Assembly: GCA_964346355.1 (NCBI GenBank)
Contig: CAYFUH010000004.1
Coordinates: 2,769 to 66,768, forward strand
Source of the DNA: an uncultured Christensenella sp.
Lineage (GTDB): Bacteria > Bacillota > Clostridia > Christensenellales > Aristaeellaceae
Reading direction: 5' to 3'
DNA: 64,000 nucleotides
Both the position numbers and the translations under genes were made by a program. The notes beneath the pieces are model-generated. The model worked only from the letters and a program-made list of their open reading frames with translations. It searched no databases and had not been told where the DNA came from. Of this stretch, positions 1-64,000 are shown one piece after another. The stretch's first letter is position 1; each line of letters begins with the position of its first letter.

Positions 1-2413
1 GCTGCAAACGGACTGCCTGCACCTTGACTGCCGGCAAACCATACGGCGCGATTCGCGGGCTGCCGTCCGCCTGTTTTTGTTCCTCCCATTGGGTAGCTTC
101 GTGGGTGAAGTAGGTGGGCATGATGCCCTCCCCCACCGCCAGCGCGCGGGTGATTCCCTCCGCAACCTGTTGTTCAAAACCCTGCAGGACAGATTTGATC
201 TGCGCATATGAGATTTCTGTCATCTTGCCGCTGACATGCGGGCAAATCTTCGCGCGGAAGGCTTCCCGCGCGTCCGCGCGCTGCTTCCAGGCCTGGAAAG
301 CGTCCTCTTCTTTGATCTGCGACAATGCCAGCATAAACGCTGCCAGTTCATCATTCAGCATCAGGCTGCCTGTCTCCGGGCAGACGGCTAAGAGCTTGCG
401 CAGGATGCGCTGCAGCTCAATGGTCTCAGGCATGCCGCTGCCCATCAGGCCAGGCAGGCCGTTCATGGCGTCACACCAGCCGGGCTTTCCGCCATCCATC
501 TCAATGCCCAGGCCGGAGGGATCCAGCAGCGCGACCTTGTTGACGGCCAGCGCCAGCAGCTTACCAAACAGCGTGGTGGTGACCGTCTTCCCCTGCGCGT
601 CCCTCAGCCAGTTGGTGCCGTTTGGGGTGAAGCCCGGGGCTTTTTCCTTCTGTTGGTCGTGCGCCAGCGCGCCATAGTGCCGCACCCCTTTTGGGGTGAT
701 GACTTGGGTATCCGCTCTGGGGCGGATATAAGCCGGGCTGTCGTAAAAACGGTAATCATCCCGGCCAAAGAACAGGTCCTCTTCTTGATCTGGATAGATG
801 GACAGATAGTCCTCAATCAAATCCAGGCAGTAATCAAAATGATCGCTCCAGTAGCCTTCGCCAAAGCCCGCCTCGATGCGCTGCACAGACAGGGCAAGCA
901 GGCCGTGGACAAGGGCTTTTAGGCTGCCCTTGATGGGCAAACGGTGGTCCAGGATGTAGGAACACAGCTGCCCCGGTGTGAAGGGGGACGCCAGCAGCGC
1001 GCGCAAGCCTTCATCCAGGTTTTGCAAATGCGTGTTAAGCAGGTCTTCCGCAGCCGCCTGTTGATCAGCAGGGATAATGAAGCTTGAGGGGCGGATTTCC
1101 AGCGGGTTGTAGCCATCCATCTGGATGAGGGACAGGAAGCTCCACACATTGAAATCCCCCACCTTGGGGTTTTGTGTGACATCATGCCGCCGGTTCTGGC
1201 AGACATCCCGGAAATTGCCGTTGCCCTGGGAGTAGAAGGTGCCCGCAGTGGTGAAGAAATTGTAGTCCCGCTCCGGGTCGCCATGCTTGCGGGAGAACAG
1301 GTGGATGATTTTGCGTGCGTCCCCTTCCCCGATAATGTGCGGATAGCCGCCGCGCAGGAAGTTATCCAGATAGGAGGACTGGATGTACTGGTCAAACAGG
1401 GGTCTGCCGGACTTGGTCCAAACATCCTTTGTGAAAACGTCCACAAGCTCCCGCGCAGCGCGCTCCTTCCGCTCAAAATAGTCCGGCTGGGCAAAAATGG
1501 GCAGCATATCCCGCAGCAAAGCGTCTGAGCCCGTAAAGCCCAGCAGGCTGCCAAAGCGCAGGGATTGGCCGGGCGCCAGTTCTGCCTTGAAAGGAGAAAA
1601 GCCGCAGGCGTATTTGTTGTAGAAAACCTGGTCTTGGTTCAATACGCCAGCCAGCCCTTCTTCCGCGAAAACCGTGGGCACCTGCAGGGAGGTCTCCTGG
1701 CCGAAGATGACGTCGGGATCAAAAATAACCTGTACCCGTTGGCCGTTATGCAGACCAAGGTAGTAATAGCCGCCGGTGATCTCCCCCACCTGGGCGGTGT
1801 CATCGGTGGTGGAACGCATGGAATAGATGGCGTAATGGTCCGCCATTCCCCTGACATCCGCCCAGCTTTTCATCAGGTTGGATACCGCTTTATACGCGTC
1901 CAGCTGCAGGCCATAAGGAAGCACACGCGGCAGGCCGTCCAGCGCCTCCAGGCTGATGGCTTGCCCGCTTAGGTTTTCAACCTGAACCTGCCGCGCCAGG
2001 GCACCGATGGGCTCCTCCGGCAGCACAAAATAGGTCACCCTTGTCTTGATGCCCAGGGTGTGGTTGATGTCCTCAATGCACAGCAGGTTGCGGTCAATCA
2101 CCATGCGCCGCGCGCTGTCAGACAGCGGGCTAAAGGGTTCATAAAACGTCCCCTTCACGCGTAAGAACGTGCGGAAACCCTTAAGCGCCACGTGTTCATA
2201 GGCGGTGTTGGCCGGGTTGAACTCCATGATGGCGTTGCCCTTGTGATGCACGCCCAGGCTGTGCACGCCCTGACCGCGGTTGCAGTAATACACCCACAGG
2301 GGAATGCCCTGCACACCAGCGATGCCGGGCAGGAAGCTGGAAAAAGTGGCCGCTTTGTCATAGTTTTCAATGACAAAGGAATCCCCCAAAAGGGCGTAGG
2401 TGGGCTTTTTCAT
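1..2413 (-). CDS. Large glycoside phosphorylase/hydrolase-like protein, N-terminal 804 aa only (gene runs off left edge); candidate beta-glucan phosphorylase
   Basis: Absent from the ORF track because it has no in-window stop. My translation from ATG 2413 (AAGGAG 9 nt upstream) stays open to nt 1: MKKPTYALLGDSFVIENYDKAATFSSFLPGIAGVQGIPLWVYYCNRGQGVHS...GGKPGWCDAMNGLPG. All listed minus ORFs here lie in another frame. Size and motifs recall the >1000-aa proteins annotated as cellobiose phosphorylase (GH94/GH149/GH161 type). The family call is from memory only. Confidence 0.6.
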   Translation of the reverse strand, partial: MKKPTYALLGDSFVIENYDKAATFSSFLPGIAGVQGIPLWVYYCNRGQGVHSLGVHHKGNAIMEFNPANTAYEHVALKGFRTFLRVKGTFYEPFSPLSDSARRMVIDRNLLCIEDINHTLGIKTRVTYFVLPEEPIGALARQVQVENLSGQAISLEALDGLPRVLPYGLQLDAYKAVSNLMKSWADVRGMADHYAIYSMRSTTDDTAQVGEITGGYYYLGLHNGQRVQVIFDPDVIFGQETSLQVPTVFAEEGLAGVLNQDQVFYNKYACGFSPFKAELAPGQSLRFGSLLGFTGSDALLRDMLPIFAQPDYFERKERAARELVDVFTKDVWTKSGRPLFDQYIQSSYLDNFLRGGYPHIIGEGDARKIIHLFSRKHGDPERDYNFFTTAGTFYSQGNGNFRDVCQNRRHDVTQNPKVGDFNVWSFLSLIQMDGYNPLEIRPSSFIIPADQQAAAEDLLNTHLQNLDEGLRALLASPFTPGQLCSYILDHRLPIKGSLKALVHGLLALSVQRIEAGFGEGYWSDHFDYCLDLIEDYLSIYPDQEEDLFFGRDDYRFYDSPAYIRPRADTQVITPKGVRHYGALAHDQQKEKAPGFTPNGTNWLRDAQGKTVTTTLFGKLLALAVNKVALLDPSGLGIEMDGGKPGWCDAMNGLPGLMGSGMPETIELQRILRKLLAVCPETGSLMLNDELAAFMLALSQIKEEDAFQAWKQRADAREAFRAKICPHVSGKMTEISYAQIKSVLQGFEQQVAEGITRALAVGEGIMPTYFTHEATQWEEQKQADGSPRIAPYGLPAVKVQAVRLQ

Positions 2414-2419
2414 GTAAGC

Positions 2420-3418
2420 TTACTCCTTGGTTTTCGCTTCAATCAGGGCATTGATTTGCGGGCTTTGGTATACGCGCACATAATCCACCAGCATCTGCTG
2501 GGGCAGCACGCCCTCATCAATCCCCCGGGCGCCGCCCCAGTTACCGCCAAAGGCGATGTTGAGCAGCAGATGATGGCGCTGGTCAAAGGGCCATTCCTTA
2601 TAGGTGGGTTGGGACACATACTGGGTGGGCTGGTAGGTGTAATAGATGGTGTCATCCACCGCAATCTGGATTTTATCCGGCAGCCAGATGAGCGTATAGG
2701 TATGGAAATCGTCACTGATATCAGGCACCTGGGTGGTCGCCGTTTTCTGTGTGCCTATGGAGTGGTGGAAGGTTTGTGTGTGAACGGAGGCATGCAATCT
2801 GCCCTGGTCATAGCCCACGTGCTCCATGATGTCAATCTCGCCGGAGGCGGGCCAGGAGCCATAGACCCAGTCCGTGGGCAGCATCCAGATGGCGGGCCAG
2901 GTGCCCAGCCCCCTCGGGATTTTGGCCCTGATCTCAAACTTGCCGTATAGCCAGTCGCCCTTGTTGCGGGTGACCAGGCGGGTGGAGGTATACTCCCGGT
3001 TGCCCTTGCTTTCCTTGCGGGCTTCAATGATAAGCAGGCCGTCTTTGACGTCCACGTTCTCGCCCCGGGTGTAATACTGCAGCTCGTTGTTGCCCCAGCC
3101 GTGGCCGCCTACGTCATAGTCCCATTTATCCGGGTTGGGCGCACCGTTTATATCAAACTCATCCGACCAGACCAGCTCATAGGTGAGCGCGTCCTCGTCA
3201 TACTCAAAACCGATGGCCTTGATGTGATCGGGGGAGATTTCTGCAATCGTATCCGGGTCTACATAGGCGCCGGAGACCTCTGTCCCTGTGCGCAGACTGC
3301 CTGGATCAAAACCGCCGTGTGTCATGGAGTCCTCCTCGTTGTCTTGGGTTTTTGCCGCCAGCGCGGAAATGTTTATGCAAAGCAAGATTGCCAAAATAAC
3401 TGTTAGGAATGAACGCAT
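2420..3418 (-). CDS. Secreted GH16 endo-beta-1,3(-1,4)-glucanase (laminarinase-like)
   Basis: ORF 2420..3484 trimmed to ATG 3418 (AAAGGAG RBS). Signal peptide MRSFLTVILAILLCINISALAA. GH16 catalytic motif EIDIME (SGEIDIMEHVG), plus WPAIWMLP and FGGNWGG. Confidence 0.9.
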   Translation of the reverse strand: MRSFLTVILAILLCINISALAAKTQDNEEDSMTHGGFDPGSLRTGTEVSGAYVDPDTIAEISPDHIKAIGFEYDEDALTYELVWSDEFDINGAPNPDKWDYDVGGHGWGNNELQYYTRGENVDVKDGLLIIEARKESKGNREYTSTRLVTRNKGDWLYGKFEIRAKIPRGLGTWPAIWMLPTDWVYGSWPASGEIDIMEHVGYDQGRLHASVHTQTFHHSIGTQKTATTQVPDISDDFHTYTLIWLPDKIQIAVDDTIYYTYQPTQYVSQPTYKEWPFDQRHHLLLNIAFGGNWGGARGIDEGVLPQQMLVDYVRVYQSPQINALIEAKTKE

Positions 3419-3428
3419 ACAAACTCCT

Positions 3429-4349
3429 TTATTCGCCGGTGATGCCGGTGTTTTCGATGCCCTGGATAAACTGTTTTTGCACAACCAGATACAAAAGGAT
3501 CAAGGGCAGGATGGAGATCAGGGTGGCCGCCATTTTGTACGCCTCGTTTAACCGGAAGGCGCTGCCGGCGGAGGAGACCAGGCTTTCAAACTGCTGGTCG
3601 AACAGGTTGAGTTTGGAAGGCAGCAATTCAATCGTGCCCGCAACCAGGGTGCCGGTGACATAGGTCTCGTTCCAGTTCCACACAAAGGAGAACAAGAAGA
3701 CCACCAGCACTGTGGTAAGCGACAGGCGCACCACCACATGGTAAAACACCTGAATCGGGCTGGCGCCGTCAATCATCGCGGCCTCGTCCAGCACGCGCGG
3801 AATCATGTTGAAGAAATTGTTGAAGATCAAAATCAACACGGTGGAATACACCCCCTGGCCCATCAGCGCCATGGCCACCTGGGGCAGCGCCGTGCCGATC
3901 ATCTTGATGCCGGTGGTCTCCTGGAAGGTGATGAACATCATCAGCCTGGGCACCATGAGGACAGGCAGGGGCACGATAAAGGCCAGCAAAATCATCATGA
4001 ACCAGAAGCGCTTGAACTTAAACTCGTACCGGGAGAGGGCGTAGCCGGTCAGCGCGGATACGATGGTCTGCGCCCCGGCTAAGAGGGCGGAAAACCAAAG
4101 GGAATTGACCAGGGATTTTTGCAAATTCAGCACCCGCGCCGCGATGCGCAGATTTTCTGTTGAGGAGGCGCGCGGCAGCCATTCCACCGCCGGGTCAATC
4201 ACGTCTGCCGCGCTCATGAAGGTTTTGGAGATGATGCGGAAGACCGGCTCCATATACACAAAACTGACGCAAATCAGGATAAAGTAGATAACCAGGTTGC
4301 CCGCTTTGTGGCCGCTGTCTTTAAACAATCTGGCTCTGAATTTTTTCAT
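3429..4349 (-). CDS. Carbohydrate ABC transporter permease (CUT1, MalG/LplC-like)
   Basis: ORF 3429..4607 trimmed to ATG 4349 (MKKFRARLF...), which forms an ATGA overlap with the upstream stop. Multi-TM protein with an EAA-type loop, LDEAAMIDGASPIQVFYHVVVRL. Confidence 0.88.
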   Translation of the reverse strand: MKKFRARLFKDSGHKAGNLVIYFILICVSFVYMEPVFRIISKTFMSAADVIDPAVEWLPRASSTENLRIAARVLNLQKSLVNSLWFSALLAGAQTIVSALTGYALSRYEFKFKRFWFMMILLAFIVPLPVLMVPRLMMFITFQETTGIKMIGTALPQVAMALMGQGVYSTVLILIFNNFFNMIPRVLDEAAMIDGASPIQVFYHVVVRLSLTTVLVVFLFSFVWNWNETYVTGTLVAGTIELLPSKLNLFDQQFESLVSSAGSAFRLNEAYKMAATLISILPLILLYLVVQKQFIQGIENTGITGE

Positions 4350-5242
4350 GGCAGCGGCACCTCCTTGTCCCTGGGCGCGCGGAAGATGAGGAAGGCGATA
4401 CCGATCATTAACAGGACCACCAGGCTGTAAATCCAGGCGTAGGTCGCGGCGTAGCCCAGGCCGTTGCTCATGTTGGCGGTCGCGGTGCGGATGAGCGTGT
4501 ACACCGTGTTGATGTTGTAGGTGGATAGCTGCGCAATGGCGAAGATGGCGCTGATGAGGGCGATGGGCCGAATCTGCGGCATGGTAATCTTCCATAAAAT
4601 CTGCCACTCATTGGCCGAGTCGATGCGCGCGGCTTCATACATGCTGGGGTTGATTTTTTGCATGCCGTTGATGAAGAGCACAATGGGGATGCCCGTAAAC
4701 CAGAGGATGGTGGACAGCTGCCGGAACACCCCCGAGAGCATGTTGGAAAAGGCCGGGGAATAGCTTTCCAGGATGTTGAACAAAAAGAGGTTGGTATACT
4801 CATCCGGCATCGCGACACCGTTGATGATCGTCTGGGAATCCAGAATCTGCCACATCACGGGGCCGGACATAATGATGACGGGCAAGAAGAAGATGGTGCG
4901 GAAGAAGGCCTTGCCCCGCTTGATGCGGTTGAGAAAATAGGCAACCACAAAGGAGACCACCACAATCATGAAGGTGTAGGGCACAATCATCATCACAAAT
5001 TCGCCCAAAGCGGGCACGAACTCCACGTTCTTGAAAAAGGCGGTGATGTAGTTTTCCCAGCCAGTGAAGGTGATCTCATACCCCCTTATGGTGGAGTTGA
5101 CGGAGGTAAAGCTAAGCCCAATCGTCGCCACGAAGGGAAAGAGGGTAAAGAGGAGAAAACCAATGATCCAGGGCGCCATGAACAGATAGCCCATCCGGTT
5201 TTGGCGGCGGGCGAAGGCTGCGTCCTTTTTGCGGTTCTTCAC
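4346..5242 (-). CDS. Carbohydrate ABC transporter permease (CUT1, MalF/LplB-like)
   Basis: 298 aa. GTG start overlaps the stop of the upstream gene (GTGA), with AAGGAGG upstream. Six predicted TM segments and EAA loop YEAARIDSANEWQILWKITMPQIRP. Confidence 0.88.
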   Translation of the reverse strand: MKNRKKDAAFARRQNRMGYLFMAPWIIGFLLFTLFPFVATIGLSFTSVNSTIRGYEITFTGWENYITAFFKNVEFVPALGEFVMMIVPYTFMIVVVSFVVAYFLNRIKRGKAFFRTIFFLPVIIMSGPVMWQILDSQTIINGVAMPDEYTNLFLFNILESYSPAFSNMLSGVFRQLSTILWFTGIPIVLFINGMQKINPSMYEAARIDSANEWQILWKITMPQIRPIALISAIFAIAQLSTYNINTVYTLIRTATANMSNGLGYAATYAWIYSLVVLLMIGIAFLIFRAPRDKEVPLP

Positions 5243-7620
5243 TCACTCACCTCCTTGATGACCACAGCGGACTGCGGCGGGATTTTCTGGTTTTCAAACT
5301 GCTGGGTTTGCGGGGTGTAGTTGATGACAATGCGCGCGGTGTCGGTATCCCTTTTATACTCGTTCACCACAACGCCGCTGGCCGGCACCTTGCGCGCAAG
5401 CCACTCAAAGCCCTGCACCTGTGACAAGGCGCCGTTGACCTGCTTGTAAATCCGGGTGATGAGGTCACGATACTGCTCAAACTCGGTGGAATAAAGCCCC
5501 GAAGACAGCGTTTCTGACAGCAGGTGCGCCGGCTGCTTGGACAGGATAAAAGCGGGGCTTATGTTGTAGTCGATCATGCGCAGGATATCCTCCTGCGTGT
5601 AGAAGGAGAAATTGCTGTAAGGCCCGTACACCTCCATGGTGCCGTGCAGCACCATTTGCAAAAAGGGCACCTCATCCGTCTCAAACACATATTGGGATCC
5701 CCCCGCCGGCGCCTGCAAAAAGCGCGTGGTAGCCTGCCATAAATAGACGTTAGGTGCCTCCAGATTCAGGCGCAGCGTGTCAGAAAGCGCCTGCATGACC
5801 TCGCGGTAGGCTGTCATGGACTGGCCCAGGGTGAGGGTAACGCCCTGGCGGTCGTAGCTGGACAGCAACTGGTTGCTGATGCCGGCGATGGTGAGTGACT
5901 GGGAAAAAGGCGCGGCGCGGCGGGCGATCTCCCTGAGCCAATCAGCGGCGATGGTGGGCAGCGCGAAGGCAAAATCGGTAACCGGCGCTGCCGGGAACAA
6001 ATCCTCCCGGTTGTTGCTGTTGTACCAGGTGTTGATATGCTTGGCTGCCGTGCCCAGGTAGGACGTCATGCGCGGGTTGATGGTGGCGTATTCCCGGGCC
6101 AGGCTGATGTCAATGCCTTGGGCCGCGTAGTGTTCAAACAGCTCTTTGAAATCCTGCTCCCGTCCGATGCCGCGGTGAAAGCGCCAGCTGTCCGGCCGCG
6201 CCAGCGTTTCAGCGCCCGCCTGCCAGCCGATGAGTCCGGCATTGATATTGGTGATGCCCAGGCCCATCACCTCGTCCAAGATCTCCCTGACATCCCCCAC
6301 CGTGGTGGTAACCACCTGCTCATGCCCGATGAGGCTTTTTTTCATGTCCGACAGGATAAAGTCCAGCCGCAGGGGCAGATCCCCTTCCTGTTTGGAACGC
6401 TTGTTGAGCACGCCTTTTTGAATCAGATGGCTGCGGTAAGCCTGGGCCATGCCGCTGTAATCAGCGCTGGGGCTGCCGTCGCTGCCATCACCATGCAGGA
6501 ACAGATAGGTCATCTTCACATCGTACTGGAAGAGGTCCTCCGCCTTTGTGAAGTAGCCGCTGCCCTTTCTGTTGTAGACCTTGTAATACTCCACGTTGTA
6601 CTCAAAGCGCGGGTAACAGAAATTGTACTTGAGGCGCAGGTTTTCCTCCGGCCGCATGATGATGTCCAGGTACTCCGCACCCTGCTCGGCATAGGCTAAA
6701 AAGGCAGCCTGCTGGTTGCCGTGGGCGATGCCAAAGACGGGCATGGTGGGGTTTTTGGTAGCCAGGGCGTCCGACTCACGGGTGCTGAAATAGGTCTGGG
6801 TAGACAGATCCGGGCCAAAGACATCGCCGATGTACTCCATAAAGGGCACCGTGTTGTCCTGGAAGCGAATCAGCGTGCCGGAGCCGTCGGGCACCAGGGC
6901 ATAGCCCGGCACGGCATACTTGGCGCGGGTATCGCCATACTCGCCGGTAGCAGGGTCATAAAACTCCGCCTCGCCGCCGCTGGCACCCAAAAAGGGCGTA
7001 ATCCACAGCGCGGTGAAGACGCTTTTGCCGCTGCCGGTGATGTCCGCGATGGGTACTTCATACTGCAGGCCTTTCTCAAGCAGGGTGACATAGACCTTGA
7101 TCTGAAGGTCGATCTCTTTGAAGTCTACCGCCAGCACAAATTGGTTATCCGTGCCGGGCACAGCTTCTAGCTGGCTGTCCACATTTTTTTCCGCGGCGCT
7201 GCCCAGGTAGAAGATCTTGCCGTCGCGGTACTCGATGGTGATGAGGGAATTGGCCACGCCGATGTAGGTGGCGTTCATACTTTTTTCAATGGGCTCTGCC
7301 GCGATCAGCTTTTCCTCATCTGTTTTGGCCTGCTTGAGTGCATCCTTAATCTGCTTGGAAAAGCCAATGTCCGCGCCTGTTTTCCATACATAGCCGTTGG
7401 CCTTGTCCAAGACGGCCAGGATGTCCCTGTCCTCCCGCCAGTAATAAACAGCGCTGTTTGTTTCATATAGTAGCGTGTAGGCGTCCAAATTGGGCTGCTC
7501 CATCTTCACCAGCGCAGGCGCGGGCTTGGTGTCACGCTGGGTGGGCACATACACCTCTTCCATGCCTGCATCAGAAAAAAGCAAGAGGAGCAGGAGCAAA
7601 AATACAATCATTTTACGCAT
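5239..7620 (-). CDS. Secreted or membrane-anchored 793-aa protein of unknown function (possibly the family annotated DUF5696)
   Basis: ORF 5239..7644 trimmed to ATG 7620. N-terminal hydrophobic anchor MRKMIVFLLLLLLLF. I could recognise no catalytic motif. The C-terminal half contains LDFILSDM...GWQAGAE...VPFLQMVLHGTMEVYGP. The 8-nt overlap with the upstream gene and the GTGA overlap downstream argue for real, coupled translation. Confidence 0.7.
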   Translation of the reverse strand: MRKMIVFLLLLLLLFSDAGMEEVYVPTQRDTKPAPALVKMEQPNLDAYTLLYETNSAVYYWREDRDILAVLDKANGYVWKTGADIGFSKQIKDALKQAKTDEEKLIAAEPIEKSMNATYIGVANSLITIEYRDGKIFYLGSAAEKNVDSQLEAVPGTDNQFVLAVDFKEIDLQIKVYVTLLEKGLQYEVPIADITGSGKSVFTALWITPFLGASGGEAEFYDPATGEYGDTRAKYAVPGYALVPDGSGTLIRFQDNTVPFMEYIGDVFGPDLSTQTYFSTRESDALATKNPTMPVFGIAHGNQQAAFLAYAEQGAEYLDIIMRPEENLRLKYNFCYPRFEYNVEYYKVYNRKGSGYFTKAEDLFQYDVKMTYLFLHGDGSDGSPSADYSGMAQAYRSHLIQKGVLNKRSKQEGDLPLRLDFILSDMKKSLIGHEQVVTTTVGDVREILDEVMGLGITNINAGLIGWQAGAETLARPDSWRFHRGIGREQDFKELFEHYAAQGIDISLAREYATINPRMTSYLGTAAKHINTWYNSNNREDLFPAAPVTDFAFALPTIAADWLREIARRAAPFSQSLTIAGISNQLLSSYDRQGVTLTLGQSMTAYREVMQALSDTLRLNLEAPNVYLWQATTRFLQAPAGGSQYVFETDEVPFLQMVLHGTMEVYGPYSNFSFYTQEDILRMIDYNISPAFILSKQPAHLLSETLSSGLYSTEFEQYRDLITRIYKQVNGALSQVQGFEWLARKVPASGVVVNEYKRDTDTARIVINYTPQTQQFENQKIPPQSAVVIKEVSE

Positions 7621-9634
7621 AGATATTGCGAAGCACCTCCTCATAGATGGTGCGCAGGAACTCCAGCAGCTGCTCGCCCATAATCAGCACAATCAGCACG
7701 ATGATGACCGCGATGATCATGAAAACCAGGGTGAGCACAAAGCAGCGGATGGTTTCCCGGAAAGTGTAGTCATGCACATTCTGCAGGGCCAAAAACAGCG
7801 TGATCAGCGTCCAGACAACCCCGGCTAACAGGATAATGGACAGGATGAAGGACTCGCTGTAGGTGAGCGTGTAACTCAGCCCCAAAATGAGCAGGAAAGC
7901 GCCCATCACCGGCATGAGTGAATAGGCGGGGATCATGTAGCACTGCTTTAAATCCCCGTCCCCGTCGTTGATGGAGGTGACCAGGTAGTTGCACAGGATG
8001 AACAGGCCGATGAACAGGAAATAGCCCGTCACCAGGGCGGTGATGTCCATGTCCTCCACCTGCACAAACTGGTAGATGAAGCCCTTGCTGGTTTGGTAGA
8101 GCATGAAAATTACGAAATACAGACCGTAGAGGATGGTGGCGCCCAGGACGCTGCCCTCGCGCTTCCTGCGCACCTCATAAAAGGCATCCACGGGATGGCG
8201 CGGTGTGACAAAGGCAAAGAGGACATCCTTGATGACAGGCGTTTTTCGCAGTGCGCGCCAGCCGCGGCTGGTGAGGCTGCGCATGCCGCGCTTTTTATAG
8301 TACCGCTTGAGGAAGAAGTTGATGAGAACCAGGGCCACTGCGCCCATCGCAAACGGCGGCAGCCAGCGCTGGATAAAGGTGTTGCGCAGCTCCCAGAAAG
8401 CCTCTGAATACATGGCGCGGTTGCCCGCCACGCGGAAGTGGCCGATGGACGCCTCATAGTCTTCGTTATGGAAGTGCGCCTTGGCGATTCCGTTGTGCGC
8501 CAATACAGACATCTGGTTGAGCCTGAGCACCCGGTTCCATTGGCGCAGCGATGCCTGGTACTCCCCTTTTTCATACAGGCCCATCGCGTCATAGACCGTG
8601 TTGGCGTAATCCGTGGGCACAAAGGACTGCACATAGCCCTTCTCGCTGTCCAGCGCCCAGATGATGCCCTGTTTGTCCACCGCCAAAGCGGGCAAGCGGG
8701 AAAACAGGCCCGCCACATCCAGGTTGGAAACATTGGAGCCGAAGTTGAAGATCAATTCCCCGGCGGGCGAATAAATCAGGATGTAGCCGGACTGGTCAGC
8801 GGCATAGATGATGCCGCGCGCGTCCACCCAGACATCGCTTAAGGCTTCGGTGCTGATGACCCGGTCGATGAACATGTTGGCGCCGTCCGTCCGGTGCTTT
8901 TTAAGGGCATTGTAGCGGATGGACATGGTGGTGGTATAGGTGATCCCGGCCGGGTCCACAAACACGTTGGAGAAGGTGATGGGCACGCTGTCCACCAGGT
9001 TGGCCAATTGCTCGCGCGTGAAGATCAGGCGCTGCAGGGCTTGGGAGAAGGTGAGCCGCGTCTGGTTGACGGTGAAATAGCCCAGGAACTCCCCCGCTTT
9101 GCCCAACTGGATGACGCCGTGGTAGACGCCCTCCCCCACCAAATAGAGGTTGCCGCCCGCGTCCACCGCAACCTTCATGGGCTCATAACGGATGTCCGAA
9201 AAGACGGGTGAGGCGGGTTTTTCATACGCGCGGATCAGGGTCTGCGCGGCATCAAACTGGAACACCTTGCGCGCGCCCGGGTCCGCCACATACAGCTGTC
9301 CCTCCCTGGTGACATAGATGCCGGTAGGGCTTGAAAAACCAGGATAGGCCAGCTCGTTTTTTATCTGGCCGCGGGCAGTGTCGTACAGCAGCACGCGCTT
9401 GTTGCCGCTGTCGGCGATGTACAGGGTGCCCGCTTCATCAATAAACAGGTCCGCGGGCTTATTAAGCCCCAGCGTGGTGATGGTTTTGTCCGGCAAATAG
9501 GCGTCCTGCGTGCGCACAAAGCGGTATTTCTGATCCAGCGTGTAGGTGTAGCTGGTGGCTTTGTTGGCATAAGCGGTGAGCGGCAAAAAGAGACTTGCCA
9601 GCAACAGGAGAATGATGCGTGTCCGTGTTCTCAT
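7613..9634 (-). CDS. NHL-repeat beta-propeller / TPR / Yip1-domain integral membrane protein
   Basis: ORF 7613..9643 trimmed to ATG 9634 (GAGGTG RBS). Signal peptide MRTRTRIILLLLASLFLPLTAYA. NHL-like repeats include LYIADSGNKRVLLYD, LYVADPGARKVFQFD, IIYAADQSGYILIYS and IIWALDSEKGYVQSF. A TPR-like stretch (GLYEKGEYQASLRQWNRVLRL) is followed by a multi-TM Yip1-like C-terminus. Confidence 0.75.
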   Translation of the reverse strand: MRTRTRIILLLLASLFLPLTAYANKATSYTYTLDQKYRFVRTQDAYLPDKTITTLGLNKPADLFIDEAGTLYIADSGNKRVLLYDTARGQIKNELAYPGFSSPTGIYVTREGQLYVADPGARKVFQFDAAQTLIRAYEKPASPVFSDIRYEPMKVAVDAGGNLYLVGEGVYHGVIQLGKAGEFLGYFTVNQTRLTFSQALQRLIFTREQLANLVDSVPITFSNVFVDPAGITYTTTMSIRYNALKKHRTDGANMFIDRVISTEALSDVWVDARGIIYAADQSGYILIYSPAGELIFNFGSNVSNLDVAGLFSRLPALAVDKQGIIWALDSEKGYVQSFVPTDYANTVYDAMGLYEKGEYQASLRQWNRVLRLNQMSVLAHNGIAKAHFHNEDYEASIGHFRVAGNRAMYSEAFWELRNTFIQRWLPPFAMGAVALVLINFFLKRYYKKRGMRSLTSRGWRALRKTPVIKDVLFAFVTPRHPVDAFYEVRRKREGSVLGATILYGLYFVIFMLYQTSKGFIYQFVQVEDMDITALVTGYFLFIGLFILCNYLVTSINDGDGDLKQCYMIPAYSLMPVMGAFLLILGLSYTLTYSESFILSIILLAGVVWTLITLFLALQNVHDYTFRETIRCFVLTLVFMIIAVIIVLIVLIMGEQLLEFLRTIYEEVLRNIYA

Positions 9635-9644
9635 GCCCGCCACC

Positions 9645-10541
9645 TCACTTGATGCCTGAGTGGCTCATCGTGTTCATGACCTGGGACTGCATGAAGATGA
9701 AAATGATGAGGTTGGGCAAAAAGAGGATGAGGGAAGCAGCAGCCGTCATGCCGGCGGCGGACACCGTGTTGTTGGTGGAGATGGCGTTTAAGTAAAAGGC
9801 CAGCGTGCGCAGGGCGTCATCGGTGATGAAGTTGTTGGAGGCCTCCACCGTGCCCCACACCAACTGGAAGGACAGCACTGCAGCTGTTGCAAGTGCTGGC
9901 CGTGTCAGCGGGATGATGACCCGGCGGATGATGGTTACATCCCCCGCACCGTCTATCACCGCGGCCTCTATCAAAGCATCCGGGATTTGATCCGTAAACT
10001 GTTTGATTAAAAACAGGACGACCGGCATCGCCACCAGGGGGAGAATATGCGCGAACAAGGTGTTGAGCATGCCGGAGTTGACGATGACGATATAGCGCGG
10101 CACCGCCACCGCGGTGGGCACAAACATCAGGGCCAGCTGGTTGATGGAGAACAGGCGCTCCTTGAGGCGGAAACGCTTCTTGGACAAAGCGTAAGCCCCG
10201 GTCACGGAGATGGCCAGGTTGAGGAGCACCGTCAAAATGGTAATCACCACGGAGTTGAGCAAATAGCGCGACATGGGGACCCCTGTGGTGGAGGACAAGC
10301 GAAACAGCGCGCGGAAATTATTGAGGGTGAACTCGCTGGCGAAGATACGCGGCGGGAAGGCGTGCAACTCACCCAGGGGCATGAAAGCGCGGTTGACAAT
10401 CATCAACACAGGAATCACCATGAAGGCCGCCAGCGGCAGCAGCACCAGGTAAAACTTGATCTGGCTGGCGGAAAAACGGCTGGGGTTGATGCGGGAGCCG
10501 GAGTAGGCGTTGCGACGGCGCCTTTTGGCGGGCTGACTCAT
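9645..10541 (-). CDS. Carbohydrate ABC transporter permease (MalG/LplC-like)
   Basis: 298 aa. ATGA overlap with the upstream stop, GGAGGAG RBS. EAA loop [26 protein letters not shown]. Six TM segments. Confidence 0.88.
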
Positions 10542-11473
10542 ACGATCTCCTCCTTCTCGCCAAAGAAGCGGTAGGCCAGTTTGTTAAACAGATAGACAAC
10601 CAACAGCAGCACAACCGACAGCGCCGCGGCGTAGCCCATCTCATAGCGGATGAAGCCATAGTCATCGATGTGGTTGGTGATCAACTGCCCCGCGTACTGC
10701 GGTGTGGGGTTTGCGCCCGCCAAGGTGACACCAATCCAGCCCATGTTGAAGGCGTTGACAATGGCCATGACCGCGCCAAAGAGCATCTGCGGCTTCATGG
10801 ACGGAATGGTGATATAGATAATCTCCTGAAAACGGTTGCGCAGCCCGTCCACATAGGCGGCCTCGTACAGTTCTTCATTGACATTCAAGATGCCTGAGAT
10901 CATCGCCAAAAAGCCGATTCCCATCGCCGACCACAGGGACACGATGATCATGATCAGCATGAAATAATCCTGGGTCAAAAGGAACTGGATGGGTTGGTCC
11001 GTGAGGCCCAGTTCCATGAGCAGGAAGTTGGCGATGCCAGCCTGATCGCCCGAGAAAATGGCACGCCAGACCACGCCGATGAATACGCTGCCCAGCATGG
11101 AGGGCGTGTAGATGCACAGCGCCAGGATGGTGCGCGGCACGCGCTGCAACTGGGTGAGCATCCACGCCACCAAAAAGGAGAGGACATAGCCGCCCGGACC
11201 TACCACCAGGGCGTATAAAAAGGTGTTGGGCAGGACGTTTTTGAGGAAGACCGTATCCTGGGTGAAGATGGACACGTAGTTGAGCAGCCCTGTAAACACC
11301 GGGCGGTTGATCACATCAAAGAAGGTAAAGCTGAGCACAATGGCCACCACCACAGGCACCAGGATAAACATGGTGAAGGGAATGGCATAGGGCAAAAGCA
11401 GCAGGCCCGCGCGCAGGCCTTCACGCTTTTTTCGCGGCTTTGGTTTTTTGCCGGATACGCTGACGCTGCTCAT
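10538..11473 (-). CDS. Carbohydrate ABC transporter permease (MalF/LplB-like)
   Basis: 311 aa. ATGA overlap with the upstream stop. EAA loop [27 protein letters not shown]. Multi-TM. Confidence 0.88.
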
Positions 11474-14406
11474 CTCATCCCTCCTTCCGACAGATCCATC
11501 TGCTCCTTGATCCAGTCATAATCCCGGATCACATAGGGCTTAAGCAAACGGCCGTCCTGGTCATAAAAGCCCAGCTCCGTCATCTTCTTTCTGATTTCGC
11601 GGTTGATTAAGACCACCTTCTCGTCCACCGCTACCTGGGCGGATACGCCCTTTGTGACCATGGCGTTCCAGATGTCGGAGATGGAGCGCTCTAGGATGTA
11701 CTGCCCGGGCGTGCGCGGGACATCCCGCAGCCAAGGGGTGCTGTCCAAAATAATGTCCAAATCCGCCCGGTCTATCGGCGCGTCTTTTAAGGCCTCCACG
11801 TTGGAAGGCAGCCACATGAAGGCATCGCCATAGGTAGAGCGCAGCAGGAAGGTGTAGTTGACCTGCGTTTCCTTGGACAGCCACCACTTGAGGAAGGCCC
11901 AAGCCTGATCCTTCATCTGCGTGTCCTTAAACACAATGCCGCCCTGACCGTTGGCAATAAACCAGCGGGAGACGCTTCCGTCCTCCTGCACGGTGCCGGG
12001 GTAGGGCGCCATAGCCCACTGGCCTTCCAATTCCGGCGCGCCGTTTTTCAGCAAGATATAGGTGCCCGAGTCCAGGATGCCCACAGGCTGCACCGCGTAC
12101 CGGAAGGCGTCAAAGAAGCTGGATACCTGGATGTCCAGGGAATAGGCGATGAACAGGTTGCCCAGCGCCTGGATGCCGGCGATGGCCTCCGGCTGGTGGA
12201 TGGCGGTGCGGTAGCCATCCGGAGTGTATAATGTGCCGCCGTGCTGGAAGATGAGCGGCGTTGTCTGATAAAACCACTTGTAGCCCGTGCCCTGGGCGAT
12301 GTTGTGGAAGAAGTTCATTCCGTAGCGCTGCAGTTCCGGCAAAAGGGCTGTCACCTCATCCCAGGTCGCGGGCACCTGCATGCCAAAGTTTTCAAAGATG
12401 TCGCGGCGGTAGACCAGGCAGGCAAAATCCAGCGTCTCCGGAATGGCATACACACCCTCGTTGAATAAATAAGGAACAAAGGTGCCCGGCGGCATCTGCC
12501 CTGCCACCTGCCAGAAATCCGAGAACTGGCTTAAATCAAGCAGTGCGCCGCGGGAAGCCAGATCAAAAGGCATGTGGGATGCCAAGCCCAGCGCCACATC
12601 CGGCGTGGTGTTAGCGGAAGCCGACATGGTGAGTTTGCCGGGGTCGGTGAGCGCGGACAGCTTCACCTTGATGCCTGTTTTTGCGGTGAACTCGGTATCC
12701 ACCATCTTTTGCAGCAAATCCACATGTGTGAGCGCGCGGTTCACCCAGACGGTCAGCACCTCGCCATCGCCCGCGGTCTGGCGGTATTTGTCGGTGGTAA
12801 AGGTGTGGTAAAGGGTGGAAAACCAGTTGCCCAGGCTGCGCAGCGCGCTCGCGCCGGACTGGGGCACCTCGCCCTCCCCCGTCACATACACCATGTCCAG
12901 GGAGAAGGCGTCGTTGGTGAGCTGCGTCGCAAAGCGGCTGAGGGAGACGATGATGGAGTTGTCCGGCCCGGTCATCTGCTGGGTGTACAGGGAAATCTCA
13001 TCCGGGTAGCGCTTCATGGCTTCAATCAAACCAAGCGCCTTATCGATCTCCGCAAACATCGCGCTGCCTGTGCCGCGCTCGCTATAGTCCTGGGTGAGTG
13101 TCTTGATGTGGTTGAGAAGGACGTCATAGGCATCCAGGTAATCGGCGATGTGCGGCAAATAGCGCGTCATCTTCCAGGTGCGGTTTTTATCTCGCTGGGA
13201 GCCCGCCAATTCGGTCACCTGCAAAGAAAAGCGCATCACATGGGCGGATACCAGCCGGGCATAGCGCCATGCCTGCATGACCGGCGCCATCTCCATGCGC
13301 AGGCTGAGGGTGTGCGTGCCCGCCTCCAGATAAAACAAGAAAGGCGCGCCATCTTTGCCGTGCAGCGTCTCCATCGCCCAGTTCCCGTTGGTGACGGGGA
13401 AGGAATAGCTTCCGCACTCTAAAAAGGGCAGGCTGCCATCAATCAGGATGCTGTGGAAGGCGGCGAACTCCGGCTTGTCGTTGCGGTAGTGGAGGGCAAT
13501 TTGATATAAGCCTGCTGTTTTGACCTCAAAGGAATAGGTGACCTGCGTCCCGTCCTTGCCCCAGGACAGGGCGTTAAGCAATTTTTTGCTGCTGTCATGC
13601 GGGGTGAGCGCCGGGTTGTTGACGCTTTCAAAGATGGCTTCCGCGTTGTTCTTTTCCAGATAACGCACCGCGTTAAGGGCAATTGTGCCTTCCCCCATCA
13701 TCTGGTGCTGATGCTGCGCTTGATAGGCTGCGTAATCAGGCAGGGTGCCCTCAGGCGCCATGGCGCGCAGCGCGCCCAGCATCAGGCCATCGCCGGAGCG
13801 GTTGGTGAGGGTGATGAGGTTGTCACCTGAGGGCAGGTAAAACAGCAGCGGCTGGGCAGTAGAGCGCAGCTTGCTGTTGAGGGGCTGGCTGCGCCAGCGA
13901 TCCACCCTGGATTGACGCGGGGCGGATTCATCCCCATAGCTGTCCTTGGGGAAATCCTCCTGCGCGCTTTGCCAGTAAAGGGGCAGGGCGAGGCTGTCCA
14001 TCTCCGCATAATCCTGAACATCATTGACCTTGATGGACAGGATGAAGTCCGACATGGTGCTGAGAGTGGGCAAATAGTCAAGGCTGAGGGTGTACAGCCC
14101 GGCTGTTTCCACCGCCAGACGGTAGGTAGCCGTTTGCTGGTAGTTGAGCAAAATGGTGTCCCGGTCCGCCGTGCCATCAAGGGGCAGCGCGCGCGCATCC
14201 CCAGTCCCTGGGGGCACATCCAGACCTGACAGGAAATCCAGATAGGGCGTTTGCTCACCGGTCATCTCACCCGCCAGCAGCTGCCAGGCTTTGGTAACCT
14301 CCTGCTCGTCGCTGGCCTGCACACGCAGCCCCTGTTTTGGGGGCAAAAAAATGAGGGCAAGCAGAATGACTCCGACCACGACCCAGGCTCCCCATTTTTT
14401 GATCAT
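11470..14406 (-). CDS. Giant (978 aa) membrane-anchored extracellular solute-binding protein with a duplicated N-terminal beta-sandwich-like module
   Basis: ATG 14406 with GAGGGA RBS. N-terminal TM helix [17 protein letters not shown]. Two related segments ([22 protein letters not shown] / [23 protein letters not shown]). The C-terminal ~430 aa look like a family-1 SBP ([11 protein letters not shown]..., [19 protein letters not shown]). Confidence 0.8.
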
Positions 14407-14429
14407 CCCAATTCCCTCACGGCTATCGC

Positions 14430-14460
14430 CCCAGCCGGGGGGTTAAACCCCCCGGCCGGG
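14430..14460 (-). promoter_or_regulatory. Strong GC hairpin between the two SBP genes (intercistronic stabiliser or partial terminator)
   Basis: CCCAGCCGGGGGG-TTAAA-CCCCCCGGCCGGG: 9 bp, one mismatch, then 3 bp. On the minus strand it lies just downstream of the SBP stop (14473). No U-tract follows on the minus strand. Confidence 0.55.
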
Positions 14461-14472
14461 AAGGTATGTGAT

Positions 14473-16116
14473 TTACTTAAAAGCGTCCTCGGTGAAACCG
14501 TAGTACTTGATTAAGCCATCGCGCAGGCCTTTTTCCGCCTTCACGAAGCGCGCGTTGATGGCTTCGTTCCAGTCGGACAGCTTGGCTTTGACGGTATCCA
14601 GCCAGTTGGCGTCGGTGCTGCCAACACCCAGCACATCGAAGTTGGTGGCGTTCATCCACTCGTACAGGCAAGGGGTCTGGGTGCCGTCCTCGTAGATGTA
14701 GAACAGGTAGGTCTTGTCGGAGATATCCCAGAACTGTCCCTTCTCCCACAACTCCAGCACGTACTGGAAGCCGGGCATCAGGTCTTTATCCAGATAGCGC
14801 GCGTGCTCCTTGGTGCTGCCCCAGATGGCCATCTGCTCACTGAAGGCTTCGCCAGTCACCAGCGGGAAGGAGTCATTCAAGGAACTGCGCAGGGCGCCGT
14901 TATCAGAGTAGATAGCATCCGCCCGGGCCTGCATGGCCTCCGTCGCACCGCACCAGTAGGAGCCAAAGGCGTAGGCCAGTTTGAACTGCTCAATCTCCTT
15001 GTCACTCCACTCGGGGTTGCCATCGTCCATGGCGTAGTTGTGAATGGCCATCGGGTCAATAACGATGCCGACGGTGTTCTCCTGATATTCGGTCGCGGGG
15101 CGCGGGTAGATGTCCCAATCATTGGATTCCACCGCGTTCACCTTCCAGGTGCCGTCCTCATTTTTGCCGCCGCTTGCAGCGCCCAACATCCACGGGTCGC
15201 CGTCATAGCTGAGGATGTAGTTGCGGCAGAAGAAGCGGAAGCCCCACCACCAGCCGTCATCCATGACTTCCTGCGGCACGTTCTGCAGGCCAAACTGCGC
15301 CCAGATCGCGCTCTTAGCCCACTCGGGCACATAGGCCAAGGTCTTCGCGACTTCCTCGCTGTTGAGGTCTACATAGTCGCCCTCGCCGGAATAGGTGTTC
15401 AGTTTGTAGTTGATGGCGGTTGTGCCAGTCGCGATGAAGGACAGCGGGGTATCCATCGCGCCCCAGAAGGTTTTGTTGTCAGCGCTGGTGACAAACTCGG
15501 TATACTCGTCAATATCCCAGTCCGGATCCGGCACATCGATGTTGTTGTTCTCGGCCAGTTCCTTGTTGACATACACGCCCCAGGGCTGCATAAACTGCGG
15601 CAAGCCAGCCTGGAAGCCGTAGTAGTTCATCAGGGACATGACGGCGGGGTTGAAGGATTTGTACAGCGGGTCATCCTTGAAGGCGGACAGGTCCGCCACC
15701 AGGCCGCGGCTGACATCGCCGGACAGGTCGGTGGAGGCGTAGATGTCCGGGTACTTGCCGTGCTGCGCCTTGTAGTTCTCCATCTCCTGATACCAGGAGG
15801 TGTCGTTGCCATTGGGGTCATCCGCCTTGGCCCAAAGGTTGATCTTCACGTTGGGATACAGCTCACGGAAGGCCTTGGCCATGCCGTGGACAGCCGCCAC
15901 GTTCTGGCTGGTGATGTCCTCCGGCTTCCAGTCCTTGGCGCCGATGTCCTCATAGAAGATGCTGTCGCCGGACCACACCATGATGTCAATGCTGCCGGCC
16001 GTTTCCGGGTCCAAGGTTTTGTAGAAGGGGGCCGCGTCCTCCGCGAGCGCCGGCATCAGGCCAAGGCCAAGGCACAGCGCCAGGAGAAGGCTCAGAATTT
16101 TCCGGGTTGTGAACAT
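14473..16116 (-). CDS. Extracellular solute-binding protein, large CUT1/LplA-like type (547 aa)
   Basis: ORF 14473..16674 trimmed to ATG 16116 (GGAGG 7 nt upstream). Signal peptide MFTTRKILSLLLALCLGLGLMPALA. First gene of the minus-strand locus, preceded by a 283-nt AT-richer control region. Confidence 0.88.
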   Translation of the reverse strand: MFTTRKILSLLLALCLGLGLMPALAEDAAPFYKTLDPETAGSIDIMVWSGDSIFYEDIGAKDWKPEDITSQNVAAVHGMAKAFRELYPNVKINLWAKADDPNGNDTSWYQEMENYKAQHGKYPDIYASTDLSGDVSRGLVADLSAFKDDPLYKSFNPAVMSLMNYYGFQAGLPQFMQPWGVYVNKELAENNNIDVPDPDWDIDEYTEFVTSADNKTFWGAMDTPLSFIATGTTAINYKLNTYSGEGDYVDLNSEEVAKTLAYVPEWAKSAIWAQFGLQNVPQEVMDDGWWWGFRFFCRNYILSYDGDPWMLGAASGGKNEDGTWKVNAVESNDWDIYPRPATEYQENTVGIVIDPMAIHNYAMDDGNPEWSDKEIEQFKLAYAFGSYWCGATEAMQARADAIYSDNGALRSSLNDSFPLVTGEAFSEQMAIWGSTKEHARYLDKDLMPGFQYVLELWEKGQFWDISDKTYLFYIYEDGTQTPCLYEWMNATNFDVLGVGSTDANWLDTVKAKLSDWNEAINARFVKAEKGLRDGLIKYYGFTEDAFK

Positions 16117-16333
16117 TGGGTTACCTCCATTTTTATTTGATTCAAAGAGCACCTGAGCATATGATACCATCCTTTCATGTGTTTTTCGATCGTTTTCGCG
16201 AATTGTTTTTGACATCTTTTCTGCCCGGCAACATACGAAAAGGTTTAAGTGTTTTCTTGACATACGATTGATAAATGACAAAAAGGATGGTTTCCGGCAG
16301 AGCGAAAAACAATATAAATACAATCCGCAAAAT

Positions 16334-16361
16334 TTGTCGGTTTTTCGTTTTTGTGTATACT
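16334..16361 (+). promoter_or_regulatory. Candidate sigma-A promoter for the Dak2-DegV gene
   Basis: TTGTCG (16334-16339), 16-nt spacer, TATACT (16356-16361), about 38 nt upstream of ATG 16400. Confidence 0.4.
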
Positions 16362-16399
16362 TTTTATAGAAGCATGATTGATGTATTGAAGGGGACGAC

Positions 16400-18169
16400 A
16401 TGAGTGAAGCAAGTGTGATACATCCAGACAGCCTGTATGCCGCGCTGGTTTCCGGCGCCAGCCGGATAGAAGCCAACCAGGACGTACTAAACCAGGCCAA
16501 CGGGTTTCCGGTTCCCGACCGGGATACCGGCAGCAACCTGGCGTATTTGTTTGGCGCGATCAGGCGGCAGATGGGCCAGGGCACTAGCGTGGCTGTGCTG
16601 CTGGGCAGTTTGAGCGATATTGCCCTCAGATGGGCGCGCGGCAACAGCGGTGCCATCTTTTCACAGTATTTCAACGGCTTGTACCAGGCAGCCAGGCAAA
16701 TGAACGAAGCCCTTCCCCTGCACGCGCTGGCCGTCTTGTTTCAAACAGGCTATGAGTACGCGATCAAAGCAGTGCAATCCCCCAAGGAAGGCACCATCTT
16801 AACTGCGATGCGCAGCTTTAGCGAAGCCTTCGCCGATGCCCTTGCAAAAAAGCAGGAGACAGAGGCCTTGACCGCCTCGCTTTCAACCCTGCGTGTCGCA
16901 GTGGACGGCACCAAAAACACCCTGCCCCAGCAAAAAGCGCTGCAAATGCCGGACGCGGGCGCGATGGCATTTTTGTACTTTGTGGAAGGCTTTGTGGATT
17001 CCATCGTAAGCGGCGCACCGGTGCCAGTACAAGACAGCGCTGCCATTGATATCACGCAGGAGATAAGCCATATTCACAGCGATGAGGTGCTGACCCACCG
17101 CTACTGCACCGAGGTGCTGCTGGAAAAAGCCGGCACAGCGCCCCTGCAGACAAAAGTGCATGAAGTGCTGTTTGGTCTGGGCGACTCCCAGGTGGTATCT
17201 GAAACCGACAGCCTGCTGCGCGCGCATGTGCACAGCAACCACCCGGATCAGGTTGTGGACGCGCTGTCCGCCTTTGGACGCATGGTTGAAGTCAAGGCGG
17301 ATGATATGACCTGCCAGCAGGCCCTCTCCCGCGATTATCCGGGGCAAACGGCGCTTGTGATCGATTCCATCGCGGATGTGCCCGACAGCCTGCTGTCTGA
17401 GCACGTGTACCGTCTTCCCCTGAACCTGTTGATGGACGGCGTTTCCTATCAGGACAAACGCACCATGTCAGCCAGGCGGGTCAAGGAAAACCGCGCGCGC
17501 ATCAGCAGCTCGCAGCTAAACCGCAGCGAGGTAAGCGCCTTTTTGGATCCCATCCTCTGCCGTTATGACAGGGTGCTCATCCTGTGCGTATCCTCCAGGA
17601 TGTCGGGCTTGTATGACCGTTTTATGGAATACAAAAGGGCGCACCCTGACCGGGACATCACGCTGGTGGACAGCCGGCTCAACTCCGGCGCCCAGGGGCT
17701 GCTGACCCTTTATGCCAGCAAGATGCAAAAAGAAGGTATGGCGCCGCAGGACATCGCAGCCAGGCTGGAAGCCCTGCGCTTGCGCACCAAAATCTACGTC
17801 AGTGTGCCTGATCTTTCAGCCATGGTATCCTCCGGCCGTTTAAACCGGCGAATCGGCAAACTGCTGATGGCACTGCGCTTTTTGCCGCTTATCACCATCA
17901 ACCCAAAAGGCGAGGGCAGCATTACCGGCCTCACCTTCTCCCAAAAAGCCAACCAGCAGTTGTTGCTGAACAAATTGAAGAAAGCCCAGGTGGCGGAATA
18001 CGCCCTGGTGTACGCGGGGGACCCCGCGCGGGCACGCCAGGCCGCGACAGCCATCCGCGACGCCTTGGGCCAGGAGCCTGCCTATATCAGCGATATCTCA
18101 AGCGTCGTATCCCTCTTCGCGGGCGAGGGCGCCTATGCCGTTGCCTATATTGAAAAGGAGCCGTCATGA
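16400..18169 (+). CDS. Dak2 (DhaL/FakA-like) domain fused to a DegV fatty-acid-binding domain
   Basis: 589 aa. The N-terminus has Dak2-type motifs ([24 protein letters not shown]). The middle has YloV-like HRYCTEVLL. The C-terminal ~280 aa have a DegV signature ([14 protein letters not shown]..., SSRMSGLYD). Confidence 0.8.
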
Positions 18170-18930
18170 TCCTGTCTTTTGTATTCACTGCCTTCATCGT
18201 GCTGGCCGGCTTCGTGGTGGTCAACCGCGTCGCCGCGCGGATGAAAAAGCATGATGTCCTTGACATCTTCTGGGGCCTTGGGTTCGTGCTGTCAGCGCTT
18301 ACCTCCTATTTGCTTGGCCCAAAGCCGGCTGCCGGGCTGTTGATGACGGTCTTGACCTGCATCTGGGGCAGCCGCCTAAGCGCACACCTGGCCGCGCGCA
18401 ACCTGAACAAACCGGAGGACTTCCGCTACAAAGAAAAGCGTGAAACATGGAAAAACAATTTTGAGCTTACGGTGTTTGTGCGCATGTATGTAAGCCAGTT
18501 CGCACTGAACCTGATCATCGGGCTGCCGGTGATATATATCAACCTGTCGGCAAAGGCAAACGTGAACGCCTTCACATGGTTAGGCTGCCTCATCTGGCTA
18601 GTTGGCATGGTGTTTGAGGTGGTGGGTGACGCCCAGCTTAAGCGGCACATGAAAACTAATCGGGGCACCCTCATCACCACCGGCTTATGGCGCTATACCC
18701 GCCACCCCAATTACTTTGGCGAAAGCCTGGTCTGGTGGGGCATATATGTGATCAGCCTGTCGGGCGGCCTGAGCAACTGGTGGCTCATCATCAGCCCGCT
18801 GACCATTACCTGCTTCTTGCTCTTCATCAGCGGGGTGCCCTTGCTTGAGGAAAAAATGAAAACCCGCCCCGGCTGGGCGGACTACGCACGGCGCACCAGC
18901 AAGTTCTTTCCCCTGCCGCCCAAGAAATAA
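18166..18930 (+). CDS. DUF1295 / steroid-5-alpha-reductase-like polytopic membrane protein
   Basis: 254 aa. ATGA overlap with the upstream gene. Multi-[20 protein letters not shown] motif typical of the DUF1295/ICMT-like superfamily. Confidence 0.8.
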
Positions 18931-18949
18931 GAGTTTTTCAACAAAATAA

Positions 18950-18980
18950 AGAGAGGCCCGCTTTGGCGCCTCTCTGTTTT
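18950..18980. terminator. Bidirectional rho-independent terminator
   Basis: AGAGAGGC-loop-GCCTCTCT (8 bp), flanked by an A-run on the left and GTTTT on the right, between convergent genes. Confidence 0.7.
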
Positions 18981-18997
18981 AACAGGGTCGTTTTTGC

Positions 18998-20173
18998 TTA
19001 TTTCCGCGCGACGCCGGTGTCCCGCGCGGCCTGGGCGACCGCCTTGGCCACGGTCTCCCCTACGCGGGGGTCAAAAGCCTGCGGGATGATGAAGTCCTCG
19101 TTCAACTCCTCATCTGACACCAGGCTGGCGATGGCATAGCTGGCTGCCAGGTTCATCTGCTCGTTAATCTGGGAGGCACGCACATCCAGCGCGCCGCGGA
19201 AGATGCCGGGGAAGGCCAGCACGTTGTTGATCTGGTTGGGGAAGTCGCTGCGGCCGGTGCCGACCACGCGGGCGCCCCCCTCTTTGGCCTCGTCCGGATA
19301 GATTTCCGGCACGGGGTTGGCCATCGGGAAGAGGATGGCGTCCTTGGCCATGGATTTGACCATGTCCACGCTCACCAGCCCGGGGCCGGAGACACCCAGG
19401 AACATGTCCGCGTCCACCATGGCGTCCGCCAGCGTGCCCTGCTTTTTCCCGGGGTTGATGCGCTTGCACAGCTCGGCCTGGTCCTGCGCCAGATCCCCGC
19501 GCCCGTCGTACAGGATGCCTTTGCGGTTGACCAGGTACATCTCCGGCCCCGCGCCCATGGCCAGCAGGTGCTTGGCGATGGCGATGCCGGCAGCGCCCGC
19601 ACCGGAGATGACGATCTTTAAGTTACCGATGTCCTTTTTGACCAGTTTGAGCGCGTTGATGACCGCCGCGCCCGCGACAATGGCAGTGCCGTGCTGGTCA
19701 TCATGAAAAATCGGGATGTCGCACAGCTCCTGCAGGCGCTTTTCAATCTCAAAGCAGCGGGGGGCGGCGATGTCCTCCAGGTTGATGCCGCCAAAGGAGC
19801 CGGAGATCAAGTAGATGGTGCGGACAATTTCGTCCACATCCTTGCTGCGGATGCACAAAGGGAAGGCGTCCACGCCGCCGAAGGTCTTAAACAGCGCGCA
19901 CTTGCCTTCCATGACGGGCATGCCCGCTTCCGGACCGATATCACCCAGGCCCAAAACAGCGGTGCCGTCGGTCACCACCAACACCAGGTTGTTGCGGCGG
20001 GTCAGGTCAAAGGACAGGTTGTAATCCTCCTTTATGGCCAGGCAGGGCGCCGCGACGCCGGGGGTATAGGCCAGGGACAGATCCTTCGCGTTGTTGACGG
20101 GCGCGCGGGAGATGACCTCGATCTTCCCGCCCCATTCCTTGTGCAGACGCAGCGCTTCTTTTTGTGTATCCAA
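18998..20173 (-). CDS. NAD(P)-dependent malic enzyme (short form)
   Basis: 391 aa. LRLHKEWGGKIEV, DLSLAYTPGVA, VVTDGTAVLGLGDIG, Rossmann ISGAGAAGIAIAKHL. Confidence 0.92.
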   Translation of the reverse strand: MDTQKEALRLHKEWGGKIEVISRAPVNNAKDLSLAYTPGVAAPCLAIKEDYNLSFDLTRRNNLVLVVTDGTAVLGLGDIGPEAGMPVMEGKCALFKTFGGVDAFPLCIRSKDVDEIVRTIYLISGSFGGINLEDIAAPRCFEIEKRLQELCDIPIFHDDQHGTAIVAGAAVINALKLVKKDIGNLKIVISGAGAAGIAIAKHLLAMGAGPEMYLVNRKGILYDGRGDLAQDQAELCKRINPGKKQGTLADAMVDADMFLGVSGPGLVSVDMVKSMAKDAILFPMANPVPEIYPDEAKEGGARVVGTGRSDFPNQINNVLAFPGIFRGALDVRASQINEQMNLAASYAIASLVSDEELNEDFIIPQAFDPRVGETVAKAVAQAARDTGVARK

Positions 20174-20365
20174 GTTTGCTGTCCTCCTGATTTTGATTGA
20201 GTTAATACAACAAAAATGCTAACACAGCCAATGGGGGCTGTCAATCAAAAGGCATGGGTGCTTCATTGCAGGGATTCTTTGATTTTACAATGTTTTCGCG
20301 CCAAATCAATTGAGCAAACCAGCCGCATCTGCTAAGATAATGCGATGAACCACAGGAGGGGGCAG

Positions 20366-21562
20366 ATGAATCAGAATGCGGAGCCAGGCCAATCAGCCAG
20401 GCTGTTGTTTTATGTCACCGCGCTGTTTTGGTGCGCGCAGTACAGCTACACCCAATATATCAACCCGGAATTGATTCGGATGGGCGCCAGCGGCCTGTTC
20501 ATGGGCATGGTGGCGGGCGCTTATGGCTTTACGCAGATGGTGCTGCGCATCCCGCTTGGCATCATGGCCGACCGCATCGGGCGGCAAAAGCCGTTTGTGG
20601 TCATCGGCTGCCTGCTGTCCGCACTCGCCTGCGCCGGGTTTTTGCTGATGTACACCCCCTCTGGCTTTTTGATTTCCAGGGGTTTGGCCGGCGTTGGTTC
20701 CGCGGCCTGGGTGTCCTTTACGGTGCTGTACAGCGCTTATTTCCCGCACCATGAAGGCCCGCGGCGCATCTCCCACTTAAACGCAGCCAATATGTCAGGG
20801 CGCTTGGTGGGTTTCTTCCTGGTTCTCTTCATCATCCCCCGCCTGGGCGTTAAATCCTCCTTCAGCTTCAGCTTAGCGGCCGCCCTGCTGGCCTTCTTCC
20901 TCAGCACGACGCTCAAAGAGCCGCGCCATGTCAAACAGGGCATCCGCTTAAAGGATATTGTGCTGGTGGCCCGGGATAAATACCTGATCGCCTGCTCCAT
21001 TGTGGGCATTTTGACCCAGGTGGTGGCCTTCAACACCTATTACGGCTTCACCGTCAACGTGGCCAAGCGCCTGGGCGCGGCGGACGCGATGCTCACCTGG
21101 CTTAACATCGCCCTTTTAATTCCCACCATTTTGATGAACCTGCTGCTGACCAAAACCCTGCTTGCCCGCTTTAGCGCGCGCGTGCTGGTCTGCATAGGCT
21201 TCCTGCTGGGCGCAGTCTACTGCGTCCTGGTGCCGATGGCACAAAACATGACGCAGCTGCTGCTCCTTCAAATCCTGGGCGGCAGCTCCAGCACCCTGAC
21301 CTTTGGCGTGCTCATTGGCCAAAGCGTGCGGGACATCCGCCAGGAGATGCGCGCGGTGGCCATGGGCTTTTACCAGGCCGTGTACGGCATCGGCATGACG
21401 CTGGGCCCGGTGTTGATGGGCGTCTTGATTGACACAAGCGGCCTTGACAACGCGTTTTTCGCGGTGGCGGGTTTCGCGCTCCTCTCCGGTGTCCTGTCCT
21501 ACTACCTGCTCAACATTCCGCCCCAAAACCAACCAAACTTGAAAGAAGAGGCATATGAGTAA
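20366..21562 (+). CDS. MFS transporter
   Basis: ORF 20345.. trimmed to ATG 20366 (GGAGGGGG RBS). About 12 TM segments. MFS loop motif GIMADRIGRQKP. Confidence 0.85.
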   Translation: MNQNAEPGQSARLLFYVTALFWCAQYSYTQYINPELIRMGASGLFMGMVAGAYGFTQMVLRIPLGIMADRIGRQKPFVVIGCLLSALACAGFLLMYTPSGFLISRGLAGVGSAAWVSFTVLYSAYFPHHEGPRRISHLNAANMSGRLVGFFLVLFIIPRLGVKSSFSFSLAAALLAFFLSTTLKEPRHVKQGIRLKDIVLVARDKYLIACSIVGILTQVVAFNTYYGFTVNVAKRLGAADAMLTWLNIALLIPTILMNLLLTKTLLARFSARVLVCIGFLLGAVYCVLVPMAQNMTQLLLLQILGGSSSTLTFGVLIGQSVRDIRQEMRAVAMGFYQAVYGIGMTLGPVLMGVLIDTSGLDNAFFAVAGFALLSGVLSYYLLNIPPQNQPNLKEEAYE

Positions 21563-22727
21563 ACGGGTCTATTTAAAACCAGTCAAGGAAAAACGGGTCA
21601 TGAACGGCCACCCCTGGGTCTTCGCCAGCGACATTGACCGCGCGGAACGGGGCGTGCGTCCCGGCGACATCGTCACCGTGGTGGCTGCGCGCGGCCGTCC
21701 CATCGGCATGGCATTGTACAACTCCCACTCCCAGATCACGCTGCGCATGCTCACAGACCGGGAGATGGACATTGACGCAGGCTTCATCAAGGAACGGGTG
21801 CGCCAGGCCATCAGCCTGCGCCGCCAGCTGGGCATCTTGGGTGCCTGCCGCTTAATCAACGCGGAAAGCGACGGCCTGCCCGCGGTGATTGTAGACCAGT
21901 ACGCGGATGTGCTGAGTGTGCAGATCCTTTCCTTAGGCATGGCCAACTTCCAGCAGGACATTGTGGATACCCTGGTGGAAGCGCTCAAGCCGCGGGGCAT
22001 CTGGGAGCGCAATGACGTACCCGTGCGCAGGCTGGAAGGCATGGAGCAGTCTACCGGCCTGTTATATGGCGAGGTGCCCGAGCAGGTGCAGGTGACAGAA
22101 AACGGCCTGACCATTCTGGTGGACGTGAAACGCGGCCAGAAAACCGGCTATTTCCTCGACCAGCGGGAGAACCGCGCCGCCATCGCGCCCTTTTGCAGGG
22201 ACGCTAAAGTGCTGGACATCTGCACGCATACGGGCTCCTTCGCGCTGCACGCAGCGCACTATGGCGCGAAGGATATCACCGCGGTGGATATCTCCGAAAC
22301 GGCGATTGACTGCGCAAAGGACAACGCCAAGGCGAACGGCTTCACCAATATCGATTTTGTGACAGCCAACGCGTTTGACTATCTGCGCCAGCAGTCCGAT
22401 GCGGGCGCGCGCTATGACCTGATCATCTTGGACCCGCCCGCCTTTGCCAAGAACAAGGCCGCGCTGCACGGTGCCTTCAAGGGCTATAAAGAGATCAACC
22501 TGCGGGCGCTGAAAATGCTGGAACCGGGCGGCATCCTGGTCACCTGCTCCTGCTCCCAGGCCATGCAGCCGCCGCTGTTTTTGGACATGCTGCAGCAGGC
22601 AGCCACGGACGCGCGGGTTGGCATCCAGGTGTTGGATTGGCGGGGACCTGCCAAGGATCACCCCATGCTGCCCGCCGCGCCGGAGACCAACTACCTAAAA
22701 TGCGTCTTTTTGCGGGTGGTGAAATAA
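21555..22727 (+). CDS. Class I SAM-dependent rRNA (m5C) methyltransferase, RlmI-like (PUA + MTase)
   Basis: 390 aa. N-terminal PUA-like region (GHPWVFASDI), LDICTHTGSFALHAA, ILDPPAFAK. Confidence 0.8.
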   Translation: MSKRVYLKPVKEKRVMNGHPWVFASDIDRAERGVRPGDIVTVVAARGRPIGMALYNSHSQITLRMLTDREMDIDAGFIKERVRQAISLRRQLGILGACRLINAESDGLPAVIVDQYADVLSVQILSLGMANFQQDIVDTLVEALKPRGIWERNDVPVRRLEGMEQSTGLLYGEVPEQVQVTENGLTILVDVKRGQKTGYFLDQRENRAAIAPFCRDAKVLDICTHTGSFALHAAHYGAKDITAVDISETAIDCAKDNAKANGFTNIDFVTANAFDYLRQQSDAGARYDLIILDPPAFAKNKAALHGAFKGYKEINLRALKMLEPGGILVTCSCSQAMQPPLFLDMLQQAATDARVGIQVLDWRGPAKDHPMLPAAPETNYLKCVFLRVVK

Positions 22728-22797
22728 GCCCGCTTCCTTGCCCCAACAGGGTTTCCTCTGTATAATACGCGTATAGCAAGAAAGGGCGTAGACTGCG

Positions 22798-24498
22798 ATG
22801 AGTGAAGCAAACGAAAAAACCAATTTTATCTGGGACGCGATAGACCAGGACTTAAAGGAAGGCCGTGTGCAGCGCGTGCACACCCGCTTCCCGCCAGAGC
22901 CTAACGGCCACCTGCACATTGGCCACTGCAAAGCCCTGGTGGCGGATTTTGCCACCGCAGAACGCTATGGCGGCTTGTGCAACCTGCGCTTTGACGATAC
23001 CAACCCCACCAAGGAAGAGACCGAGTATGTGGATGGCATCATGGAGGACATCCGCTGGCTGGGTTTTGAATGGAACGGCGGCCTCTATTTTGCCAGCGAT
23101 TACTACCAGCAGTGCTATGACATCGCGGAGGACTTCATCAAACGGGGCTTGGCCTATGTGGACGAGTTGACCCAGGAGCAGATCCGGGAATACCGGGGCA
23201 CCCTCACCCAGCCGGGCAAAAACAGCCCCTTCCGGGACCGCCCCGCTGAAGAGAGCCTGGACCTGTTCCGCCGCATGCGGGCCGGGGAGTTCCCCGAGGG
23301 CAGCTACGTGCTGCGCAGCAAGATTGACATGACCTCCCCCAACATCAACATGCGGGATCCGATCATGTACCGCATCCTGTATGAGGAGCACCACCGCACC
23401 GGACGTGACTGGTGCATCTATCCCATGTATGATTTCTCTCACCCCCTGGGGGACGCCATTGAGGGCATCACCCACAGCCTGTGCTCCCTGGAGTTTGAGG
23501 ACCACCGCCCCCTGTACGACTGGGCGGTGGAGCACGCCGGTTTCCGGGAGCCTCACACGGACAAGCACGGCTACAAGACCTATGGCCCCCGGCAGATTGA
23601 GTTTGCCCGGCTGAACCTCACCCGCACCATCATGAGCAAGCGCTACCTGCGCCGCTTGGTGGAGGAGGGCCATGTCACCGGCTGGGATGATCCCCGGATG
23701 CCCACCCTCATCGGCATGCGCCGCCGGGGCTATACCCCCGAAGCCATCCGGGACTTCATCGACCGGGTGGGCCTGGCCAAGGCCGACAGCGTTGTGGACC
23801 TGGGCCTGCTGGAGTTTTGCATCCGCAACGACCTGGGCAGCAAAGCGCCCCGGGTGATGGCCGTCCAGAACCCCCTGAAAATTGTCCTTTCAAACTGGGA
23901 CGCCGGCAAGACCGACTCCCTGGAGATGGTGAACCACCCGGACCACCCCGAGTTTGGCACCCGCCACATCACCTTGGGCCGGGAAATCTATATCGAGCAG
24001 GAGGACTTCATGGAGGATCCCCCCGGGAAGTTCTTCCGCTTAAAGCCCGGCGGCGAGGTGCGCCTCATGGGCGCATACATCATCAAGTGCGAGGAGGTCA
24101 TCAAGAAACCCGACGGCAGCATTGACCACCTGGTGTGCTCTGTGGATCTGGACAGCCGTTCCGGCAGCGAAGGGGCCAAGCGCCGCGTGAAGGGCACCCT
24201 CCACTGGGTGGATGCCGCCACCGCCGTCCCCTACGAAGCCCGCTTGTATGAGCCCCTCTTAGCCGACCCCGAGGACATCGATGACGGCACGGACAAAAAG
24301 GACTTTATCTCCAGGCTGAACCCCAACAGCCTGAAGGTGGTGCACGGCTTGATGGAGCCCAGTTTGAAGGAAGCAGAGGTGGGCGATACCTTCCAGTTCA
24401 TGCGCACCGGCTACTTCTGCAAGGACCGGGACTCCACAGAAGAGATGCCCGTGTTTAACCTGGTGGTCAGCTTGAAGGACAGCTACCGCCCCTCATAA
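22798..24498 (+). CDS. glnS: Glutamine--tRNA ligase
   Basis: 566 aa. RFPPEPNGHLHIGH (HIGH motif) and IMSKR (KMSKS-type motif). TATAAT about 35 nt upstream. Confidence 0.93.
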   Translation: MSEANEKTNFIWDAIDQDLKEGRVQRVHTRFPPEPNGHLHIGHCKALVADFATAERYGGLCNLRFDDTNPTKEETEYVDGIMEDIRWLGFEWNGGLYFASDYYQQCYDIAEDFIKRGLAYVDELTQEQIREYRGTLTQPGKNSPFRDRPAEESLDLFRRMRAGEFPEGSYVLRSKIDMTSPNINMRDPIMYRILYEEHHRTGRDWCIYPMYDFSHPLGDAIEGITHSLCSLEFEDHRPLYDWAVEHAGFREPHTDKHGYKTYGPRQIEFARLNLTRTIMSKRYLRRLVEEGHVTGWDDPRMPTLIGMRRRGYTPEAIRDFIDRVGLAKADSVVDLGLLEFCIRNDLGSKAPRVMAVQNPLKIVLSNWDAGKTDSLEMVNHPDHPEFGTRHITLGREIYIEQEDFMEDPPGKFFRLKPGGEVRLMGAYIIKCEEVIKKPDGSIDHLVCSVDLDSRSGSEGAKRRVKGTLHWVDAATAVPYEARLYEPLLADPEDIDDGTDKKDFISRLNPNSLKVVHGLMEPSLKEAEVGDTFQFMRTGYFCKDRDSTEEMPVFNLVVSLKDSYRPS

Positions 24499-24525
24499 TT
24501 GATGATTACGGAAAGAAGGACCCTC

Positions 24526-25977
24526 ATGGCTCAAGTACGCACCCGTTTCGCCCCTTCCCCCACCGGCTTTATGCACCTGGGCGGTTTGCGCACCGCCTTG
24601 TACTGCTATTTGTTTACCAGGAAGCATGACGGCAAGTTCATCCTGCGCATCGAGGACACCGACCAGGAACGCTTTGTGGAAGGCGCGACGGACGTCATCT
24701 ATGACACGCTGCGCGGCTGCGGCATTCACTGGGACGAGGGCCCGGACATTGGCGGCCCGGCCGCGCCCTATATCCAGTCCGAGCGCAAGGACAGTTATCT
24801 GCCCTTCGCCAAGCAGTTAATTGACAGCGGCAACGCCTATTACTGCTTTTGCACCAAGGAGGACCTGGCCAAGCGGCGTGAAGCCGTGGAAAAAGAGGGC
24901 GGCACCTGGAAGTACGACAAGCACTGCCTGCACCTGGGAAGTGAAGAAATCCAGAAGAAACTGGCCTCGGGCATGCCCTATGTGATCCGCCAAAACACGC
25001 CGACCACAGGCGACAGCAGCTTTGATGACCTGGTGTACGGCCATATCACAGCGCCCAACGACACCTTGGATGATATGGTATTAATCAAGGCGGACGGGAT
25101 GCCTACCTACAATTTTGCCAACGTGGTTGACGACCACACCATGGGCATCACCCACGTAATCCGCGGGATGGAGTACCTGTCCAGCACGCCCAAATACAAC
25201 CTGCTGTACAAAGCCCTGGGCTTTCCGATTCCGGAGTATATCCACCTGCCCACCGTCATGCGCGACAGCAAGCACAAATTGTCCAAACGCGACGGGGATG
25301 CCTATTACAGCGACTTCATCAAAAAGGGGTACCTGACCGAAGCCCTGATCAACTACCTGGCGCTGGTGGGCTGGAACCCGGGCGATGAGCGGGAGTTCTT
25401 CACGATGGAGGAGCTGATTGATGCCTTCTCGGTGGAAGGCATCTCCAAGTCCCCCGCCATCTTTGACACCAACAAATTAACCTGGTTTAACGCGGAATAC
25501 ATCCGTAGGATGGATCCGGACGACTATTTTGAGATGGCCAATCCCTGGTTTGACCAGGCGCTTTCAGGCAGCATCCAGGATGTGCGCCGCCTGGCAGAGC
25601 TGATGCAAAGCCGGACGGAGGTCTTTTCCGGCATTCCGGAGATGATTGCCTTCTTCCGCGATCGGCCGGAGATTGACCCGGAGCTGTATATCAACAAGAA
25701 GCAAAAATCAAGCGCGGAGAGCACACCGGAGGCGCTGGCCTTGTCTGTCAGTTTGCTGGAAGGCGTCAGTGACTGGACGGAGGAAAACATCCACGAAGCC
25801 CTGCTTTCCGGCATCAAGGAAGCGGGCATGAAAAACGGCACCGTGCTGTGGCCCCTGCGCATCGCCTTGTCAGGCCAATTGTCCACCCCCGGCGGCGCGA
25901 TTGAGATCGCCTACCTGCTGGGCCGGGAGGAAACCTTCCGCCGCCTGTTAAGCGCGATGGACCAATTGACAGCGTAA
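24526..25977 (+). CDS. gltX: Glutamate--tRNA ligase
   Basis: ORF 24499.. trimmed to ATG 24526 (GAAAGAAGGA RBS). RFAPSPTGFMHLGGLRTAL, KLSKRDG. Confidence 0.93.
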   Translation: MAQVRTRFAPSPTGFMHLGGLRTALYCYLFTRKHDGKFILRIEDTDQERFVEGATDVIYDTLRGCGIHWDEGPDIGGPAAPYIQSERKDSYLPFAKQLIDSGNAYYCFCTKEDLAKRREAVEKEGGTWKYDKHCLHLGSEEIQKKLASGMPYVIRQNTPTTGDSSFDDLVYGHITAPNDTLDDMVLIKADGMPTYNFANVVDDHTMGITHVIRGMEYLSSTPKYNLLYKALGFPIPEYIHLPTVMRDSKHKLSKRDGDAYYSDFIKKGYLTEALINYLALVGWNPGDEREFFTMEELIDAFSVEGISKSPAIFDTNKLTWFNAEYIRRMDPDDYFEMANPWFDQALSGSIQDVRRLAELMQSRTEVFSGIPEMIAFFRDRPEIDPELYINKKQKSSAESTPEALALSVSLLEGVSDWTEENIHEALLSGIKEAGMKNGTVLWPLRIALSGQLSTPGGAIEIAYLLGREETFRRLLSAMDQLTA

Positions 25978-26091
25978 AGGTAAAGTACAGGTAAAAATCT
26001 GCCAAAAAACAGCCAGAAGCCCCGGAAATTACTTGAACCGCGCGCCCAAGCCATGTATACTGTGGTAAGAATTAAATGGAGGTACCAATAG

Positions 26092-26328
26092 ATGAAATCA
26101 GTCCCGATCAAATTAAGTTTCGCTGAGGAAGTAAAAACCTTCGTCAACGTCGCCAACCGCTATGACTATGACATGGACCTGCGCGCCGGCCGCCATGTGG
26201 TGGACGCCAAGTCCATCCTGGGCATCTTCTCCCTGGATTTGAGCAAGCCCATCACCCTGGAAATCTATTCTGATGATTGTGATGACCTGCTTGAAGACCT
26301 CAAAGCCTTTGTGGTGTGGACTGAATAG
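26092..26328 (+). CDS. HPr-family protein lacking the His15 phosphorylation site (Crh-like)
   Basis: 78 aa. DAKSILGIFSLDL aligns with the HPr Ser46 region (KSIMGVMSLG). The position equivalent to GIHARPA reads LSFAEEV, so there is no His. It has its own promoter-like TTGAAC...TATACT and its own terminator. Confidence 0.75.
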   Translation: MKSVPIKLSFAEEVKTFVNVANRYDYDMDLRAGRHVVDAKSILGIFSLDLSKPITLEIYSDDCDDLLEDLKAFVVWTE

Positions 26329-26337
26329 ACACTGATC

Positions 26338-26365
26338 AAGGCCGGGATATCCCTGGCCTTTTTTG
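26338..26365 (+). terminator. Rho-independent terminator
   Basis: AAGGCCGGGA-TA-TCCCTGGCCTT followed by TTTTG. Confidence 0.75.
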
Positions 26366-26387
26366 TGAAATGGTATGAAAGGATGCC

Positions 26388-26951
26388 ATGATTCAAATCT
26401 CGAAGGAACATATTCTCATCAGAAGCGCCGTGCTTGCTGACGCGCCCTTGCTGAACGCATGGTGGAATCACGGCGCCGTCATGGCCCATGCCGGCTTTCC
26501 CAAGGGCCTGGGTCAAAGCATGGAAGAAACCCGGCGGCAGATTGCCGCCCATGAAGGCAAATTAAGCCAGCTGTGCATGATTCTCATTGATGGAAAGCCT
26601 GTTGGGGAAGCCAGCTTCCGCATCGGGCAGAATGAAGCCGAGACCGGCTTTAAAATTTGCGACAGCAGCTACCAGAACCGGGGCTATGGCAAACAGATCA
26701 TCTGGATGGTGTTTGAGTATCTGTTTTTAGATGAAGCCCTGGGCAGCAAAATGCCCATCCACCGCATTTTTTGGGATACCAACCTGAACAACACCCGGGC
26801 CCAGCATGTTTACGAAGCCCTGGGCGCCACCAGATTGCAGGTTGTGAAGGACGCCTTTACTGACCAGCTGGGGGCATCCCAAAGCGCAGTAGAATACCAG
26901 CTGACCCGGGAAGACTTCCTGAAGCTTCAAGCGCAAAGGCAGACAGTTTAA
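26388..26951 (+). CDS. GNAT family N-acetyltransferase
   Basis: 187 aa. Acetyl-CoA site-like QNRGYGKQ. General GNAT layout. Confidence 0.8.
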
Positions 26952-26983
26952 CAACGACAGATATTTATAAAAAGGAGACCACC

Positions 26984-27961
26984 ATGGCAAAAATCATCGG
27001 AAAACCCCTGCCCAACATCCCCTGGGAGGACAAGCCCGCAGATTGCAAGACGCCGGTCTGGCGCTACAGCGGCAACCCCATCATCAAAAAGGATGCCATC
27101 CCCTCGTCCAACAGCATCTTCAACTCCGCAGCCGTTGCCTACAACGGCAAATTCGCCGGCGTCTTCCGCTGCGACAACAAAGCGGTGGAGATGAACATCC
27201 ACGCCGGGTTCAGCGATGACGGCATCAACTGGAACATCGACCATGAGCCCATCCAGTTCCAGGGCGACCCTTATATTACCAAGCTGCAGTACCGCTATGA
27301 CGCCCGTGTGTGCGAGGTGGAGGGCAAGTACTACGTGGTGTGGTGCAATGGATACCACGGCCCCACCATTGGCCTGGGGTATACGGAGGACTTTAAAACC
27401 TTTCACCAGCTGGAAAACTGCTTTTTGCCCTATAACAGAAACGGCGTGCTCTTCCCCCGGAAGGTGGGCGGCCATTACCTGATGCTGAGCCGGCCGTCTG
27501 ACACCGGGCACACCTCCTTTGGTGACATCTTCATCAGCCAAAGCAAGGACCTGGAATACTGGGGACGTCACCGCCATGTGTTTGGCACCGCCGGCGGCTG
27601 GCAATCCACCAAGGTGGGCGCGGGCCCGACCCCGATTGAGACGGATGAAGGCTGGCTGATGATTTACCATGGCGTCATCACCACCTGCAACGGCTATGTC
27701 TACCGCTTTGGCGCGGCGCTGCTGGATTTGGATGAGCCATGGAAGGTCATCACCCGCGGCGACTGGTACCTGCTGGGGCCGGAGACCTTGTACGAGTTAG
27801 CCGGCGACGTGCCGGGCGTCACCTTCCCCTGCGCTGCGCTGACGGACGCGGATACCGGCCGCATCGCCATTTACTATGGCTGCGCGGATACGGTGACCGG
27901 CCTTTGCTTTACCACAGTTGATGAGGTGCTTGATTACATCAAGGCCCACCCCATGAAATAA
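26984..27961 (+). CDS. GH130 beta-mannoside phosphorylase/hydrolase family protein
   Basis: 325 aa. [84 protein letters not shown]. As I recall, these motifs are typical of mannosylglucose/mannoside phosphorylases. Confidence 0.85.
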
Positions 27962-28864
27962 ATGATCTTAATCGACGCGCACGCGGACACCCTGCACCGC
28001 ATGGCGACGGAGGCCGGCAGGGCTTATGACCTGAGCCTTGAGCGCCTGCAACAGGGCGGGGTGTCCCTGCAGGTGCTGGCCATGTATGTGGGCAGCGATC
28101 CTGACCCTGCTGTTGTCGCCGATTTATTTCACAGGATGTGGCAGGCGGCAGACCAGTTGAAGCAGGCGGGCTGGGTGCAAGCCCAGGACCCCATGGAGGC
28201 TGGCACCGACCAGCCCCGCTTCCTGCTGTCGGTGGAGGGCTGTGAAATTTTTGAGCCAGGCCTCCACGTCATTGACGACTACCGCAAACGGGGCGTGCGC
28301 ATGGCCGCCCTCACCTGGAACTATGTGAACAAGCTGGGCACCCCCGCCTGCCATAACCAAACAGACGGCCTGACAGACTACGGCTTAAAAGCCGCCAGAC
28401 ACATGCAGCATCTGGGCATGGCGGTGGACGTCTCCCACCTGAACATCCCGGGTTTTTACGACCTGCTGAACAAGACCGACGCGCCGCCCTTAGCCAGCCA
28501 TTCCTGCTGCCGGGCCTTGTGCGACCACACCCGGAACCTGACGGATCAGCAATTGAAGGACCTGTTTTCAGCCGGCGGCTATGTGGGCGTCAACTTCTAT
28601 CCGCAATTTTTAATTGAAGGCGGCAAAAACTGCACCATCAATACCCTGATTAACCACATTGACCACATGCACCAATTGGGCGGCGCGGGCAAGGTGGGTT
28701 TTGGCAGTGATTTTGACGGCATTTCAGAAAAGCCGGAAGGCCTTGATAATCCCGCTGACTTCCCCCAACTGATTGACGGCTTACGGCGGCGCGGGTACAC
28801 CCAGGCGGATGTGGAAGCCATCGCCGGGCTTAACTTCCTGGCGTATTACGAGCGGATATCATAA
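27962..28864 (+). CDS. Membrane-dipeptidase family (M19) dipeptidase
   Basis: 300 aa. The ATG directly abuts the GH130 stop (TAAATG). MILIDAHADTL, AVDVSHL, GFGSDFDG. Confidence 0.88.
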   Translation: MILIDAHADTLHRMATEAGRAYDLSLERLQQGGVSLQVLAMYVGSDPDPAVVADLFHRMWQAADQLKQAGWVQAQDPMEAGTDQPRFLLSVEGCEIFEPGLHVIDDYRKRGVRMAALTWNYVNKLGTPACHNQTDGLTDYGLKAARHMQHLGMAVDVSHLNIPGFYDLLNKTDAPPLASHSCCRALCDHTRNLTDQQLKDLFSAGGYVGVNFYPQFLIEGGKNCTINTLINHIDHMHQLGGAGKVGFGSDFDGISEKPEGLDNPADFPQLIDGLRRRGYTQADVEAIAGLNFLAYYERIS

Positions 28865-28876
28865 AATCATTCCATT

Positions 28877-28911
28877 AAAAAGGCGGCATTGATTCCAGGG
28901 CCGCTTTTTTG
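28877..28911. terminator. Bidirectional terminator
   Basis: AAAAAGGCGGC-loop-GCCGCTTTTTTG between convergent genes. Confidence 0.6.
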
Positions 28912-28925
28912 TATTTCTCTGCCGT

Positions 28926-29981
28926 TTATTCTGGCGACAGCAACGCGCGCGCGTGGGCCAGCGCGGCATTCATCGCGACGGGAATGGGCAGGGCGTCCAG
29001 TTGCGCAAGATCTGCCCAGATGCCGTGTTCAACAGGTTCACAGGCAGAGGTATGGGCCAGGTAGATTGTCATGTTCCACACCTGATGGGTGAAGATGTGG
29101 CGCGCGCTGCCCACAACCTGGATATCAAGGATGTCCTTTGCGTATTTCTTCGCGGCTTTCCGGGCCGCTTCCAGGCTGTCCTCCCCCTCGTTGAGCGCGA
29201 AAAGATACAAGCCCCCGAGCAAGGCTTTCTCCCGCCGCAACAGCAGCACCTTGCTGCCACACAGCAAAATCACCACGCTGACCGGCATCTGTTTGGGCGG
29301 CTTTTTGGCTTTCATGACGGGCAGGGCCGCAGGATCGGCGGATTGGTACGCTTCACATTCCGTCTGCAAGGGGCATCTGGCGCAGTCGGGTGTGCCGGGC
29401 AGGCAGATGGTCGCACCCAGGTCCATGAGCGCCTGGTTCATATCCCCTGCGCGGGCTTGCGGCATCAGCGACAAGCCCAGGGCATATAAATCCTTCTTAG
29501 CCTTGGCGGTACCGGTGTCCTGCTCATACAAAAACAGGCGGCTGATGACGCGGTACAGGTTGCCGTCCATGGCGGGGATGGGCTCATCATAGGCGATGGA
29601 AGCGATCGCAGCCGCGGCGTAAGGCCCCACTCCAGGCAGCGCTTGCAACTCCCTGGCGGTTTGGGGAAACACGCCGCCAAACTCCTGCACGACGATGGTT
29701 GCGGTTTTGTGTAAATTGCGTGCCCTGGTATAGTAGCCCAAGCCTTCCCAGGCCTTGAGCACCTGCTCAACCGGTGCGTTTGCCAGCGCATGCACCCCCG
29801 GAAACAGCTTCAAAAAGCGCTCATAATACGGCCCCACCGTTTCCGTGCGCGTCTGCTGCAGCATGATCTCGCTCAGCCAGATGCGGTAGGGATCCTTGGT
29901 GCCGCGGAAAGGAAAGACGCGCTGGTGCGCGTCATACCAGGCCAGCAGTTTGCGGGTGATGACCCTGGGTTTATCGCTCAC
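28926..29981 (-). CDS. mutY: A/G-specific adenine DNA glycosylase
   Basis: 351 aa, GTG start. LLAWYDAHQRVFPFR, WLSEIMLQQT, LPGVGPYAAAAI, 4Fe-4S Cys cluster CLPGTPDCARCPLQTEC, Nudix-like C-terminus. Confidence 0.92.
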   Translation of the reverse strand: MSDKPRVITRKLLAWYDAHQRVFPFRGTKDPYRIWLSEIMLQQTRTETVGPYYERFLKLFPGVHALANAPVEQVLKAWEGLGYYTRARNLHKTATIVVQEFGGVFPQTARELQALPGVGPYAAAAIASIAYDEPIPAMDGNLYRVISRLFLYEQDTGTAKAKKDLYALGLSLMPQARAGDMNQALMDLGATICLPGTPDCARCPLQTECEAYQSADPAALPVMKAKKPPKQMPVSVVILLCGSKVLLLRREKALLGGLYLFALNEGEDSLEAARKAAKKYAKDILDIQVVGSARHIFTHQVWNMTIYLAHTSACEPVEHGIWADLAQLDALPIPVAMNAALAHARALLSPE

Positions 29982-30375
29982 TTTTGGCCTTTTTTGTCAT
30001 TTGATGCAGCGTCTTGAAATGCTCATACTCATCCAGCAGCTCCGCCTGCAGCGCCATGGAGTTCCACTGGCTGTTCTTTTCTGTCAGCATGGCTTTAAGC
30101 GGTACCGGCGGCATGCCCCGCTCCCGGAAACCGTCCAGAAATTTGGGAAGCAAGCCTTTTTCAAAAAAGGCCATCAGCATCATCTCCCCCTCAAAACCGT
30201 CGCCGTGATAGGCCTCTGTCGTGGGTTCCGCCAGGCCGCACAGGGCACCAATCGTTTGCAAATACGCCTCCCTGGGCACCAGGAAGGCCTGTATATTGAG
30301 GCTTTCCGCCAGCGCGCGCACCTGGTTTGCGCGCTCGCCTTCCATGTTGTAACAAAGAACCATCGCTTGATTCAT
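29971..30375 (-). CDS. DUF3783-like small protein
   Basis: 134 aa. 11-nt overlap with mutY. The family call is from memory of the MVLCYNxxG...FLxxFR pattern. Confidence 0.6.
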   Translation of the reverse strand: MNQAMVLCYNMEGERANQVRALAESLNIQAFLVPREAYLQTIGALCGLAEPTTEAYHGDGFEGEMMLMAFFEKGLLPKFLDGFRERGMPPVPLKAMLTEKNSQWNSMALQAELLDEYEHFKTLHQMTKKAKSER

Positions 30376-30437
30376 GGGTTTGTTCCTTTCAGGTTTGTAG
30401 CCTACCTATCATACCACATATTCAGCGCTTGGATTGG

Positions 30438-30467
30438 TTGACATTTTCTGCATTCTGTGTTTATAAT
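30438..30467 (+). promoter_or_regulatory. Consensus sigma-A promoter of tRNA-Trp
   Basis: TTGACA (30438-30443), 18-nt spacer, TATAAT (30462-30467), 11 nt before the tRNA 5' end. Confidence 0.8.
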
Positions 30468-30478
30468 GTCAAAGCCAA

Positions 30479-30552
30479 AGGGGCATGGTGTAATGGTAAC
30501 ACGTGGGTCTCCAAAACCTTTGTTGAGGGTTCGAGTCCTTCTGCCCCTGCCA
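30479..30552 (+). tRNA. trnW: tRNA-Trp (anticodon CCA), CCA end encoded
   Basis: Cloverleaf folded by hand. Acceptor AGGGGCA/TGCCCCT, D-stem GTGT/ACAC, anticodon loop CTCCAAA, T-arm GAGGG-TTCGAGT-CCTTC, discriminator G plus CCA. Confidence 0.93.
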
Positions 30553-30559
30553 GCTTAAG

Positions 30560-30592
30560 CCCTTGAAATCATTGAGATTTCGAGGGTTTTTT
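30560..30592 (+). terminator. Rho-independent terminator of tRNA-Trp
   Basis: CCCTTGAAATC-ATTGA-GATTTCGAGGG (11 bp including one G-U) followed by TTTTTT. Confidence 0.85.
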
Positions 30593-30733
30593 ATAGCGTT
30601 TTGCTTTGCCTTCGCAGCCCGGGACGAAGGCGTATTGATAGGCGCTGAAGTCCACATGGTGAAACCGCGGGCTGCCTCGCCGATGAGCAGGTAAGATGCG
30701 TTTTGTCATGGTAAATTTTCCTTCCAAAAGCCA

Positions 30734-31873
30734 TCAGCCGTGGTTATCTACATCCAGTTTCTCGACCTTGATTTCCATCTCCGGCAAGGTATCAAACGGC
30801 GCTACCCATGAATTGGGGCCAAAGCTGTAAAACGCGAAAGGCCGGCTGTCGATATAGCGCACCATGCGGCATCCTTCTGCCTGCCTGGCGCTAAAGGACT
30901 GGATATGACCAATCTCATCGGTATCCATGCGGAATACGAAGCCGCTGCTGTCTGACTCCGCCTGTTTGCCCATCCCCCAGACGGTATAGCCGCCGTCTTT
31001 CCGCTGAGAAATCAACTGGGGTTTGATACTCAGTGCGTCCGCCGCGTAATGCCAGTCTTCCGCAGCTTCCGCCAAGGGCGCGTAGACGTGAATGGCGAAG
31101 GTGTTGAAAGGCTTGTCCCCGGAATTGTCTTTTACAAGAGCGGTCAGGCCGCCCAGGTGGTTGAAGGCGGCGTCCGGCTCAAACCCATGAAGCAGATTGC
31201 GCTCATACAGGTAGGCGGAACGAAGCGTTTCGGTGCCGTTTTCATCCAGATAGACCAATGCCTGATCGGCCATACGCTGGGTGAAGTCCTCGTTATCACT
31301 GGCCTTGCCCCAGATGAGCAGCATATGCCCCTTCCCCTTAAGCCAGGCCCACATCACCGCCGAATTGGGACGGATGACGTCAAAAGTTACCGGCTGCGCC
31401 TGGCCATTCAGGTCGATTTCAAACATCTGGTGCTCTTTTTCTCCCTGCAGGGTGCCATATATCCTGTCCCCCGCGACCAGCAGGGGCACCATCTCATCCG
31501 GCAGCAGCTGGGAACGGAGATGTTGGCCTTTTTGACTGATGATTTCCAGATAGCGCTTGCCGTCCGCCCAGGTGTTGACCAGGGCAAAGCTGCCGTTTGT
31601 CAACTGATGCGGACCCCCCCAGTACTGCTTCCCAGCCGGGATGGCACAGGACCACAACAGTTTGCCCTCCCGATTCACGCAGCGCACCTCATCCTGAGGA
31701 AGGGTGATGTCCTTCTTGCTGGGCACGTACACCACCCGGCCATCCGGCAAAAACAGGGCGGTGAACACCTGGCCATCAAACACAAGGGCATCCCCGCCTG
31801 GCGCCTCCTCCACAAGACCCGTCAGGGGTACTGTGAGCATGAACGCCAACGCGATGATGAGTAGTTTTTTCAT
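30734..31873 (-). CDS. Secreted protein of unknown function (379 aa)
   Basis: ORF 30734..32086 trimmed to ATG 31873 (GGAGAG RBS). Signal peptide MKKLLIIALAFMLTVPLTGLV. No recognisable motif. Confidence 0.7.
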   Translation of the reverse strand: MKKLLIIALAFMLTVPLTGLVEEAPGGDALVFDGQVFTALFLPDGRVVYVPSKKDITLPQDEVRCVNREGKLLWSCAIPAGKQYWGGPHQLTNGSFALVNTWADGKRYLEIISQKGQHLRSQLLPDEMVPLLVAGDRIYGTLQGEKEHQMFEIDLNGQAQPVTFDVIRPNSAVMWAWLKGKGHMLLIWGKASDNEDFTQRMADQALVYLDENGTETLRSAYLYERNLLHGFEPDAAFNHLGGLTALVKDNSGDKPFNTFAIHVYAPLAEAAEDWHYAADALSIKPQLISQRKDGGYTVWGMGKQAESDSSGFVFRMDTDEIGHIQSFSARQAEGCRMVRYIDSRPFAFYSFGPNSWVAPFDTLPEMEIKVEKLDVDNHG

Positions 31874-32027
31874 GATGCACTCTCCTGTCAAAGGTTTTGA
31901 ACATTGTGTATTCAGGAATAGAACGCGCCCGGGGTTCGTTTTCCTGCATATTTGGCAGCCTAAAACATTGACATCAAAACACCACTTTAGTACCCTGATG
32001 CCCGAGTTTGTTTTGGGAGGACACGGG

Positions 32028-32666
32028 ATGAAGCGGAAATTGGCACTGTTTGACTTTGATGACACCATGATCAAGGGGGACAGCATCTCTACTTTGGTGC
32101 GTCAATTTGTCAAACAGGGGCATATGTCCCTCCCCTACCTGATGAAAACATTGTGGGCTACCCTGCAGTGGAAAATGGGGAAGGTGCCGGTGGAAGTGGC
32201 CAAGTCCATGTCGCTCTCTCCGCTCAATAAAATGGGTCAGGAGCAGGTTGAGCAGTACTGCAGGGCATTTGTCAAAGACCACCTGGTGCCCAACCTGTAC
32301 CAGGACGCGGTGGATAAAATGATAGCACATCATGAAGCGGGTGACCTGGTGCTGCTGGTCTCCGCTTCCCCGAATGTGTACTTGCAGCACCTGAAGAGCG
32401 CGCTGCCTGTTGATGACATCCTCGCTACGCAGAGCAACCAGGCGCATTTGGTCACCCTGAATGTTGTGCGGGAGGAAAAGAACCGCCAGATTATGGCGTG
32501 GCTCAATGCGCGCGGGATTGAAGCGGACTGGGAAGCATCCAGCGCGTATGGCGACAGCGCCAACGACCTGCCGATGCTTGGCATGGTGGGCAAGCCCCAC
32601 CTGGTGAACCCTAAACCCAGGACGCGGGAGTTGGGCAAGGACATTCCCGTCCTTCATTGGAAATAA
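32028..32666 (+). CDS. HAD-IB family hydrolase (phosphoserine-phosphatase-like)
   Basis: ORF 31704.. trimmed to ATG 32028 (GGGAGG RBS). LFDFDDTMIKGDS (motif I), LLVSASP (motif II), YGDSANDLPML (motif IV). Confidence 0.85.
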   Translation: MKRKLALFDFDDTMIKGDSISTLVRQFVKQGHMSLPYLMKTLWATLQWKMGKVPVEVAKSMSLSPLNKMGQEQVEQYCRAFVKDHLVPNLYQDAVDKMIAHHEAGDLVLLVSASPNVYLQHLKSALPVDDILATQSNQAHLVTLNVVREEKNRQIMAWLNARGIEADWEASSAYGDSANDLPMLGMVGKPHLVNPKPRTRELGKDIPVLHWK

Positions 32667-32687
32667 TCCAGAGGATATTAAGGCATT

Positions 32688-32715
32688 AAAAAAAGTGGCC
32701 GAAGCCACTTTTTAT
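32688..32715. terminator. Bidirectional terminator
   Basis: AAAAAAAGTGGC-CGAA-GCCACTTTTTATTT between the convergent HAD gene and rplS. Confidence 0.8.
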
Positions 32716-32732
32716 TTGCGATGGATGAGCGC

Positions 32733-33083
32733 TTAGCGCTGGGACGCGTCCTTGATCTTGGCAGCCTTGCCCTGACGAGAGCGCAGGTAGTACAGCTTGG
32801 CGCGGCGGACTTTGCCCGGGCGGACCAATTCAATGCGGTCAACACGCGGGGAGTGCAGCGGGAAGGTACGTTCCACACCGATGCCATAGGACATGCGGCG
32901 CACGGTAAAGGTTTCACGGTTAAAGCCATTGCGCTTGGCGATGACGGTGCCTTCAAAGGCCTGCAGGCGCTCACGGCTGCCCTCAACGACCTTTACGAAC
33001 ACGCGGACTGTGTCACCGATGCCAAAGTCGATGCGGTCATCGCGCATCTGCTGCTTCTCAAGGGAACGGATAATCTCACTCAT
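32733..33083 (-). CDS. rplS: 50S ribosomal protein L19
   Basis: 116 aa. [35 protein letters not shown]...FTVRR...[21 protein letters not shown]. Confidence 0.95.
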
Positions 33084-33260
33084 GGGGTTTCCTCCTTACC
33101 TTACAGACGTTCATGCATCGGCCTGGATACAGCGGACCGTCCAATGTCACGGCGACAATCATACCACAGTTGTTATGCGGAATGCAAACATTATTTTTCC
33201 TTATCATGTGTTATGGCCGGTTTTGAGGTATCAACGCTGTCTTTGCTTAAACATATAGCA

Positions 33261-33289
33261 GAAAACCGCCTCGTTTGAAGCGGTTTTCT
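33261..33289 (-). terminator. Terminator hairpin after the nfeD-floA operon
   Basis: GAAAACCGC-loop-GCGGTTTTC (9 bp), 20 nt downstream of the stop at 33309 on the minus strand. Confidence 0.6.
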
Positions 33290-33308
33290 GGCGGTTTGAA
33301 ACCTGCCC

Positions 33309-33794
33309 TCAGGCACCCCCGCGCGCCTGGTAGTACGGTTTACGCGCAGAGGGCGGGCGGGTTAGGATCTCCTTGGTGATAACAGCCTGTACCAGGGAAG
33401 CGCCGGACAAAACAGGCATCACACCGGGTTTTTTAGGCGCCATTTGCGGATGCGCTTTTTGAGCCCGGCTGACCGCCTGCAAATCAGCTTCCTTGCGGCG
33501 CTTTTCCATCTTCTCGTTGAAGGCGGGCGTATCCGCCATGTGCTTTTGTCCTTCCTCGGAGCGATCTATCTGCGTACGCGGCGCAGGCTTTTCTTCCTCC
33601 TTGCGCAGCAGCGGGTGTTGGTAGGGGGCAGCCTCAAAAAAGCCGGCTGGCTGCGGGGACGCCGCCTGCCGCTGTTGGTTCAGGCTGTTGCGGATGCGGC
33701 TTTCCGCCTGGAATTGGCGGATGATGCGCCTGAAAATGGCGCTGACCAAAAACAGCACAAACAGCAAACCCAAGCTGAAATTAGGCATACTCAC
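33309..33794 (-). CDS. N-terminally anchored, low-complexity protein of unknown function (161 aa)
   Basis: TM helix FSLGLLFVLFLVSAIF followed by a charged, Pro/Gln-rich sequence. GGAGGGTGAG RBS. 27 nt downstream of floA. Confidence 0.6.
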   Translation of the reverse strand: MSMPNFSLGLLFVLFLVSAIFRRIIRQFQAESRIRNSLNQQRQAASPQPAGFFEAAPYQHPLLRKEEEKPAPRTQIDRSEEGQKHMADTPAFNEKMEKRRKEADLQAVSRAQKAHPQMAPKKPGVMPVLSGASLVQAVITKEILTRPPSARKPYYQARGGA

Positions 33795-33821
33795 CCTCCT
33801 TTCCCTGTAAGTAGCGGCGCA

Positions 33822-34811
33822 TTACTGGCCTTGGGGCGGCGTCTCGCGCGGGTCCGCTGCCTTGCTGATGCCGTCGCGCATTTGCGTATCGGCCATGATG
33901 TTTTGCATTTGGTAATAGTCCATCACACCCAGTTTGCCGGTGCGCAGGGCTTCCGCCATGGCCAGGGGCACTTCGGCCTCCGCCTGGACCACCTTGGCGC
34001 GCATCTCCTGGACTTCGGCTTTCATTTCCTGCTCACGCGCGACAGCCATTGCCCTGCGCTCTTCCGCGCGGGCCTGGGCGATGCGGCGATCGGCCTCGGC
34101 CTGATCCATCTGCAATTGGGCGCCGATGTTACGGCCTACGTCCACATCGGCGATGTCAATGGACAAAATCTCAAACGCGGTCCCGGCGTCCAGGCCCTTG
34201 TTGAGCACAGTACGGCTGATGAGATCCGGGTTTTCCAGCACTTCTTTATGGGTGGGAGAGGAACCGATGGTGGTGACAATGCCTTCACCGACACGGGCCA
34301 TGACCGTCTCCTCACCGGCGCCGCCGACCAATTGCTGGATGCTGGTGCGCACGGTGACGCGCGCCTTGGCGCGCAGCTCGATGCCGTCCTTGGCGATGGC
34401 TGCGACGGGCGGGGATTCAATCACCTTGGGGATAACGCTCATCTGGACGGCTTCCAGCACATCACGGCCGGCCAGGTCAATGGCGCAGGTTTGCTCGAAG
34501 GTGAGCTTGATGGCAGCCTGCTGCGCGGATATCAGGGCTTTGACCACGCGCTCGATGTTGCCGCCAGCCAGGAAGTGCTTTTCCAGTTGGTTGACGGTAA
34601 GGTTCAAGCCCGCTTTGCTGGCGGTGATCAGGGAATCAACCAGCCGCTGCGGGGAGATGCGGCGCAGGCGCATACCAATTAAAGTGAAGATGGTCAGCGG
34701 GACGCCTGAGGCGCGGGCCCTGATCCACAGCCCGATGGGCACATAGCGGAAGAAGACCACAAACAGCAAAATAACAGCAACGACAACAATCCCGAGCAGA
34801 ATCTCCGGCAT
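33822..34811 (-). CDS. floA: Flotillin-like protein FloA (UPF0365/YqfA family)
   Basis: ORF 33822..34847 trimmed to ATG 34811 (GGAGGTG RBS). [17 protein letters not shown]..., [18 protein letters not shown], and an Ala/Glu-rich flotillin-type C-terminus. Confidence 0.9.
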
Positions 34812-34839
34812 ACCAGCACCTCCTAAAAAATTGAGTTCA

Positions 34840-35352
34840 TCAAACATCGGCCTTTACCTCTTCCACTAAAATCCGGGCGCCTTCGACCGCCGTAATGACC
34901 ACCTGGGCGCCTTTGGCGATGAAATCGCCTTCGCTTACAACGTTGAGCCGCTCACCGTCCACCTCGGCGATGCCCGCGGGGCGCAGTACCGTGATGGTCT
35001 GGCCGGTTTTACCGACATAGCCATCGTATTCATCGGTGGATACAAAGCCGTCCTTGCGGGTCTGCCCGCCCTTGAGCACCAGGGGCGACTTGGACAGGCG
35101 TCCCTTTGAGGCTGAGCGCATCGAGATGGTCAGCGCGATGCCGGTGAGGACCAATTCGCCCGCGGCCAGGCTCAACCCTGCGATTAAGCCATGCCGGATC
35201 CAGGTGAAATACACACTGGCTGCCAACAGGGCGAAGCCGGCAATCCCCGGCACGCCAAAGCCCGGCATGAACACTTCTACAACAATCAAGCCCGTACCGA
35301 CAAGGACACAGATGATGATTGCCAGGTTCTCTACAATGAATTCCATACTCAT
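34840..35352 (-). CDS. NfeD family membrane protein
   Basis: 170 aa. Three N-terminal TM segments and a C-terminal OB-like domain ([29 protein letters not shown]). Classic partner gene of floA. Confidence 0.88.
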
Positions 35353-35455
35353 CCCTCCTTACTGTAATTCTACCCGAAAACGGTTAATTTTACCCATTTG
35401 CAGCCTTGCATATCGCTTGCTTTTACAAGCTTGTTGGGCGGTTTTTGCCCCAGTG

Positions 35456-36025
35456 CTACGCCCCCTTGGCAGGCAATTCTGCCAGCTTGTCCCGGACAGC
35501 CTGTAAATCCTTCCAGGCATCCCGCTTTTTGGCAGGATCCCGCAAGAGGGCTGAGGGATGGAAGGTGGGCAGGATGAACACGCCTTTTGATTCCGTCCAC
35601 TGCCCGCGGCAGCGGGTGATGCGCATCTGCTGCCCCAGCACTACCCGCAGCGCGCTCGCGCCCAGCAGGAGAATCACCTGCGGACGGATCAGGCGTGTCT
35701 GCTCCCTCAAAAAGGGCAGGCAGGTGGCGACTTCCTCCGGCAGGGGCGCGCGGTTGCCGGGCGGGCGGCATTTGACCACGTTGGCGATGAAAACATCCTC
35801 CCGCGCAAGATCGATGGCCGCCAGCATCCTGGTGAGCAATTGCCCCGCCTTCCCCACAAAAGCAAGGCCGGAGGCATCCTCATCCGCCCCCGGCCCCTCG
35901 CCAATGAGCATTAAGCGGGCATTCCGGTTGCCCTGGCCTGGCACCTTGTTGGTAATGCCCTGTGCAAGCGCGCAGCGCGCACAGGCCTCTATCTGTGTAT
36001 TGAGTTGCTCCCAGCGTTCGTCCAT
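35456..36025 (-). CDS. Family 4 uracil-DNA glycosylase
   Basis: ORF 35456..36298 trimmed to ATG 36025. CARCAL...LMLIGEGPGADED...GLAFVGKAGQLL...ANVVKCRPPGNR...FHPSALLR. Confidence 0.9.
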   Translation of the reverse strand: MDERWEQLNTQIEACARCALAQGITNKVPGQGNRNARLMLIGEGPGADEDASGLAFVGKAGQLLTRMLAAIDLAREDVFIANVVKCRPPGNRAPLPEEVATCLPFLREQTRLIRPQVILLLGASALRVVLGQQMRITRCRGQWTESKGVFILPTFHPSALLRDPAKKRDAWKDLQAVRDKLAELPAKGA

Positions 36026-36240
36026 CAGGAAAAACGGGTGTTGATGAAGGTAAAAGTGTTGCTGATGTCGCGCCTGAGCCAGTTGACCAGGCTGAAAATG
36101 AGCAGCAGCATCAGGAGGATCACAACGACGCCCAGGATGACGCCTACAAAGTCCGTCATGCCCGCGGCGAAGCGGTAGCGGTCCTGCTTCGCGGCGCGCT
36201 CCTCTTCCTTTAGGGTGAAATAATCCTGATGATCCATCAT
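36025..36240 (-). CDS. Small single-TM protein (about 70 aa), unknown function
   Basis: GGAGGG upstream of tandem ATGs (36240/36237). TM helix FVGVILGVVVILLMLLLIFSLV. Its stop overlaps the UDG start (TGATG). Confidence 0.5.
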   Translation of the reverse strand: MMDHQDYFTLKEEERAAKQDRYRFAAGMTDFVGVILGVVVILLMLLLIFSLVNWLRRDISNTFTFINTRFS

Positions 36241-36369
36241 ATCCCTCCACTCGTAGTGTACAGGAAGGGCGGGGTTGATTCAAGCAATTTTTGCGCAATC
36301 GCGCAATTTCCGTTGGATATTTGCTGTTTCTTGTGCTATTCTGATACCAACAAAACCAAGGAGGATACG

Positions 36370-37287
36370 ATGAATAAGAAACCCATTCTGGTGGTGATGG
36401 CCGCGGGCATCGGCAGCCGCTTTGGCGGGCTCAAGCAGATGACGCCTTTTGGCGCGCACGGTGAAAGCCTGATTGATTATTCCCTGTTTGATGCGCTGCG
36501 CGCCGGCTTTGAGCGCGTTATTTTTATCGTCAACAACCGCATCAAGGATGATTTCCGCGAGATCGTCGGCAAAAACGTCGAAAACCGCATGGAAGTGCAG
36601 TATGTGATGCAGGAGCTGGACAAGCTGCCCGAAGGCTTGCGTATCCCGGAAGGCCGCAACAAGCCCTGGGGTACCGCGCACGCGATCCTCTGCTGCAAGG
36701 ACGCCATTGACGCCCCTTTTTGCGCGCTGAACGGTGACGATTTCTACGGCCTGGACGCCATGGAAAAATTGTTTGGTTTCTTAGACGCGGGCCCCGAAAA
36801 GGACCACTACGCAATGGCGGGTTTCCAGCTGCAAAACACCCTGTCAGACGCGGGCTATGTCTCCCGCGGCGAGTGCCAGGTGAATGAAGAGGGCTATCTG
36901 GACAGCATCATTGAGCGCTTGCACATCATCCCCACCATTGATGGGCCCATGTACACCCTTGATAACCAGGTGTATCACCGCCTGAGCGGGGAGACCACGG
37001 TGTCCATGAACATGTGGGCTTTCACCCCCAGCCTGCTGGACCATATTGAAGCGCGCTTCCTGGATTTTTACGAGGAAGCGATGAAAACCAATCCATTGAA
37101 GGCCGAGTTTTACCTGCCCAACCTGGTGGGTGACCTGCTCAAGGATAAGGAAGCAAAGGTCAAAGTCTTCACCTCCAAGGATCGCTGGTTTGGTGTCACC
37201 AACGCATCAGACCGCCCCCTGGTGGAAGCCGCCCTGCGCGAATTGACCGCCACAGGCAAGTACCCGGACGGGCTGTGGAAGAAATAA
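36370..37287 (+). CDS. Sugar-phosphate nucleotidyltransferase family protein
   Basis: ORF 36229.. trimmed to ATG 36370 (AAGGAGGA RBS). N-terminal VVMAAGIGSRFGG nucleotide-binding signature. Confidence 0.8.
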   Translation: MNKKPILVVMAAGIGSRFGGLKQMTPFGAHGESLIDYSLFDALRAGFERVIFIVNNRIKDDFREIVGKNVENRMEVQYVMQELDKLPEGLRIPEGRNKPWGTAHAILCCKDAIDAPFCALNGDDFYGLDAMEKLFGFLDAGPEKDHYAMAGFQLQNTLSDAGYVSRGECQVNEEGYLDSIIERLHIIPTIDGPMYTLDNQVYHRLSGETTVSMNMWAFTPSLLDHIEARFLDFYEEAMKTNPLKAEFYLPNLVGDLLKDKEAKVKVFTSKDRWFGVTNASDRPLVEAALRELTATGKYPDGLWKK

Positions 37288-37300
37288 TGTAAATTGATAC

Positions 37301-37343
37301 AAAAAAACGACCCATGCGGCTTTTTTGCTGCATGGGTCGTTTG
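37301..37343. terminator. Bidirectional terminator
   Basis: ACGACCCATGC-loop-GCATGGGTCGT (11 bp), with an A-run on the left and a T-rich right flank, between convergent genes. Confidence 0.8.
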
Positions 37344-37355
37344 CTGGTTGTTTTA

Positions 37356-38216
37356 TCAGGTGGCTGGCAGGGCTTGCACCGCGATGCCGATGATGCCGGG
37401 GCCGGTATGCACGCTGAGCGCCGGGCTGATGTCCGTCTTGATGAAGCGTTCGCACTGCGGTAGTTTGCGCTTTAATTCCTCCATCACCCGGTTGGCTTCC
37501 TCCACCGCACTGCCGTGGGCGACCGCGACAGAGAAGCGCAGGTGCTTGCCGGCTTCGGCGACGGCGATGGAAATGGTCTTGGCCAAAGCCTGTGCGCTGC
37601 CGCGCACCTTGGCCACTGTCTCATAAATGCCGTCGGTATTGCAGCTGATGACCGGACGCATCTTGAGCAGGGAGCCCAAAACCGCGGACACCTTGCCGAT
37701 GCGGCCGCCCTTGGCCAGATATTCCAGCGTGTCCAGGCAAAAATAGACGTGGGATTTTTCAATGCTTTCCCGCAGTTTTTTGAGGATGCCCTCAAGCGGC
37801 TCGCCTTTTTTGATCAGTTCGGCAGCCAGCATTGCCTGCTGGCCTGCGCCGATACCGATGTTTTTGGTATCCAGCATGTGATAGTCCAACTTGCCGTACT
37901 GCTCCGCCAGCATCCGCATCAGGTTGTGGGTGCCGGACAGCCCGCTTGAAATGGTGATGATGAGCACCGTGTCGTAGCCCTCTTGCACCATCTGTTCAAA
38001 CAGGGCGTTCACACGCTCCGTGCTGGGCAGGGAGGTGGTGGGAATCTCCTCCTCCAGGCGGTCATAGATTTCCTGGAGCGTGATGTCGATGCGGTCCTCG
38101 TACTCACGGTCTTTATAAATAATTTTCAGGGGCGCTACAAAAATGTTGTGCTCCTTGGCAAATGCCGGCGGAACATCGGCCCCTGAATCCACTAAAATTG
38201 CAATCTTTTTGTCCAT
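37356..38216 (-). CDS. DegV family fatty-acid-binding protein
   Basis: ORF 37356..38240 trimmed to ATG 38216 (AGGAGGA RBS). IAILVDSGADVP..., TISSGLSGT, SVHTGPG. Confidence 0.9.
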   Translation of the reverse strand: MDKKIAILVDSGADVPPAFAKEHNIFVAPLKIIYKDREYEDRIDITLQEIYDRLEEEIPTTSLPSTERVNALFEQMVQEGYDTVLIITISSGLSGTHNLMRMLAEQYGKLDYHMLDTKNIGIGAGQQAMLAAELIKKGEPLEGILKKLRESIEKSHVYFCLDTLEYLAKGGRIGKVSAVLGSLLKMRPVISCNTDGIYETVAKVRGSAQALAKTISIAVAEAGKHLRFSVAVAHGSAVEEANRVMEELKRKLPQCERFIKTDISPALSVHTGPGIIGIAVQALPAT

Positions 38217-38255
38217 GCTGTCCTCCTGATCTGGTTGCATGGCATTGTAGAGTTT

Positions 38256-39119
38256 CTAAAACAACCTGTCAACTGATATCTTACCCGAATCGCCCTCATC
38301 TGAAAACTGCTGCATGAACGAAATGGACGGCGCGCCTTCATGCTCCTTATGGCTGAGGATTGTAGCCAGGTTGACGTTTTCACTGGACGCGATGATGTTG
38401 TCGATGATGTTGGACTGCTCCTGCTCCAGTTGCGCAAGCAGCCGCTTTACCCGCGCGCGCTTGCCGCCGTCTTCAGACCGGGTCACCCGGCAGGCGCAGC
38501 TGGTGGTGGTGATGTTTGTGGAAGAAAGCCAGTTGATGATGGCTTTCTCCCGCACCAGATACATGGGGCGGATGAGCTCCATCCCCTCATAGTTTTCGCT
38601 CTTGAGCCGGGGCATCATGGTTTTGAACTGGCCGCCATATAAGACGCTTAGCAGAATGGTTTCCGCCGCGTCATCCCGGTGGTGGCCCAGGGCGATTTTG
38701 TTGCAGCCGCGCTTTTTGGCCTCCTTATACAGATAGCCCCGGCGCATGGCTGCGCAGACATGGCAGGGGGAGGTGGCCACACTCTCTACGATCTCATAAA
38801 TATCGGTGTCAAACACGTCCGGTGCAATGCCGATGGCGGCAGCAGCGTTCAGCATTTTTTGCCGGTTTTCCTGGCCAAAGCCCGGATCCATGGACAGATA
38901 GATGACCTCAAAGGGCACCGTGCTGTATTTTTTCAAGGTCTGCATGCATTTGGCCAGCAGCAGGGAATCCTTGCCGCCGGACAGGCAAACAGCGATCTTA
39001 TCCCCCGGCTGCGCCATCTGATAGCGCTTGACCGCGGACAAAAAGGGGCTCCAGATCTGTTTTCGAAACCGGGTGGTGAGGGCGTGCGCCATCTCATCCC
39101 GGCGGGGTTTTTCGCTCAA
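38256..39119 (-). CDS. PP-loop ATP pyrophosphatase, TtcA-like tRNA 2-thiolation protein
   Basis: 287 aa. TTG start with GGAGGA RBS. PP-loop VCLSGGKDS, Cys motifs CHVCAAMRRG and CAC, LGHHRDD. Confidence 0.8.
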   Translation of the reverse strand: MSEKPRRDEMAHALTTRFRKQIWSPFLSAVKRYQMAQPGDKIAVCLSGGKDSLLLAKCMQTLKKYSTVPFEVIYLSMDPGFGQENRQKMLNAAAAIGIAPDVFDTDIYEIVESVATSPCHVCAAMRRGYLYKEAKKRGCNKIALGHHRDDAAETILLSVLYGGQFKTMMPRLKSENYEGMELIRPMYLVREKAIINWLSSTNITTTSCACRVTRSEDGGKRARVKRLLAQLEQEQSNIIDNIIASSENVNLATILSHKEHEGAPSISFMQQFSDEGDSGKISVDRLF

Positions 39120-39200
39120 AGGTCATCCTCCAGTGTGAATCGGGTATTTATTGGATATCATGCTATAATCAAGGCATTACGTCAATGAAAGGATGAAAAC

Positions 39201-39995
39201 ATGCTGCACCAGCTGGAAAACATCATCAAAGAAGCCGCGCAGATTATGGTCAACAAAGTGCCCGAAGGCATCATCACCAAGGAAGGGCATGCCAATTTTG
39301 TGACCGAAGCAGATCAGGCCACCCAGGATTTCCTGCAGGAGAAACTGCTTGCCCTATTGCCTGGCAGCGTCCTGTTTGGGGAGGAAAAGGAGAACGAGCC
39401 CTTAACCAACGCGTCCACCTGGGTGGTGGATCCCATTGACGGTACGCTCAATTACATCCATGGCTTAAAGCATTCTGCTGTGTCCATCGCCCTGGTGCGG
39501 GACAAACAGGTGCAGCTGGCCTGCATTTACAACCCCTACCGGGATGAGCTGTTTACCGCGCAGCTGGGCAAGGGCGCCTGCCTAAACGGGCAGGCCATTC
39601 ACTGCTCGGACACGCCTTTTGAGCGCGCGCTGGTGTTTTACGGCACCTCCCCCTATAACGCGAGCCTGGTGGATGCCACCTTTTTAGCGGTTGCCAGCCT
39701 GATGAAAAAGACCGCGGACATCCGCCGCTTTGGTTCCGCCGTGTTGGACCTGGCCTATATCGCCTGCGGGCGGGCGGACCTGTTTTTTGAGTATTCCCTC
39801 TCCCCCTGGGATTACGCGGCAGGCAAGCTGGTGGTGACCGAGGCGGGCGGCGTGTTCAAAACCTTAAATTTTACTGAGGATACGCTGGATTTCTCCGCGC
39901 CGGCAGCTGTCTTTGTGTCAAACCCGGCGTGTGAGGAAGCGGGTTTCCCCATCGTGCAAAAGGAGTACGCAGCATGGCAAGCGCAGCCCCGATGA
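39201..39995 (+). CDS. Inositol monophosphatase family protein
   Basis: 264 aa. EEKENE, WVVDPIDGTLNY, WDYAAG. Confidence 0.88.
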   Translation: MLHQLENIIKEAAQIMVNKVPEGIITKEGHANFVTEADQATQDFLQEKLLALLPGSVLFGEEKENEPLTNASTWVVDPIDGTLNYIHGLKHSAVSIALVRDKQVQLACIYNPYRDELFTAQLGKGACLNGQAIHCSDTPFERALVFYGTSPYNASLVDATFLAVASLMKKTADIRRFGSAVLDLAYIACGRADLFFEYSLSPWDYAAGKLVVTEAGGVFKTLNFTEDTLDFSAPAAVFVSNPACEEAGFPIVQKEYAAWQAQPR

Positions 39996-40819
39996 TTGCC
40001 CGCTCCTCCCCCCATGTGCACACGCAGTTTTGTGACGGGCGCAGCACAGCGGAGGAGATGGTGCAAACAGCCCTGCAAAAAGGCTTTGTAAGCCTGGGCT
40101 TCTCCAGCCACGCTAAGCAGGATTTTGACCCGAACTATTCGCTGGATGAAGCGCGGGAAGCCGCCTATATCACAGAAATCAAGCGGCTTAAGGCGAAGTA
40201 TAAGGACAGCATCAAAATCTGGCTGGGGATGGAGCAGGACTATTATTCTATAGCGGACAAACGCCTGTTTGAGTACGTCATCGCGTCCGTCCACTATATG
40301 CAGATGCCGGACGGCAGCAAACTGGCGGTGGACTCAAGCTTTGAACAATTGCAGCAGATTATCGCCGATGCCTTTGAGGGCGATGCCTATGCGCTGGTGG
40401 AAACCTATTACCAGATGGTGGGGGAATTTGTCGCGCGCATCCAGCCGGACATCATTGGCCATTTTGATTTGCTGACCAAATACAACCGCGGCAAACAGCC
40501 CTTTGATGAAACGCACCCGCGCTATGTCAAAGCGGCACAAAGCGCCATGCAGCAGGCCATCACCGGGTGTGACCTGATGGAGATCAACGTGGGCGCCCTG
40601 GCGCGCACCGGCATCAAAGACCCCTACCCCGCCCTGCCGCTTCTTAGCGCCTGGCGGGACTTGGGCGGGCAGGTCATCCTGGCCTCAGACTGCCATTTGG
40701 CGAACGATTTAGACAGCGCCTATGACGCGGGCATTGCCCTTTTGAAGGCAGCAGGCTACAAAAAAGCCGCCATCCTGGGGCGGCATGAAGACCTGTTTGA
40801 GTGGCACGAGGTGCCCTGA
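39992..40819 (+). CDS. HisJ-family histidinol-phosphatase (PHP domain)
   Basis: ORF 39974.. trimmed to ATG 39992 (ATGA overlap with the upstream stop). HVHTQFCDG, FSSHA, GHFDL, ASDCH. Confidence 0.85.
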   Translation: MIARSSPHVHTQFCDGRSTAEEMVQTALQKGFVSLGFSSHAKQDFDPNYSLDEAREAAYITEIKRLKAKYKDSIKIWLGMEQDYYSIADKRLFEYVIASVHYMQMPDGSKLAVDSSFEQLQQIIADAFEGDAYALVETYYQMVGEFVARIQPDIIGHFDLLTKYNRGKQPFDETHPRYVKAAQSAMQQAITGCDLMEINVGALARTGIKDPYPALPLLSAWRDLGGQVILASDCHLANDLDSAYDAGIALLKAAGYKKAAILGRHEDLFEWHEVP

Positions 40820-41299
40820 TTACACGGGGTCAATGGTCTGGGAAAGGCGCTTGCTGCGCGCGTCGATCATGGCGCTCAAGCGCTGGGTACGCTGCTTGAC
40901 GCGGTAGGCGACCAGCATTCCGCTGCGGTATTTGTCCAGCATGACCCGCACGGACACCGCGACCGGGACTGCCGGCAATACCCCCAGGCCTGCTGCCATC
41001 ACAGCCGCGCCTGCGGCCAGGCCCGCGCCTGTTTTAAGCATGCGATAGGAGCCGTCCTGCAGGGCGGCTTTTTGCGTTTTGCGCCCCAGGATGACCTTGC
41101 CCTGCTCCGTCACCGCGATGACCACAAAGGGCAGGCCGGCGCTGAGTGTGCCCATCAACTCACCCATCAAGCCGCTGTCCTCCATCAGCCCCAAGCTGAT
41201 GCCCACCTCATCCATGTGGGATAGGGCGGTGGTGATGCTGTCTGTCAGCGTGCCGCGGCTGCGCTGCTGATAGCTTTCTACCATGTCCTGATACTTCAT
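40820..41299 (-). CDS. Unknown 159-aa protein with a Gly/Ala-zipper hydrophobic segment
   Basis: Starts 1 nt after the upstream stop (41301). GAGLAAGAAVMAAGLGVLPAVPVAVSV. No recognisable family. Confidence 0.6.
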   Translation of the reverse strand: MKYQDMVESYQQRSRGTLTDSITTALSHMDEVGISLGLMEDSGLMGELMGTLSAGLPFVVIAVTEQGKVILGRKTQKAALQDGSYRMLKTGAGLAAGAAVMAAGLGVLPAVPVAVSVRVMLDKYRSGMLVAYRVKQRTQRLSAMIDARSKRLSQTIDPV

Positions 41300-41300
41300 G

Positions 41301-41741
41301 TTACTTTACCAATGCCTTGATCAAGGCGGTGACCACCCAGGAGCCGCCGATGATGGCCGCAATCCAGGTAATCTGCCGCAGGATGCGCAGCATGCCGGAG
41401 TCGCGCTTGGCGCGCTTGTCGGCGCGGGCTTGCAGGCTGTCCACCTTTTTTGCCAGCTCTAAAAGCCGCTTTTCCTGCTCGCGCAGGCGGTTGGACAGTT
41501 TGTCCTGCTCCTCGCCCTGCAGGGTGGCAGCAGCGCGCAGGGCTTCTACATCCGCGTACAGGCCCTCGGTGACGATGACCATCTCCTGGGTGAACTCCTC
41601 CACCAGGCGCGGCAGGTCCTTGCCGGAGATGGATTCCTTCGCGGTCTGCAAAAAATCCATGGATTTGGAGAGGATGCCCTGCTTCTTCTGCACGTCCTGC
41701 GCGGGCAGCTGCTCCGGGGCGCGGTTTTTTTCGTCGTTCAT
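41301..41741 (-). CDS. Unknown 146-aa coiled-coil protein with a C-terminal TM anchor
   Basis: Starts 1 nt after the Prs-like stop (41743). Heptad-like region EEQDKLSNRLREQEKRLLELAKKVDSLQARADKRAK, then ITWIAAIIGGSWVVTALI. Confidence 0.6.
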   Translation of the reverse strand: MNDEKNRAPEQLPAQDVQKKQGILSKSMDFLQTAKESISGKDLPRLVEEFTQEMVIVTEGLYADVEALRAAATLQGEEQDKLSNRLREQEKRLLELAKKVDSLQARADKRAKRDSGMLRILRQITWIAAIIGGSWVVTALIKALVK

Positions 41742-41742
41742 C

Positions 41743-42957
41743 TTACACCAGGCTGATGCCGCTGGCCGCCTGCTCCGCCCGGTAGCGGGTGAGCAGCGAC
41801 TGGATGCGGTTATAGGGGTTGAGCAGCGCGCTTAAGCTGCGGTCGTGGTTCAAGGTGGCGATCAGGTAGGAGATATACTTGCTCATGTCGGCCTCGACAA
41901 ACCATTTGGCGGCGCGCAACTCCGGTGAGCGGTAGGTGAGGTTGGTGGCCACCACGCGGTGGATGATGCCCTGCTGGTAGGCCTCCTCAAACTCCTGGAT
42001 GCCGTTGGTGAAAAACGCGAAGGTCACGATGCAAAAGATGCGCTTGGCCTTGCGCTTTTTGAGCTCCTTGGCTAAATCCAGCATGGACTCGCCGGAGGAG
42101 AGGATGTCATCCGCCACGATGATGTCCTTGCCTTCCACCGAGGCGCCCAGGTACTCATGCGCGACAATGGGGTTGCGGCCGGCCACCACCTGCGTGTAGT
42201 CACGCCGCTTGTAGAACATGCCCAATTCCAGGGCCAGCACGGAAGAATAATAGATGTTGCGCTGCACAGCGCCCTCATCGGGGCTGACCACCATCATGTT
42301 GTATTTGTCAATCTGCAGATCCTTCACGGAGCGCAGCAGCGCCTTGAGCATCTGGTAGGTGGGCATCACGTTTTCAAAGCCGCACAGGGGCACAGCGTTC
42401 ATCACGCGCGGGTCATGCGCGTCAAAGGTGATGATATTGGCCACACCCATGGTCTCCAGCTCCTGCAGCGCCATCGCGCAGTCCAGGCTTTCCCGGGTGT
42501 TGCGGCGGTGCTGACGGCTTTCATACAGCATGGGCATGATCACATTGACCCGCTTGGCCTTGCCGGCGATGGCGGCGATGATGCGCTTGAGGTCCTGGTA
42601 GTGGTCGTCCGGGGACATGGGCACTTCCAGGTCGTACATCCGGTAGGTGATGTTGTAGGCGCAGACATCCACCAGGATGTAGATATCATAGCCGCGCACG
42701 CTTTCCTTTAAAACGCCCTTGCCCTCCCCCGTGCCAAAGCGCGGGCAGGAGGCGGCGATCAGGAAATCCTCCCGGCCGTGGCCGGGCGTGGTGTAAAATT
42801 CCTCGTCCTGCAAATCCTGCAATTCGCGCCAGCGCAGAAGGTAGTTGTTGACATTGGCGCCCAGGGCGTCAATGCCCTGCATCGCGATGATGCCAAGCGG
42901 CCCATACTGGACGTTGCTTAAGTTTTCGCCCCACTCCGACAGAAAATTATCCACCAT
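41743..42957 (-). CDS. Ribose-phosphate diphosphokinase (Prs) family protein, long ~400-aa form
   Basis: 404 aa. PMLYESRQHRR (like the Prs motif YARQDR), ITFDAHD, PRPP loop IIVADDILSSGESM. Has an N-terminal extension and insertion relative to ~315-aa Prs. Confidence 0.8.
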   Translation of the reverse strand: MVDNFLSEWGENLSNVQYGPLGIIAMQGIDALGANVNNYLLRWRELQDLQDEEFYTTPGHGREDFLIAASCPRFGTGEGKGVLKESVRGYDIYILVDVCAYNITYRMYDLEVPMSPDDHYQDLKRIIAAIAGKAKRVNVIMPMLYESRQHRRNTRESLDCAMALQELETMGVANIITFDAHDPRVMNAVPLCGFENVMPTYQMLKALLRSVKDLQIDKYNMMVVSPDEGAVQRNIYYSSVLALELGMFYKRRDYTQVVAGRNPIVAHEYLGASVEGKDIIVADDILSSGESMLDLAKELKKRKAKRIFCIVTFAFFTNGIQEFEEAYQQGIIHRVVATNLTYRSPELRAAKWFVEADMSKYISYLIATLNHDRSLSALLNPYNRIQSLLTRYRAEQAASGISLV

Positions 42958-43010
42958 TTATATCTCCCCCTGTCTTTGCGCAGATGTATATTCGTTTTTC
43001 ATCAGGACCA

Positions 43011-44543
43011 TCACTTCGCACTCATCAAACTCAGGCTGATCCGGGGCAGCGTTTCCTCATTGCCCTGGGCATCCGGCGCGACGTTCATGCCTTCCATCAG
43101 CCCGTAGATGTTGACCTCTTTATTGATGTCAAAGCCCGGGTCGGTATCCGAGGTGATGTACAAAACATCCGTAAAGCCGGCGTCGTTTTTATTCAAAGCC
43201 ACGCGCAAGACCCAGGCATCCGCGTCGTTTTCCTTGGCGATTAAGGTGCCCTGGTAATGCAGCATCTTGCCATCGTACATGTTGGGGTTTTGGGTGAGTT
43301 CGGTATACGTGGGGGTCAGCGCGCTCTTTTTAAGCAGCTCCTCCCGCGCAAGCGGGCTTAAAACACGCACGGCGGTGTAGTTGAGCACGCGGTCCTGCAG
43401 GCCTTTTTTGGTCAGCACCAGCCGGATGGCGTAGGTGCCTTCCTCCCTGGTATCAAAGGTGAAGCTGAAGGTGCCGTTTTTGGCGACGTTTTTGGTGGTT
43501 TCCTCCCCGTTCACGCTGAGGGTGGCGCGCACGTTGCTTTCCGTTGTGCTGCCGGCCAGGACAAACTGGTCATCCAGCAGCTCGCCTGAAGGCGTGGAGG
43601 TCATGCTGACGGGGATGAGGCCGGATTGGTAGCGGATGTTGTAGGAGCGGTTCAAGTCCGCAAGCCCCGGGGACTGCACCGTCAAGGTCATCACATAGAC
43701 GTCCTCACTGGGCAGGTCAATGGGCAGGGAATAGACGCCCGCTTTGTTGGCTTTGGTTTCAAACACCTTGGAGGCGCTGGTTGAAAAGGACATCAGCACC
43801 GCGCGCAGGCTGGCCTCCGGCTTGGTTTTGCCCTTCATGACAAAGCTGGGCTTGCTGGTTTCAACCGGCGCGGTGGCCGTTTCATCCAGTGAGATGGGCA
43901 GCGGCGGCACAGGCTGGATGCTGGTGAATGTGAAGGTATCAAACACCTTGTTGAGCGCTGTGTTGTCCCGGGCTGTCAGCTGCCGATTAAACACCTGCAT
44001 GTCCACCGTGATGGTGTAGCCATTGCGGATGGTCCTGCGCTGGAAGCCGCGGCGGGCGACATCCCCGTTTAGGCGGTAGGAATAGCGCAATTGCAGGAAG
44101 CGGCCGATGTTTTTGAAATTCTTCCAGGAGACCGAATCATAGCGGTAGCCCAGGATGGAATATGCGCCGGACGCCCCGTGGGAGAGGCGGTATTTCGCGC
44201 GGACATCGGAGCCATGCTCGTTGATGTCAAACAGCTGCTGGCCGTCCACATCCTGCAGTGCGGTGATGACCAGCACCCGGTCATTGGCGGTGTCATAGGC
44301 CTGCAGCAGGATGCCGCGCGCCTCAAAATCCGCCTGCCAGGTGGCCAGGGTGCCTCCCTGCTGCTGGATGAAGGCCTCGTTGTCCTTTAAGTTCTCCGGC
44401 GTCAAGACAGGCTGATACACGCCCTCAGGCAGGCTGACTGCCGCGTTCACCCCCGCAAACTGGTAGGATTCCGCAGCCCAAACCGGCACGAAGCCGATGA
44501 GTAACAGCAGCACGCACAACAGGCTGATTCCGCGTTTTCGCAT
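43011..44543 (-). CDS. Secreted multi-domain protein of unknown function (510 aa)
   Basis: Signal peptide MRKRGISLLCVLLLLIGFVPVWA. AAGGAGG RBS. The central part is rich in beta-strand-like S/T/V repeats. No recognisable family. Confidence 0.7.
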   Translation of the reverse strand: MRKRGISLLCVLLLLIGFVPVWAAESYQFAGVNAAVSLPEGVYQPVLTPENLKDNEAFIQQQGGTLATWQADFEARGILLQAYDTANDRVLVITALQDVDGQQLFDINEHGSDVRAKYRLSHGASGAYSILGYRYDSVSWKNFKNIGRFLQLRYSYRLNGDVARRGFQRRTIRNGYTITVDMQVFNRQLTARDNTALNKVFDTFTFTSIQPVPPLPISLDETATAPVETSKPSFVMKGKTKPEASLRAVLMSFSTSASKVFETKANKAGVYSLPIDLPSEDVYVMTLTVQSPGLADLNRSYNIRYQSGLIPVSMTSTPSGELLDDQFVLAGSTTESNVRATLSVNGEETTKNVAKNGTFSFTFDTREEGTYAIRLVLTKKGLQDRVLNYTAVRVLSPLAREELLKKSALTPTYTELTQNPNMYDGKMLHYQGTLIAKENDADAWVLRVALNKNDAGFTDVLYITSDTDPGFDINKEVNIYGLMEGMNVAPDAQGNEETLPRISLSLMSAK

Positions 44544-44653
44544 CGCTGACCTCCTTGGTTTTCTCTAGTCACATCCTATCACACATGCCTTGTCCCTTCA
44601 ACCAAAACAAGGATGCAGCCGGATGGGCTGACATTGTGTTCTGATTTGTAAAC

Positions 44654-44697
44654 AAACCCGAACTTTTTTGATAGAAAACCTGAAATCGTACCGATTT
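44654..44697 (+). promoter_or_regulatory. PurBox-like pair upstream of purR (candidate PurR autoregulatory operator)
   Basis: AAACCCGAACTTT (44654-44666) matches 12/13 positions of the B. subtilis PurBox AWWWCCGAACWWT as I recall it. A weaker inverted copy, ATCGTACCGATTT (44685-44697, 10/13), lies 18 nt downstream. Confidence 0.5.
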
Positions 44698-44735
44698 TAT
44701 GGTAACATGAAGGGAACACAAACGAGGTGAGTGCG

Positions 44736-45569
44736 ATGGAGAAGGTAAAACGGGGCGAGCGGTTGATCGCCATGACCAGGGTGCTGACCAGCAACCCCAA
44801 CAAGGTCATCCCCTATCAGGTGTTTTGTGATCAGTTCAAGGCGGCCAAGTCCTCCATCAGTGAGGACATCGCGATGATCGGGCGCGTGATGGCCACCTTT
44901 GAGTTGGGCGAGGTAGCCACCGTGACGGGCGCAGCCGGCGGCGTGCGCTTCCGCCCCATGATGCCCTCTGGCGAAGCGCTCCGTTTTATCCAGGGCATCG
45001 CGGACGCCTTAAACACCCCGGACCGCGCCCTGCCCGGCGGCTACCTCTATTTGTCCGACCTTCTGTCAGACCCCGTCATGACCCGCAAAATGGGCACCAT
45101 CATGGCGCAGCCCTGCTTTAGTCTGGACGTGGATTTCGTGCTTACCATGGAAACAAAGGGCATCCCGGTTGCCATGATGACGGCGGAAGCGCTGAACGTG
45201 CCGCTGTTGATTGCCAGGCGCAGCAGCAAGGTGTATGAAGGCAGTTCGGTCAACATCAGCTATCCTGACGGCAAAGGCGGCATTGAAACCATGTCCTTAG
45301 CCCGCCGCGCGGTGATGCAGGGACAGCGCGCCCTGATTGTGGACGACTTCATGCGCCACGGCGGCACCGCCCTGGGCATGATCACCCTGATGAAGGAGTT
45401 TAACATCCAGGTGGCCGGCTTGACTTTTATGCTGGCGCAAAAGCGGGAGCAGCCGCTGACGGATTTGCCCGAATGGCCGCTGATGACCTTCACCGGGGAT
45501 GGGATTGACACGCCCATGGTTGTTCAACCTGCCAAATGGCTCAAGGACCTTGGAGAAACTGTATCGTGA
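44736..45569 (+). CDS. purR: Purine operon repressor PurR
   Basis: ORF 44727.. trimmed to ATG 44736 (GAGGTG RBS). KRGERLIAMTRVL, SSISEDI, PRT-type loop ALIVDDFMRHGGTA. Confidence 0.9.
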   Translation: MEKVKRGERLIAMTRVLTSNPNKVIPYQVFCDQFKAAKSSISEDIAMIGRVMATFELGEVATVTGAAGGVRFRPMMPSGEALRFIQGIADALNTPDRALPGGYLYLSDLLSDPVMTRKMGTIMAQPCFSLDVDFVLTMETKGIPVAMMTAEALNVPLLIARRSSKVYEGSSVNISYPDGKGGIETMSLARRAVMQGQRALIVDDFMRHGGTALGMITLMKEFNIQVAGLTFMLAQKREQPLTDLPEWPLMTFTGDGIDTPMVVQPAKWLKDLGETVS

Positions 45570-46195
45570 AAGCCCTGGTCGGCCTGGGCAACCCAGGCCC
45601 TGAATACGAACGAACCCGCCACAACGTGGGTTTTTTAGCCCTGGAGGAAGCCGCCCGGATGCTGGGTATTGCCGGGGAGCGCGCGCGCTTTAAGGGCTTG
45701 GTTATGGAAGGCCGGGTTGGGGAGGAGCGCGTGGTGCTCTTCCGCCCCACCACCTATATGAATTTATCCGGTGAGGCGCTGGTGGAATTGATGCACTGGT
45801 ACAAGCTGGAGCCGGAGGACATCTTGATCATGTCCGACGACATTGACCTTGACCCCGGCATGATGCGCCTGCGCCAAAAAGGCGGAGCGGGCACGCACAA
45901 CGGGTGGCGCAGCATCATCCAGATGGCCGCCAGCCAGCAGTTTCCCCGCGCGCGCATCGGCATCGGCGCGCCGCCTGCGCACTGGGAGTTGAAGGACTGG
46001 GTGCTTTCCCGCTGGGATCAGGATGAGGGCGCGGAGGGCATCCGCGAAGCCATCACCCTGGCTGCGAAGGCGGGCGTCAGCTTCTTGCAAAACGGCATGC
46101 AGCTGACCATGAACTTGTACAACATCAAAAGCAGGCCCAAAAAGCCCGCTGTGATTCCAAAAACTGAAGATACAGAGGACGCAGATGCTGTCTAG
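45566..46195 (+). CDS. pth: Peptidyl-tRNA hydrolase
   Basis: GTG 45566 (GTGA overlap with the purR stop). LVGLGNPGPEYERTRHNVGF, DDIDLDPG, HNG. Roughly 20-aa acidic C-terminal tail. Confidence 0.9.
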   Translation: MKALVGLGNPGPEYERTRHNVGFLALEEAARMLGIAGERARFKGLVMEGRVGEERVVLFRPTTYMNLSGEALVELMHWYKLEPEDILIMSDDIDLDPGMMRLRQKGGAGTHNGWRSIIQMAASQQFPRARIGIGAPPAHWELKDWVLSRWDQDEGAEGIREAITLAAKAGVSFLQNGMQLTMNLYNIKSRPKKPAVIPKTEDTEDADAV

Positions 46196-49100
46196 GATCC
46201 TTCCCCGCCTGTCAAACCACCCGGCATTTTTCAAAGCCCGGGATGCTTTGGCTGCCGGCAAACTGACCGCCCTGTATGACATGCCGCCCAGCCTGCGGCT
46301 GCTGTTCGCGCTCACCATGGCGCAGGAGCGGCAGGTCATCTACCTGCTGCCCAATGAGCGCGCAGCCCGGCAGGCCTATGAAGACGCCATCGGCCTGCAG
46401 GTGCAGGATGTGGTGTATTTCCAGCAGGCGGATCTGCGCTTTATGCGCGCGGTAACGGGGCTGGAAAGCCAGTGGCAGCGCATCGCGGCGCTGACAAAAA
46501 TCATCAGCGCAAAGGGCAAGCTGCTCATCTGCGCCATTGACGCGCTGCAAGTGCACATGCCGCCGCCGGACTGGCTGGCGCAGTCCATGCGCACCATCAG
46601 ACTTGGCGCAGAATATCAGCCAGACGACTTGGCGCGGGAGTTTGCACTTCTTGGGTATGAACGGGTGGACCTGGTGGAGGGCAAGGGCCAGTTTGCGCTG
46701 CGCGGGGACATCCTGGACATCTACCCGCCCGCCATGGACATGCCCGCGCGCATTGAGTTTTTTGATGTGCAGGTGGACAGCATCCGTCTGTTTGACCCCT
46801 TGACCCAGCGCAGCGCGGACCGGGTGGAGCAGGCGCTCATCACCCCGGCCACCATCCATGTCATCCCGGAAGCGCACCGCGAAGAAGCCGCGGAACGATT
46901 GAGCATACTGCTGGCGCAGGAGGAGACGCCCCTTACCCACCACGCTGTGATGGATGGGGAGCTCATGCTGCCGGAGCCGGATGAGATCCTGGCGTTTGGC
47001 ACCGTCCAAAACGCTGAATTGTGGGCGCATGCGCTTTACCCCGCGGAATCCTCCCTGCTGTCCTACCTGCCGGACGCTTTGCTGGTGGTAGATACACCAG
47101 AGCGCGCCATGCAGCGCATCTTGGATTACACGGACGGCTTTTTGGAGGACTATAGAAATGCGCTTGAAAACCGCATGGCGCACCCCGCACAGGCAGGCTT
47201 GATCCGCAGCCAGGATGAGATGCTGGCCTTGTTGGGAGCGCGCGCCATCTGTACCGTGCAGGACCTGCTGCGCGGCATGGGCAACTTAACGCCGCAGGCG
47301 GTGCTGCCCTTCCCGGGGCAAGGCATGGACAGCTACAAGGGCAGGATTCAAGCTTTGGCTGAGCAGTTGAGTACCTGGCAGGCAGAGGGCATCGCTGCGA
47401 TTCTCTTCACGGGCGGCCAGGCGCGCTCCGAGCGCCTCGCGGCTGCGCTGGCCTCCCGCGGCATCAGCGCCGCGATGCTTGAGGACACAGCGGGCGGGCA
47501 CCAGGTGATGCTGCACCCGGGCAACATCCATGAAGGCGTGCTGATCAAGGACGCTTACCTTGCGATGATCGCGCCAAATGAGCTGTTTGGCACAAGCCGC
47601 ACCAAGGCGCGCAAGCCGCAGACCGCGGGCCAGCGCATCGAGGCCTTCACCGATTTATCCATTGGCGATTATGTCGTACACGACCACCACGGCATCGGTG
47701 TGTACCAGGGCACAGTGCGTCTGCAGTCCGAGGGCATCTGGCGGGATTATCTGTTCATCCAGTACCGCGGCAGCGACAAATTGTACATCCCGGCTGATCA
47801 GTTTGACCGGGTGCAAAAATACATCGGCAGCCCGGATGCCGCACCGCCGCTCAATGACCTGTCCAGCAACACCTGGAGCCGTCAGAAGTCCAAGGTCAAG
47901 GCCGGACTCAAGCAGCTGGCATTTGACCTGGTGGCGCTCTACGCCAGCCGCCAGGCCACGCCCGGCTACGCCTTTGAGCCTTTTGAACCCTTTGAGAGCC
48001 AGTTCGCGGACCAGTTTGACCACGAATTGACCGTTGACCAGGAGCAGGCGGTAAACGAGGTGCTCTCAGACATGGCGCGAGCGCAAAACATGGACCGCCT
48101 GCTGTGCGGGGATGTGGGCTACGGCAAGACCGAGGTGGCTATGCGCGCGGCCTTCCGCGCGGTCATGAACGGCAAGCAGGTGGCCTTTTTGGCCCCCACC
48201 ACCATTTTGGTACAGCAGCATGTGCGCACGCTGCAAAAGCGCTTTGAAGGTTTCCCGGTCACCATCTCCTTTGTGAGCCGCTTCCGCAGCCCCCGGGAGA
48301 ACCGGGAAACCTTGAACCAGACGCGCGAGGGCAAGGTGGACATCCTGGTGGGCACCCACCGCCTCTTAAGCCGTGATGTCGCCTTTAAAAGCCTGGGCCT
48401 GCTGATCATTGATGAGGAGCAGCGCTTTGGCGTGCGCCACAAGGAGCAGATCCAGCACCTCAAATCCACCGTGGACGTGCTCACCCTCAGCGCTACCCCC
48501 ATCCCCCGCACCCTGCACATGAGTATGGTGGGCGTGCGGGACATGAGCCTGCTTGAAACCCCGCCGGAGGACCGCTTCCCCGTGTCCACCTTTGTGGTGG
48601 ATTACAAGGACGGGCTGATCCGCGACGCCATCATGCGGGAGCTGGCGCGAGATGGGCAGGTCTTCTTCCTCTACAACCGCGTGGCGGACATTGACCGCAT
48701 GGCAACCCACCTGCGCCAATTGGTGCCGGAAGCGCGCATCGCGGTGGCGCACGGGCAGATGCCCGAGAGCGCGCTGGAAGACGTGATGCACGAGTTTTAC
48801 CTGGCGCGCCACGATGTGCTCCTGTGCAGCACCATCATTGAAAACGGGCTGGACATCCAAAACGCCAATACGCTGATTGTGTACGACGCGGACCGTTTTG
48901 GCCTGTCACAGCTGTACCAGCTGCGCGGGCGCGTGGGCCGCAGCACGCAGGCAGCCTATGCCTTCTTTACCGTCCGGCCCGACAAGTCCTTGAGTGAGAC
49001 GGCGGAAAAGCGCCTGTCTGCCATCAAAGAGTTCACCGCCTTTGGCGCGGGCTTCCGCATCGCCATGCGCGATCTGGAGATCCGCGGCGCCGGCAACATC

Positions 49101-49694
49101 TTTGGCCCGGAGCAGTCCGGCCAGGTGGCGGTGGTGGGCTATGACATGTACGTGCGCATGATTGAGGAAGCCATTAAGGAAGCGCAGGGCGATTTCTCAA
49201 GCCAGCGGCAAAGCGAGCTGGAAACCAGGGTGGATTTGATGGTCAACGCCTTTTTGCCCGAGGACTATGTGCGCGGTGAGGCCCAGCGGATTGAGATTTA
49301 CAAGCGCATTGCCATGATCCGCAATGAGCAGGACGAGACCGTGCTGATTGATGATTTGATTGACCGCTTTGGTGAGCCGGAGGAGCCGGTCATCAACTTA
49401 ATCCGCATCGCCCGGCTGCGCGCCCTGGCCAATGAGCTGGGCATTGACCAGGTGCGGCTGGACCGGGGCGACCTGGTCATGCGCTTCAACCCACAGTACG
49501 CGGCGGACCCATTGCTCCTCTACCAGGCGCTGAGCCACATTGGCAGCCGGATGAGCCTGCAGTCCGGCAAACGGGCTACCTTCCTGATGATTGCCCTGCG
49601 CGGCAAGGACACACAAGAGGTGCTGGTAGCCGGCATCAAGGCGCTGACCCTTTTAATTGACACAATGAACCAATTGAAAACGCCCGTCGCATAA
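46185..49694 (+). CDS. mfd: Transcription-repair coupling factor
   Basis: 1169 aa. CarD-like IGDYVVHDHHGIGVY, helicase motifs GDVGYGKTEVA and DEEQRFG, TRG motif, C-terminal D7-like domain. 11-nt overlap with pth. Confidence 0.95.
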   Translation: MLSRILPRLSNHPAFFKARDALAAGKLTALYDMPPSLRLLFALTMAQERQVIYLLPNERAARQAYEDAIGLQVQDVVYFQQADLRFMRAVTGLESQWQRIAALTKIISAKGKLLICAIDALQVHMPPPDWLAQSMRTIRLGAEYQPDDLAREFALLGYERVDLVEGKGQFALRGDILDIYPPAMDMPARIEFFDVQVDSIRLFDPLTQRSADRVEQALITPATIHVIPEAHREEAAERLSILLAQEETPLTHHAVMDGELMLPEPDEILAFGTVQNAELWAHALYPAESSLLSYLPDALLVVDTPERAMQRILDYTDGFLEDYRNALENRMAHPAQAGLIRSQDEMLALLGARAICTVQDLLRGMGNLTPQAVLPFPGQGMDSYKGRIQALAEQLSTWQAEGIAAILFTGGQARSERLAAALASRGISAAMLEDTAGGHQVMLHPGNIHEGVLIKDAYLAMIAPNELFGTSRTKARKPQTAGQRIEAFTDLSIGDYVVHDHHGIGVYQGTVRLQSEGIWRDYLFIQYRGSDKLYIPADQFDRVQKYIGSPDAAPPLNDLSSNTWSRQKSKVKAGLKQLAFDLVALYASRQATPGYAFEPFEPFESQFADQFDHELTVDQEQAVNEVLSDMARAQNMDRLLCGDVGYGKTEVAMRAAFRAVMNGKQVAFLAPTTILVQQHVRTLQKRFEGFPVTISFVSRFRSPRENRETLNQTREGKVDILVGTHRLLSRDVAFKSLGLLIIDEEQRFGVRHKEQIQHLKSTVDVLTLSATPIPRTLHMSMVGVRDMSLLETPPEDRFPVSTFVVDYKDGLIRDAIMRELARDGQVFFLYNRVADIDRMATHLRQLVPEARIAVAHGQMPESALEDVMHEFYLARHDVLLCSTIIENGLDIQNANTLIVYDADRFGLSQLYQLRGRVGRSTQAAYAFFTVRPDKSLSETAEKRLSAIKEFTAFGAGFRIAMRDLEIRGAGNIFGPEQSGQVAVVGYDMYVRMIEEAIKEAQGDFSSQRQSELETRVDLMVNAFLPEDYVRGEAQRIEIYKRIAMIRNEQDETVLIDDLIDRFGEPEEPVINLIRIARLRALANELGIDQVRLDRGDLVMRFNPQYAADPLLLYQALSHIGSRMSLQSGKRATFLMIALRGKDTQEVLVAGIKALTLLIDTMNQLKTPVA

Positions 49695-49718
49695 ACAGGC
49701 GTTTTCATTGGATGATGC

Positions 49719-49745
49719 AAGCCGCCGCACAGGCGGTTTTTTGTA
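49719..49745. terminator. Terminator between convergent mfd and the permease gene
   Basis: AAGCCGCC-GCACA-GGCGGTTTTTTG. Confidence 0.7.
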
Positions 49746-51161
49746 TTACTCGTCGACTGTTTGCACGGTCTTTTTCTCGCCGATGCTGAGCACGAAGTTG
49801 AGGATGATGCCCAGGATGGCCGCGCCCGCGATGGCGGGGACGTTGAGGCCGAAGAAGTCGATATTGCCGCCAAAGCCGTAGTTGACGCCCAGGCCAAAGG
49901 TCATGATGACGGCGATGACCGCGATGTTCTTGGAATCAAACATGCTGACACCCTTGTCAATCAAAATGGCGATGCCCTGCGCGGCGATGGCGCCAAACAG
50001 GTAGATTTCCAGCCCGCCGATGACGGCGACCGGAATGCCGTAGATGACCTTAATGAGCGGGGTAAAGCAGGAGATAACCATCGCCAGCAGGCCTGCTGCG
50101 AACATCACCGGCACGGAGAAGACTTTGGTGATGGCCATGGTGGAGATGTTCTCGCCGTAGTTGGTGCCGGCGGGGCCGCCCACGGCACCGGAGATCATGT
50201 CGCAGATGCCGTCGCCGATTAAGTTGCGGTCCAGCAGGGACGCGATGTCGTAGTGCTTGCCGCGCTTTTTGGCCTCATTGTTGACATAGATATCCAGCTG
50301 GTAGATGTGCGCGGTGGATTCGGGGATGGTGGCGATGGCGATGGGCATGATGGCTGCCACCGCCGCCCAGGACACCTTGGGCAGGGTAAAGGCGGGCAGG
50401 GAGAAGATGGCGCCGTCGCCCAGCTTCCAGGTGGAGGCATCCAGCGCCTCCTGCGGGATAGCGCGGAAGAAATCCCCGCCGCCCACGGCGTAGATGATGG
50501 CAGCCGCGGCGCAGCCGGTCAAAGCGCCTAAAAGCAGGGGCAGCTGGCCCAAAAAACCTTTGAACTTGCGGCTATAGATGACGGTGGAGAACAGCGTGAC
50601 AAGGGAGATGACCCAGACCACAGAGGACTGCATCACATCGCCCGAGAGCGCCTGGGGCGCCGCGTCCTGCATGGCGTTGCCGGCCAAGGTAAGGCCGATA
50701 ATCATCGCGACCGGACCCGTCACCTGCGCGGGCAGGATCTTCTCCACCTTGTCCTTGCCGGAGTAGCGCACCAGGATACCGGCGATGATGGAGATGATGC
50801 CGGAGAAGATGATGCCAAACTGCGCCTGGCTGATCAGCTCCGGCGGCAGGATCTTGGTGGCTTCAAAGACCGCCAATTGCTCCACCGTGCCCTCCGCCGC
50901 GATCATAGAGGCAATGGCCGTCAAATAGGCGAAGGAGGAGCCGTAGTACATGGGAATCTTGCCGCCGGTGATGAGCGTGAAGCACACGGTGGCCAGACCG
51001 GAAGCGAAAATGGTGGTGGACACCTGGAAACCCGTGATGAGCGCCACGGCCACCGTGGCCGGGAACATGACGATGATTTGCTGCAGGGCGTACAGCAAGA
51101 GGCGTCCCAGCGGCGGCCGCTCGTCCGGCAAATAGGAGTGGTGGATGTTCCGTTTGGTCAT
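49746..51161 (-). CDS. NCS2 (uracil/xanthine permease, SLC23-type) nucleobase:cation symporter
   Basis: 471 aa. ERPPLG, GGKIPMYYGSSFAY, TNYGENISTMAITKVFS. AAAAGGAGAG RBS. Confidence 0.88.
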   Translation of the reverse strand: MTKRNIHHSYLPDERPPLGRLLLYALQQIIVMFPATVAVALITGFQVSTTIFASGLATVCFTLITGGKIPMYYGSSFAYLTAIASMIAAEGTVEQLAVFEATKILPPELISQAQFGIIFSGIISIIAGILVRYSGKDKVEKILPAQVTGPVAMIIGLTLAGNAMQDAAPQALSGDVMQSSVVWVISLVTLFSTVIYSRKFKGFLGQLPLLLGALTGCAAAAIIYAVGGGDFFRAIPQEALDASTWKLGDGAIFSLPAFTLPKVSWAAVAAIMPIAIATIPESTAHIYQLDIYVNNEAKKRGKHYDIASLLDRNLIGDGICDMISGAVGGPAGTNYGENISTMAITKVFSVPVMFAAGLLAMVISCFTPLIKVIYGIPVAVIGGLEIYLFGAIAAQGIAILIDKGVSMFDSKNIAVIAVIMTFGLGVNYGFGGNIDFFGLNVPAIAGAAILGIILNFVLSIGEKKTVQTVDE

Positions 51162-51285
51162 TTTTGCTCTCCTTTTGGTTGGTTTTGCTGGTCATTTTAA
51201 AAAAACAGCCCCCTATGAGCTGTAGTTCCTGCATTCTGTCTGCATGAGATGGCCTCCTTGTGGAAGTGTCCCGGTGCTTTGCGTG

Positions 51286-51362
51286 AGAATAGCACAGCGA
51301 CCCGGCTACGTCAAGCAGTTTTCGGAACGATTGAGCAAACAAAAGCTTAATCGTTCGTGTAT
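51286..51362 (-). promoter_or_regulatory. Promoter of the NCS2 permease with an upstream inverted repeat (PurBox-like pair)
   Basis: Minus strand: TTGACG (51309-51314), 17 nt, TATTCT (51286-51291). Upstream: ATACACGAACGAT (51350-51362), 18 nt, ATCGTTCCGAAAA (51319-51331). The arms CGAACGAT/ATCGTTCC form an inverted repeat. Confidence 0.5.
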
Positions 51363-51405
51363 TTAATGTTTCTCATTTAAAAAATAGATATTTTCAATCT
51401 TCTGT

Positions 51406-51450
51406 TTGACATCCGCCCAAAACGGTTTATAATTTGAAACTGAGTTTCAA
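51406..51450 (+). promoter_or_regulatory. zur-znuACB promoter with a 7-3-7 palindromic operator
   Basis: TTGACA (51406-51411), 16 nt, TATAAT (51428-51433). It is immediately followed by the perfect palindrome TTGAAAC-TGA-GTTTCAA (51434-51450). Confidence 0.7.
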
Positions 51451-51476
51451 TTTTGGAGGGCATTGCACTGAAACAG

Positions 51477-51890
51477 ATGGACCGGAAGGAGTACAGCACC
51501 AGGCAGCGCAACGCGGTACTGGATTGTTTTTTGCGCCAGCCCCAAAGTGGGCTGACCGCGCAGGAGGTATATCAGCAGCTGCGACAGGACGGGGTGGCCA
51601 TTGGCCGCACCACCGTGTACCGCGCAATCAACCACCTGTGTGAGCAGGGCGTGTTAATCCAGCTGCCTGAACTGTACAGCGGGACGGACGCGCCCAAGCG
51701 CTACCAGCACCGTGGGCAGGACACCGGCCACATCAGCGTGCGCTGCACCGGCTGCGGGATGATCGCGGCGCTCAAGTGCGAGGCTGTGAGCGCCTTTGAG
51801 CGCCACGTCAAAGAGGACCACGGTTTCCGTCTGTTGGAAGAGGAATGCCTGCTGCCCGGATTGTGCCAGGATTGTACAAACAAAACCTGA
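51477..51890 (+). CDS. zur: Fur-family metalloregulator, probably Zur
   Basis: ATG 51477 preferred over TTG 51453 (GGAGGG at 51455-51460); the start is uncertain. Winged-helix region AQEVYQQL...IGRTTVYRAINHL. CxxC pairs CTGC and CQDC. First gene of a zinc ABC operon. Confidence 0.8.
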   Translation: MDRKEYSTRQRNAVLDCFLRQPQSGLTAQEVYQQLRQDGVAIGRTTVYRAINHLCEQGVLIQLPELYSGTDAPKRYQHRGQDTGHISVRCTGCGMIAALKCEAVSAFERHVKEDHGFRLLEEECLLPGLCQDCTNKT

Positions 51891-51906
51891 TTAGGAAAGG
51901 AACCCC

Positions 51907-52881
51907 ATGAAAATTTTTGTCATTGCCCTCATCGCCCTTAGCCTGATGCTGGCCACCCCCCTGAGCGTGCCGGCGGAAGAAAAGCTGCAGATTATTACCA
52001 TGAACTTCCCCGCTTTTGATTTTGCCCGGCAGGTAGCAGGAAGCCGCGCAGAGGTCACCCTCCTGTTGCCCCCGGGTGTGGACGCGCACAGCTTTGAGCC
52101 CTCCCCCCGTGACGTGATCGCGATGCAGGAGGCCGATTTGCTCATTTACAACGGCGGTATCGGCGAAAACTGGATCAGCGGCATGCTGAAATCCATGGGG
52201 ACTGACGCCCCGGCAGCCATTGCCATGATGGACCAGGTGGATACCGTGGCAGAGGAATTGGTGGAAGGCATGGAGGATGTGCCGCACGCCCATTCCCACG
52301 GGGATGAAGACGACCACGACGATCACGATGATGACCATGATGATGAGGAGCGCGAGCTGGATGAGCATGTGTGGACCACGCCTCGCAACGCCATCCGCAT
52401 CTCCCGCGCGATCCTGGAAAAACTGATCGAGCTGGACCCAAAAGGCCGTGACAGTTACCAGGCCAATTTTGACCGCTTTGAGCAGGAGTTAAAAGCCCTG
52501 GACCAGGATTTCCAGGCGATGTTTGCATCCGCCAAGCGCAACACCATCGTGCTGGGCGACCGCTTCCCCATGCGCTATTTCACCAATGAGTACAAGCTGG
52601 ATTACTACGCCGCCTTCCCCGGCTGCGCGGCGGAAACCGAGCCCAGCGCCCGCACCATCGCCTTCCTCATGGACACCATCAGGAAGGAAGAAATCCCGGT
52701 GGTCTTCCATATAGAATTTTCCAATCAGAAAGCCGCCAACGCGATTGCCGCTGAAACCGGCGCCAAAACGCTGCTGCTGCACTCCGGGCACAACGTAAGC
52801 AGCCAGGAGATGGCGGACGGCATCACCTACCTGTCCATCATGCGGCAAAACCTGAACACCTTAAAGGAGGCCTTGTACTGA
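51907..52881 (+). CDS. znuA: Zinc/metal ABC transporter substrate-binding protein (ZnuA/AdcA-like) with a His/Asp-rich loop
   Basis: 324 aa. Signal peptide. Cluster-9 SBP layout (DAHSFEPSP, DEHVW). Acidic His-rich loop HAHSHGDEDDHDDHDDDHDDEE. Confidence 0.88.
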   Translation: MKIFVIALIALSLMLATPLSVPAEEKLQIITMNFPAFDFARQVAGSRAEVTLLLPPGVDAHSFEPSPRDVIAMQEADLLIYNGGIGENWISGMLKSMGTDAPAAIAMMDQVDTVAEELVEGMEDVPHAHSHGDEDDHDDHDDDHDDEERELDEHVWTTPRNAIRISRAILEKLIELDPKGRDSYQANFDRFEQELKALDQDFQAMFASAKRNTIVLGDRFPMRYFTNEYKLDYYAAFPGCAAETEPSARTIAFLMDTIRKEEIPVVFHIEFSNQKAANAIAAETGAKTLLLHSGHNVSSQEMADGITYLSIMRQNLNTLKEALY

Positions 52882-53582
52882 TGCCCTTGATTTCTGTCAG
52901 GGACGCCGCCTTTGCCTACGATGGGCAGATCGTCCTCTCTGGTGTCACTTTTGACGTGAACCAGGGGGACTATCTGTGTATCGTGGGCGAGAACGGCTCC
53001 GGTAAATCCACCTTGATGAAAGGCCTGCTGCGCCTGGTGAGCCCTGTGAAGGGCGCCGTCAGCCTGGGTGATGGCCTTGCGCAGGATGAGATTGGCTACC
53101 TGCCCCAGCAAAACCTGACCCAGCGGGATTTCCCCGCCTCGGTGCTGGAGGTGGTGGAGTCAGGCATCCGGGGCAAGCGCCTTTTTTTGAACAAAGCGGA
53201 CAAGGCGCGCGCGCAGGAGAAGATGGAACTCCTGGAGATTGCGGATTTGCAGCACCGCAGCTTCATGGAGCTCTCCGGCGGGCAGCGCCAGCGCGCCTTA
53301 TTGGCCCGTGCCCTGTGCGCGACGCGCAAGCTGCTCTTGCTTGATGAACCCACCGCGGGGCTTGACCCGGTTGTGGCGCGGGAATTGTATAAAACTATTG
53401 AAAATATCAACAAGGAGCAGGGCATCGCCGTCATCATGATTACCCATGATGTGCATACGGCCGCCTTTTACGCCAGCAGCATCCTGCACCTGCAGCAAAC
53501 GCCCCTCTTCTTCGGTAAGCCGGATGAGTACCTAGACACCTATCATGGGCAGTGTTTCGCGGGAGGGATTTGTGATGTTTGA
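52881..53582 (+). CDS. znuC: Metal ABC transporter ATP-binding protein
   Basis: 233 aa. Walker A GENGSGKST, signature LSGGQRQR, Walker B LLLLDEP. Confidence 0.9.
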   Translation: MPLISVRDAAFAYDGQIVLSGVTFDVNQGDYLCIVGENGSGKSTLMKGLLRLVSPVKGAVSLGDGLAQDEIGYLPQQNLTQRDFPASVLEVVESGIRGKRLFLNKADKARAQEKMELLEIADLQHRSFMELSGGQRQRALLARALCATRKLLLLDEPTAGLDPVVARELYKTIENINKEQGIAVIMITHDVHTAAFYASSILHLQQTPLFFGKPDEYLDTYHGQCFAGGICDV

Positions 53583-54411
53583 CTGGCTGTTTGAGATGTT
53601 TTCCTACGCCTTCATCACCCGCGCGGTGCTGGTGGGGATGATTGTATCCCTGTGCGCAGCGCTTTTGGGCGTGAGCCTGGTGCTGAAGCGCTATTCCATG
53701 ATTGGGGACGGCTTATCTCATGTGGGCTTTGGCGCGTTAGCTGTCGCCATGGTGCTGGGGGTTGCGCCCCTGGCCTTCACCATTCCGGTGGTGGTGGTGG
53801 CTGCCCTCCTGCTGCTGCGGCTGTCTGAAACCAGCAAGATCAAGGGGGACGCAGCCATTGGCATGATTGCCACCGCTGCTTTGGCTGTGGGCGTGATGGT
53901 GCTGTCCTTGGCCCGCAACGCCAACGCGGACATCTCCGGCTACCTGTTTGGCAGCATCCTTGTGATGTCCAAGGACGATCTTTTCATCAGCCTGATCTTG
54001 GGCGGCGCGGTGCTGATGCTCTTTATCCTCTACTACCGCCGCATTTTCACGGTCACCTTTGACGAAGCCTTCGCCCGGGCGACCGGCTTGAAGGCGGGGC
54101 TCTACAACACGCTGATTGCTGTGCTCACAGCCGTCACGATTGTGCTGGGCATGCGCTTGATGGGCGCGATGCTGATTTCCTCCCTGATTATCTTCCCGGC
54201 GCTGACCGCGATGCGCCTGTGCAAAAGCTTTAAGACGGTTACCTTGACCGCGGCGGGCGTCAGCCTGATCAGCTTTTTTATCGGCATGTCCCTCTCCTAT
54301 TTGCTGTCCACGCCCGCGGGCGCCAGCGTGGTGCTGGTGAACGCCCTGATGTTCTTGCTGTTTGCGCTCATCGCCAGACTGCGCAGCCGGAAACTGAAAC
54401 CAGCCGCTTGA
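53575..54411 (+). CDS. znuB: Metal ABC transporter permease
   Basis: ORF 53545.. trimmed to ATG 53575 (8-nt overlap with znuC). 8-9 TM segments, ZnuB/TroC-type. Confidence 0.88.
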   Translation: MFDWLFEMFSYAFITRAVLVGMIVSLCAALLGVSLVLKRYSMIGDGLSHVGFGALAVAMVLGVAPLAFTIPVVVVAALLLLRLSETSKIKGDAAIGMIATAALAVGVMVLSLARNANADISGYLFGSILVMSKDDLFISLILGGAVLMLFILYYRRIFTVTFDEAFARATGLKAGLYNTLIAVLTAVTIVLGMRLMGAMLISSLIIFPALTAMRLCKSFKTVTLTAAGVSLISFFIGMSLSYLLSTPAGASVVLVNALMFLLFALIARLRSRKLKPAA

Positions 54412-54436
54412 ACAAGGCGAACATATGTGCTATTAT
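54408..54436 (+). promoter_or_regulatory. uvrA promoter with a LexA (Cheo-box)-like operator in the spacer
   Basis: TTGAAC (54408-54413), 17 nt, TATTAT (54431-54436). The spacer holds CGAACATATGTGCT (54418-54431), which matches 12/14 positions of the Firmicute SOS-box consensus CGAACRNRYGTTYC. Confidence 0.6.
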
Positions 54437-54482
54437 TGCCTTGTTCATGCAGTGAACAATCCCATGCTATGAAAGTGACTTT

Positions 54483-57311
54483 ATGAAGGACGCGTTGATC
54501 ATCAAAGGCGCGCGGGAACACAACCTCAAAAATGTGGACCTGACGCTGCCGCGCAATAAACTGATTGTATTTACAGGCTTGTCGGGCTCCGGCAAGTCCT
54601 CTTTGGCCTTTGACACCATTTACGCCGAGGGCCAGCGCCGCTATGTGGAAAGCATGTCCAGCTACGCCCGCCAGTTCTTGGGGCAGATGGAAAAGCCGGA
54701 TGTGGATGCCATTGACGGCCTCTCCCCCGCCATTTCGATTGACCAGAAGACATCCGGGCACAACCCGCGTTCCACCGTGGGCACGGTGACGGAGATCCAC
54801 GACTATCTGCGCCTGCTTTACGCGCGCATCGGCATCCCCCACTGCCCCAAGTGCGGGGTGGAGATTCGCCAGCAGACGGTGGACCAGATGGTGGACGCCA
54901 TCCTGCAGATGCCGGAGGATACGCGCTTGTTGATCCTGGCGCCTGTGGTGCGCGCGCGCAAGGGTGAGCACACCAAGCTGCTGGAAAACGCGGCCAAGTC
55001 CGGCTTTGTACGCGTGCAGATTGACGGCACCGTGTATGACCTGGATGATTTGCCCACCCTGGACAAGAAAAAGCGCCACGACATCGACCTGGTGGTGGAC
55101 CGGGTCATTGTCAAGCCGGATATCCGCACCCGCCTGGCCGGCTCCATCGAAACCGCCCTGCGCGAAGCGGGCGGCTTGATGGCAGTGCAGCCACTTGAAA
55201 ACAACGAGCGCATGCTGTTCTCCCAGAACTATGCCTGCCCGGACTGCAATATCAACATTGAGGAATTGGCACCCAGGATGTTCTCCTTCAACTCGCCCTA
55301 TGGGGCCTGCCCGGAGTGCTCCGGCCTGGGCGTGCTGAAGAACATCCCGGTGGACCTGGTGCTGCCTGATCTATCCAAATCCCTTAACCAGGGCGCGGTG
55401 AGCGCCATGGGCTGGAACAGCAGCGGGGATGAAAGCTCCATGTCACACATGATGTTTGTGGGGCTGAGCGAAAAATACAAGTTCAGCATGGATACGCCGG
55501 TGGGCGAATTACCCAGGGACATCCTGAACATCATCCTGTATGGCACGGGCGGCGTGAAGGTGCCCATGCGGTATGAGAGCATCTCCGGTTCTGGCACCTA
55601 TAACGTAAGCTATGAGGGCATCATCCCCACGCTGATGCGCCGCTACCGGGAGACCACCAGCGACGCGGCTAAGGCGATGTATGAATCCTTTATGCGGGAG
55701 GAGCCCTGCCCCGCCTGCCAGGGCAAGCGGCTGAAGCCTGAAGCCCTGGCTGTCACCGTGGGCGGGATGAACCTGGCGGATTTGAGCGCCTTGAACCTGA
55801 CGGAAGCCCAGCGCTTTTTGGAAAGCCTGAACCTGAGCCAGACCCATACCATGATCGCGGCGCAGATCATCAAGGAATTGCGCGCAAGGCTTTCTTTCCT
55901 GCGCGATGTGGGGCTGGATTATCTCAGCCTCTCCCGCGCGGCTGCCACCTTATCCGGCGGTGAGTCCCAGCGCATCCGCCTGGCGACACAGATTGGCTCG
56001 GGCTTAGTGGGCGTGCTGTACATTTTGGACGAGCCTTCTATCGGCCTGCACCAAAAGGACAACGCGCGCCTGCTGGGCACCCTGCGCCGCTTGCGCGATC
56101 TGGGCAACACCCTGATTGTGGTGGAGCATGATGAAGAAACCCTGCGCGCCGCGGATTACCTGGTGGACATCGGCCCGGGCGCCGGGCAGATGGGCGGACA
56201 CATCGTCACCCAGGGCACGCTGGATGAGGTGATGGCCTGTGAGGACTCCCTCACCGCCGATTACCTGTCCGGGCGCAAATACATCCCCGTGCCCACCAAG
56301 CGCAAAAAGCCCACCGGCTGGCTGACGGTCAAGGGCGCGCGCGCCAACAACCTCAAAAACCAGGATGTCAGGTTCCCCCTGGGCGTGTTTTGCGCGGTGT
56401 CGGGCGTATCCGGCAGCGGCAAGAGCAGCCTGGTGAACGAGATTTTGTACAAGGCCTTAGCCCGGGATTTGAACCGCGCGAGCACCTATCCCGCCGCGCA
56501 TACCGCGATTTTGGGGCTGGAGCATCTGGACAAGATCATCAACATCGACCAGTCCCCCATCGGCCGCACCCCGCGCAGCAACCCCGCCACCTATACAGGC
56601 GTGTTCGACTTGATCCGCAAGGTCTTTGCGATGACGCCGGAAGCCAAGGCGAGGGGCTACAAGGAAGGCCGTTTCTCCTTCAACGTGAAGGGCGGACGGT
56701 GCGAAGCCTGCAGCGGGGACGGCATGCTCAAGATTGAGATGCACTTTTTAGCCGACCTCTACGTTCCCTGCGAAGTGTGCAAGGGCAAGCGCTACAGCCA
56801 GGAAACCTTGCAGATCCGCTACCGCGGCAAAACCATTGCAGACGTCCTGGAGATGACGGTGGATGAGGCGCTGGCTTTCTTTGAGCACCACCCCACCATC
56901 AAGCGCAAGCTGAAGACCTTGGCGGATGTGGGGCTGACCTACATCAAACTGGGGCAGCCCTCCACCACCCTGTCGGGCGGTGAAGCCCAGCGCGTGAAGC
57001 TGGCGACGGAGCTGTCCAAAAGAGCAACCGGCAAGACGCTGGTGCTGCTGGATGAGCCCACCACAGGGCTGCACATGGATGATGTGGCGCGCCTGATTCA
57101 GGTGCTGCAGCGGCTGACCAAGTCCGGCAACACGGTGCTGGTCATTGAGCACAACCTGGACGTGCTCAAGACCGCGGACTATATCATCGACCTGGGGCCC
57201 GATGGCGGCGACCGCGGCGGCGAGGTGATCGCCACCGGCACGCCGGAGGACATCGCCAAGTCCTCCCAAAGCTATACCGGTGAGTACCTGCGCAAGGCAG
57301 GGATTTCCTGA
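54483..57311 (+). CDS. uvrA: Excinuclease ABC subunit A
   Basis: 942 aa. [12 protein letters not shown], two ABC ATPase modules ([18 protein letters not shown]), zinc-finger Cys motifs. Confidence 0.96.
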
Positions 57312-57511
57312 TGCGCTGCGCCTGCCCTTTTTGCGGGGATTTCATGCCCCAGGCGCAAAACCAGGCGCGCTGTGTGTGCCCGCACTGCGGCTATGTGTGC
57401 GCCGCCTGCGTGTCCAGGGACACGCCGCTTGATGTGGACACCATCCGCCAAATGGCGGAAGACAGGGCTTTTGAGCCGGCAGTAAAGCCCGATTTGGCGG
57501 GTGAATCCTGA
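57311..57511 (+). CDS. Small Cys-rich (zinc-ribbon-like) protein, 66 aa
   Basis: The ATG shares one nt with the uvrA stop (TGATG). Two CxxC pairs (CPFC, CPHC) plus CAAC. Followed by a terminator. Confidence 0.45.
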   Translation: MRCACPFCGDFMPQAQNQARCVCPHCGYVCAACVSRDTPLDVDTIRQMAEDRAFEPAVKPDLAGES

Positions 57512-57530
57512 TGCTTCCATCATCCATCCA

Positions 57531-57567
57531 AAAGAGCCGATTTCCTTGAACGCGCGGCTCTTTTTTT
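57531..57567 (+). terminator. Rho-independent terminator
   Basis: AAAGAGCCG-loop-CGGCTCTTT followed by TTTTG. Confidence 0.8.
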
Positions 57568-57601
57568 GTATACTGAATGGGTAGATTGTAGGAGGTATTG
57601 C

Positions 57602-58513
57602 ATGCAAGCATCGAACCAAAGCCCCCACCGCCGCGGCTGGCAGGTGTACAAAAACAGGTTCCCGCAGGTCATCATGACGCTGCTGTTTCAATTGCTGATC
57701 CGAGCCATCGCCTTCATCCCCTTTATTTACGCGGTCGCGACCGGATCGTTCTTTCAATTTGACAAGAACTACGCCATGGCCTTTGGCTTCTTGTTTTCCT
57801 TGCCCCTGTATGTGCTGCTGGTGATGCCCATGCGCTTCCAGGCCGCCGCCAAAAAGGCGCAGCTGCACGGCTTTGCGCGGGATGCCCGCATCGACGGCCG
57901 CAACTATGTCATCTGGCTGCGCGCGGCGCTGGTGCGCCTGCTGCGCGCGCTGCCCTTCATCCTGCCCTTTTTCGTGTTCGCGGGGCTGTATTACTATTTA
58001 ATGCCGTACCCGGATTTCACCGTGCCGATGCTGGCCATCTCCCGCATTGGGGATGTGATTGGCAAGGGCTTTTTGGGCGGCGCCATCATCACCGGTGTGG
58101 TGGGCATCGCCTCCGCCATCCTGGCCGCTTTGGGCTGGCTGCGCGGCGTTGCCTTTGAGCACCAGGCAGTGATTGAGCAGGGCATTAGGTTCTCGCTGGA
58201 CCAGGCGCACGCGCTGCGCAAGCGCCGCAAACGCACCATCCGCAATACCGTCTTCAAAAATGCGCTGCTGACCCTGCCTGCCATCATCGGGGTGATGGCG
58301 GTGATTGGAAACCACCTGATGTCCCTGCCGCGGGTGGGCATGCTGGCACTGGATTACTTAAACGCTGCTGCCAACTTGCTGAAGTTTGATTTCCCGGCCA
58401 TGGTGCCCATCATGATCGCGGTTATTTTGCTGGTGCTCTGGCTGCCCATCCTGCCGCTTCGCAAGCTGGCGCTGTGCGCCGTGATGACGGAAGACCACCA
58501 AGCCGGCGCATGA
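57602..58513 (+). CDS. Polytopic membrane protein of unknown function (303 aa)
   Basis: ORF 57566.. trimmed to ATG 57602 (TAGGAGGT RBS). At least 6 hydrophobic segments. No recognisable family. Confidence 0.7.
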   Translation: MQASNQSPHRRGWQVYKNRFPQVIMTLLFQLLIRAIAFIPFIYAVATGSFFQFDKNYAMAFGFLFSLPLYVLLVMPMRFQAAAKKAQLHGFARDARIDGRNYVIWLRAALVRLLRALPFILPFFVFAGLYYYLMPYPDFTVPMLAISRIGDVIGKGFLGGAIITGVVGIASAILAALGWLRGVAFEHQAVIEQGIRFSLDQAHALRKRRKRTIRNTVFKNALLTLPAIIGVMAVIGNHLMSLPRVGMLALDYLNAAANLLKFDFPAMVPIMIAVILLVLWLPILPLRKLALCAVMTEDHQAGA

Positions 58514-59238
58514 GCAAAGCACGCCTGGACAAGCTGATCTCCGAGCGCACAGACCTAAGCCGCGCGGAAGCCAAGCAAGCTATCCGGGCGGGCCGGGTGC
58601 AGGCAGCAGGCCAGGTGATCAGGACGCCGGACGCCAGGGTGGACGCCAACTTGGGCTTGACGCTGGACCAAACCCCTTTGCGCGGGGACAGCGAGCTGTA
58701 CATCCTGCTGTATAAGCCAACAGGCCTTTTGACCGCGGCCAGGGACAGCAAAGCGCCCACGGTGATGGACCTGTTGCCCCCCTTGTTGTTAAAGCGCAGG
58801 TGTATGCCGGTGGGACGGCTTGACAAGGATACCTCTGGCCTCCTCTTGCTGATGACGGATGGAGCGCTGGCGCACCGCCTGCTCTCCCCCAGGCGCGGGA
58901 TTGAAAAGCTGTATGAAGCGCAGGTGGCAGGTAAACTGGACACGGAGGATGTACAAGCCTTTGCCGCGGGCATCGTGCTGAGCGACTTCACAGCCCAGCC
59001 CGCAGATATGCGCATCCTGGACGCAAACGACGAAAGCAGCACCGCGCAGGTGATTTTGACAGAGGGCAAGCACCGCCAGGTGCGGCGGATGTTTGGCAGC
59101 CGCGGGCACGAGGTGCTCACCCTCAAACGCCTGCGCTTTGGCCCGGTTGAATTGGGCGAGGATTTGCCCATAGGGGCATACAGGGAACTGACGGACGCGG
59201 AAGTCCAGGCATTGAAGGAGACGGTAGACCTTGGCTGA
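58510..59238 (+). CDS. rsuA: Pseudouridine synthase, RsuA/RluB family (S4 domain + catalytic domain)
   Basis: ORF 58474.. trimmed to ATG 58510 (ATGA overlap). RLDKLISE...SRAEAKQAIRAGRV (S4 domain), catalytic GRLDKDTSGLLLL. Confidence 0.88.
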   Translation: MSKARLDKLISERTDLSRAEAKQAIRAGRVQAAGQVIRTPDARVDANLGLTLDQTPLRGDSELYILLYKPTGLLTAARDSKAPTVMDLLPPLLLKRRCMPVGRLDKDTSGLLLLMTDGALAHRLLSPRRGIEKLYEAQVAGKLDTEDVQAFAAGIVLSDFTAQPADMRILDANDESSTAQVILTEGKHRQVRRMFGSRGHEVLTLKRLRFGPVELGEDLPIGAYRELTDAEVQALKETVDLG

Positions 59239-59836
59239 GCAGTATTTTGAGGCGCACCCCACCTCTGAGCACGACCTGCGGGACATCCAATTTTCCTTTG
59301 ACGGGGTGGATTTTGTCTTTGCGACCGATGCCGGCGTCTTCTCCCGCGAGGGGCTGGACGATGGCACAAGCCTTCTGCTGAAGGAGGCGCTGCCGCATCT
59401 GTCCGGCCGGGTGCTGGACCTGGGCTGCGGCTGGGGCGCTGTGGGCGTGATTTGCAAAAAACTCAAACCCGCCCTGGAACTTGTGATGACGGACGTCAAC
59501 ACCCGCGCGGCGGAGCTGGCCAGACAGAACCTGGCGCGAAACGCTGTTTGCGCGCAGGTAGTCACAGGGGATGGATTTGAGCAGGTACAAGGCCCCTTTG
59601 ACTGGATCCTGCTTAACCCGCCCATCCGGGCCGGGAAGCAGTTAATCTATTCGCTGTATGAGGACAGCGCGCGGCACCTGGCGGACAAGGGCACCCTTGC
59701 CATCGTCATCCGCAAGCAGCAGGGGGCGCTTTCCACCAGGGAGTTTTTGCAGACATTGTTTGAGGATGTCCGGCTTGTGAACCGGAAAAAGGGCTACCAC
59801 ATCTATTTTTGCAGGAGGGCACAACATGACATATGA
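59231..59836 (+). CDS. Class I SAM-dependent methyltransferase (RsmC/small-MTase type)
   Basis: 201 aa. VLDLGCGWGAVG (motif I), LNPPIRAGK (NPPY-like motif IV). Confidence 0.82.
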   Translation: MAEQYFEAHPTSEHDLRDIQFSFDGVDFVFATDAGVFSREGLDDGTSLLLKEALPHLSGRVLDLGCGWGAVGVICKKLKPALELVMTDVNTRAAELARQNLARNAVCAQVVTGDGFEQVQGPFDWILLNPPIRAGKQLIYSLYEDSARHLADKGTLAIVIRKQQGALSTREFLQTLFEDVRLVNRKKGYHIYFCRRAQHDI

Positions 59837-61001
59837 CCAGGCATTTTTTGATGCCGGGATTGACCGCACCGGCACCAACAGCTTAAAGTGGTGCGCCAGA
59901 AGCTTCATCCAGGAGGGCATGGTGCCCCTGTGGGTGGCGGACATGGACTTTGCCTGCGCCGCCCCCATTACCGACGCGCTCAAGGCGCGCGCGGAGCATG
60001 CCTGCTTTGGCTATACCTTCCCCGATGACACGGACGCAGACGCGCTGATTGGGTTTTGGGCGCGCCGGCACAGGCTGCGCCTTCAAAGAGAGGACCTGCT
60101 GATGATGCCCACCGTGGTCGCCGGCCTGCGCGCCTGCGTGCAGACCATGACACAGCCGGGTGACGGCGTCATCATCCAAACCCCCGTGTACGGCCCCTTT
60201 ATTTCCAGTGTCCAGGAAAGCAGCCGGGTGGTGCTGGATGCCGGCTTGTGCCGGGATGCGGACGGCCGCTACACCATGGATTTTGACGCGATCGAGCGCT
60301 TCTTAAAGCAGGGCGCTAGGCTGATGATCCTCTGCAACCCGCACAACCCTGTCAGCCGCGCCTGGTCACAGGAGGAGCTGCGCGCGCTGCTGTCCCTGCT
60401 TAACCGGTACAAAGCCCGGCTGGTGTCGGATGAAATCCACGCCGATTTTGTGTTTGCGCCCCGCAGCTTTGTGCCTGTCCTCTCGCTTCCGGAAGCCGGG
60501 GAGGGCACCATCGCGCTGGTCTCCGCCAGCAAAACCTTCAACATCGCGGGGCTGCAGCAGGCGACCGCCATCTGCCGGGACCACGACATCATCAACCTGC
60601 TGCGGCGCCACTTAGAGCGCGTAGGCGCGCAATCCGGCAACATCTTTGCCCTCACTGCCACCCGCGCGGCCTACACCCAGTGTGATGACTGGCTGGACGG
60701 GCTGATGCAGTACCTGCGCGGCAACCAGGAAACCTTAAAAAACCTGATTGCTGAGTTGCTGCCCCACGCGGTGCTTACCCCCATGGAGGCCACCTTCTTA
60801 GCCTGGGTGGACATCCGCCCCTATGAGGTGCCGCACTGTGATGTGGACGGCCGATGCCGCCGCCACGGCGTGGTGTTGACAGACGGCCAGTTCTTTGGCG
60901 TAAGCAGCGGCGAAGGATTTATGCGTATTAACTATGGCTGCCCTCAAGGGCAATTATTGGAAGGCGTGCAGCGCTTTGCGCACGCGATAAAGGAAGGGTG
61001 A
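59826..61001 (+). CDS. MalY/PatB-family PLP-dependent C-S lyase (cystathionine beta-lyase-like)
   Basis: 391 aa. DRTGTNSLKW, LWVADMDF, LCNPHNP, SASKTFN (PLP lysine). Confidence 0.88.
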   Translation: MTYDQAFFDAGIDRTGTNSLKWCARSFIQEGMVPLWVADMDFACAAPITDALKARAEHACFGYTFPDDTDADALIGFWARRHRLRLQREDLLMMPTVVAGLRACVQTMTQPGDGVIIQTPVYGPFISSVQESSRVVLDAGLCRDADGRYTMDFDAIERFLKQGARLMILCNPHNPVSRAWSQEELRALLSLLNRYKARLVSDEIHADFVFAPRSFVPVLSLPEAGEGTIALVSASKTFNIAGLQQATAICRDHDIINLLRRHLERVGAQSGNIFALTATRAAYTQCDDWLDGLMQYLRGNQETLKNLIAELLPHAVLTPMEATFLAWVDIRPYEVPHCDVDGRCRRHGVVLTDGQFFGVSSGEGFMRINYGCPQGQLLEGVQRFAHAIKEG

Positions 61002-61005
61002 CAAC

Positions 61006-62397
61006 ATGACACACAAGGAATTTGACAAACTGCTGGAAAGCCTGCAAGAACCCATGGTCAAAACCCTGCAGGAGTGGGTCCGCATCCCCAGTTTGAAGGA
61101 AGACCCGGCAGACAATGCGCCATTTGGCCAGCCGCTGCGCCTGATGCTGGACAAGACGCTGGCAGACTGCCGCGCATTGGGCTTTGAGGTGAAGGACTAC
61201 GGCGGCTACGCGGGTGACGCCAAGATGGGCGAAGGCAGTGACGGGGACGCGCTGGGCATCCTCGCGCATGTGGACGTGGTGCCCGTTGGCGACGGCTGGA
61301 CGCGGGAGCCGTTCGGCGCGCAGATTGAGGGCGATTTGATGTATGGCCGCGGTACCAGCGATGACAAGGGCCCCCTGGCCGCCGCGCTGTATGCCATGGT
61401 CGCCGTCAAGAAAGCAGGCATTCCGCTTCAGCGCAAGGTGACCCTCATCTTTGGCTGTGACGAGGAAAGCGGCATGGAAGACATGAAACACTACAAAAAA
61501 GTGGCCACCATGCCAAGGACCGGCTTCAGCCCGGACGCCAGCTACCCCATCATCAACCTGGAAAAAGGCATGGTGGGCCTGGGTCTCACAGCGCAGGTGC
61601 CAAAAGACGGCCTGCGCGTGCTGGAACTCAATGTGGGCGAGCGACAAAACGTCATCCCCGGCAAAGCCAGCGCGCTGGTTTCAGGCGACACCAGCCTGAT
61701 TGAAAAGGTGGCCGAGGTCTCCAGACAATATGGCTGGCCGGTCGAAGCGAAGATGGAAAACGGCGCGGTGCGCATCCTGGCGACCGGCATCAATGGCCAC
61801 GCTGCTTATCCAGAGACCGCGCGCAACGCCATTGGGCAGCTTTTAATTACATTAAAGGAACTGGGCGCAACCGGTCCCATCGCCACGCTGGCCTTGGCCA
61901 TCGGGACGGATTCCTATGGCGAAGGCCTGGGCATCAAGGCGGAGGATAAGGCCAGCGGCCCGCTGACCTGCAACCTGGGTATCATCCGTTTGAAGGATGA
62001 CACATTAAGCGCGACCCTGGACATCCGCTACCCCCTCCTGATTGCGGGTGAGCGCATCCGGGACATTGTGGCAGCGCACCTGGACGGCTTTGAGGTAGCG
62101 CAGAACTTCTTTAAACTGCCCCATTATGTGCCCGCGTCCAGCGCCCTGGTGCAAGGCTTGCTGGATGCCTACCACGGGGTGACCGGACGGGAAAAAACCA
62201 CCCTGTCCACCGGCGGCGGCACCTATGCGCGCATGCTGGAGGAAGGTGTCGCTTTTGGTGCCAGCTTCCCGGAGGACCCGGATGTTGCCCACCAGGCGGA
62301 TGAGCACATCAGCATTGAGAAATTGATGACCAGCATGAAGATTTTTGCCCATGCCATCATCAACCTGGCGGGCAAGGAAGGACTGCGTGATGCGTGA
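61006..62397 (+). CDS. pepV: M20-family dipeptidase PepV (Sapep type)
   Basis: 463 aa. AHVDVVPVGDGW, GRGTSDDKGP, GCDEESG. Confidence 0.9.
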   Translation: MTHKEFDKLLESLQEPMVKTLQEWVRIPSLKEDPADNAPFGQPLRLMLDKTLADCRALGFEVKDYGGYAGDAKMGEGSDGDALGILAHVDVVPVGDGWTREPFGAQIEGDLMYGRGTSDDKGPLAAALYAMVAVKKAGIPLQRKVTLIFGCDEESGMEDMKHYKKVATMPRTGFSPDASYPIINLEKGMVGLGLTAQVPKDGLRVLELNVGERQNVIPGKASALVSGDTSLIEKVAEVSRQYGWPVEAKMENGAVRILATGINGHAAYPETARNAIGQLLITLKELGATGPIATLALAIGTDSYGEGLGIKAEDKASGPLTCNLGIIRLKDDTLSATLDIRYPLLIAGERIRDIVAAHLDGFEVAQNFFKLPHYVPASSALVQGLLDAYHGVTGREKTTLSTGGGTYARMLEEGVAFGASFPEDPDVAHQADEHISIEKLMTSMKIFAHAIINLAGKEGLRDA

Positions 62398-62749
62398 AAC
62401 CAAGATGATTACCTGCATCTCCTGCCCTGTGGGCTGCCGGATGACTGTCACCTTGGAAGACGGCCAGTTTGAAAGCGTCACCGGCAATGCCTGCAAGCGC
62501 GGGGAGGTATACGCCCGGCAGGAAAGCGTGATGCCCATGCGCATGGTGACCGCGGTGGCACCGGTAATCGGCAGCGCGGTGCCCATCAGCTTAAAAACCG
62601 AAACCCCCATCCCCAAGGACAAGATTGCCGCGTGCATGGACGAGATCAACGCCCTGCAGCTGCGCATGCCCATTTTGCTGGGCGATGTCCTCAAAGAAAA
62701 TGTGGCGGGCACCGGGGTCAACCTGGTGGCGACCCGCACCCTGGTGTAA
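62390..62749 (+). CDS. DUF1667 domain protein
   Basis: ORF 62345.. trimmed to ATG 62390 (alternative start 62405). ITCISCPVGCRMTV...VTGNACKRG Cys pattern typical of DUF1667, as I recall it. Confidence 0.7.
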   Translation: MRETKMITCISCPVGCRMTVTLEDGQFESVTGNACKRGEVYARQESVMPMRMVTAVAPVIGSAVPISLKTETPIPKDKIAACMDEINALQLRMPILLGDVLKENVAGTGVNLVATRTLV

Positions 62750-62753
62750 AGCG

Positions 62754-63719
62754 ATGTTAAAACCTATGTTAATGACCCCGGCCTGGCGCCACGGCGCCAT
62801 GACGCCCTGGGGCGGGGAGAAACTAAGCCATCTGTACAATAAAAAAAGCCCTGGTCCGCAGGCAGGCGAGTGCCTGGAATTATCCGCCATCCCCGGGCTT
62901 GAAAGCAGGGATGAGGACGGACGTACCCTCACCCAGTTAATTGAGGAGCACGGCAGCGCACTGTTAGGCCGCAAAATCAAGGAGCCTTTTCCCCTGCTGC
63001 TCAAGCTGATTGACGCGAAGGAACAGCTGTCCGTCCAGGTGCACCCGGATGATGACTACGCGCGGGAACACCACGGCAAACTGGGCAAGAACGAAGCCTG
63101 GGTCATCCTGCACGCGGAGCCGGGCGCGCAGCTGATCATCGGGCTTAAGGACGGCGTCACAGAGGAAGACCTGCGCCAAGCCGCCAAAAAGGGCAGGGCA
63201 GTAGAATCCATGATGCGCAAGGTTTCCGTACAGCCGGGCGAGGTGTACTACATTCCCGCCGGCACTGTACACGCCATTGGCGCGGGCTTGGTACTGTATG
63301 AAATCCAGCAGTCCAGCGATGTCACCTACCGCCTGTATGACTGGGGCCGGGTGGATGAGGACGGCAAGGGGCGCGAGCTGCACCTGGCGGATTCGCTGAA
63401 TGTGGTGGACCTAGGCAGCCGCCCCACGCCCGCAGAACCGGGGCTGGTGCTTTCTGATGAGCGCGGCAGGATGGAGCGCATGCTGGACACGCCCTATTTC
63501 CAGCTGGACAGGCTGAGTGATTGCAAAGACCTGCGCATCCAGTCCTCCCCCTCCAATTTCTCCGTCATCACTGCCTTCTCCCCCATGTGGATTGCCTGGG
63601 AGGACGGTGAACTCAAGCTGCAGGCCGGGCAGACCGCCCTCTTGCCTGCGGATGGCTATGAGCTGTCCCTGACTGGTGACAGCGCGCTGCTGGCCTCCCC
63701 GCACGTACTGGAATCCTGA
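62754..63719 (+). CDS. manA: Class I mannose-6-phosphate isomerase
   Basis: ORF 62625.. trimmed to ATG 62754. PWGGEKL, LSVQVHPDD, KNEAWVIL, GTVHAIG. Confidence 0.88.
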   Translation: MLKPMLMTPAWRHGAMTPWGGEKLSHLYNKKSPGPQAGECLELSAIPGLESRDEDGRTLTQLIEEHGSALLGRKIKEPFPLLLKLIDAKEQLSVQVHPDDDYAREHHGKLGKNEAWVILHAEPGAQLIIGLKDGVTEEDLRQAAKKGRAVESMMRKVSVQPGEVYYIPAGTVHAIGAGLVLYEIQQSSDVTYRLYDWGRVDEDGKGRELHLADSLNVVDLGSRPTPAEPGLVLSDERGRMERMLDTPYFQLDRLSDCKDLRIQSSPSNFSVITAFSPMWIAWEDGELKLQAGQTALLPADGYELSLTGDSALLASPHVLES

Positions 63720-63733
63720 TTATAAAAACAACA

Positions 63734-63767
63734 AGCCGGGCGCGGTACAGACTGCGCCCGGCTTTTG
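63734..63767. terminator. Bidirectional terminator
   Basis: AGCCGGGCGC-loop-GCGCCCGGCT (10 bp) followed by TTTTG, between convergent genes. Confidence 0.8.
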
Positions 63768-63779
63768 CTAATGCAAGAT

Positions 63780-64000
63780 TTATAGATGGCTCAGCAAGTT
63801 TTCAATGCTGGCTTTCGCGTCACCCAGCAAAAGCAGGATAGTGGGATTTGGCGCATACAGGGGGTTGTCCACACCGGCGTAGCCTGGCTTGGTATCAAAA
63901 TTGCAGATGATCAGCCGGCGCGCCTTGTCCGCGTCCAGGATAGGCATGCCGTAAATGGGCGTGCCCTCCGCCGTGTTGGCAGCCGGGTTGATGACGTCAT
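63780..64000 (-). CDS. C-terminal 72 aa of an unidentified protein (gene starts beyond right edge)
   Basis: My translation of the minus strand: ...DVINPAANTAEGTPIYGMPILDADKARRLIICNFDTKPGYAGVDNPLYAPNPTILLLLGDAKASIENLLSHL, with stop TAA at 63780-63782. Not in the ORF track because its start lies outside the window. Confidence 0.55.
   Translation of the reverse strand, partial: DVINPAANTAEGTPIYGMPILDADKARRLIICNFDTKPGYAGVDNPLYAPNPTILLLLGDAKASIENLLSHL

Follow-up and report, generated by a model that had tools for sequence, protein, structure and literature searches.

At the left end of the window, meaning the whole 64,000-nucleotide stretch analysed here from an uncultured Christensenella sp. (GCA_964346355.1 CAYFUH010000004.1:2769-66768), lies a single block of ten tightly packed genes, all on the minus strand. 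In order, they encode a solute-binding protein (SBP) of 547 aa, a giant SBP of 978 aa, two permeases, an NHL/TPR/Yip1 protein of 673 aa, a DUF5696 protein of 793 aa, two further permeases, a GH16 enzyme, and a truncated GH161 enzyme. ORF coordinates and domain searches agree with the first-pass annotation on these ten co-directional genes and on their order, overlaps, and domains. Starts and stops overlap by 4 nt at 11470-11473, 10538-10541, 5239-5242, and 4346-4349; the NHL/TPR/Yip1 and DUF5696 genes overlap by 8 nt at 7613-7620; and the remaining intergenic gaps measure 6-10 nt, apart from one of 66 nt (14407-14472). This spacing supports the earlier view of one tight unit. A candidate promoter region lies upstream of the first gene on the same strand (16161-16340), with sigma-70-like matches at 16340-16311 and 16189-16161, the latter with an extended -10; these are consensus matches whose number equals the shuffle expectation, and thus constitute weak evidence. 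The upstream neighbour of the block is a FakA-DegV fusion.

The first gene (14473-16116) encodes a secreted, divergent family-1 SBP of 547 aa, designated SBP1, which was recognised through weak PDB sequence matches to family-1 SBPs (22hh, E 9e-12). The protein has no canonical lipobox, and searches against Pfam and NCBIfam returned no match; SBP_bac_1 was detected in 16 of 19 positional equivalents of SBP1 in distant loci. Among related loci, a small SBP is usually attached to the conserved core described below and may lie on either side of it. The 66-nt gap that follows SBP1 had been described as hairpin-bearing; indeed, it folds into a perfect, G+C-rich intercistronic stem-loop on the minus strand, with its core at about 14431-14459 (-40.5 kcal/mol for 81 nt, z = -3.9, 0/200 shuffles as stable). 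No U-run follows this stem-loop in the window. Most related loci carry a strong stem-loop at the same place, unrelated in sequence and often followed by a U-run; the hairpin is conserved in structure, not in sequence.

The second gene (11470-14406) encodes the giant SBP, whose predicted N-terminal half comprises a membrane helix, two CBM6/35-like beta-sandwiches, and a helical bundle, followed by a family-1 SBP domain at about residues 545-960. The Pfam SBP_bac_1 match is confined to residues 563-848 (E 1e-24), SBP_bac_8 also matches, and many sugar SBPs in the PDB match at the sequence level, the best being the Listeria Lin1841 protein (5ysb). In Foldseek searches with the N-terminal model (pLDDT 88), the sandwiches aligned with CBM6 modules (2cdp/2cdo; TM 0.60-0.67, rmsd 3.4-5 A), and CBM35-bearing enzymes (4qaw, 3wnp, and 5x7o) were also retrieved. 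The model of the N-terminal half thus has the beta-sandwich fold of CBM6 and CBM35, although the window protein gives no sequence-level CBM match in Pfam; a distant homologue, P0445, carries a precomputed CBM_35 Pfam match. To our knowledge, CBMs fused to an ABC solute-binding protein have not been described.

The four BPD_transp_1 proteins form two F-like/G-like pairs, with EAA motifs in all four sequences. Pair A consists of A1 (MalF/UgpA-like, 311 aa; 10538-11473) and A2 (MalG/UgpE-like, 298 aa; 9645-10541), and pair B of B1 (298 aa; 4346-5242), which always follows DUF5696 in checkable loci, and B2 (306 aa; 3429-4349). B1 is 27% identical to A1, and B2 24% identical to A2. The block accordingly holds a family-1 SBP and two MalF/MalG-like permeases with EAA loops, as in a CUT1 importer, and the window encodes no MalK/MsmX-type ATPase to complete it. 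A motif and domain scan bears out the earlier statement that the ~16 kb lack both an ABC ATPase and a regulator: no Walker-A or LSGGQ motif occurs in 1-16400, and the ABC ATPases that the window does encode are limited to a metal-type protein near 52986 and UvrA. In such loci the ATPase is normally supplied in trans, and the lack of an ATPase gene here is no argument against function, because Firmicutes usually rely on a shared ATPase whose gene lies elsewhere, as has been noted for GH161 clusters (PMC6484121). As for the regulator, none is encoded inside the block or beside it, and none is found near L001, the closest relative of the window locus. The absence had been regarded as unexplained; it holds for the window and is a trait of the lineage, whereas many related loci are flanked by LacI, AraC, or GntR types. 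Of 80 related genome loci, 34 carry a LacI-type gene at a distance of no more than 10 kb, in most cases right behind GH161, and LacI, GntR, or AraC types were found in L161, L164, and L167. A Gram-positive polysaccharide utilisation locus is defined by an enzyme, a transporter, and a regulator, the last of which this block and its flanks lack.

Downstream of pair A, a gene with an ATG start preceded by GAGGTGG (7613-9634) encodes the 673-aa NHL/TPR/Yip1 membrane protein. Topology read from its sequence comprises a signal peptide, an extracytoplasmic NHL beta-propeller with TPR, and about six membrane helices. Pfam assigns Yip1 (E 5e-13) together with NHL and TPR, the Yip1 match (PF04893, residues 479-644) scoring 49.8 bits where the cut-off is 28.6. 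Full-length homologues number more than 1400; in L164, L166, and L167, NHL/TPR and Yip1 are split into separate genes, the Yip1 gene there encoding 206-208 aa. YknW, a Yip1-family protein of Bacillus, modulates assembly of the YknXYZ ABC complex (PMC4887032), and thus offers a parallel in which an ABC transporter depends for its assembly on a Yip1-domain membrane protein encoded alongside it. However, YknYZ exports a peptide toxin and is of the MacB type, and YknW lacks both the NHL propeller and the TPR ectodomain, whereas the partners in the window are type-I importers in catabolic loci.

The adjoining gene (5239-7620) encodes a 793-aa member of DUF5696 (PF18952, E 3e-132), a family of 4172 clusters in all; the literature searched held no paper mentioning DUF5696 or PF18952. 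The protein is predicted to begin with a membrane helix or signal and to continue with a beta-sandwich, a (beta/alpha)8 barrel, and a second beta-sandwich at the C terminus; the model has pLDDT 78 and pTM 0.83, with low confidence around residues 240-290, which hold the most conserved motif. Foldseek matched this model to GH129 (8rzk, E 7e-26; 5wzr, E 1e-21; TM on target 0.68-0.71), as well as to GH101, GH36, and GH31, with E values from 7e-26 to 1e-13 at 9-12% sequence identity. As modelled, DUF5696 shares the fold of GH129/GH101/GH-D-like glycosidases, and its predicted three-domain architecture resembles that of ZgGH129 (8rzk), NagBb (5wzr), and EngBF (2zxq). In contrast to these enzymes, it has no match among PDB sequences by single sequence or profile and none to Pfam GH families even at E 10, and members of its family sit in loci directed at alpha-linked as well as beta-linked glycans. 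Among 124 representatives, the acidic residues conserved throughout the family number just three (D245, 100%; D271, 88%; D649, 83%), of which D245 and D271 precede the predicted barrel in a low-confidence stretch of the model. From the conserved residues of these representatives and a model of moderate confidence, no catalytic nucleophile/acid-base pair could be mapped to barrel strands 4 and 6. Both the 673-aa and 793-aa proteins stand outside characterised families; the first-pass annotation likewise gave them no transport or glycosidase assignment.

The two remaining genes point to the substrate. The GH16 gene (2420-3418) encodes a secreted endo-beta-1,3(-1,4)-glucanase of 332 aa (Pfam Glyco_hydro_16, E 9e-25, with NCBIfam matches), in whose translation the catalytic motif EIDIME (ExDxxE) and an N-terminal signal peptide can be read. 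The last gene (1-2413), cut by the window edge, encodes the first 804 of ~1060 aa of a GH161 beta-1,3-oligoglucan phosphorylase; the protein has no signal peptide, and the full-length orthologue in L001 measures 1061 aa. Its alignment with the solved GH161 structures 9qqk and 9h8v spans residues 11-794 (E 7e-176), and the GH149 model matches more weakly. Because this phosphorylase is paired with a secreted GH16, beta-1,3-glucan is indicated as the substrate, and the region is probably an operon with which a Christensenellales-like Firmicute uses beta-1,3-glucan of the laminarin/curdlan type, built around a conserved dual ABC importer core that is uncharacterised. This agrees with the GH16, ABC, and phosphorylase logic published for Firmicutes (PMC10318527) and fits published GH161 gene clusters (PMC6484121). 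Like the Blautia producta MLG locus (PMC10318527) and the GH161 clusters, the window combines a secreted or cell-bound GH16, SBP-dependent ABC uptake, and a cytoplasmic phosphorylase, and the ATPase usually lies outside the cluster, as noted for the latter (PMC6484121). However, the window differs from these described beta-glucan loci in its two SBPs, two permease pairs, and 978-aa helix/CBM-like/SBP fusion, and in its NHL/TPR/Yip1 and DUF5696 proteins, which are absent from them (PMC10318527; PMC6484121).

The distribution of the core was surveyed in 168 related loci, comprising 80 species-level genome loci (including L001 and L002, which were script-flagged owing to a 4-nt gene overlap and counted by hand), 80 metagenome loci retrieved through distant relatives of DUF5696 (median identity 28%), and eight reached via giant-SBP homologues. 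Wherever the contig permits checking, the order giant SBP, pair A, NHL/Yip1, DUF5696, pair B is invariant, and it persists down to 25-30% identity. Among checkable genome loci, NHL/Yip1 adjoins DUF5696 in 73/73, the two B permeases come next in 68/68, and the giant SBP with both A permeases precedes in 60/60; the corresponding metagenome counts are 54/54, 63/63, and 32/32. The eight loci reached via giant-SBP homologues (25-41% identity) have the identical order as far as the contig reaches. An order found again in each related locus examined goes far beyond what chance would produce; the loci sampled are the best 80 of each scan, and more distant DUF5696 members could sit in other contexts. 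The proposal that the five genes from the giant SBP to DUF5696 co-occur across genomes thus met no exception in this neighbourhood survey. Seven genes are always together in order and a small SBP is usually added, making this a widespread, unstudied seven-to-eight-gene core. Its cultured carriers include Anaerotaenia torta DSM 100431, Eubacterium album LFL-14, and E. segne BX4.

The enzymes around this core vary: GH16/GH161; GH94/GH144-like (PF10091)/GH3/GH35; GH66/GH13; GH31/GH65; GH130/GH5/GH2; and GH38. Enzymes for beta-1,2-glucan, alpha-glucans, and mannans thus adjoin the same core, which other gut and digester Firmicutes redeploy beside enzymes for quite different polysaccharides. We favour a generic core for glycan capture at the cell surface and dual import, which is equipped here for beta-1,3-glucan. 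The first-pass annotation had envisaged a surface capture and processing device for a beta-glucan; the surface role fits the predicted folds, because CBM6/35-like modules sit on a membrane-tethered SBP beside a glycosidase-like DUF5696 and an extracytoplasmic beta-propeller, but the core is not beta-glucan-specific.

A working mechanism can be outlined. The secreted GH16 would cut the polymer outside the cell, and the membrane-tethered giant SBP would grip glycan chains by its two modelled CBM6/35-like modules and pass them to its own SBP domain, then to permease pair A. By analogy with YknW, which serves YknXYZ, an exporter, the Yip1-anchored propeller/TPR protein may act as an assembly scaffold; the membrane-anchored DUF5696, glycosidase-like as modelled, may bind or trim the bound chain. 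The small SBP and pair B would import shorter products, an MsmX-type ATPase encoded elsewhere would drive both translocons, and cytoplasmic GH161 would turn the imported oligosaccharides into glucose-1-phosphate. The stem-loop after SBP1 may raise the SBP1 transcript level relative to the downstream genes. The division of labour between importers of long and short chains is a conjecture. That the small SBP works with pair B is weakly suggested by its position after B2 in L168 and by partial correlations of divergence, themselves weak, that set SBP1, B1, B2, and DUF5696 against the giant SBP, NHL/Yip1, A1, and A2.

A bolder version, which we put forward tentatively and consider rather unlikely, is that the core and small SBP form a single physical machine, a Firmicute counterpart of Bacteroidota SusC/D, in which a Yip1 scaffold and a glycosidase-like gate couple two translocons for 'selfish' uptake of long chains. 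If true, the core would be a marker of polysaccharide utilisation loci throughout Clostridia, independent of substrate. A possible but likewise doubtful alternative is a pair of ordinary, independent oligosaccharide importers for two product classes, without physical coupling or special machinery, with DUF5696 as a true extracellular glycosidase whose specificity co-evolves with each locus and NHL/Yip1 as a lectin-like surface binder. The glycosidase-like fold of DUF5696 favours it, as do a divergence as fast as that of substrate-specific parts (median 28%), co-variation with SBP1 and pair B, and a weak tachylectin-type Pfam match in the propeller region. However, even very deeply diverged loci keep the fixed order and translational coupling, DUF5696 yields no mappable catalytic pair, and its closest folds (GH129, GH101, GH36, and GH31) are, by entry descriptions, those of glycosidases whose characterised substrates are alpha-linked sugars, while beta-glucans are the target of many loci. 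Moreover, A1 is conserved better than any other gene of the module (48-76% identity, median 61%, even where DUF5696 is at ~28%), and the conservation of pair A, far beyond that expected of substrate-specific importers, is not accounted for by simple substrate-specific import, a difficulty for the favoured reading as well.

That same conservation whatever the substrate, the co-variation of pair A with NHL/Yip1 and the giant SBP, and the lack of an encoded regulator in the window could also be read as signs of a sensor or ATP-driven mechanotransducer akin to FtsEX and MacB-type ABC systems, which do such work outside the membrane; formed by these proteins in place of a sugar importer, it would control or power the extracytoplasmic proteins. 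This seems improbable: pair A has an ordinary type-I importer fold with EAA loops, the SBP domain of the giant SBP is of the normal family-1 kind, NHL/Yip1 lacks any cytoplasmic output domain, and conventional LacI, AraC, or GntR regulators flank many related loci. Least credible of all is the original reading of a classical CUT1 operon (SBP, permease, permease, GH16, and phosphorylase) interrupted by an independent, separable five-gene cassette, since, although the order looks nested and permease pairs only 24-27% identical are no recent duplication, pair B travels with the other core genes in every locus examined (after DUF5696 in 131/131 checkable loci, including ones with unrelated enzyme sets and ones without GH16 or GH161), the cassette never occurs without pair B among the sampled loci, and the small SBP may stand on either side of the core.

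The generic capture and dual-import core invites comparison with Bacteroidota Sus-like loci, in which a conserved SusC/SusD transport-and-binding core is accompanied by variable enzymes, with surface glycan-binding proteins and a surface enzyme beside the transporter. The two share the logic of a conserved core with glycan-dependent enzymes; in contrast, Sus-like loci employ a TonB-dependent outer-membrane transporter, whereas ABC importers serve here, the hosts are Firmicutes (Clostridia and relatives), and there is no sequence or structural relationship. Among described clusters, the GH161 cluster of Acholeplasma laidlawii has two permeases and no SBP, and adjoins a GH94 cluster with an SBP and an ABC transporter (PMC6484121); possibly this module was split there into two clusters.

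Glycan uptake in gut and digester Firmicutes is usually described in terms of a single SBP with two permeases and a handful of enzymes; the recurrent core considered here is much larger than this one-SBP importer picture. The ORF map places ten minus-strand genes between position 16116 and the left edge of the window, namely SBP1, a small SBP (14473-16116; 547 aa), the giant SBP (11470-14406; 978 aa), permeases A1 (10538-11473; 311 aa) and A2 (9645-10541; 298 aa), the NHL/TPR/Yip1 protein (7613-9634; 673 aa), the DUF5696 protein (5239-7620; 793 aa), permeases B1 (4346-5242; 298 aa) and B2 (3429-4349; 306 aa), GH16 (2420-3418; 332 aa), and GH161 (1-2413; 804 of about 1060 aa, the gene being cut by the window edge). 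The start/stop overlaps and short gaps listed in the first-pass annotation match this map, and its domain calls were all confirmed by Pfam, NCBIfam, and PDB sequence searches. The gene it had termed phosphorylase-like encodes a GH161 beta-1,3-glucan phosphorylase (E 7e-176 to 9qqk/9h8v), and that of the 793-aa protein a full-length DUF5696 (E 3e-132). Local sequence backs the start codons of both the NHL/TPR/Yip1 and DUF5696 genes. As had also been noted, the block lacks an ATPase and a regulator: motif scans detected no ABC ATPase motif and no LacI-type HTH within it, and neither an MsmX-type ATPase nor a LacI-type HTH in the window. The block is very probably an operon for using beta-1,3-glucan, its uptake system bracketed by a secreted GH16 and a cytoplasmic GH161.

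An alignment of NHL/TPR/Yip1 homologues was used to scan one genome per GTDB species, yielding 158 confirmed places, from which 80 loci were kept and searched with the ten window proteins by tblastn. All ten genes were found in the same order and on one strand in essentially every genome locus long enough to hold them. The hosts include Christensenellales, Acetatifactor, Herbinix, Anaerocolumna, Anaerotaenia torta, Roseburia, Eubacterium album, E. segne, and Oscillospiraceae, with A. torta DSM 100431, E. album LFL-14, and E. segne BX4 as cultured carriers; the core was also recorded in Lachnospiraceae, besides Christensenellales, Eubacterium, Oscillospiraceae, and other lineages. The nearest relative, a digester 'Clostridiales' MAG (L001), is about 95% identical, and identities to the window proteins drop to 41-50% among the genome loci.

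The first-pass annotation had read the locus as a classical operon interrupted by a five-gene cassette, from the giant SBP to the 793-aa protein. To test whether these five genes separate from the rest, distant DUF5696 proteins were sought by a profile search of 1.8 billion representatives, which returned 4172 clusters at 50% identity. These fall into the orthologue group and a second, large one whose proteins have about 750 aa. From the latter, fifteen members were aligned and used to scan a metagenome collection; in the 80 loci that came back, DUF5696 has a median identity to the window protein of only 28%, and these loci retain the order giant SBP, A1, A2, NHL/Yip1, DUF5696, B1, B2. NHL/Yip1 adjoins DUF5696 in 73/73 loci of the genome set and 54/54 of the metagenome set (L001 and a second locus, L002, were counted as positive, a 4-nt gene overlap having tripped the script; NHL/Yip1 lies directly upstream of DUF5696 in both), and the giant SBP, A1, and A2 lie upstream in 60/60 and 32/32. 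Co-occurrence of the five genes was thus upheld in both sets of neighbourhoods. Their insertion into a classical operon was not, since the two B permeases follow DUF5696 in 68/68 genome and 63/63 metagenome loci. Eight more loci, reached through giant-SBP homologues of 25-41% identity, carry the same core wherever the contig reaches. Most distant loci have a lipoprotein of about 480-530 aa ahead of the giant SBP, identified as SBP_bac_1 in 16 of 19 cases. The sole break in core order among the loci examined is a 1649-aa secreted protein between NHL/Yip1 and DUF5696, seen at 4983-9932 of L092 and also in L091 and L093. Separately, in a 927-aa protein from a Logan assembly (P0441), residues 29-607 of the giant SBP are joined to residues 434-769 of DUF5696, with the two A permeases and NHL/Yip1 missing in between; the protein probably reflects a deletion or a chimeric assembly and was set aside as evidence of interaction.

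The enzymes around the core differ from locus to locus. GH16 and GH161, with or without GH30 or GH3, accompany it in the window, L161, and L085; a GH2 mannosidase, two GH130 enzymes, a 2-epimerase, and a GH5 mannosidase do so in L162, and a GH38 enzyme in L164. Among 88 flanking ORFs from the distant metagenome loci, 17 belong to PF10091 (GH144-like), 7 each to GH31 and GH35, 6 to GH3, 4 to GH94, 3 to GH13, and 2 each to GH66, GH65, and GH2. The GH35 proteins of endo-beta-1,2-glucanase clusters are described as acting on beta-1,2-glucosidic linkages (PMC8861115); loci with GH94, PF10091, GH3, and GH35 accordingly fit beta-1,2-glucan. The device that had been proposed for beta-glucan is not specific to it, as the same core stands elsewhere beside mannosidase (L162), GH38, GH31, GH13, and GH66 enzymes. 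Given the fixed core order and the differing flanking enzymes, the conserved unit is the seven-gene core plus the small SBP, and the surrounding enzymes are interchangeable. It is likewise very probable that the system for uptake forms a conserved unit of several components rather than two accidental neighbours.

Permease pairs A and B are only 24-27% identical to each other, and EAA loops are present in both. In comparisons of the distant loci with the window proteins, median identities are 61% for A1, 52% for A2, 38% for B2, 36% for B1, 33% for both the giant SBP and NHL/Yip1, and 28% for DUF5696, so that pair A stays strongly conserved even where substrates differ; SBP1 is mostly below tblastn detection in these loci, with matches in only 7. 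Partial correlations of pairwise divergence (mirror-tree) across 35 loci, corrected for the average of the remaining proteins, place SBP1 together with B1, B2, and DUF5696, while a second group holds the giant SBP, NHL/Yip1, and pair A; the correlations are weak and their points non-independent, and the grouping is consistent with gene adjacency and with a variant seen in L168. There, the small SBP gene (21385-22976) is located behind permease B2 instead of ahead of the giant SBP, a position that speaks for permease pair B as the partner of this SBP.

The 66-nt gap behind SBP1 contains a stem-loop of very high stability (-40.5 kcal/mol, z = -3.9) without a U-run. Most related loci also have a strong stem-loop, of unrelated sequence and often with a U-run after it, behind the small SBP gene; in the SBP1-giant SBP intergenic regions of L001-L068 it is a perfect stem of 10-17 bp whose structure is kept and whose sequence is not. 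A stem-loop behind an SBP gene is the usual device for raising the SBP message above those of the permeases. Its presence after the small SBP gene thus argues for differential expression inside one unit and not for independent operons. The remaining junctions of the block overlap or span at most 10 nt. A consensus scan of the minus strand found no convincing intergenic terminator, and promoter-like matches were as numerous as expected from shuffled sequence. Of the 80 related genome loci, 34 have a LacI-type regulator no more than 10 kb away, in most cases right behind GH161, a position corresponding to just past the left edge of the window; in the 95%-identical L001, no regulator is found there. 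Short direct repeats were spotted by eye upstream of the block (16200-16300, minus strand), with TCGTATGT occurring twice along with CGAAAAC-GAT-CGAAAAAC; these could be binding sites for a regulator.

The giant SBP is predicted to combine CBM-like modules with an SBP domain. In the model of its N-terminal half (pLDDT 88), a membrane helix is followed by two beta-sandwiches, at residues 70-216 and 241-371, and then by a helical bundle (374-497); the sandwiches match CBM6 (2cdp, TM 0.60-0.67) and, in several enzymes, the CBM35 modules. A normal family-1 SBP makes up the C-terminal half, and among solved structures Lin1841 of Listeria innocua (5ysb) is closest to it, a protein placed in a beta-1,2-glucan uptake system (PMC6484121). 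The N-terminus of SBP1 (window 16020-16116, minus strand) has the signal MFTTRKILSLLLALCLGLGLMPALA|ED without a canonical lipobox; lipoprotein signals are clear in its counterparts from relatives (..SAC, ..TGC, ..SGC).

From its sequence, the NHL/TPR/Yip1 protein has a cleavable signal, an extracytoplasmic propeller plus TPR region, one membrane helix, a basic cytoplasmic loop, and a five-helix Yip1 domain. The sole functional precedent found is the Yip1-family member YknW, which modulates how the YknXYZ ABC complex is assembled in Bacillus (PMC4887032); a literature search for Yip1 together with SBP, glycoside hydrolase, or NHL found nothing relevant. In three loci, NHL/TPR (about 475-500 aa) and Yip1 (about 207 aa) are encoded by adjacent genes (L164 14731-16796; L166 14799-16930; L167 14766-16813). 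Fusion in the window and separation in these loci imply that the ectodomain and Yip1 would physically interact.

A model of the DUF5696 protein built from a 30-sequence alignment (pLDDT 78, pTM 0.83) starts with an N-terminal helix and a large beta region, which lead into a (beta/alpha)8 barrel and finally a C-terminal beta-sandwich. Among the Foldseek matches, GH129 comes out on top (8rzk 7e-26; NagBb 1e-21; TM on target about 0.7), followed by GH101, GH36, and GH31. Sequence searches of the PDB with the single protein and the 30-sequence profile gave only a chance-level match to a GH17 transferase (E 0.15), the Pfam GH families gave nothing even at E 10, and a literature search for DUF5696 or PF18952 found nothing. 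Across 124 representatives, conservation of acids is limited to D245 (100%), part of a VPDGSG motif, D271 (88%), and D649 (83%), and family-wide conservation does not allow a canonical catalytic pair to be assigned. The protein may catalyse a reaction, or it may serve in binding or as a scaffold with no catalytic activity. The main rival account of the locus takes the former course, seeing two ordinary importers accompanied by a new extracellular glycosidase and a lectin-like protein, all physically uncoupled; next to the invariant core order, we regard it as unlikely.

The working model that we favour, with moderate confidence in all of its steps together, runs as follows. The CBM-bearing, membrane-tethered giant SBP would capture glycan at the surface, the Yip1-anchored propeller protein would have an assembly or holding role, and DUF5696 would bind or trim the chain; two translocons, energised by an MsmX-type ATPase encoded in trans, would import the product, and phosphorolysis would be the cytoplasmic end step. 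Loci combining GH16, ABC, and phosphorylase genes (PMC10318527), and GH161 clusters with ABC permeases but no ATPase (PMC6484121), have already been described; no description of the fixed dual-importer core with its CBM-SBP fusion, NHL/Yip1, and DUF5696 was found in the searched literature. Clusters in Acholeplasma laidlawii that place an SBP-less permease pair beside an SBP-containing ABC cluster (PMC6484121) may be an unrecognised instance of this module, and offer a lead. Three of the conserved extracytoplasmic components of the core are unstudied. If the core is a functional unit, it provides a sequence marker for Firmicute polysaccharide utilisation loci, a candidate new glycosidase or glycan-binding family, and a concrete route to testing how Gram-positive bacteria handle long polysaccharide chains.

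The upstream neighbour of the block encodes a 589-aa protein (16400-18169, plus strand) in which the N-terminal and middle domains of FakA (Dak2, FakA-like_M) are fused to DegV (FakB-like); by its domain content, it would be a single-chain fatty-acid kinase. A second, separate DegV gene is located at 37356-38240. Elsewhere in the window, a gene of the beta-mannoside phosphorylase family GH130 (26984-27961, plus strand), with no transporter nearby, lies between genes for a GNAT acetyltransferase and an M19 membrane dipeptidase (26388-28864, plus strand).

What the first reader, a model, noticed from the sequence alone, without database searches (positions are those of the whole stretch)
7613..9634. 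Extracellular NHL propeller + TPR fused to a Yip1 membrane domain, embedded in a sugar ABC operon
The predicted topology starts with a signal peptide, then about 330 aa with at least five NHL-like blades (for example LYIADSGNKRVLLYD, LYVADPGARKVFQFD, IIWALDSEKGYVQSF). A TPR-like pair follows (GLYEKGEYQASLRQWNRVLRL...). Next come a TM helix and a basic cytoplasmic loop (KRYYKKRGMRSLTSRGWRALRK), then a five-TM Yip1-like domain. Bacterial Yip1-domain proteins have no established function, and pairing one with an outward-facing propeller inside an importer operon is not a described architecture as far as I know. The gene is bracketed by an 8-nt overlap downstream and a 10-nt gap upstream, so stoichiometric co-expression with the permeases is likely.
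Basis: partly seen in the sequence, partly recalled or inferred. Interest (0 to 1): 0.6.

Follow-up and report, generated by a model that had tools for sequence, protein, structure and literature searches.

The report
Propeller–Yip1 subunit of glycan importer
A membrane protein with an outward-facing six-bladed propeller joined to a Yip1-type membrane domain is real, and it is a fixed but never-studied part of a widespread Gram-positive sugar-uptake gene cassette, which here serves beta-1,3-glucan uptake.

Summary
Window 7613-9634 (minus strand) encodes a 673-aa protein. It has a cleavable signal peptide, a six-bladed NHL propeller, a short TPR-like stalk, one TM helix, a basic cytoplasmic loop and a five-TM Yip1 domain. 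The 10-nt upstream gap and the 8-nt downstream overlap are as described.

The fusion is not a local oddity. More than 1,400 protein clusters share it. In 80 of 80 related genome loci it sits in the same order: SBP, giant SBP, permease pair, this gene, DUF5696, permease pair, then mostly GH16 and GH161.

In 39 DUF5696 loci sampled across the phylum, the gene just upstream always carries NHL/TPR plus Yip1. It is fused in 30 loci, one of them only weakly matched. It is split right after TM1 in 9. The same genome holds a split paralogue in a xylan-type locus.

DUF5696 models as a GH129-like glycosidase fold.

Best reading, inferred and not shown: a substrate-independent accessory or scaffold subunit of a CUT1 ABC glycan importer, comparable to the Yip1 protein YknW of the YknWXYZ exporter. 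I found no paper that describes it.

The parts
7613..9634 (-). Whole gene: NHL propeller, TPR-like stalk, TM1 and Yip1 membrane protein, 673 aa
   Evidence: ORF and translation. Pfam Yip1, NHL and TPR hits. More than 1,400 full-length homologue clusters.
9560..9634 (-). Signal peptide, aa 1-25 (MRTRTRIILLLLASLFLPLTAYA|NK)
   Evidence: Hydrophobic segment at aa 5-25 with a basic n-region and an AxA site. A23 is invariant and A26 at least 90% conserved in 33 homologues, just before the conserved ATSYTYT motif.
8615..9556 (-). Extracytoplasmic six-bladed NHL beta-propeller, aa about 27-340, with a conserved low-confidence helical insert at aa 190-218
   Evidence: Pfam NHL. PknD 1rwi at E=1.7e-20. 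AF2 strands form six blades. Foldseek matches NHL domains with target TM-score 0.76-0.82.
8384..8611 (-). TPR-like helical stalk, aa 342-417
   Evidence: TPR_16 and TPR_11 hits are below cut-off. Consensus-TPR PDB chains match at E=8e-5. Five helices in the model. W366, Y409, S410 and R417 are at least 90% conserved across 40 diverse cassettes.
8300..8365 (-). TM1, aa 424-445. It crosses from outside to inside and is the last element of the NHL/TPR protein in split versions.
   Evidence: Hydropathy. All nine split loci and the paralogue on contig C10 end the first protein just after this helix.
8147..8299 (-). Basic cytoplasmic loop, aa 446-496, with 14 K/R. It contains the fusion/split junction and the conserved HPxDxF motif.
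   Evidence: Charge count. Break points of split forms; P481 and F485 conserved.
7673..8146 (-). Yip1 five-TM bundle, aa 497-654 (TM2-TM6)
   Evidence: Pfam PF04893 covers aa 479-644. Five hydrophobic segments. G518, F519, N549, G558, G560, P575, E594 and H621 are conserved over 40 cassettes.
7616..7672 (-). C-terminal amphipathic helix, aa 655-673, predicted outside. F659, E666 and R670 are conserved.
   Evidence: AF2 shows one long helix at aa 625-672. Conservation.
5239..7620 (-). Obligate partner gene: DUF5696 protein, 793 aa, with an N-terminal hydrophobic anchor and a GH129-like fold
   Evidence: PF18952 at E=2.7e-132. AF2 pTM 0.85. Foldseek top hits are GH129 5opq at E=8e-25 and NagBb. 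It lies directly downstream in 74 of 74 loci.
3429..5242 (-). Downstream permease pair: permC 4346-5242 and permD 3429-4349
   Evidence: BPD_transp_1 hits. Start of permD. A permease pair follows DUF5696 at every locus with enough flank, except one locus cut by its contig end and one divergent locus.
9645..11473 (-). Upstream permease pair: permA 10538-11473 and permB 9645-10541
   Evidence: BPD_transp_1 hits; UgpA/UgpE- and MalG-like. Upstream in 71-73 of the close loci. Absent from some distant half-cassettes.
11470..14406 (-). Giant TM-anchored solute-binding protein, 978 aa
   Evidence: SBP_bac_1 covers aa 563-848. N-terminal hydrophobic helix. Present in 61 of 62 loci.
14473..16116 (-). 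Second solute-binding-type protein, 547 aa, first gene of the operon
   Evidence: Signal peptide MFTTRKILSLLLALCLGLG. Conserved at the head of the locus. No Pfam hit.
1..3418 (-). Substrate-defining enzymes: secreted GH16 (2420-3418) and cytoplasmic GH161 beta-1,3-glucan phosphorylase (starts at 2413 and runs off the window)
   Evidence: GH16 Pfam hit. The 1,061-aa protein matches the GH161 phosphorylase PDB 9qqk at E=1e-246.

Best explanation
The protein is a substrate-independent accessory (scaffold or adaptor) subunit of a multi-component CUT1-type ABC glycan importer.

**Proposed mechanism.** After signal-peptide cleavage, the six-bladed NHL propeller and the TPR-like stalk stand outside the membrane, held by TM1. 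The five-TM Yip1 bundle lies in the membrane beside the transporter. I propose that the Yip1 bundle packs against the transmembrane domains of the adjacent permease pair, as the Yip1 protein YknW does with YknXYZ. I also propose that the propeller and stalk form a docking platform. This platform would hold the membrane-anchored GH129-like DUF5696 protein, and possibly the tethered giant binding protein, over the translocation pore.

**In this locus.** The assembly would take up beta-1,3-gluco-oligosaccharides released by the secreted GH16. The cytoplasmic GH161 phosphorylase would then degrade them.

**Shown.** Domains, topology, operon position, strict co-occurrence with DUF5696 and a permease pair, alternation of fused and split forms, and use of the cassette with different enzyme sets.

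**Inferred.** Physical contacts, the docking role, and any effect on transport.
For: 1. **Topology.** It places about 400 aa outside and a Yip1 bundle in the membrane, with no cytoplasmic output domain.
2. **Synteny among close relatives (47-95% identity).** DUF5696 lies directly downstream in 74 of 74 loci. A permease lies directly upstream in 73 of 73. The second permease pair follows in 70-73 of 70-73.
3. **Sampling across the phylum.** In all 39 DUF5696 loci fetched from 401 evenly sampled genomes, the gene immediately upstream carries NHL/TPR plus Yip1. One of these is a weak, divergent match. A permease pair follows directly, except at one locus cut by its contig end and at the divergent one.
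4. **Rosetta-stone pattern.** At 30 of the 39 loci both parts lie in one ORF; 29 are confident matches and one (L152) is weak. At 9 loci the gene is split. The break always falls just after TM1, in the basic cytoplasmic loop. This genome itself holds a split paralogue on contig C10: a 507-aa NHL/TPR/TM protein, then a 227-aa Yip1 protein overlapping it by 4 nt. All eight cassette genes there stand in the same order.
5. **Substrate independence.** The C10 copy sits beside GH5, GH10 and GH67 (xylan type). The window copy sits beside GH16 and GH161 (beta-1,3-glucan).
6. **Coupling.** A 10-nt gap upstream and an 8-nt overlap downstream.
7. **Precedent.** YknW, a Yip1-family protein, modulates assembly of an ABC transporter (PMC4887032, PMC4338810). 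Yip1 genes recur with ABC gene sets in bacteriocin clusters (PMC10707071).
8. **Conserved residues.** Polar and glycine residues in the Yip1 part persist across 40 cassettes at 25-55% identity: N549, G558, G560, E594, H621, E666 and R670.
Against: - No direct evidence of protein-protein contact.
- Conserved gene order shows functional linkage, not the nature of the link.
- Residues conserved in the propeller are mostly the structural NHL-blade motif (D75, R80, D118, D158, D329). No partner-binding surface could be identified.
- YknW serves a MacB-type exporter, not a type I importer, so the analogy is loose.
- In one lineage, seen on 19 contigs, the gene appears broken into three ORFs in different frames while the rest of the cassette is intact. 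If this is real, the protein is dispensable there.
Confidence: 0.5

Rival explanations
1. Surface glycan-binding protein. The NHL propeller is a lectin that captures the polysaccharide or long oligosaccharides at the membrane and hands them to the binding proteins. The Yip1 part is merely its anchor. This can coexist with the scaffold reading.
For: The propeller faces outward. There is a weak, sub-threshold Pfam Tachylectin match (26.7 bits against a 29.8 cut-off) at aa 220-354. The closest solved bacterial relative by sequence is the extracellular sensor propeller of PknD. The two paralogues in this genome, which serve different glycans, share only 28% identity in the propeller.
Against: All cassette components diverge to a similar degree between the two paralogues, 22-40%, so the divergence is not specific to the propeller. 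A single TM helix would suffice as an anchor, yet the Yip1 bundle is retained as a separate gene even in split forms. No sugar-binding motif was identified.
Confidence: 0.2
2. Assembly factor only. The protein acts transiently as a membrane chaperone that helps the two permease pairs or the anchored ectoproteins to insert and oligomerise. It is not a stoichiometric part of the working transporter.
For: YknW is described as affecting the oligomeric state and assembly of its partners (PMC4338810; PMC4887032). Eukaryotic Yip1 proteins act in membrane trafficking and organisation (PMC6682643, listed).
Against: Overlapping or abutting reading frames suggest expression in step with the structural subunits. 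A 400-aa conserved ectodomain is large for a chaperone of membrane helices.
Confidence: 0.12
3. Sensor or gate. The propeller senses extracellular substrate, as the PknD sensor domain is thought to do. The Yip1 domain then relays this to the transporter or to a regulator and switches uptake on.
For: Homology of the propeller to the PknD sensor domain. Conserved polar residues within the membrane part (N549, H621) could relay a conformational signal.
Against: There is no kinase, HTH, GGDEF or other output domain. The only cytoplasmic element is a loop of about 50 aa. No regulator gene is conserved in the cassette.
Confidence: 0.08
4. Enzyme. The propeller is a catalytic SMP-30/gluconolactonase-type or lyase-type domain acting on the glycan or on a sugar lactone, as the database name 'sugar lactone lactonase YvrE' suggests.
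For: Pfam SGL match at 33.5 bits against a 26.3 cut-off. Some sources name homologues 'sugar lactone lactonase YvrE'.
Against: The SGL match covers only aa 68-142, which is profile positions 145-225 of 246. That is two blades and reflects generic blade similarity. The best sequence and fold matches are non-catalytic NHL domains. The residues conserved across cassettes fit the structural NHL motif rather than a metal-binding site. This last point was not tested rigorously.
Confidence: 0.05

Closest known systems
YknW of the Bacillus subtilis YknWXYZ four-component ABC transporter (Yamada et al. 2012, as cited in PMC4887032 and PMC4338810)
   Same: It is a Yip1-family polytopic membrane protein encoded in an ABC transporter operon. 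It acts as an accessory subunit that modulates assembly of the complex.
   Different: YknW is small and has no ectodomain. Its partner is a MacB-type exporter with a membrane-fusion protein that protects against SDP toxin. Here the partner is a type I CUT1 sugar importer, and the Yip1 domain is fused or paired with a 400-aa NHL/TPR ectodomain. Direct sequence similarity to YknW was not measured.
Extracellular NHL sensor domain of Mycobacterium tuberculosis PknD (PDB 1rwi)
   Same: It is an extracytoplasmic six-bladed NHL propeller tethered to the membrane by one TM helix. It is the best natural sequence match in the PDB, at E=1.7e-20.
   Different: PknD couples the propeller to a cytoplasmic Ser/Thr kinase. 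Here there is no kinase, only a Yip1 bundle. There is also an extra TPR-like stalk and a conserved helical insert between blades 3 and 4.
CUT1-family ABC sugar importers of Gram-positive polysaccharide-utilisation loci (MalEFGK2 or MsmEFGK type, with a shared orphan ATPase)
   Same: MalF/MalG- and UgpA/UgpE-like permeases and SBP_bac_1 binding proteins. No ATPase lies in the locus; two MalK-type candidates lie elsewhere in the genome. The locus is flanked by a secreted endo-glycanase and a cytoplasmic phosphorylase.
   Different: Known systems have one permease pair and one SBP of about 420-550 aa. They have no Yip1, NHL or DUF5696 components. This cassette has two permease pairs, two binding proteins (one of 978 aa and TM-anchored) and two extra membrane-anchored proteins.
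Eukaryotic Yip1/YIPF proteins (PF04893; review PMC6682643)
   Same: The Pfam family and the five-TM core with a cytoplasmic N-terminal segment are the same.
   Different: The eukaryotic proteins act in ER-Golgi trafficking with Rab GTPases. None of that machinery exists here, and there is no ectodomain fusion in eukaryotes.
Sus-like systems of Bacteroidota (SusCD with surface glycan-binding proteins and a surface glycosidase); functional analogy only
   Same: A conserved transport core is combined with surface-exposed binding or enzyme-like proteins and reused with different CAZyme sets for different glycans.
   Different: There is no homology. That system is diderm, TonB-dependent and in the outer membrane. 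This one is monoderm, ABC-driven and in the cytoplasmic membrane.

Membership tests
Yip1 domain family (Pfam PF04893) | Match to the family profile above the curated cut-off, over most of its length | tested here: met
   49.8 bits against a cut-off of 28.6. Protein aa 479-644 match profile positions 5-171 of 173. The genome-level search gives 52.3 bits.
Yip1 domain family (Pfam PF04893) | Five transmembrane helices preceded by a cytoplasmic segment | tested here: met
   Five hydrophobic segments at aa 497-654 follow a loop with 14 K/R. The AF2 model shows matching helices. This is prediction only, with no experimental topology.
YknW-type ABC accessory subunit | Physical association with, and modulation of, an ABC transporter complex | not testable with these tools
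   Only genomic linkage is shown. It needs co-purification or a structure.
NHL-repeat beta-propeller (Pfam PF01436) | NHL repeat profile matches above the cut-off | tested here: met
   42.8 bits against a cut-off of 20. PknD 1rwi at E=1.7e-20; Pizza designs at E=1e-49.
NHL-repeat beta-propeller (Pfam PF01436) | Closed six-bladed propeller fold | tested here: met
   The AF2 model has six groups of four strands at aa 30-340. Foldseek matches Thin, TRIM71, TRIM2, Brat and Pizza6 at E=1e-15 to 1e-12, target TM-score 0.76-0.82.
Tetratricopeptide repeat (TPR) | Profile match above the cut-off, with paired antiparallel helices | tested here: inconclusive
   TPR_16 scores 27.1 against 32.7, TPR_11 24.8 against 26.8, and TPR_2 18.4 against 27. 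Consensus-TPR PDB chains match at E=8e-5. There are five helices at aa 342-417. It is TPR-like, about 2.5 repeats.
SMP-30/gluconolactonase/LRE-like (PF08450), 'sugar lactone lactonase YvrE' | Full-length match including the metal-binding catalytic site | tested here: not met
   The match covers only aa 68-142, which is profile positions 145-225 of 246. Catalytic residues were not examined individually.
CUT1 ABC importer (TC 3.A.1.1) core component | Being a permease (BPD_transp_1), a solute-binding protein or an ATPase | tested here: not met
   The protein has none of these domains. It is an additional component encoded between two permease pairs.
Conserved NHL/TPR/Yip1-DUF5696-permease cassette (undescribed; defined here and in earlier scan notes) | NHL/TPR plus Yip1, fused or split, immediately upstream of a DUF5696 gene that is followed by two BPD_transp_1 permeases | tested here: met
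   Window genes. 74 of 74 close loci. 39 of 39 DUF5696 loci sampled across the phylum carry NHL/TPR plus Yip1 upstream, one of them a weak match. A permease pair follows directly in all but one truncated and one divergent locus.

The most novel reading that the evidence does not exclude
The NHL-TPR-Yip1 protein is the organising hub of a previously unrecognised multi-subunit glycan-uptake machine of monoderm bacteria. The machine would comprise one or two CUT1 permease pairs, an ordinary binding protein, a giant membrane-tethered binding protein and a GH129-like ectoprotein. It would be a functional counterpart of the Bacteroidota Sus apparatus, reused with different enzyme sets for different polysaccharides. 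It would also give the first defined role for a prokaryotic Yip1 domain in nutrient import.
Probability: 0.35. Interest if true: 0.8.

Novelty: new variant of a known kind. Interest (0 to 1): 0.62.

Why it matters
Gram-positive gut and digester bacteria (Lachnospiraceae, Christensenellales, Eubacterium, Acetatifactor) are major fibre degraders. Their glycan uptake is currently modelled as a simple system of binding protein, two permeases and an ATPase.

This protein marks a conserved cassette with at least two extra membrane-anchored components, and nobody has assigned them a function. The DUF5696 marker occurs at E below 1e-100 in 33 of the 400 other genomes sampled evenly across the phylum, often in several copies. 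The cassette is combined with different enzyme sets.

If the propeller-Yip1 protein is a structural subunit, the model of oligosaccharide import in monoderm bacteria needs extending. Prokaryotic Yip1 domains would then have a general role as ABC-transporter accessory modules.

The alternation of fused and split forms gives a clean genetic handle for testing this. Several cultivable carriers exist: Anaerotaenia torta DSM 100431, Eubacterium album LFL-14, Eubacterium segne BX4 and Acetatifactor muris.

Tried and rejected
- **DUF5696 profile against the PDB.** A profile of 19 DUF5696 sequences found no PDB sequence match at E up to 10. Only the fold comparison revealed the GH129/GH101 relation.
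- **Word-indexed search with the Yip1 part.** It gave 26 hits, mostly gene fragments on short contigs. Two apparently stand-alone cases were not clean splits. P0136 in L081 and L082 is one of three consecutive ORFs in different frames, so the gene is broken there. P0127 in L083 is a TPR plus Yip1 remnant behind a 198-aa ORF. True split forms came only from sampling DUF5696 loci and from the window's own genome.
- **Literature.** 'DUF5696' gave 0 papers. 'NHL repeat' with ABC transporter, glycoside hydrolase and Firmicutes gave 0. The Yip1 searches returned only eukaryotic YIPF work, YknW and bacteriocin clusters.
- **Lactonase reading.** The name given by some databases was rejected because the SGL match is partial.
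- **Foldseek on the whole model.** The propeller dominated the results, so nothing was learned about the Yip1 bundle.
- **Not attempted.** Mirror-tree or co-evolution analysis, because all cassette genes share one phylogeny. Multimer prediction, because it is not available here.
Full report
**Gene and junctions.** The finding sits on the minus strand. The ORF 7613-9643 starts with GTG, but the ATG at 9634 is the likely start. It lies behind GAGGTGG and aligns with the start of the homologues. This gives a 673-aa protein. The upstream permease ends at 9645-9647, a 10-nt gap. The next gene's ATG at 7620 overlaps the TAA stop by 8 nt (ATGCGTAA).

**Domains.** Pfam gives Yip1 (PF04893) at 49.8 bits against a cut-off of 28.6, over profile positions 5-171 of 173. 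NHL scores 42.8 bits against 20. There is a partial SGL match, and the TPR matches fall just below their cut-offs. By sequence, the N-terminal part matches the extracellular NHL sensor propeller of PknD (1rwi, E=1.7e-20). It also matches the Pizza designs derived from such propellers.

**Structure model.** An AlphaFold2 model was built on 33 homologues, with mean pLDDT 78. It shows:
- six four-stranded blades at aa 30-340;
- a low-confidence helical insert at aa 190-218;
- five stacked helices at aa 342-417;
- one long TM helix, short cytoplasmic helices, and a five-helix membrane bundle.

Foldseek against the PDB returns six-bladed NHL domains (Thin, TRIM71, TRIM2, Brat, Pizza6) at E=1e-15 to 1e-12, target TM-score 0.76-0.82.

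**Topology.** Hydropathy finds a signal peptide (AYA|NK) and six TM segments. The loop at aa 446-496 holds 14 K/R, which puts it in the cytoplasm and the propeller outside. TPR is the only soft call.

**Surroundings.** The locus is a ten-gene minus-strand operon:
1. a 547-aa binding-type protein with no Pfam match;
2. a 978-aa TM-anchored SBP;
3. two permeases;
4. this gene;
5. a 793-aa DUF5696 protein (PF18952, E=2.7e-132);
6. two more permeases;
7. a secreted GH16;
8. a 1,061-aa cytoplasmic protein that runs off the window.

The last protein matches the solved GH161 phosphorylase 9qqk at E=1e-246. GH161 enzymes are beta-1,3-glucan phosphorylases, and they have been noted next to GH16 and ABC permease genes before (PMC6484121). 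So the substrate is beta-1,3-glucan. No ATPase lies in the locus. Two MalK-type candidates lie elsewhere in the genome.

**Abundance of the fusion.** The large protein collection holds more than 1,431 clusters (at 90% identity) of full-length homologues with the same domain set. Where they are named at all, the names are 'YIP1 family protein', 'DUF1282 family protein', 'tetratricopeptide repeat protein' or 'sugar lactone lactonase YvrE'. An exhaustive HMMER search with the Yip1 part alone finds 786 representatives (at 50% identity) at E of 1e-10 or better. Of the best 150, 97 are full-length fusions of 640 aa or more and 21 are of Yip1-only size.

**Synteny in close relatives.** I fetched 80 genome loci with relatives at 47-95% identity. 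They come from Christensenellales, Lachnospiraceae, Acetatifactor, Eubacterium, Herbinix, Anaerotaenia and Oscillospiraceae. Counts below include only loci with enough flank.

| Neighbour | Loci |
|---|---|
| DUF5696 directly downstream | 74 of 74 |
| permB directly upstream | 73 of 73 |
| permA upstream | 71 of 71 |
| giant SBP | 61 of 62 |
| permC downstream | 73 of 73 |
| permD downstream | 70 of 70 |
| GH16 | 62 of 67 |
| GH161 | 53 of 63 |

**Second copy in the same genome.** Earlier notes of this scan said that the same cassette recurs widely, sometimes with NHL/TPR and Yip1 as separate genes, and that DUF5696 has a GH129-like fold. I treated these as leads and tested them. The window's own genome has a second DUF5696 gene and a second Yip1 gene, adjacent on contig C10.

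That locus repeats the whole order: giant SBP, two permeases, a 507-aa NHL/TPR protein ending in one TM helix, a 227-aa Yip1 protein overlapping it by 4 nt, DUF5696, and two permeases. Each product is the best match of its counterpart in the window at 22-40% identity. Window aa 14-422 align to the 507-aa protein. Window aa 451-672 align to the Yip1 protein. This copy is flanked by an ordinary SBP, GH5, GH10 with CBM4_9, and GH67. That is a glucuronoxylan-type enzyme set.

**Sampling across the phylum.** I searched 401 genomes drawn evenly from the phylum, the window's own among them, for DUF5696. Strong matches (E below 1e-100) occur in 33 of the 400 other genomes, with up to three copies each. 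I fetched 39 of these loci. In every one, the gene immediately upstream of DUF5696 carries NHL/TPR plus Yip1. At one locus (L152) the match is weak and divergent.
- A permease pair follows DUF5696 directly, except at one locus cut by its contig end (L131) and at L152.
- At 30 loci both parts lie in one ORF of 635-835 aa: 29 confident fusions of 670-835 aa, plus L152.
- 9 are split. The first protein always ends just after TM1, and the second starts in the cytoplasmic segment.
- About half the loci carry the upstream set of giant SBP and a permease pair.
- In the rest, an ordinary or giant SBP follows the downstream permease pair.

The invariant core is therefore NHL/TPR/Yip1, DUF5696, one permease pair and a binding protein.

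**Conservation across 40 cassettes.** Positions at least 90% conserved include the structural NHL motif residues. They also include W366, Y409, S410 and R417 in the stalk, and P481 and F485 in the cytoplasmic segment. In the Yip1 part they are G518, F519, N549, G558, G560, P575, E594, H621, F659, E666 and R670.

**The partner protein.** A sequence profile of DUF5696 finds nothing in the PDB. Its AlphaFold2 model has pLDDT 80 and pTM 0.85. By fold it matches GH129 enzymes: ZgGH129 5opq at E=8e-25 with target TM-score 0.68-0.70, and NagBb. GH101, GH36, GH31 and GH97 follow. These are alpha-retaining glycosidases, which is odd in a beta-glucan locus. I leave that unexplained.

**Mechanism.** The evidence shows an outward-facing propeller on a stalk, tied to a Yip1 membrane bundle. 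The protein has no cytoplasmic output domain. It is always encoded with DUF5696 and a permease pair. It occurs fused or split at one fixed point. It is used with different enzyme sets.

The most economical reading is a substrate-independent accessory or scaffold subunit of the importer. The Yip1 bundle would pack against the permeases, and the propeller and stalk would dock DUF5696 and perhaps the tethered SBP. There is a precedent: YknW, a Yip1-family protein, modulates assembly of the YknXYZ ABC transporter (PMC4887032, PMC4338810). Yip1 genes also accompany ABC gene sets in bacteriocin clusters (PMC10707071).

The contacts themselves are inferred. The rivals are a lectin role for the propeller, an assembly-only role, a sensor role and an enzymatic role. 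They are listed with their tests. The lectin role can coexist with the scaffold role.

**Novelty.** Searches of the paper library found no paper on DUF5696 and none on an NHL/Yip1 protein in sugar uptake. The protein family itself is abundant in databases, and earlier notes of this scan have met the cassette many times. I rate it a new variant of a known kind: an ABC importer with undescribed accessory subunits. Interest is moderate to high.

**Missing evidence.** There is no multimer model and no experimental topology.

Noticed in passing
outside the window: genome contig C10:22158-33618 (minus strand), loci L085 and L086: A second, paralogous cassette lies in the same genome. NHL/TPR (507 aa) and Yip1 (227 aa) are separate overlapping genes there. 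It is flanked by an ordinary SBP, GH5, GH10 with CBM4_9 and GH67, with a GH65-like gene upstream. This looks like a xylan-type locus.
   Followed up: yes
L081:8247-10259 and L082:257-796: In one lineage, seen on 19 contigs, the NHL-TPR-Yip1 gene is called as three consecutive ORFs (245, 202 and 179 aa) in frames 0, 1 and 0. This implies two frameshifts, while the rest of the cassette looks intact. It could be a pseudogene, a recoding site or a recurrent assembly error.
   Followed up: partly
window 5239-7620 (-): DUF5696 models as a GH129/GH101/GH36-like fold, the class of alpha-retaining glycosidases. Yet it sits in a beta-1,3-glucan locus here and in a xylan-type locus on C10. Many acidic residues are invariant among close homologues, for example D245, E316, D420, D425, E647, D649 and D684. 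What it does is unexplained.
   Followed up: partly
window 14473-16116 (-): The first gene of the operon encodes a 547-aa secreted protein, conserved at the head of the locus in most relatives. It has no Pfam match even at E up to 1. In distant cassettes an ordinary SBP_bac_1 protein of about 430-490 aa holds the equivalent place.
   Followed up: partly
window 1-2413 (-), continuing to genome C4:1996: The 1,061-aa GH161 beta-1,3-glucan phosphorylase has no Pfam model. It is identified only through the recent PDB entries 9qqk, 9sr2 and 9h8v, at E=1e-246.
   Followed up: yes
loci L121-L124, L128, L129, L131-L135, L137, L142, L143, L145, L149, L153, L155: These are 'half cassettes'. They hold NHL-TPR-Yip1, DUF5696, one permease pair and a binding protein, with no giant SBP or permease pair detected upstream. 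Where several kb of upstream sequence were held (5-7 kb at most loci), none was found there. A few loci end at a contig edge, so their upstream side is unchecked. So the extra components go with the downstream permease pair.
   Followed up: partly
window 16400-18169 (+): A single 589-aa ORF combines Dak2, the FakA middle domain and a full DegV domain. This is a FakA-FakB-like fusion. A DUF1295 membrane enzyme gene follows and overlaps it.
   Followed up: no
L020, L022, L026, L028, L030, L032, L033, L057, L068, L072: In 10 of 63 close relatives with enough flank, no GH161 gene lies within about 13 kb downstream of the cassette. The enzyme complement varies even among close relatives.
   Followed up: no
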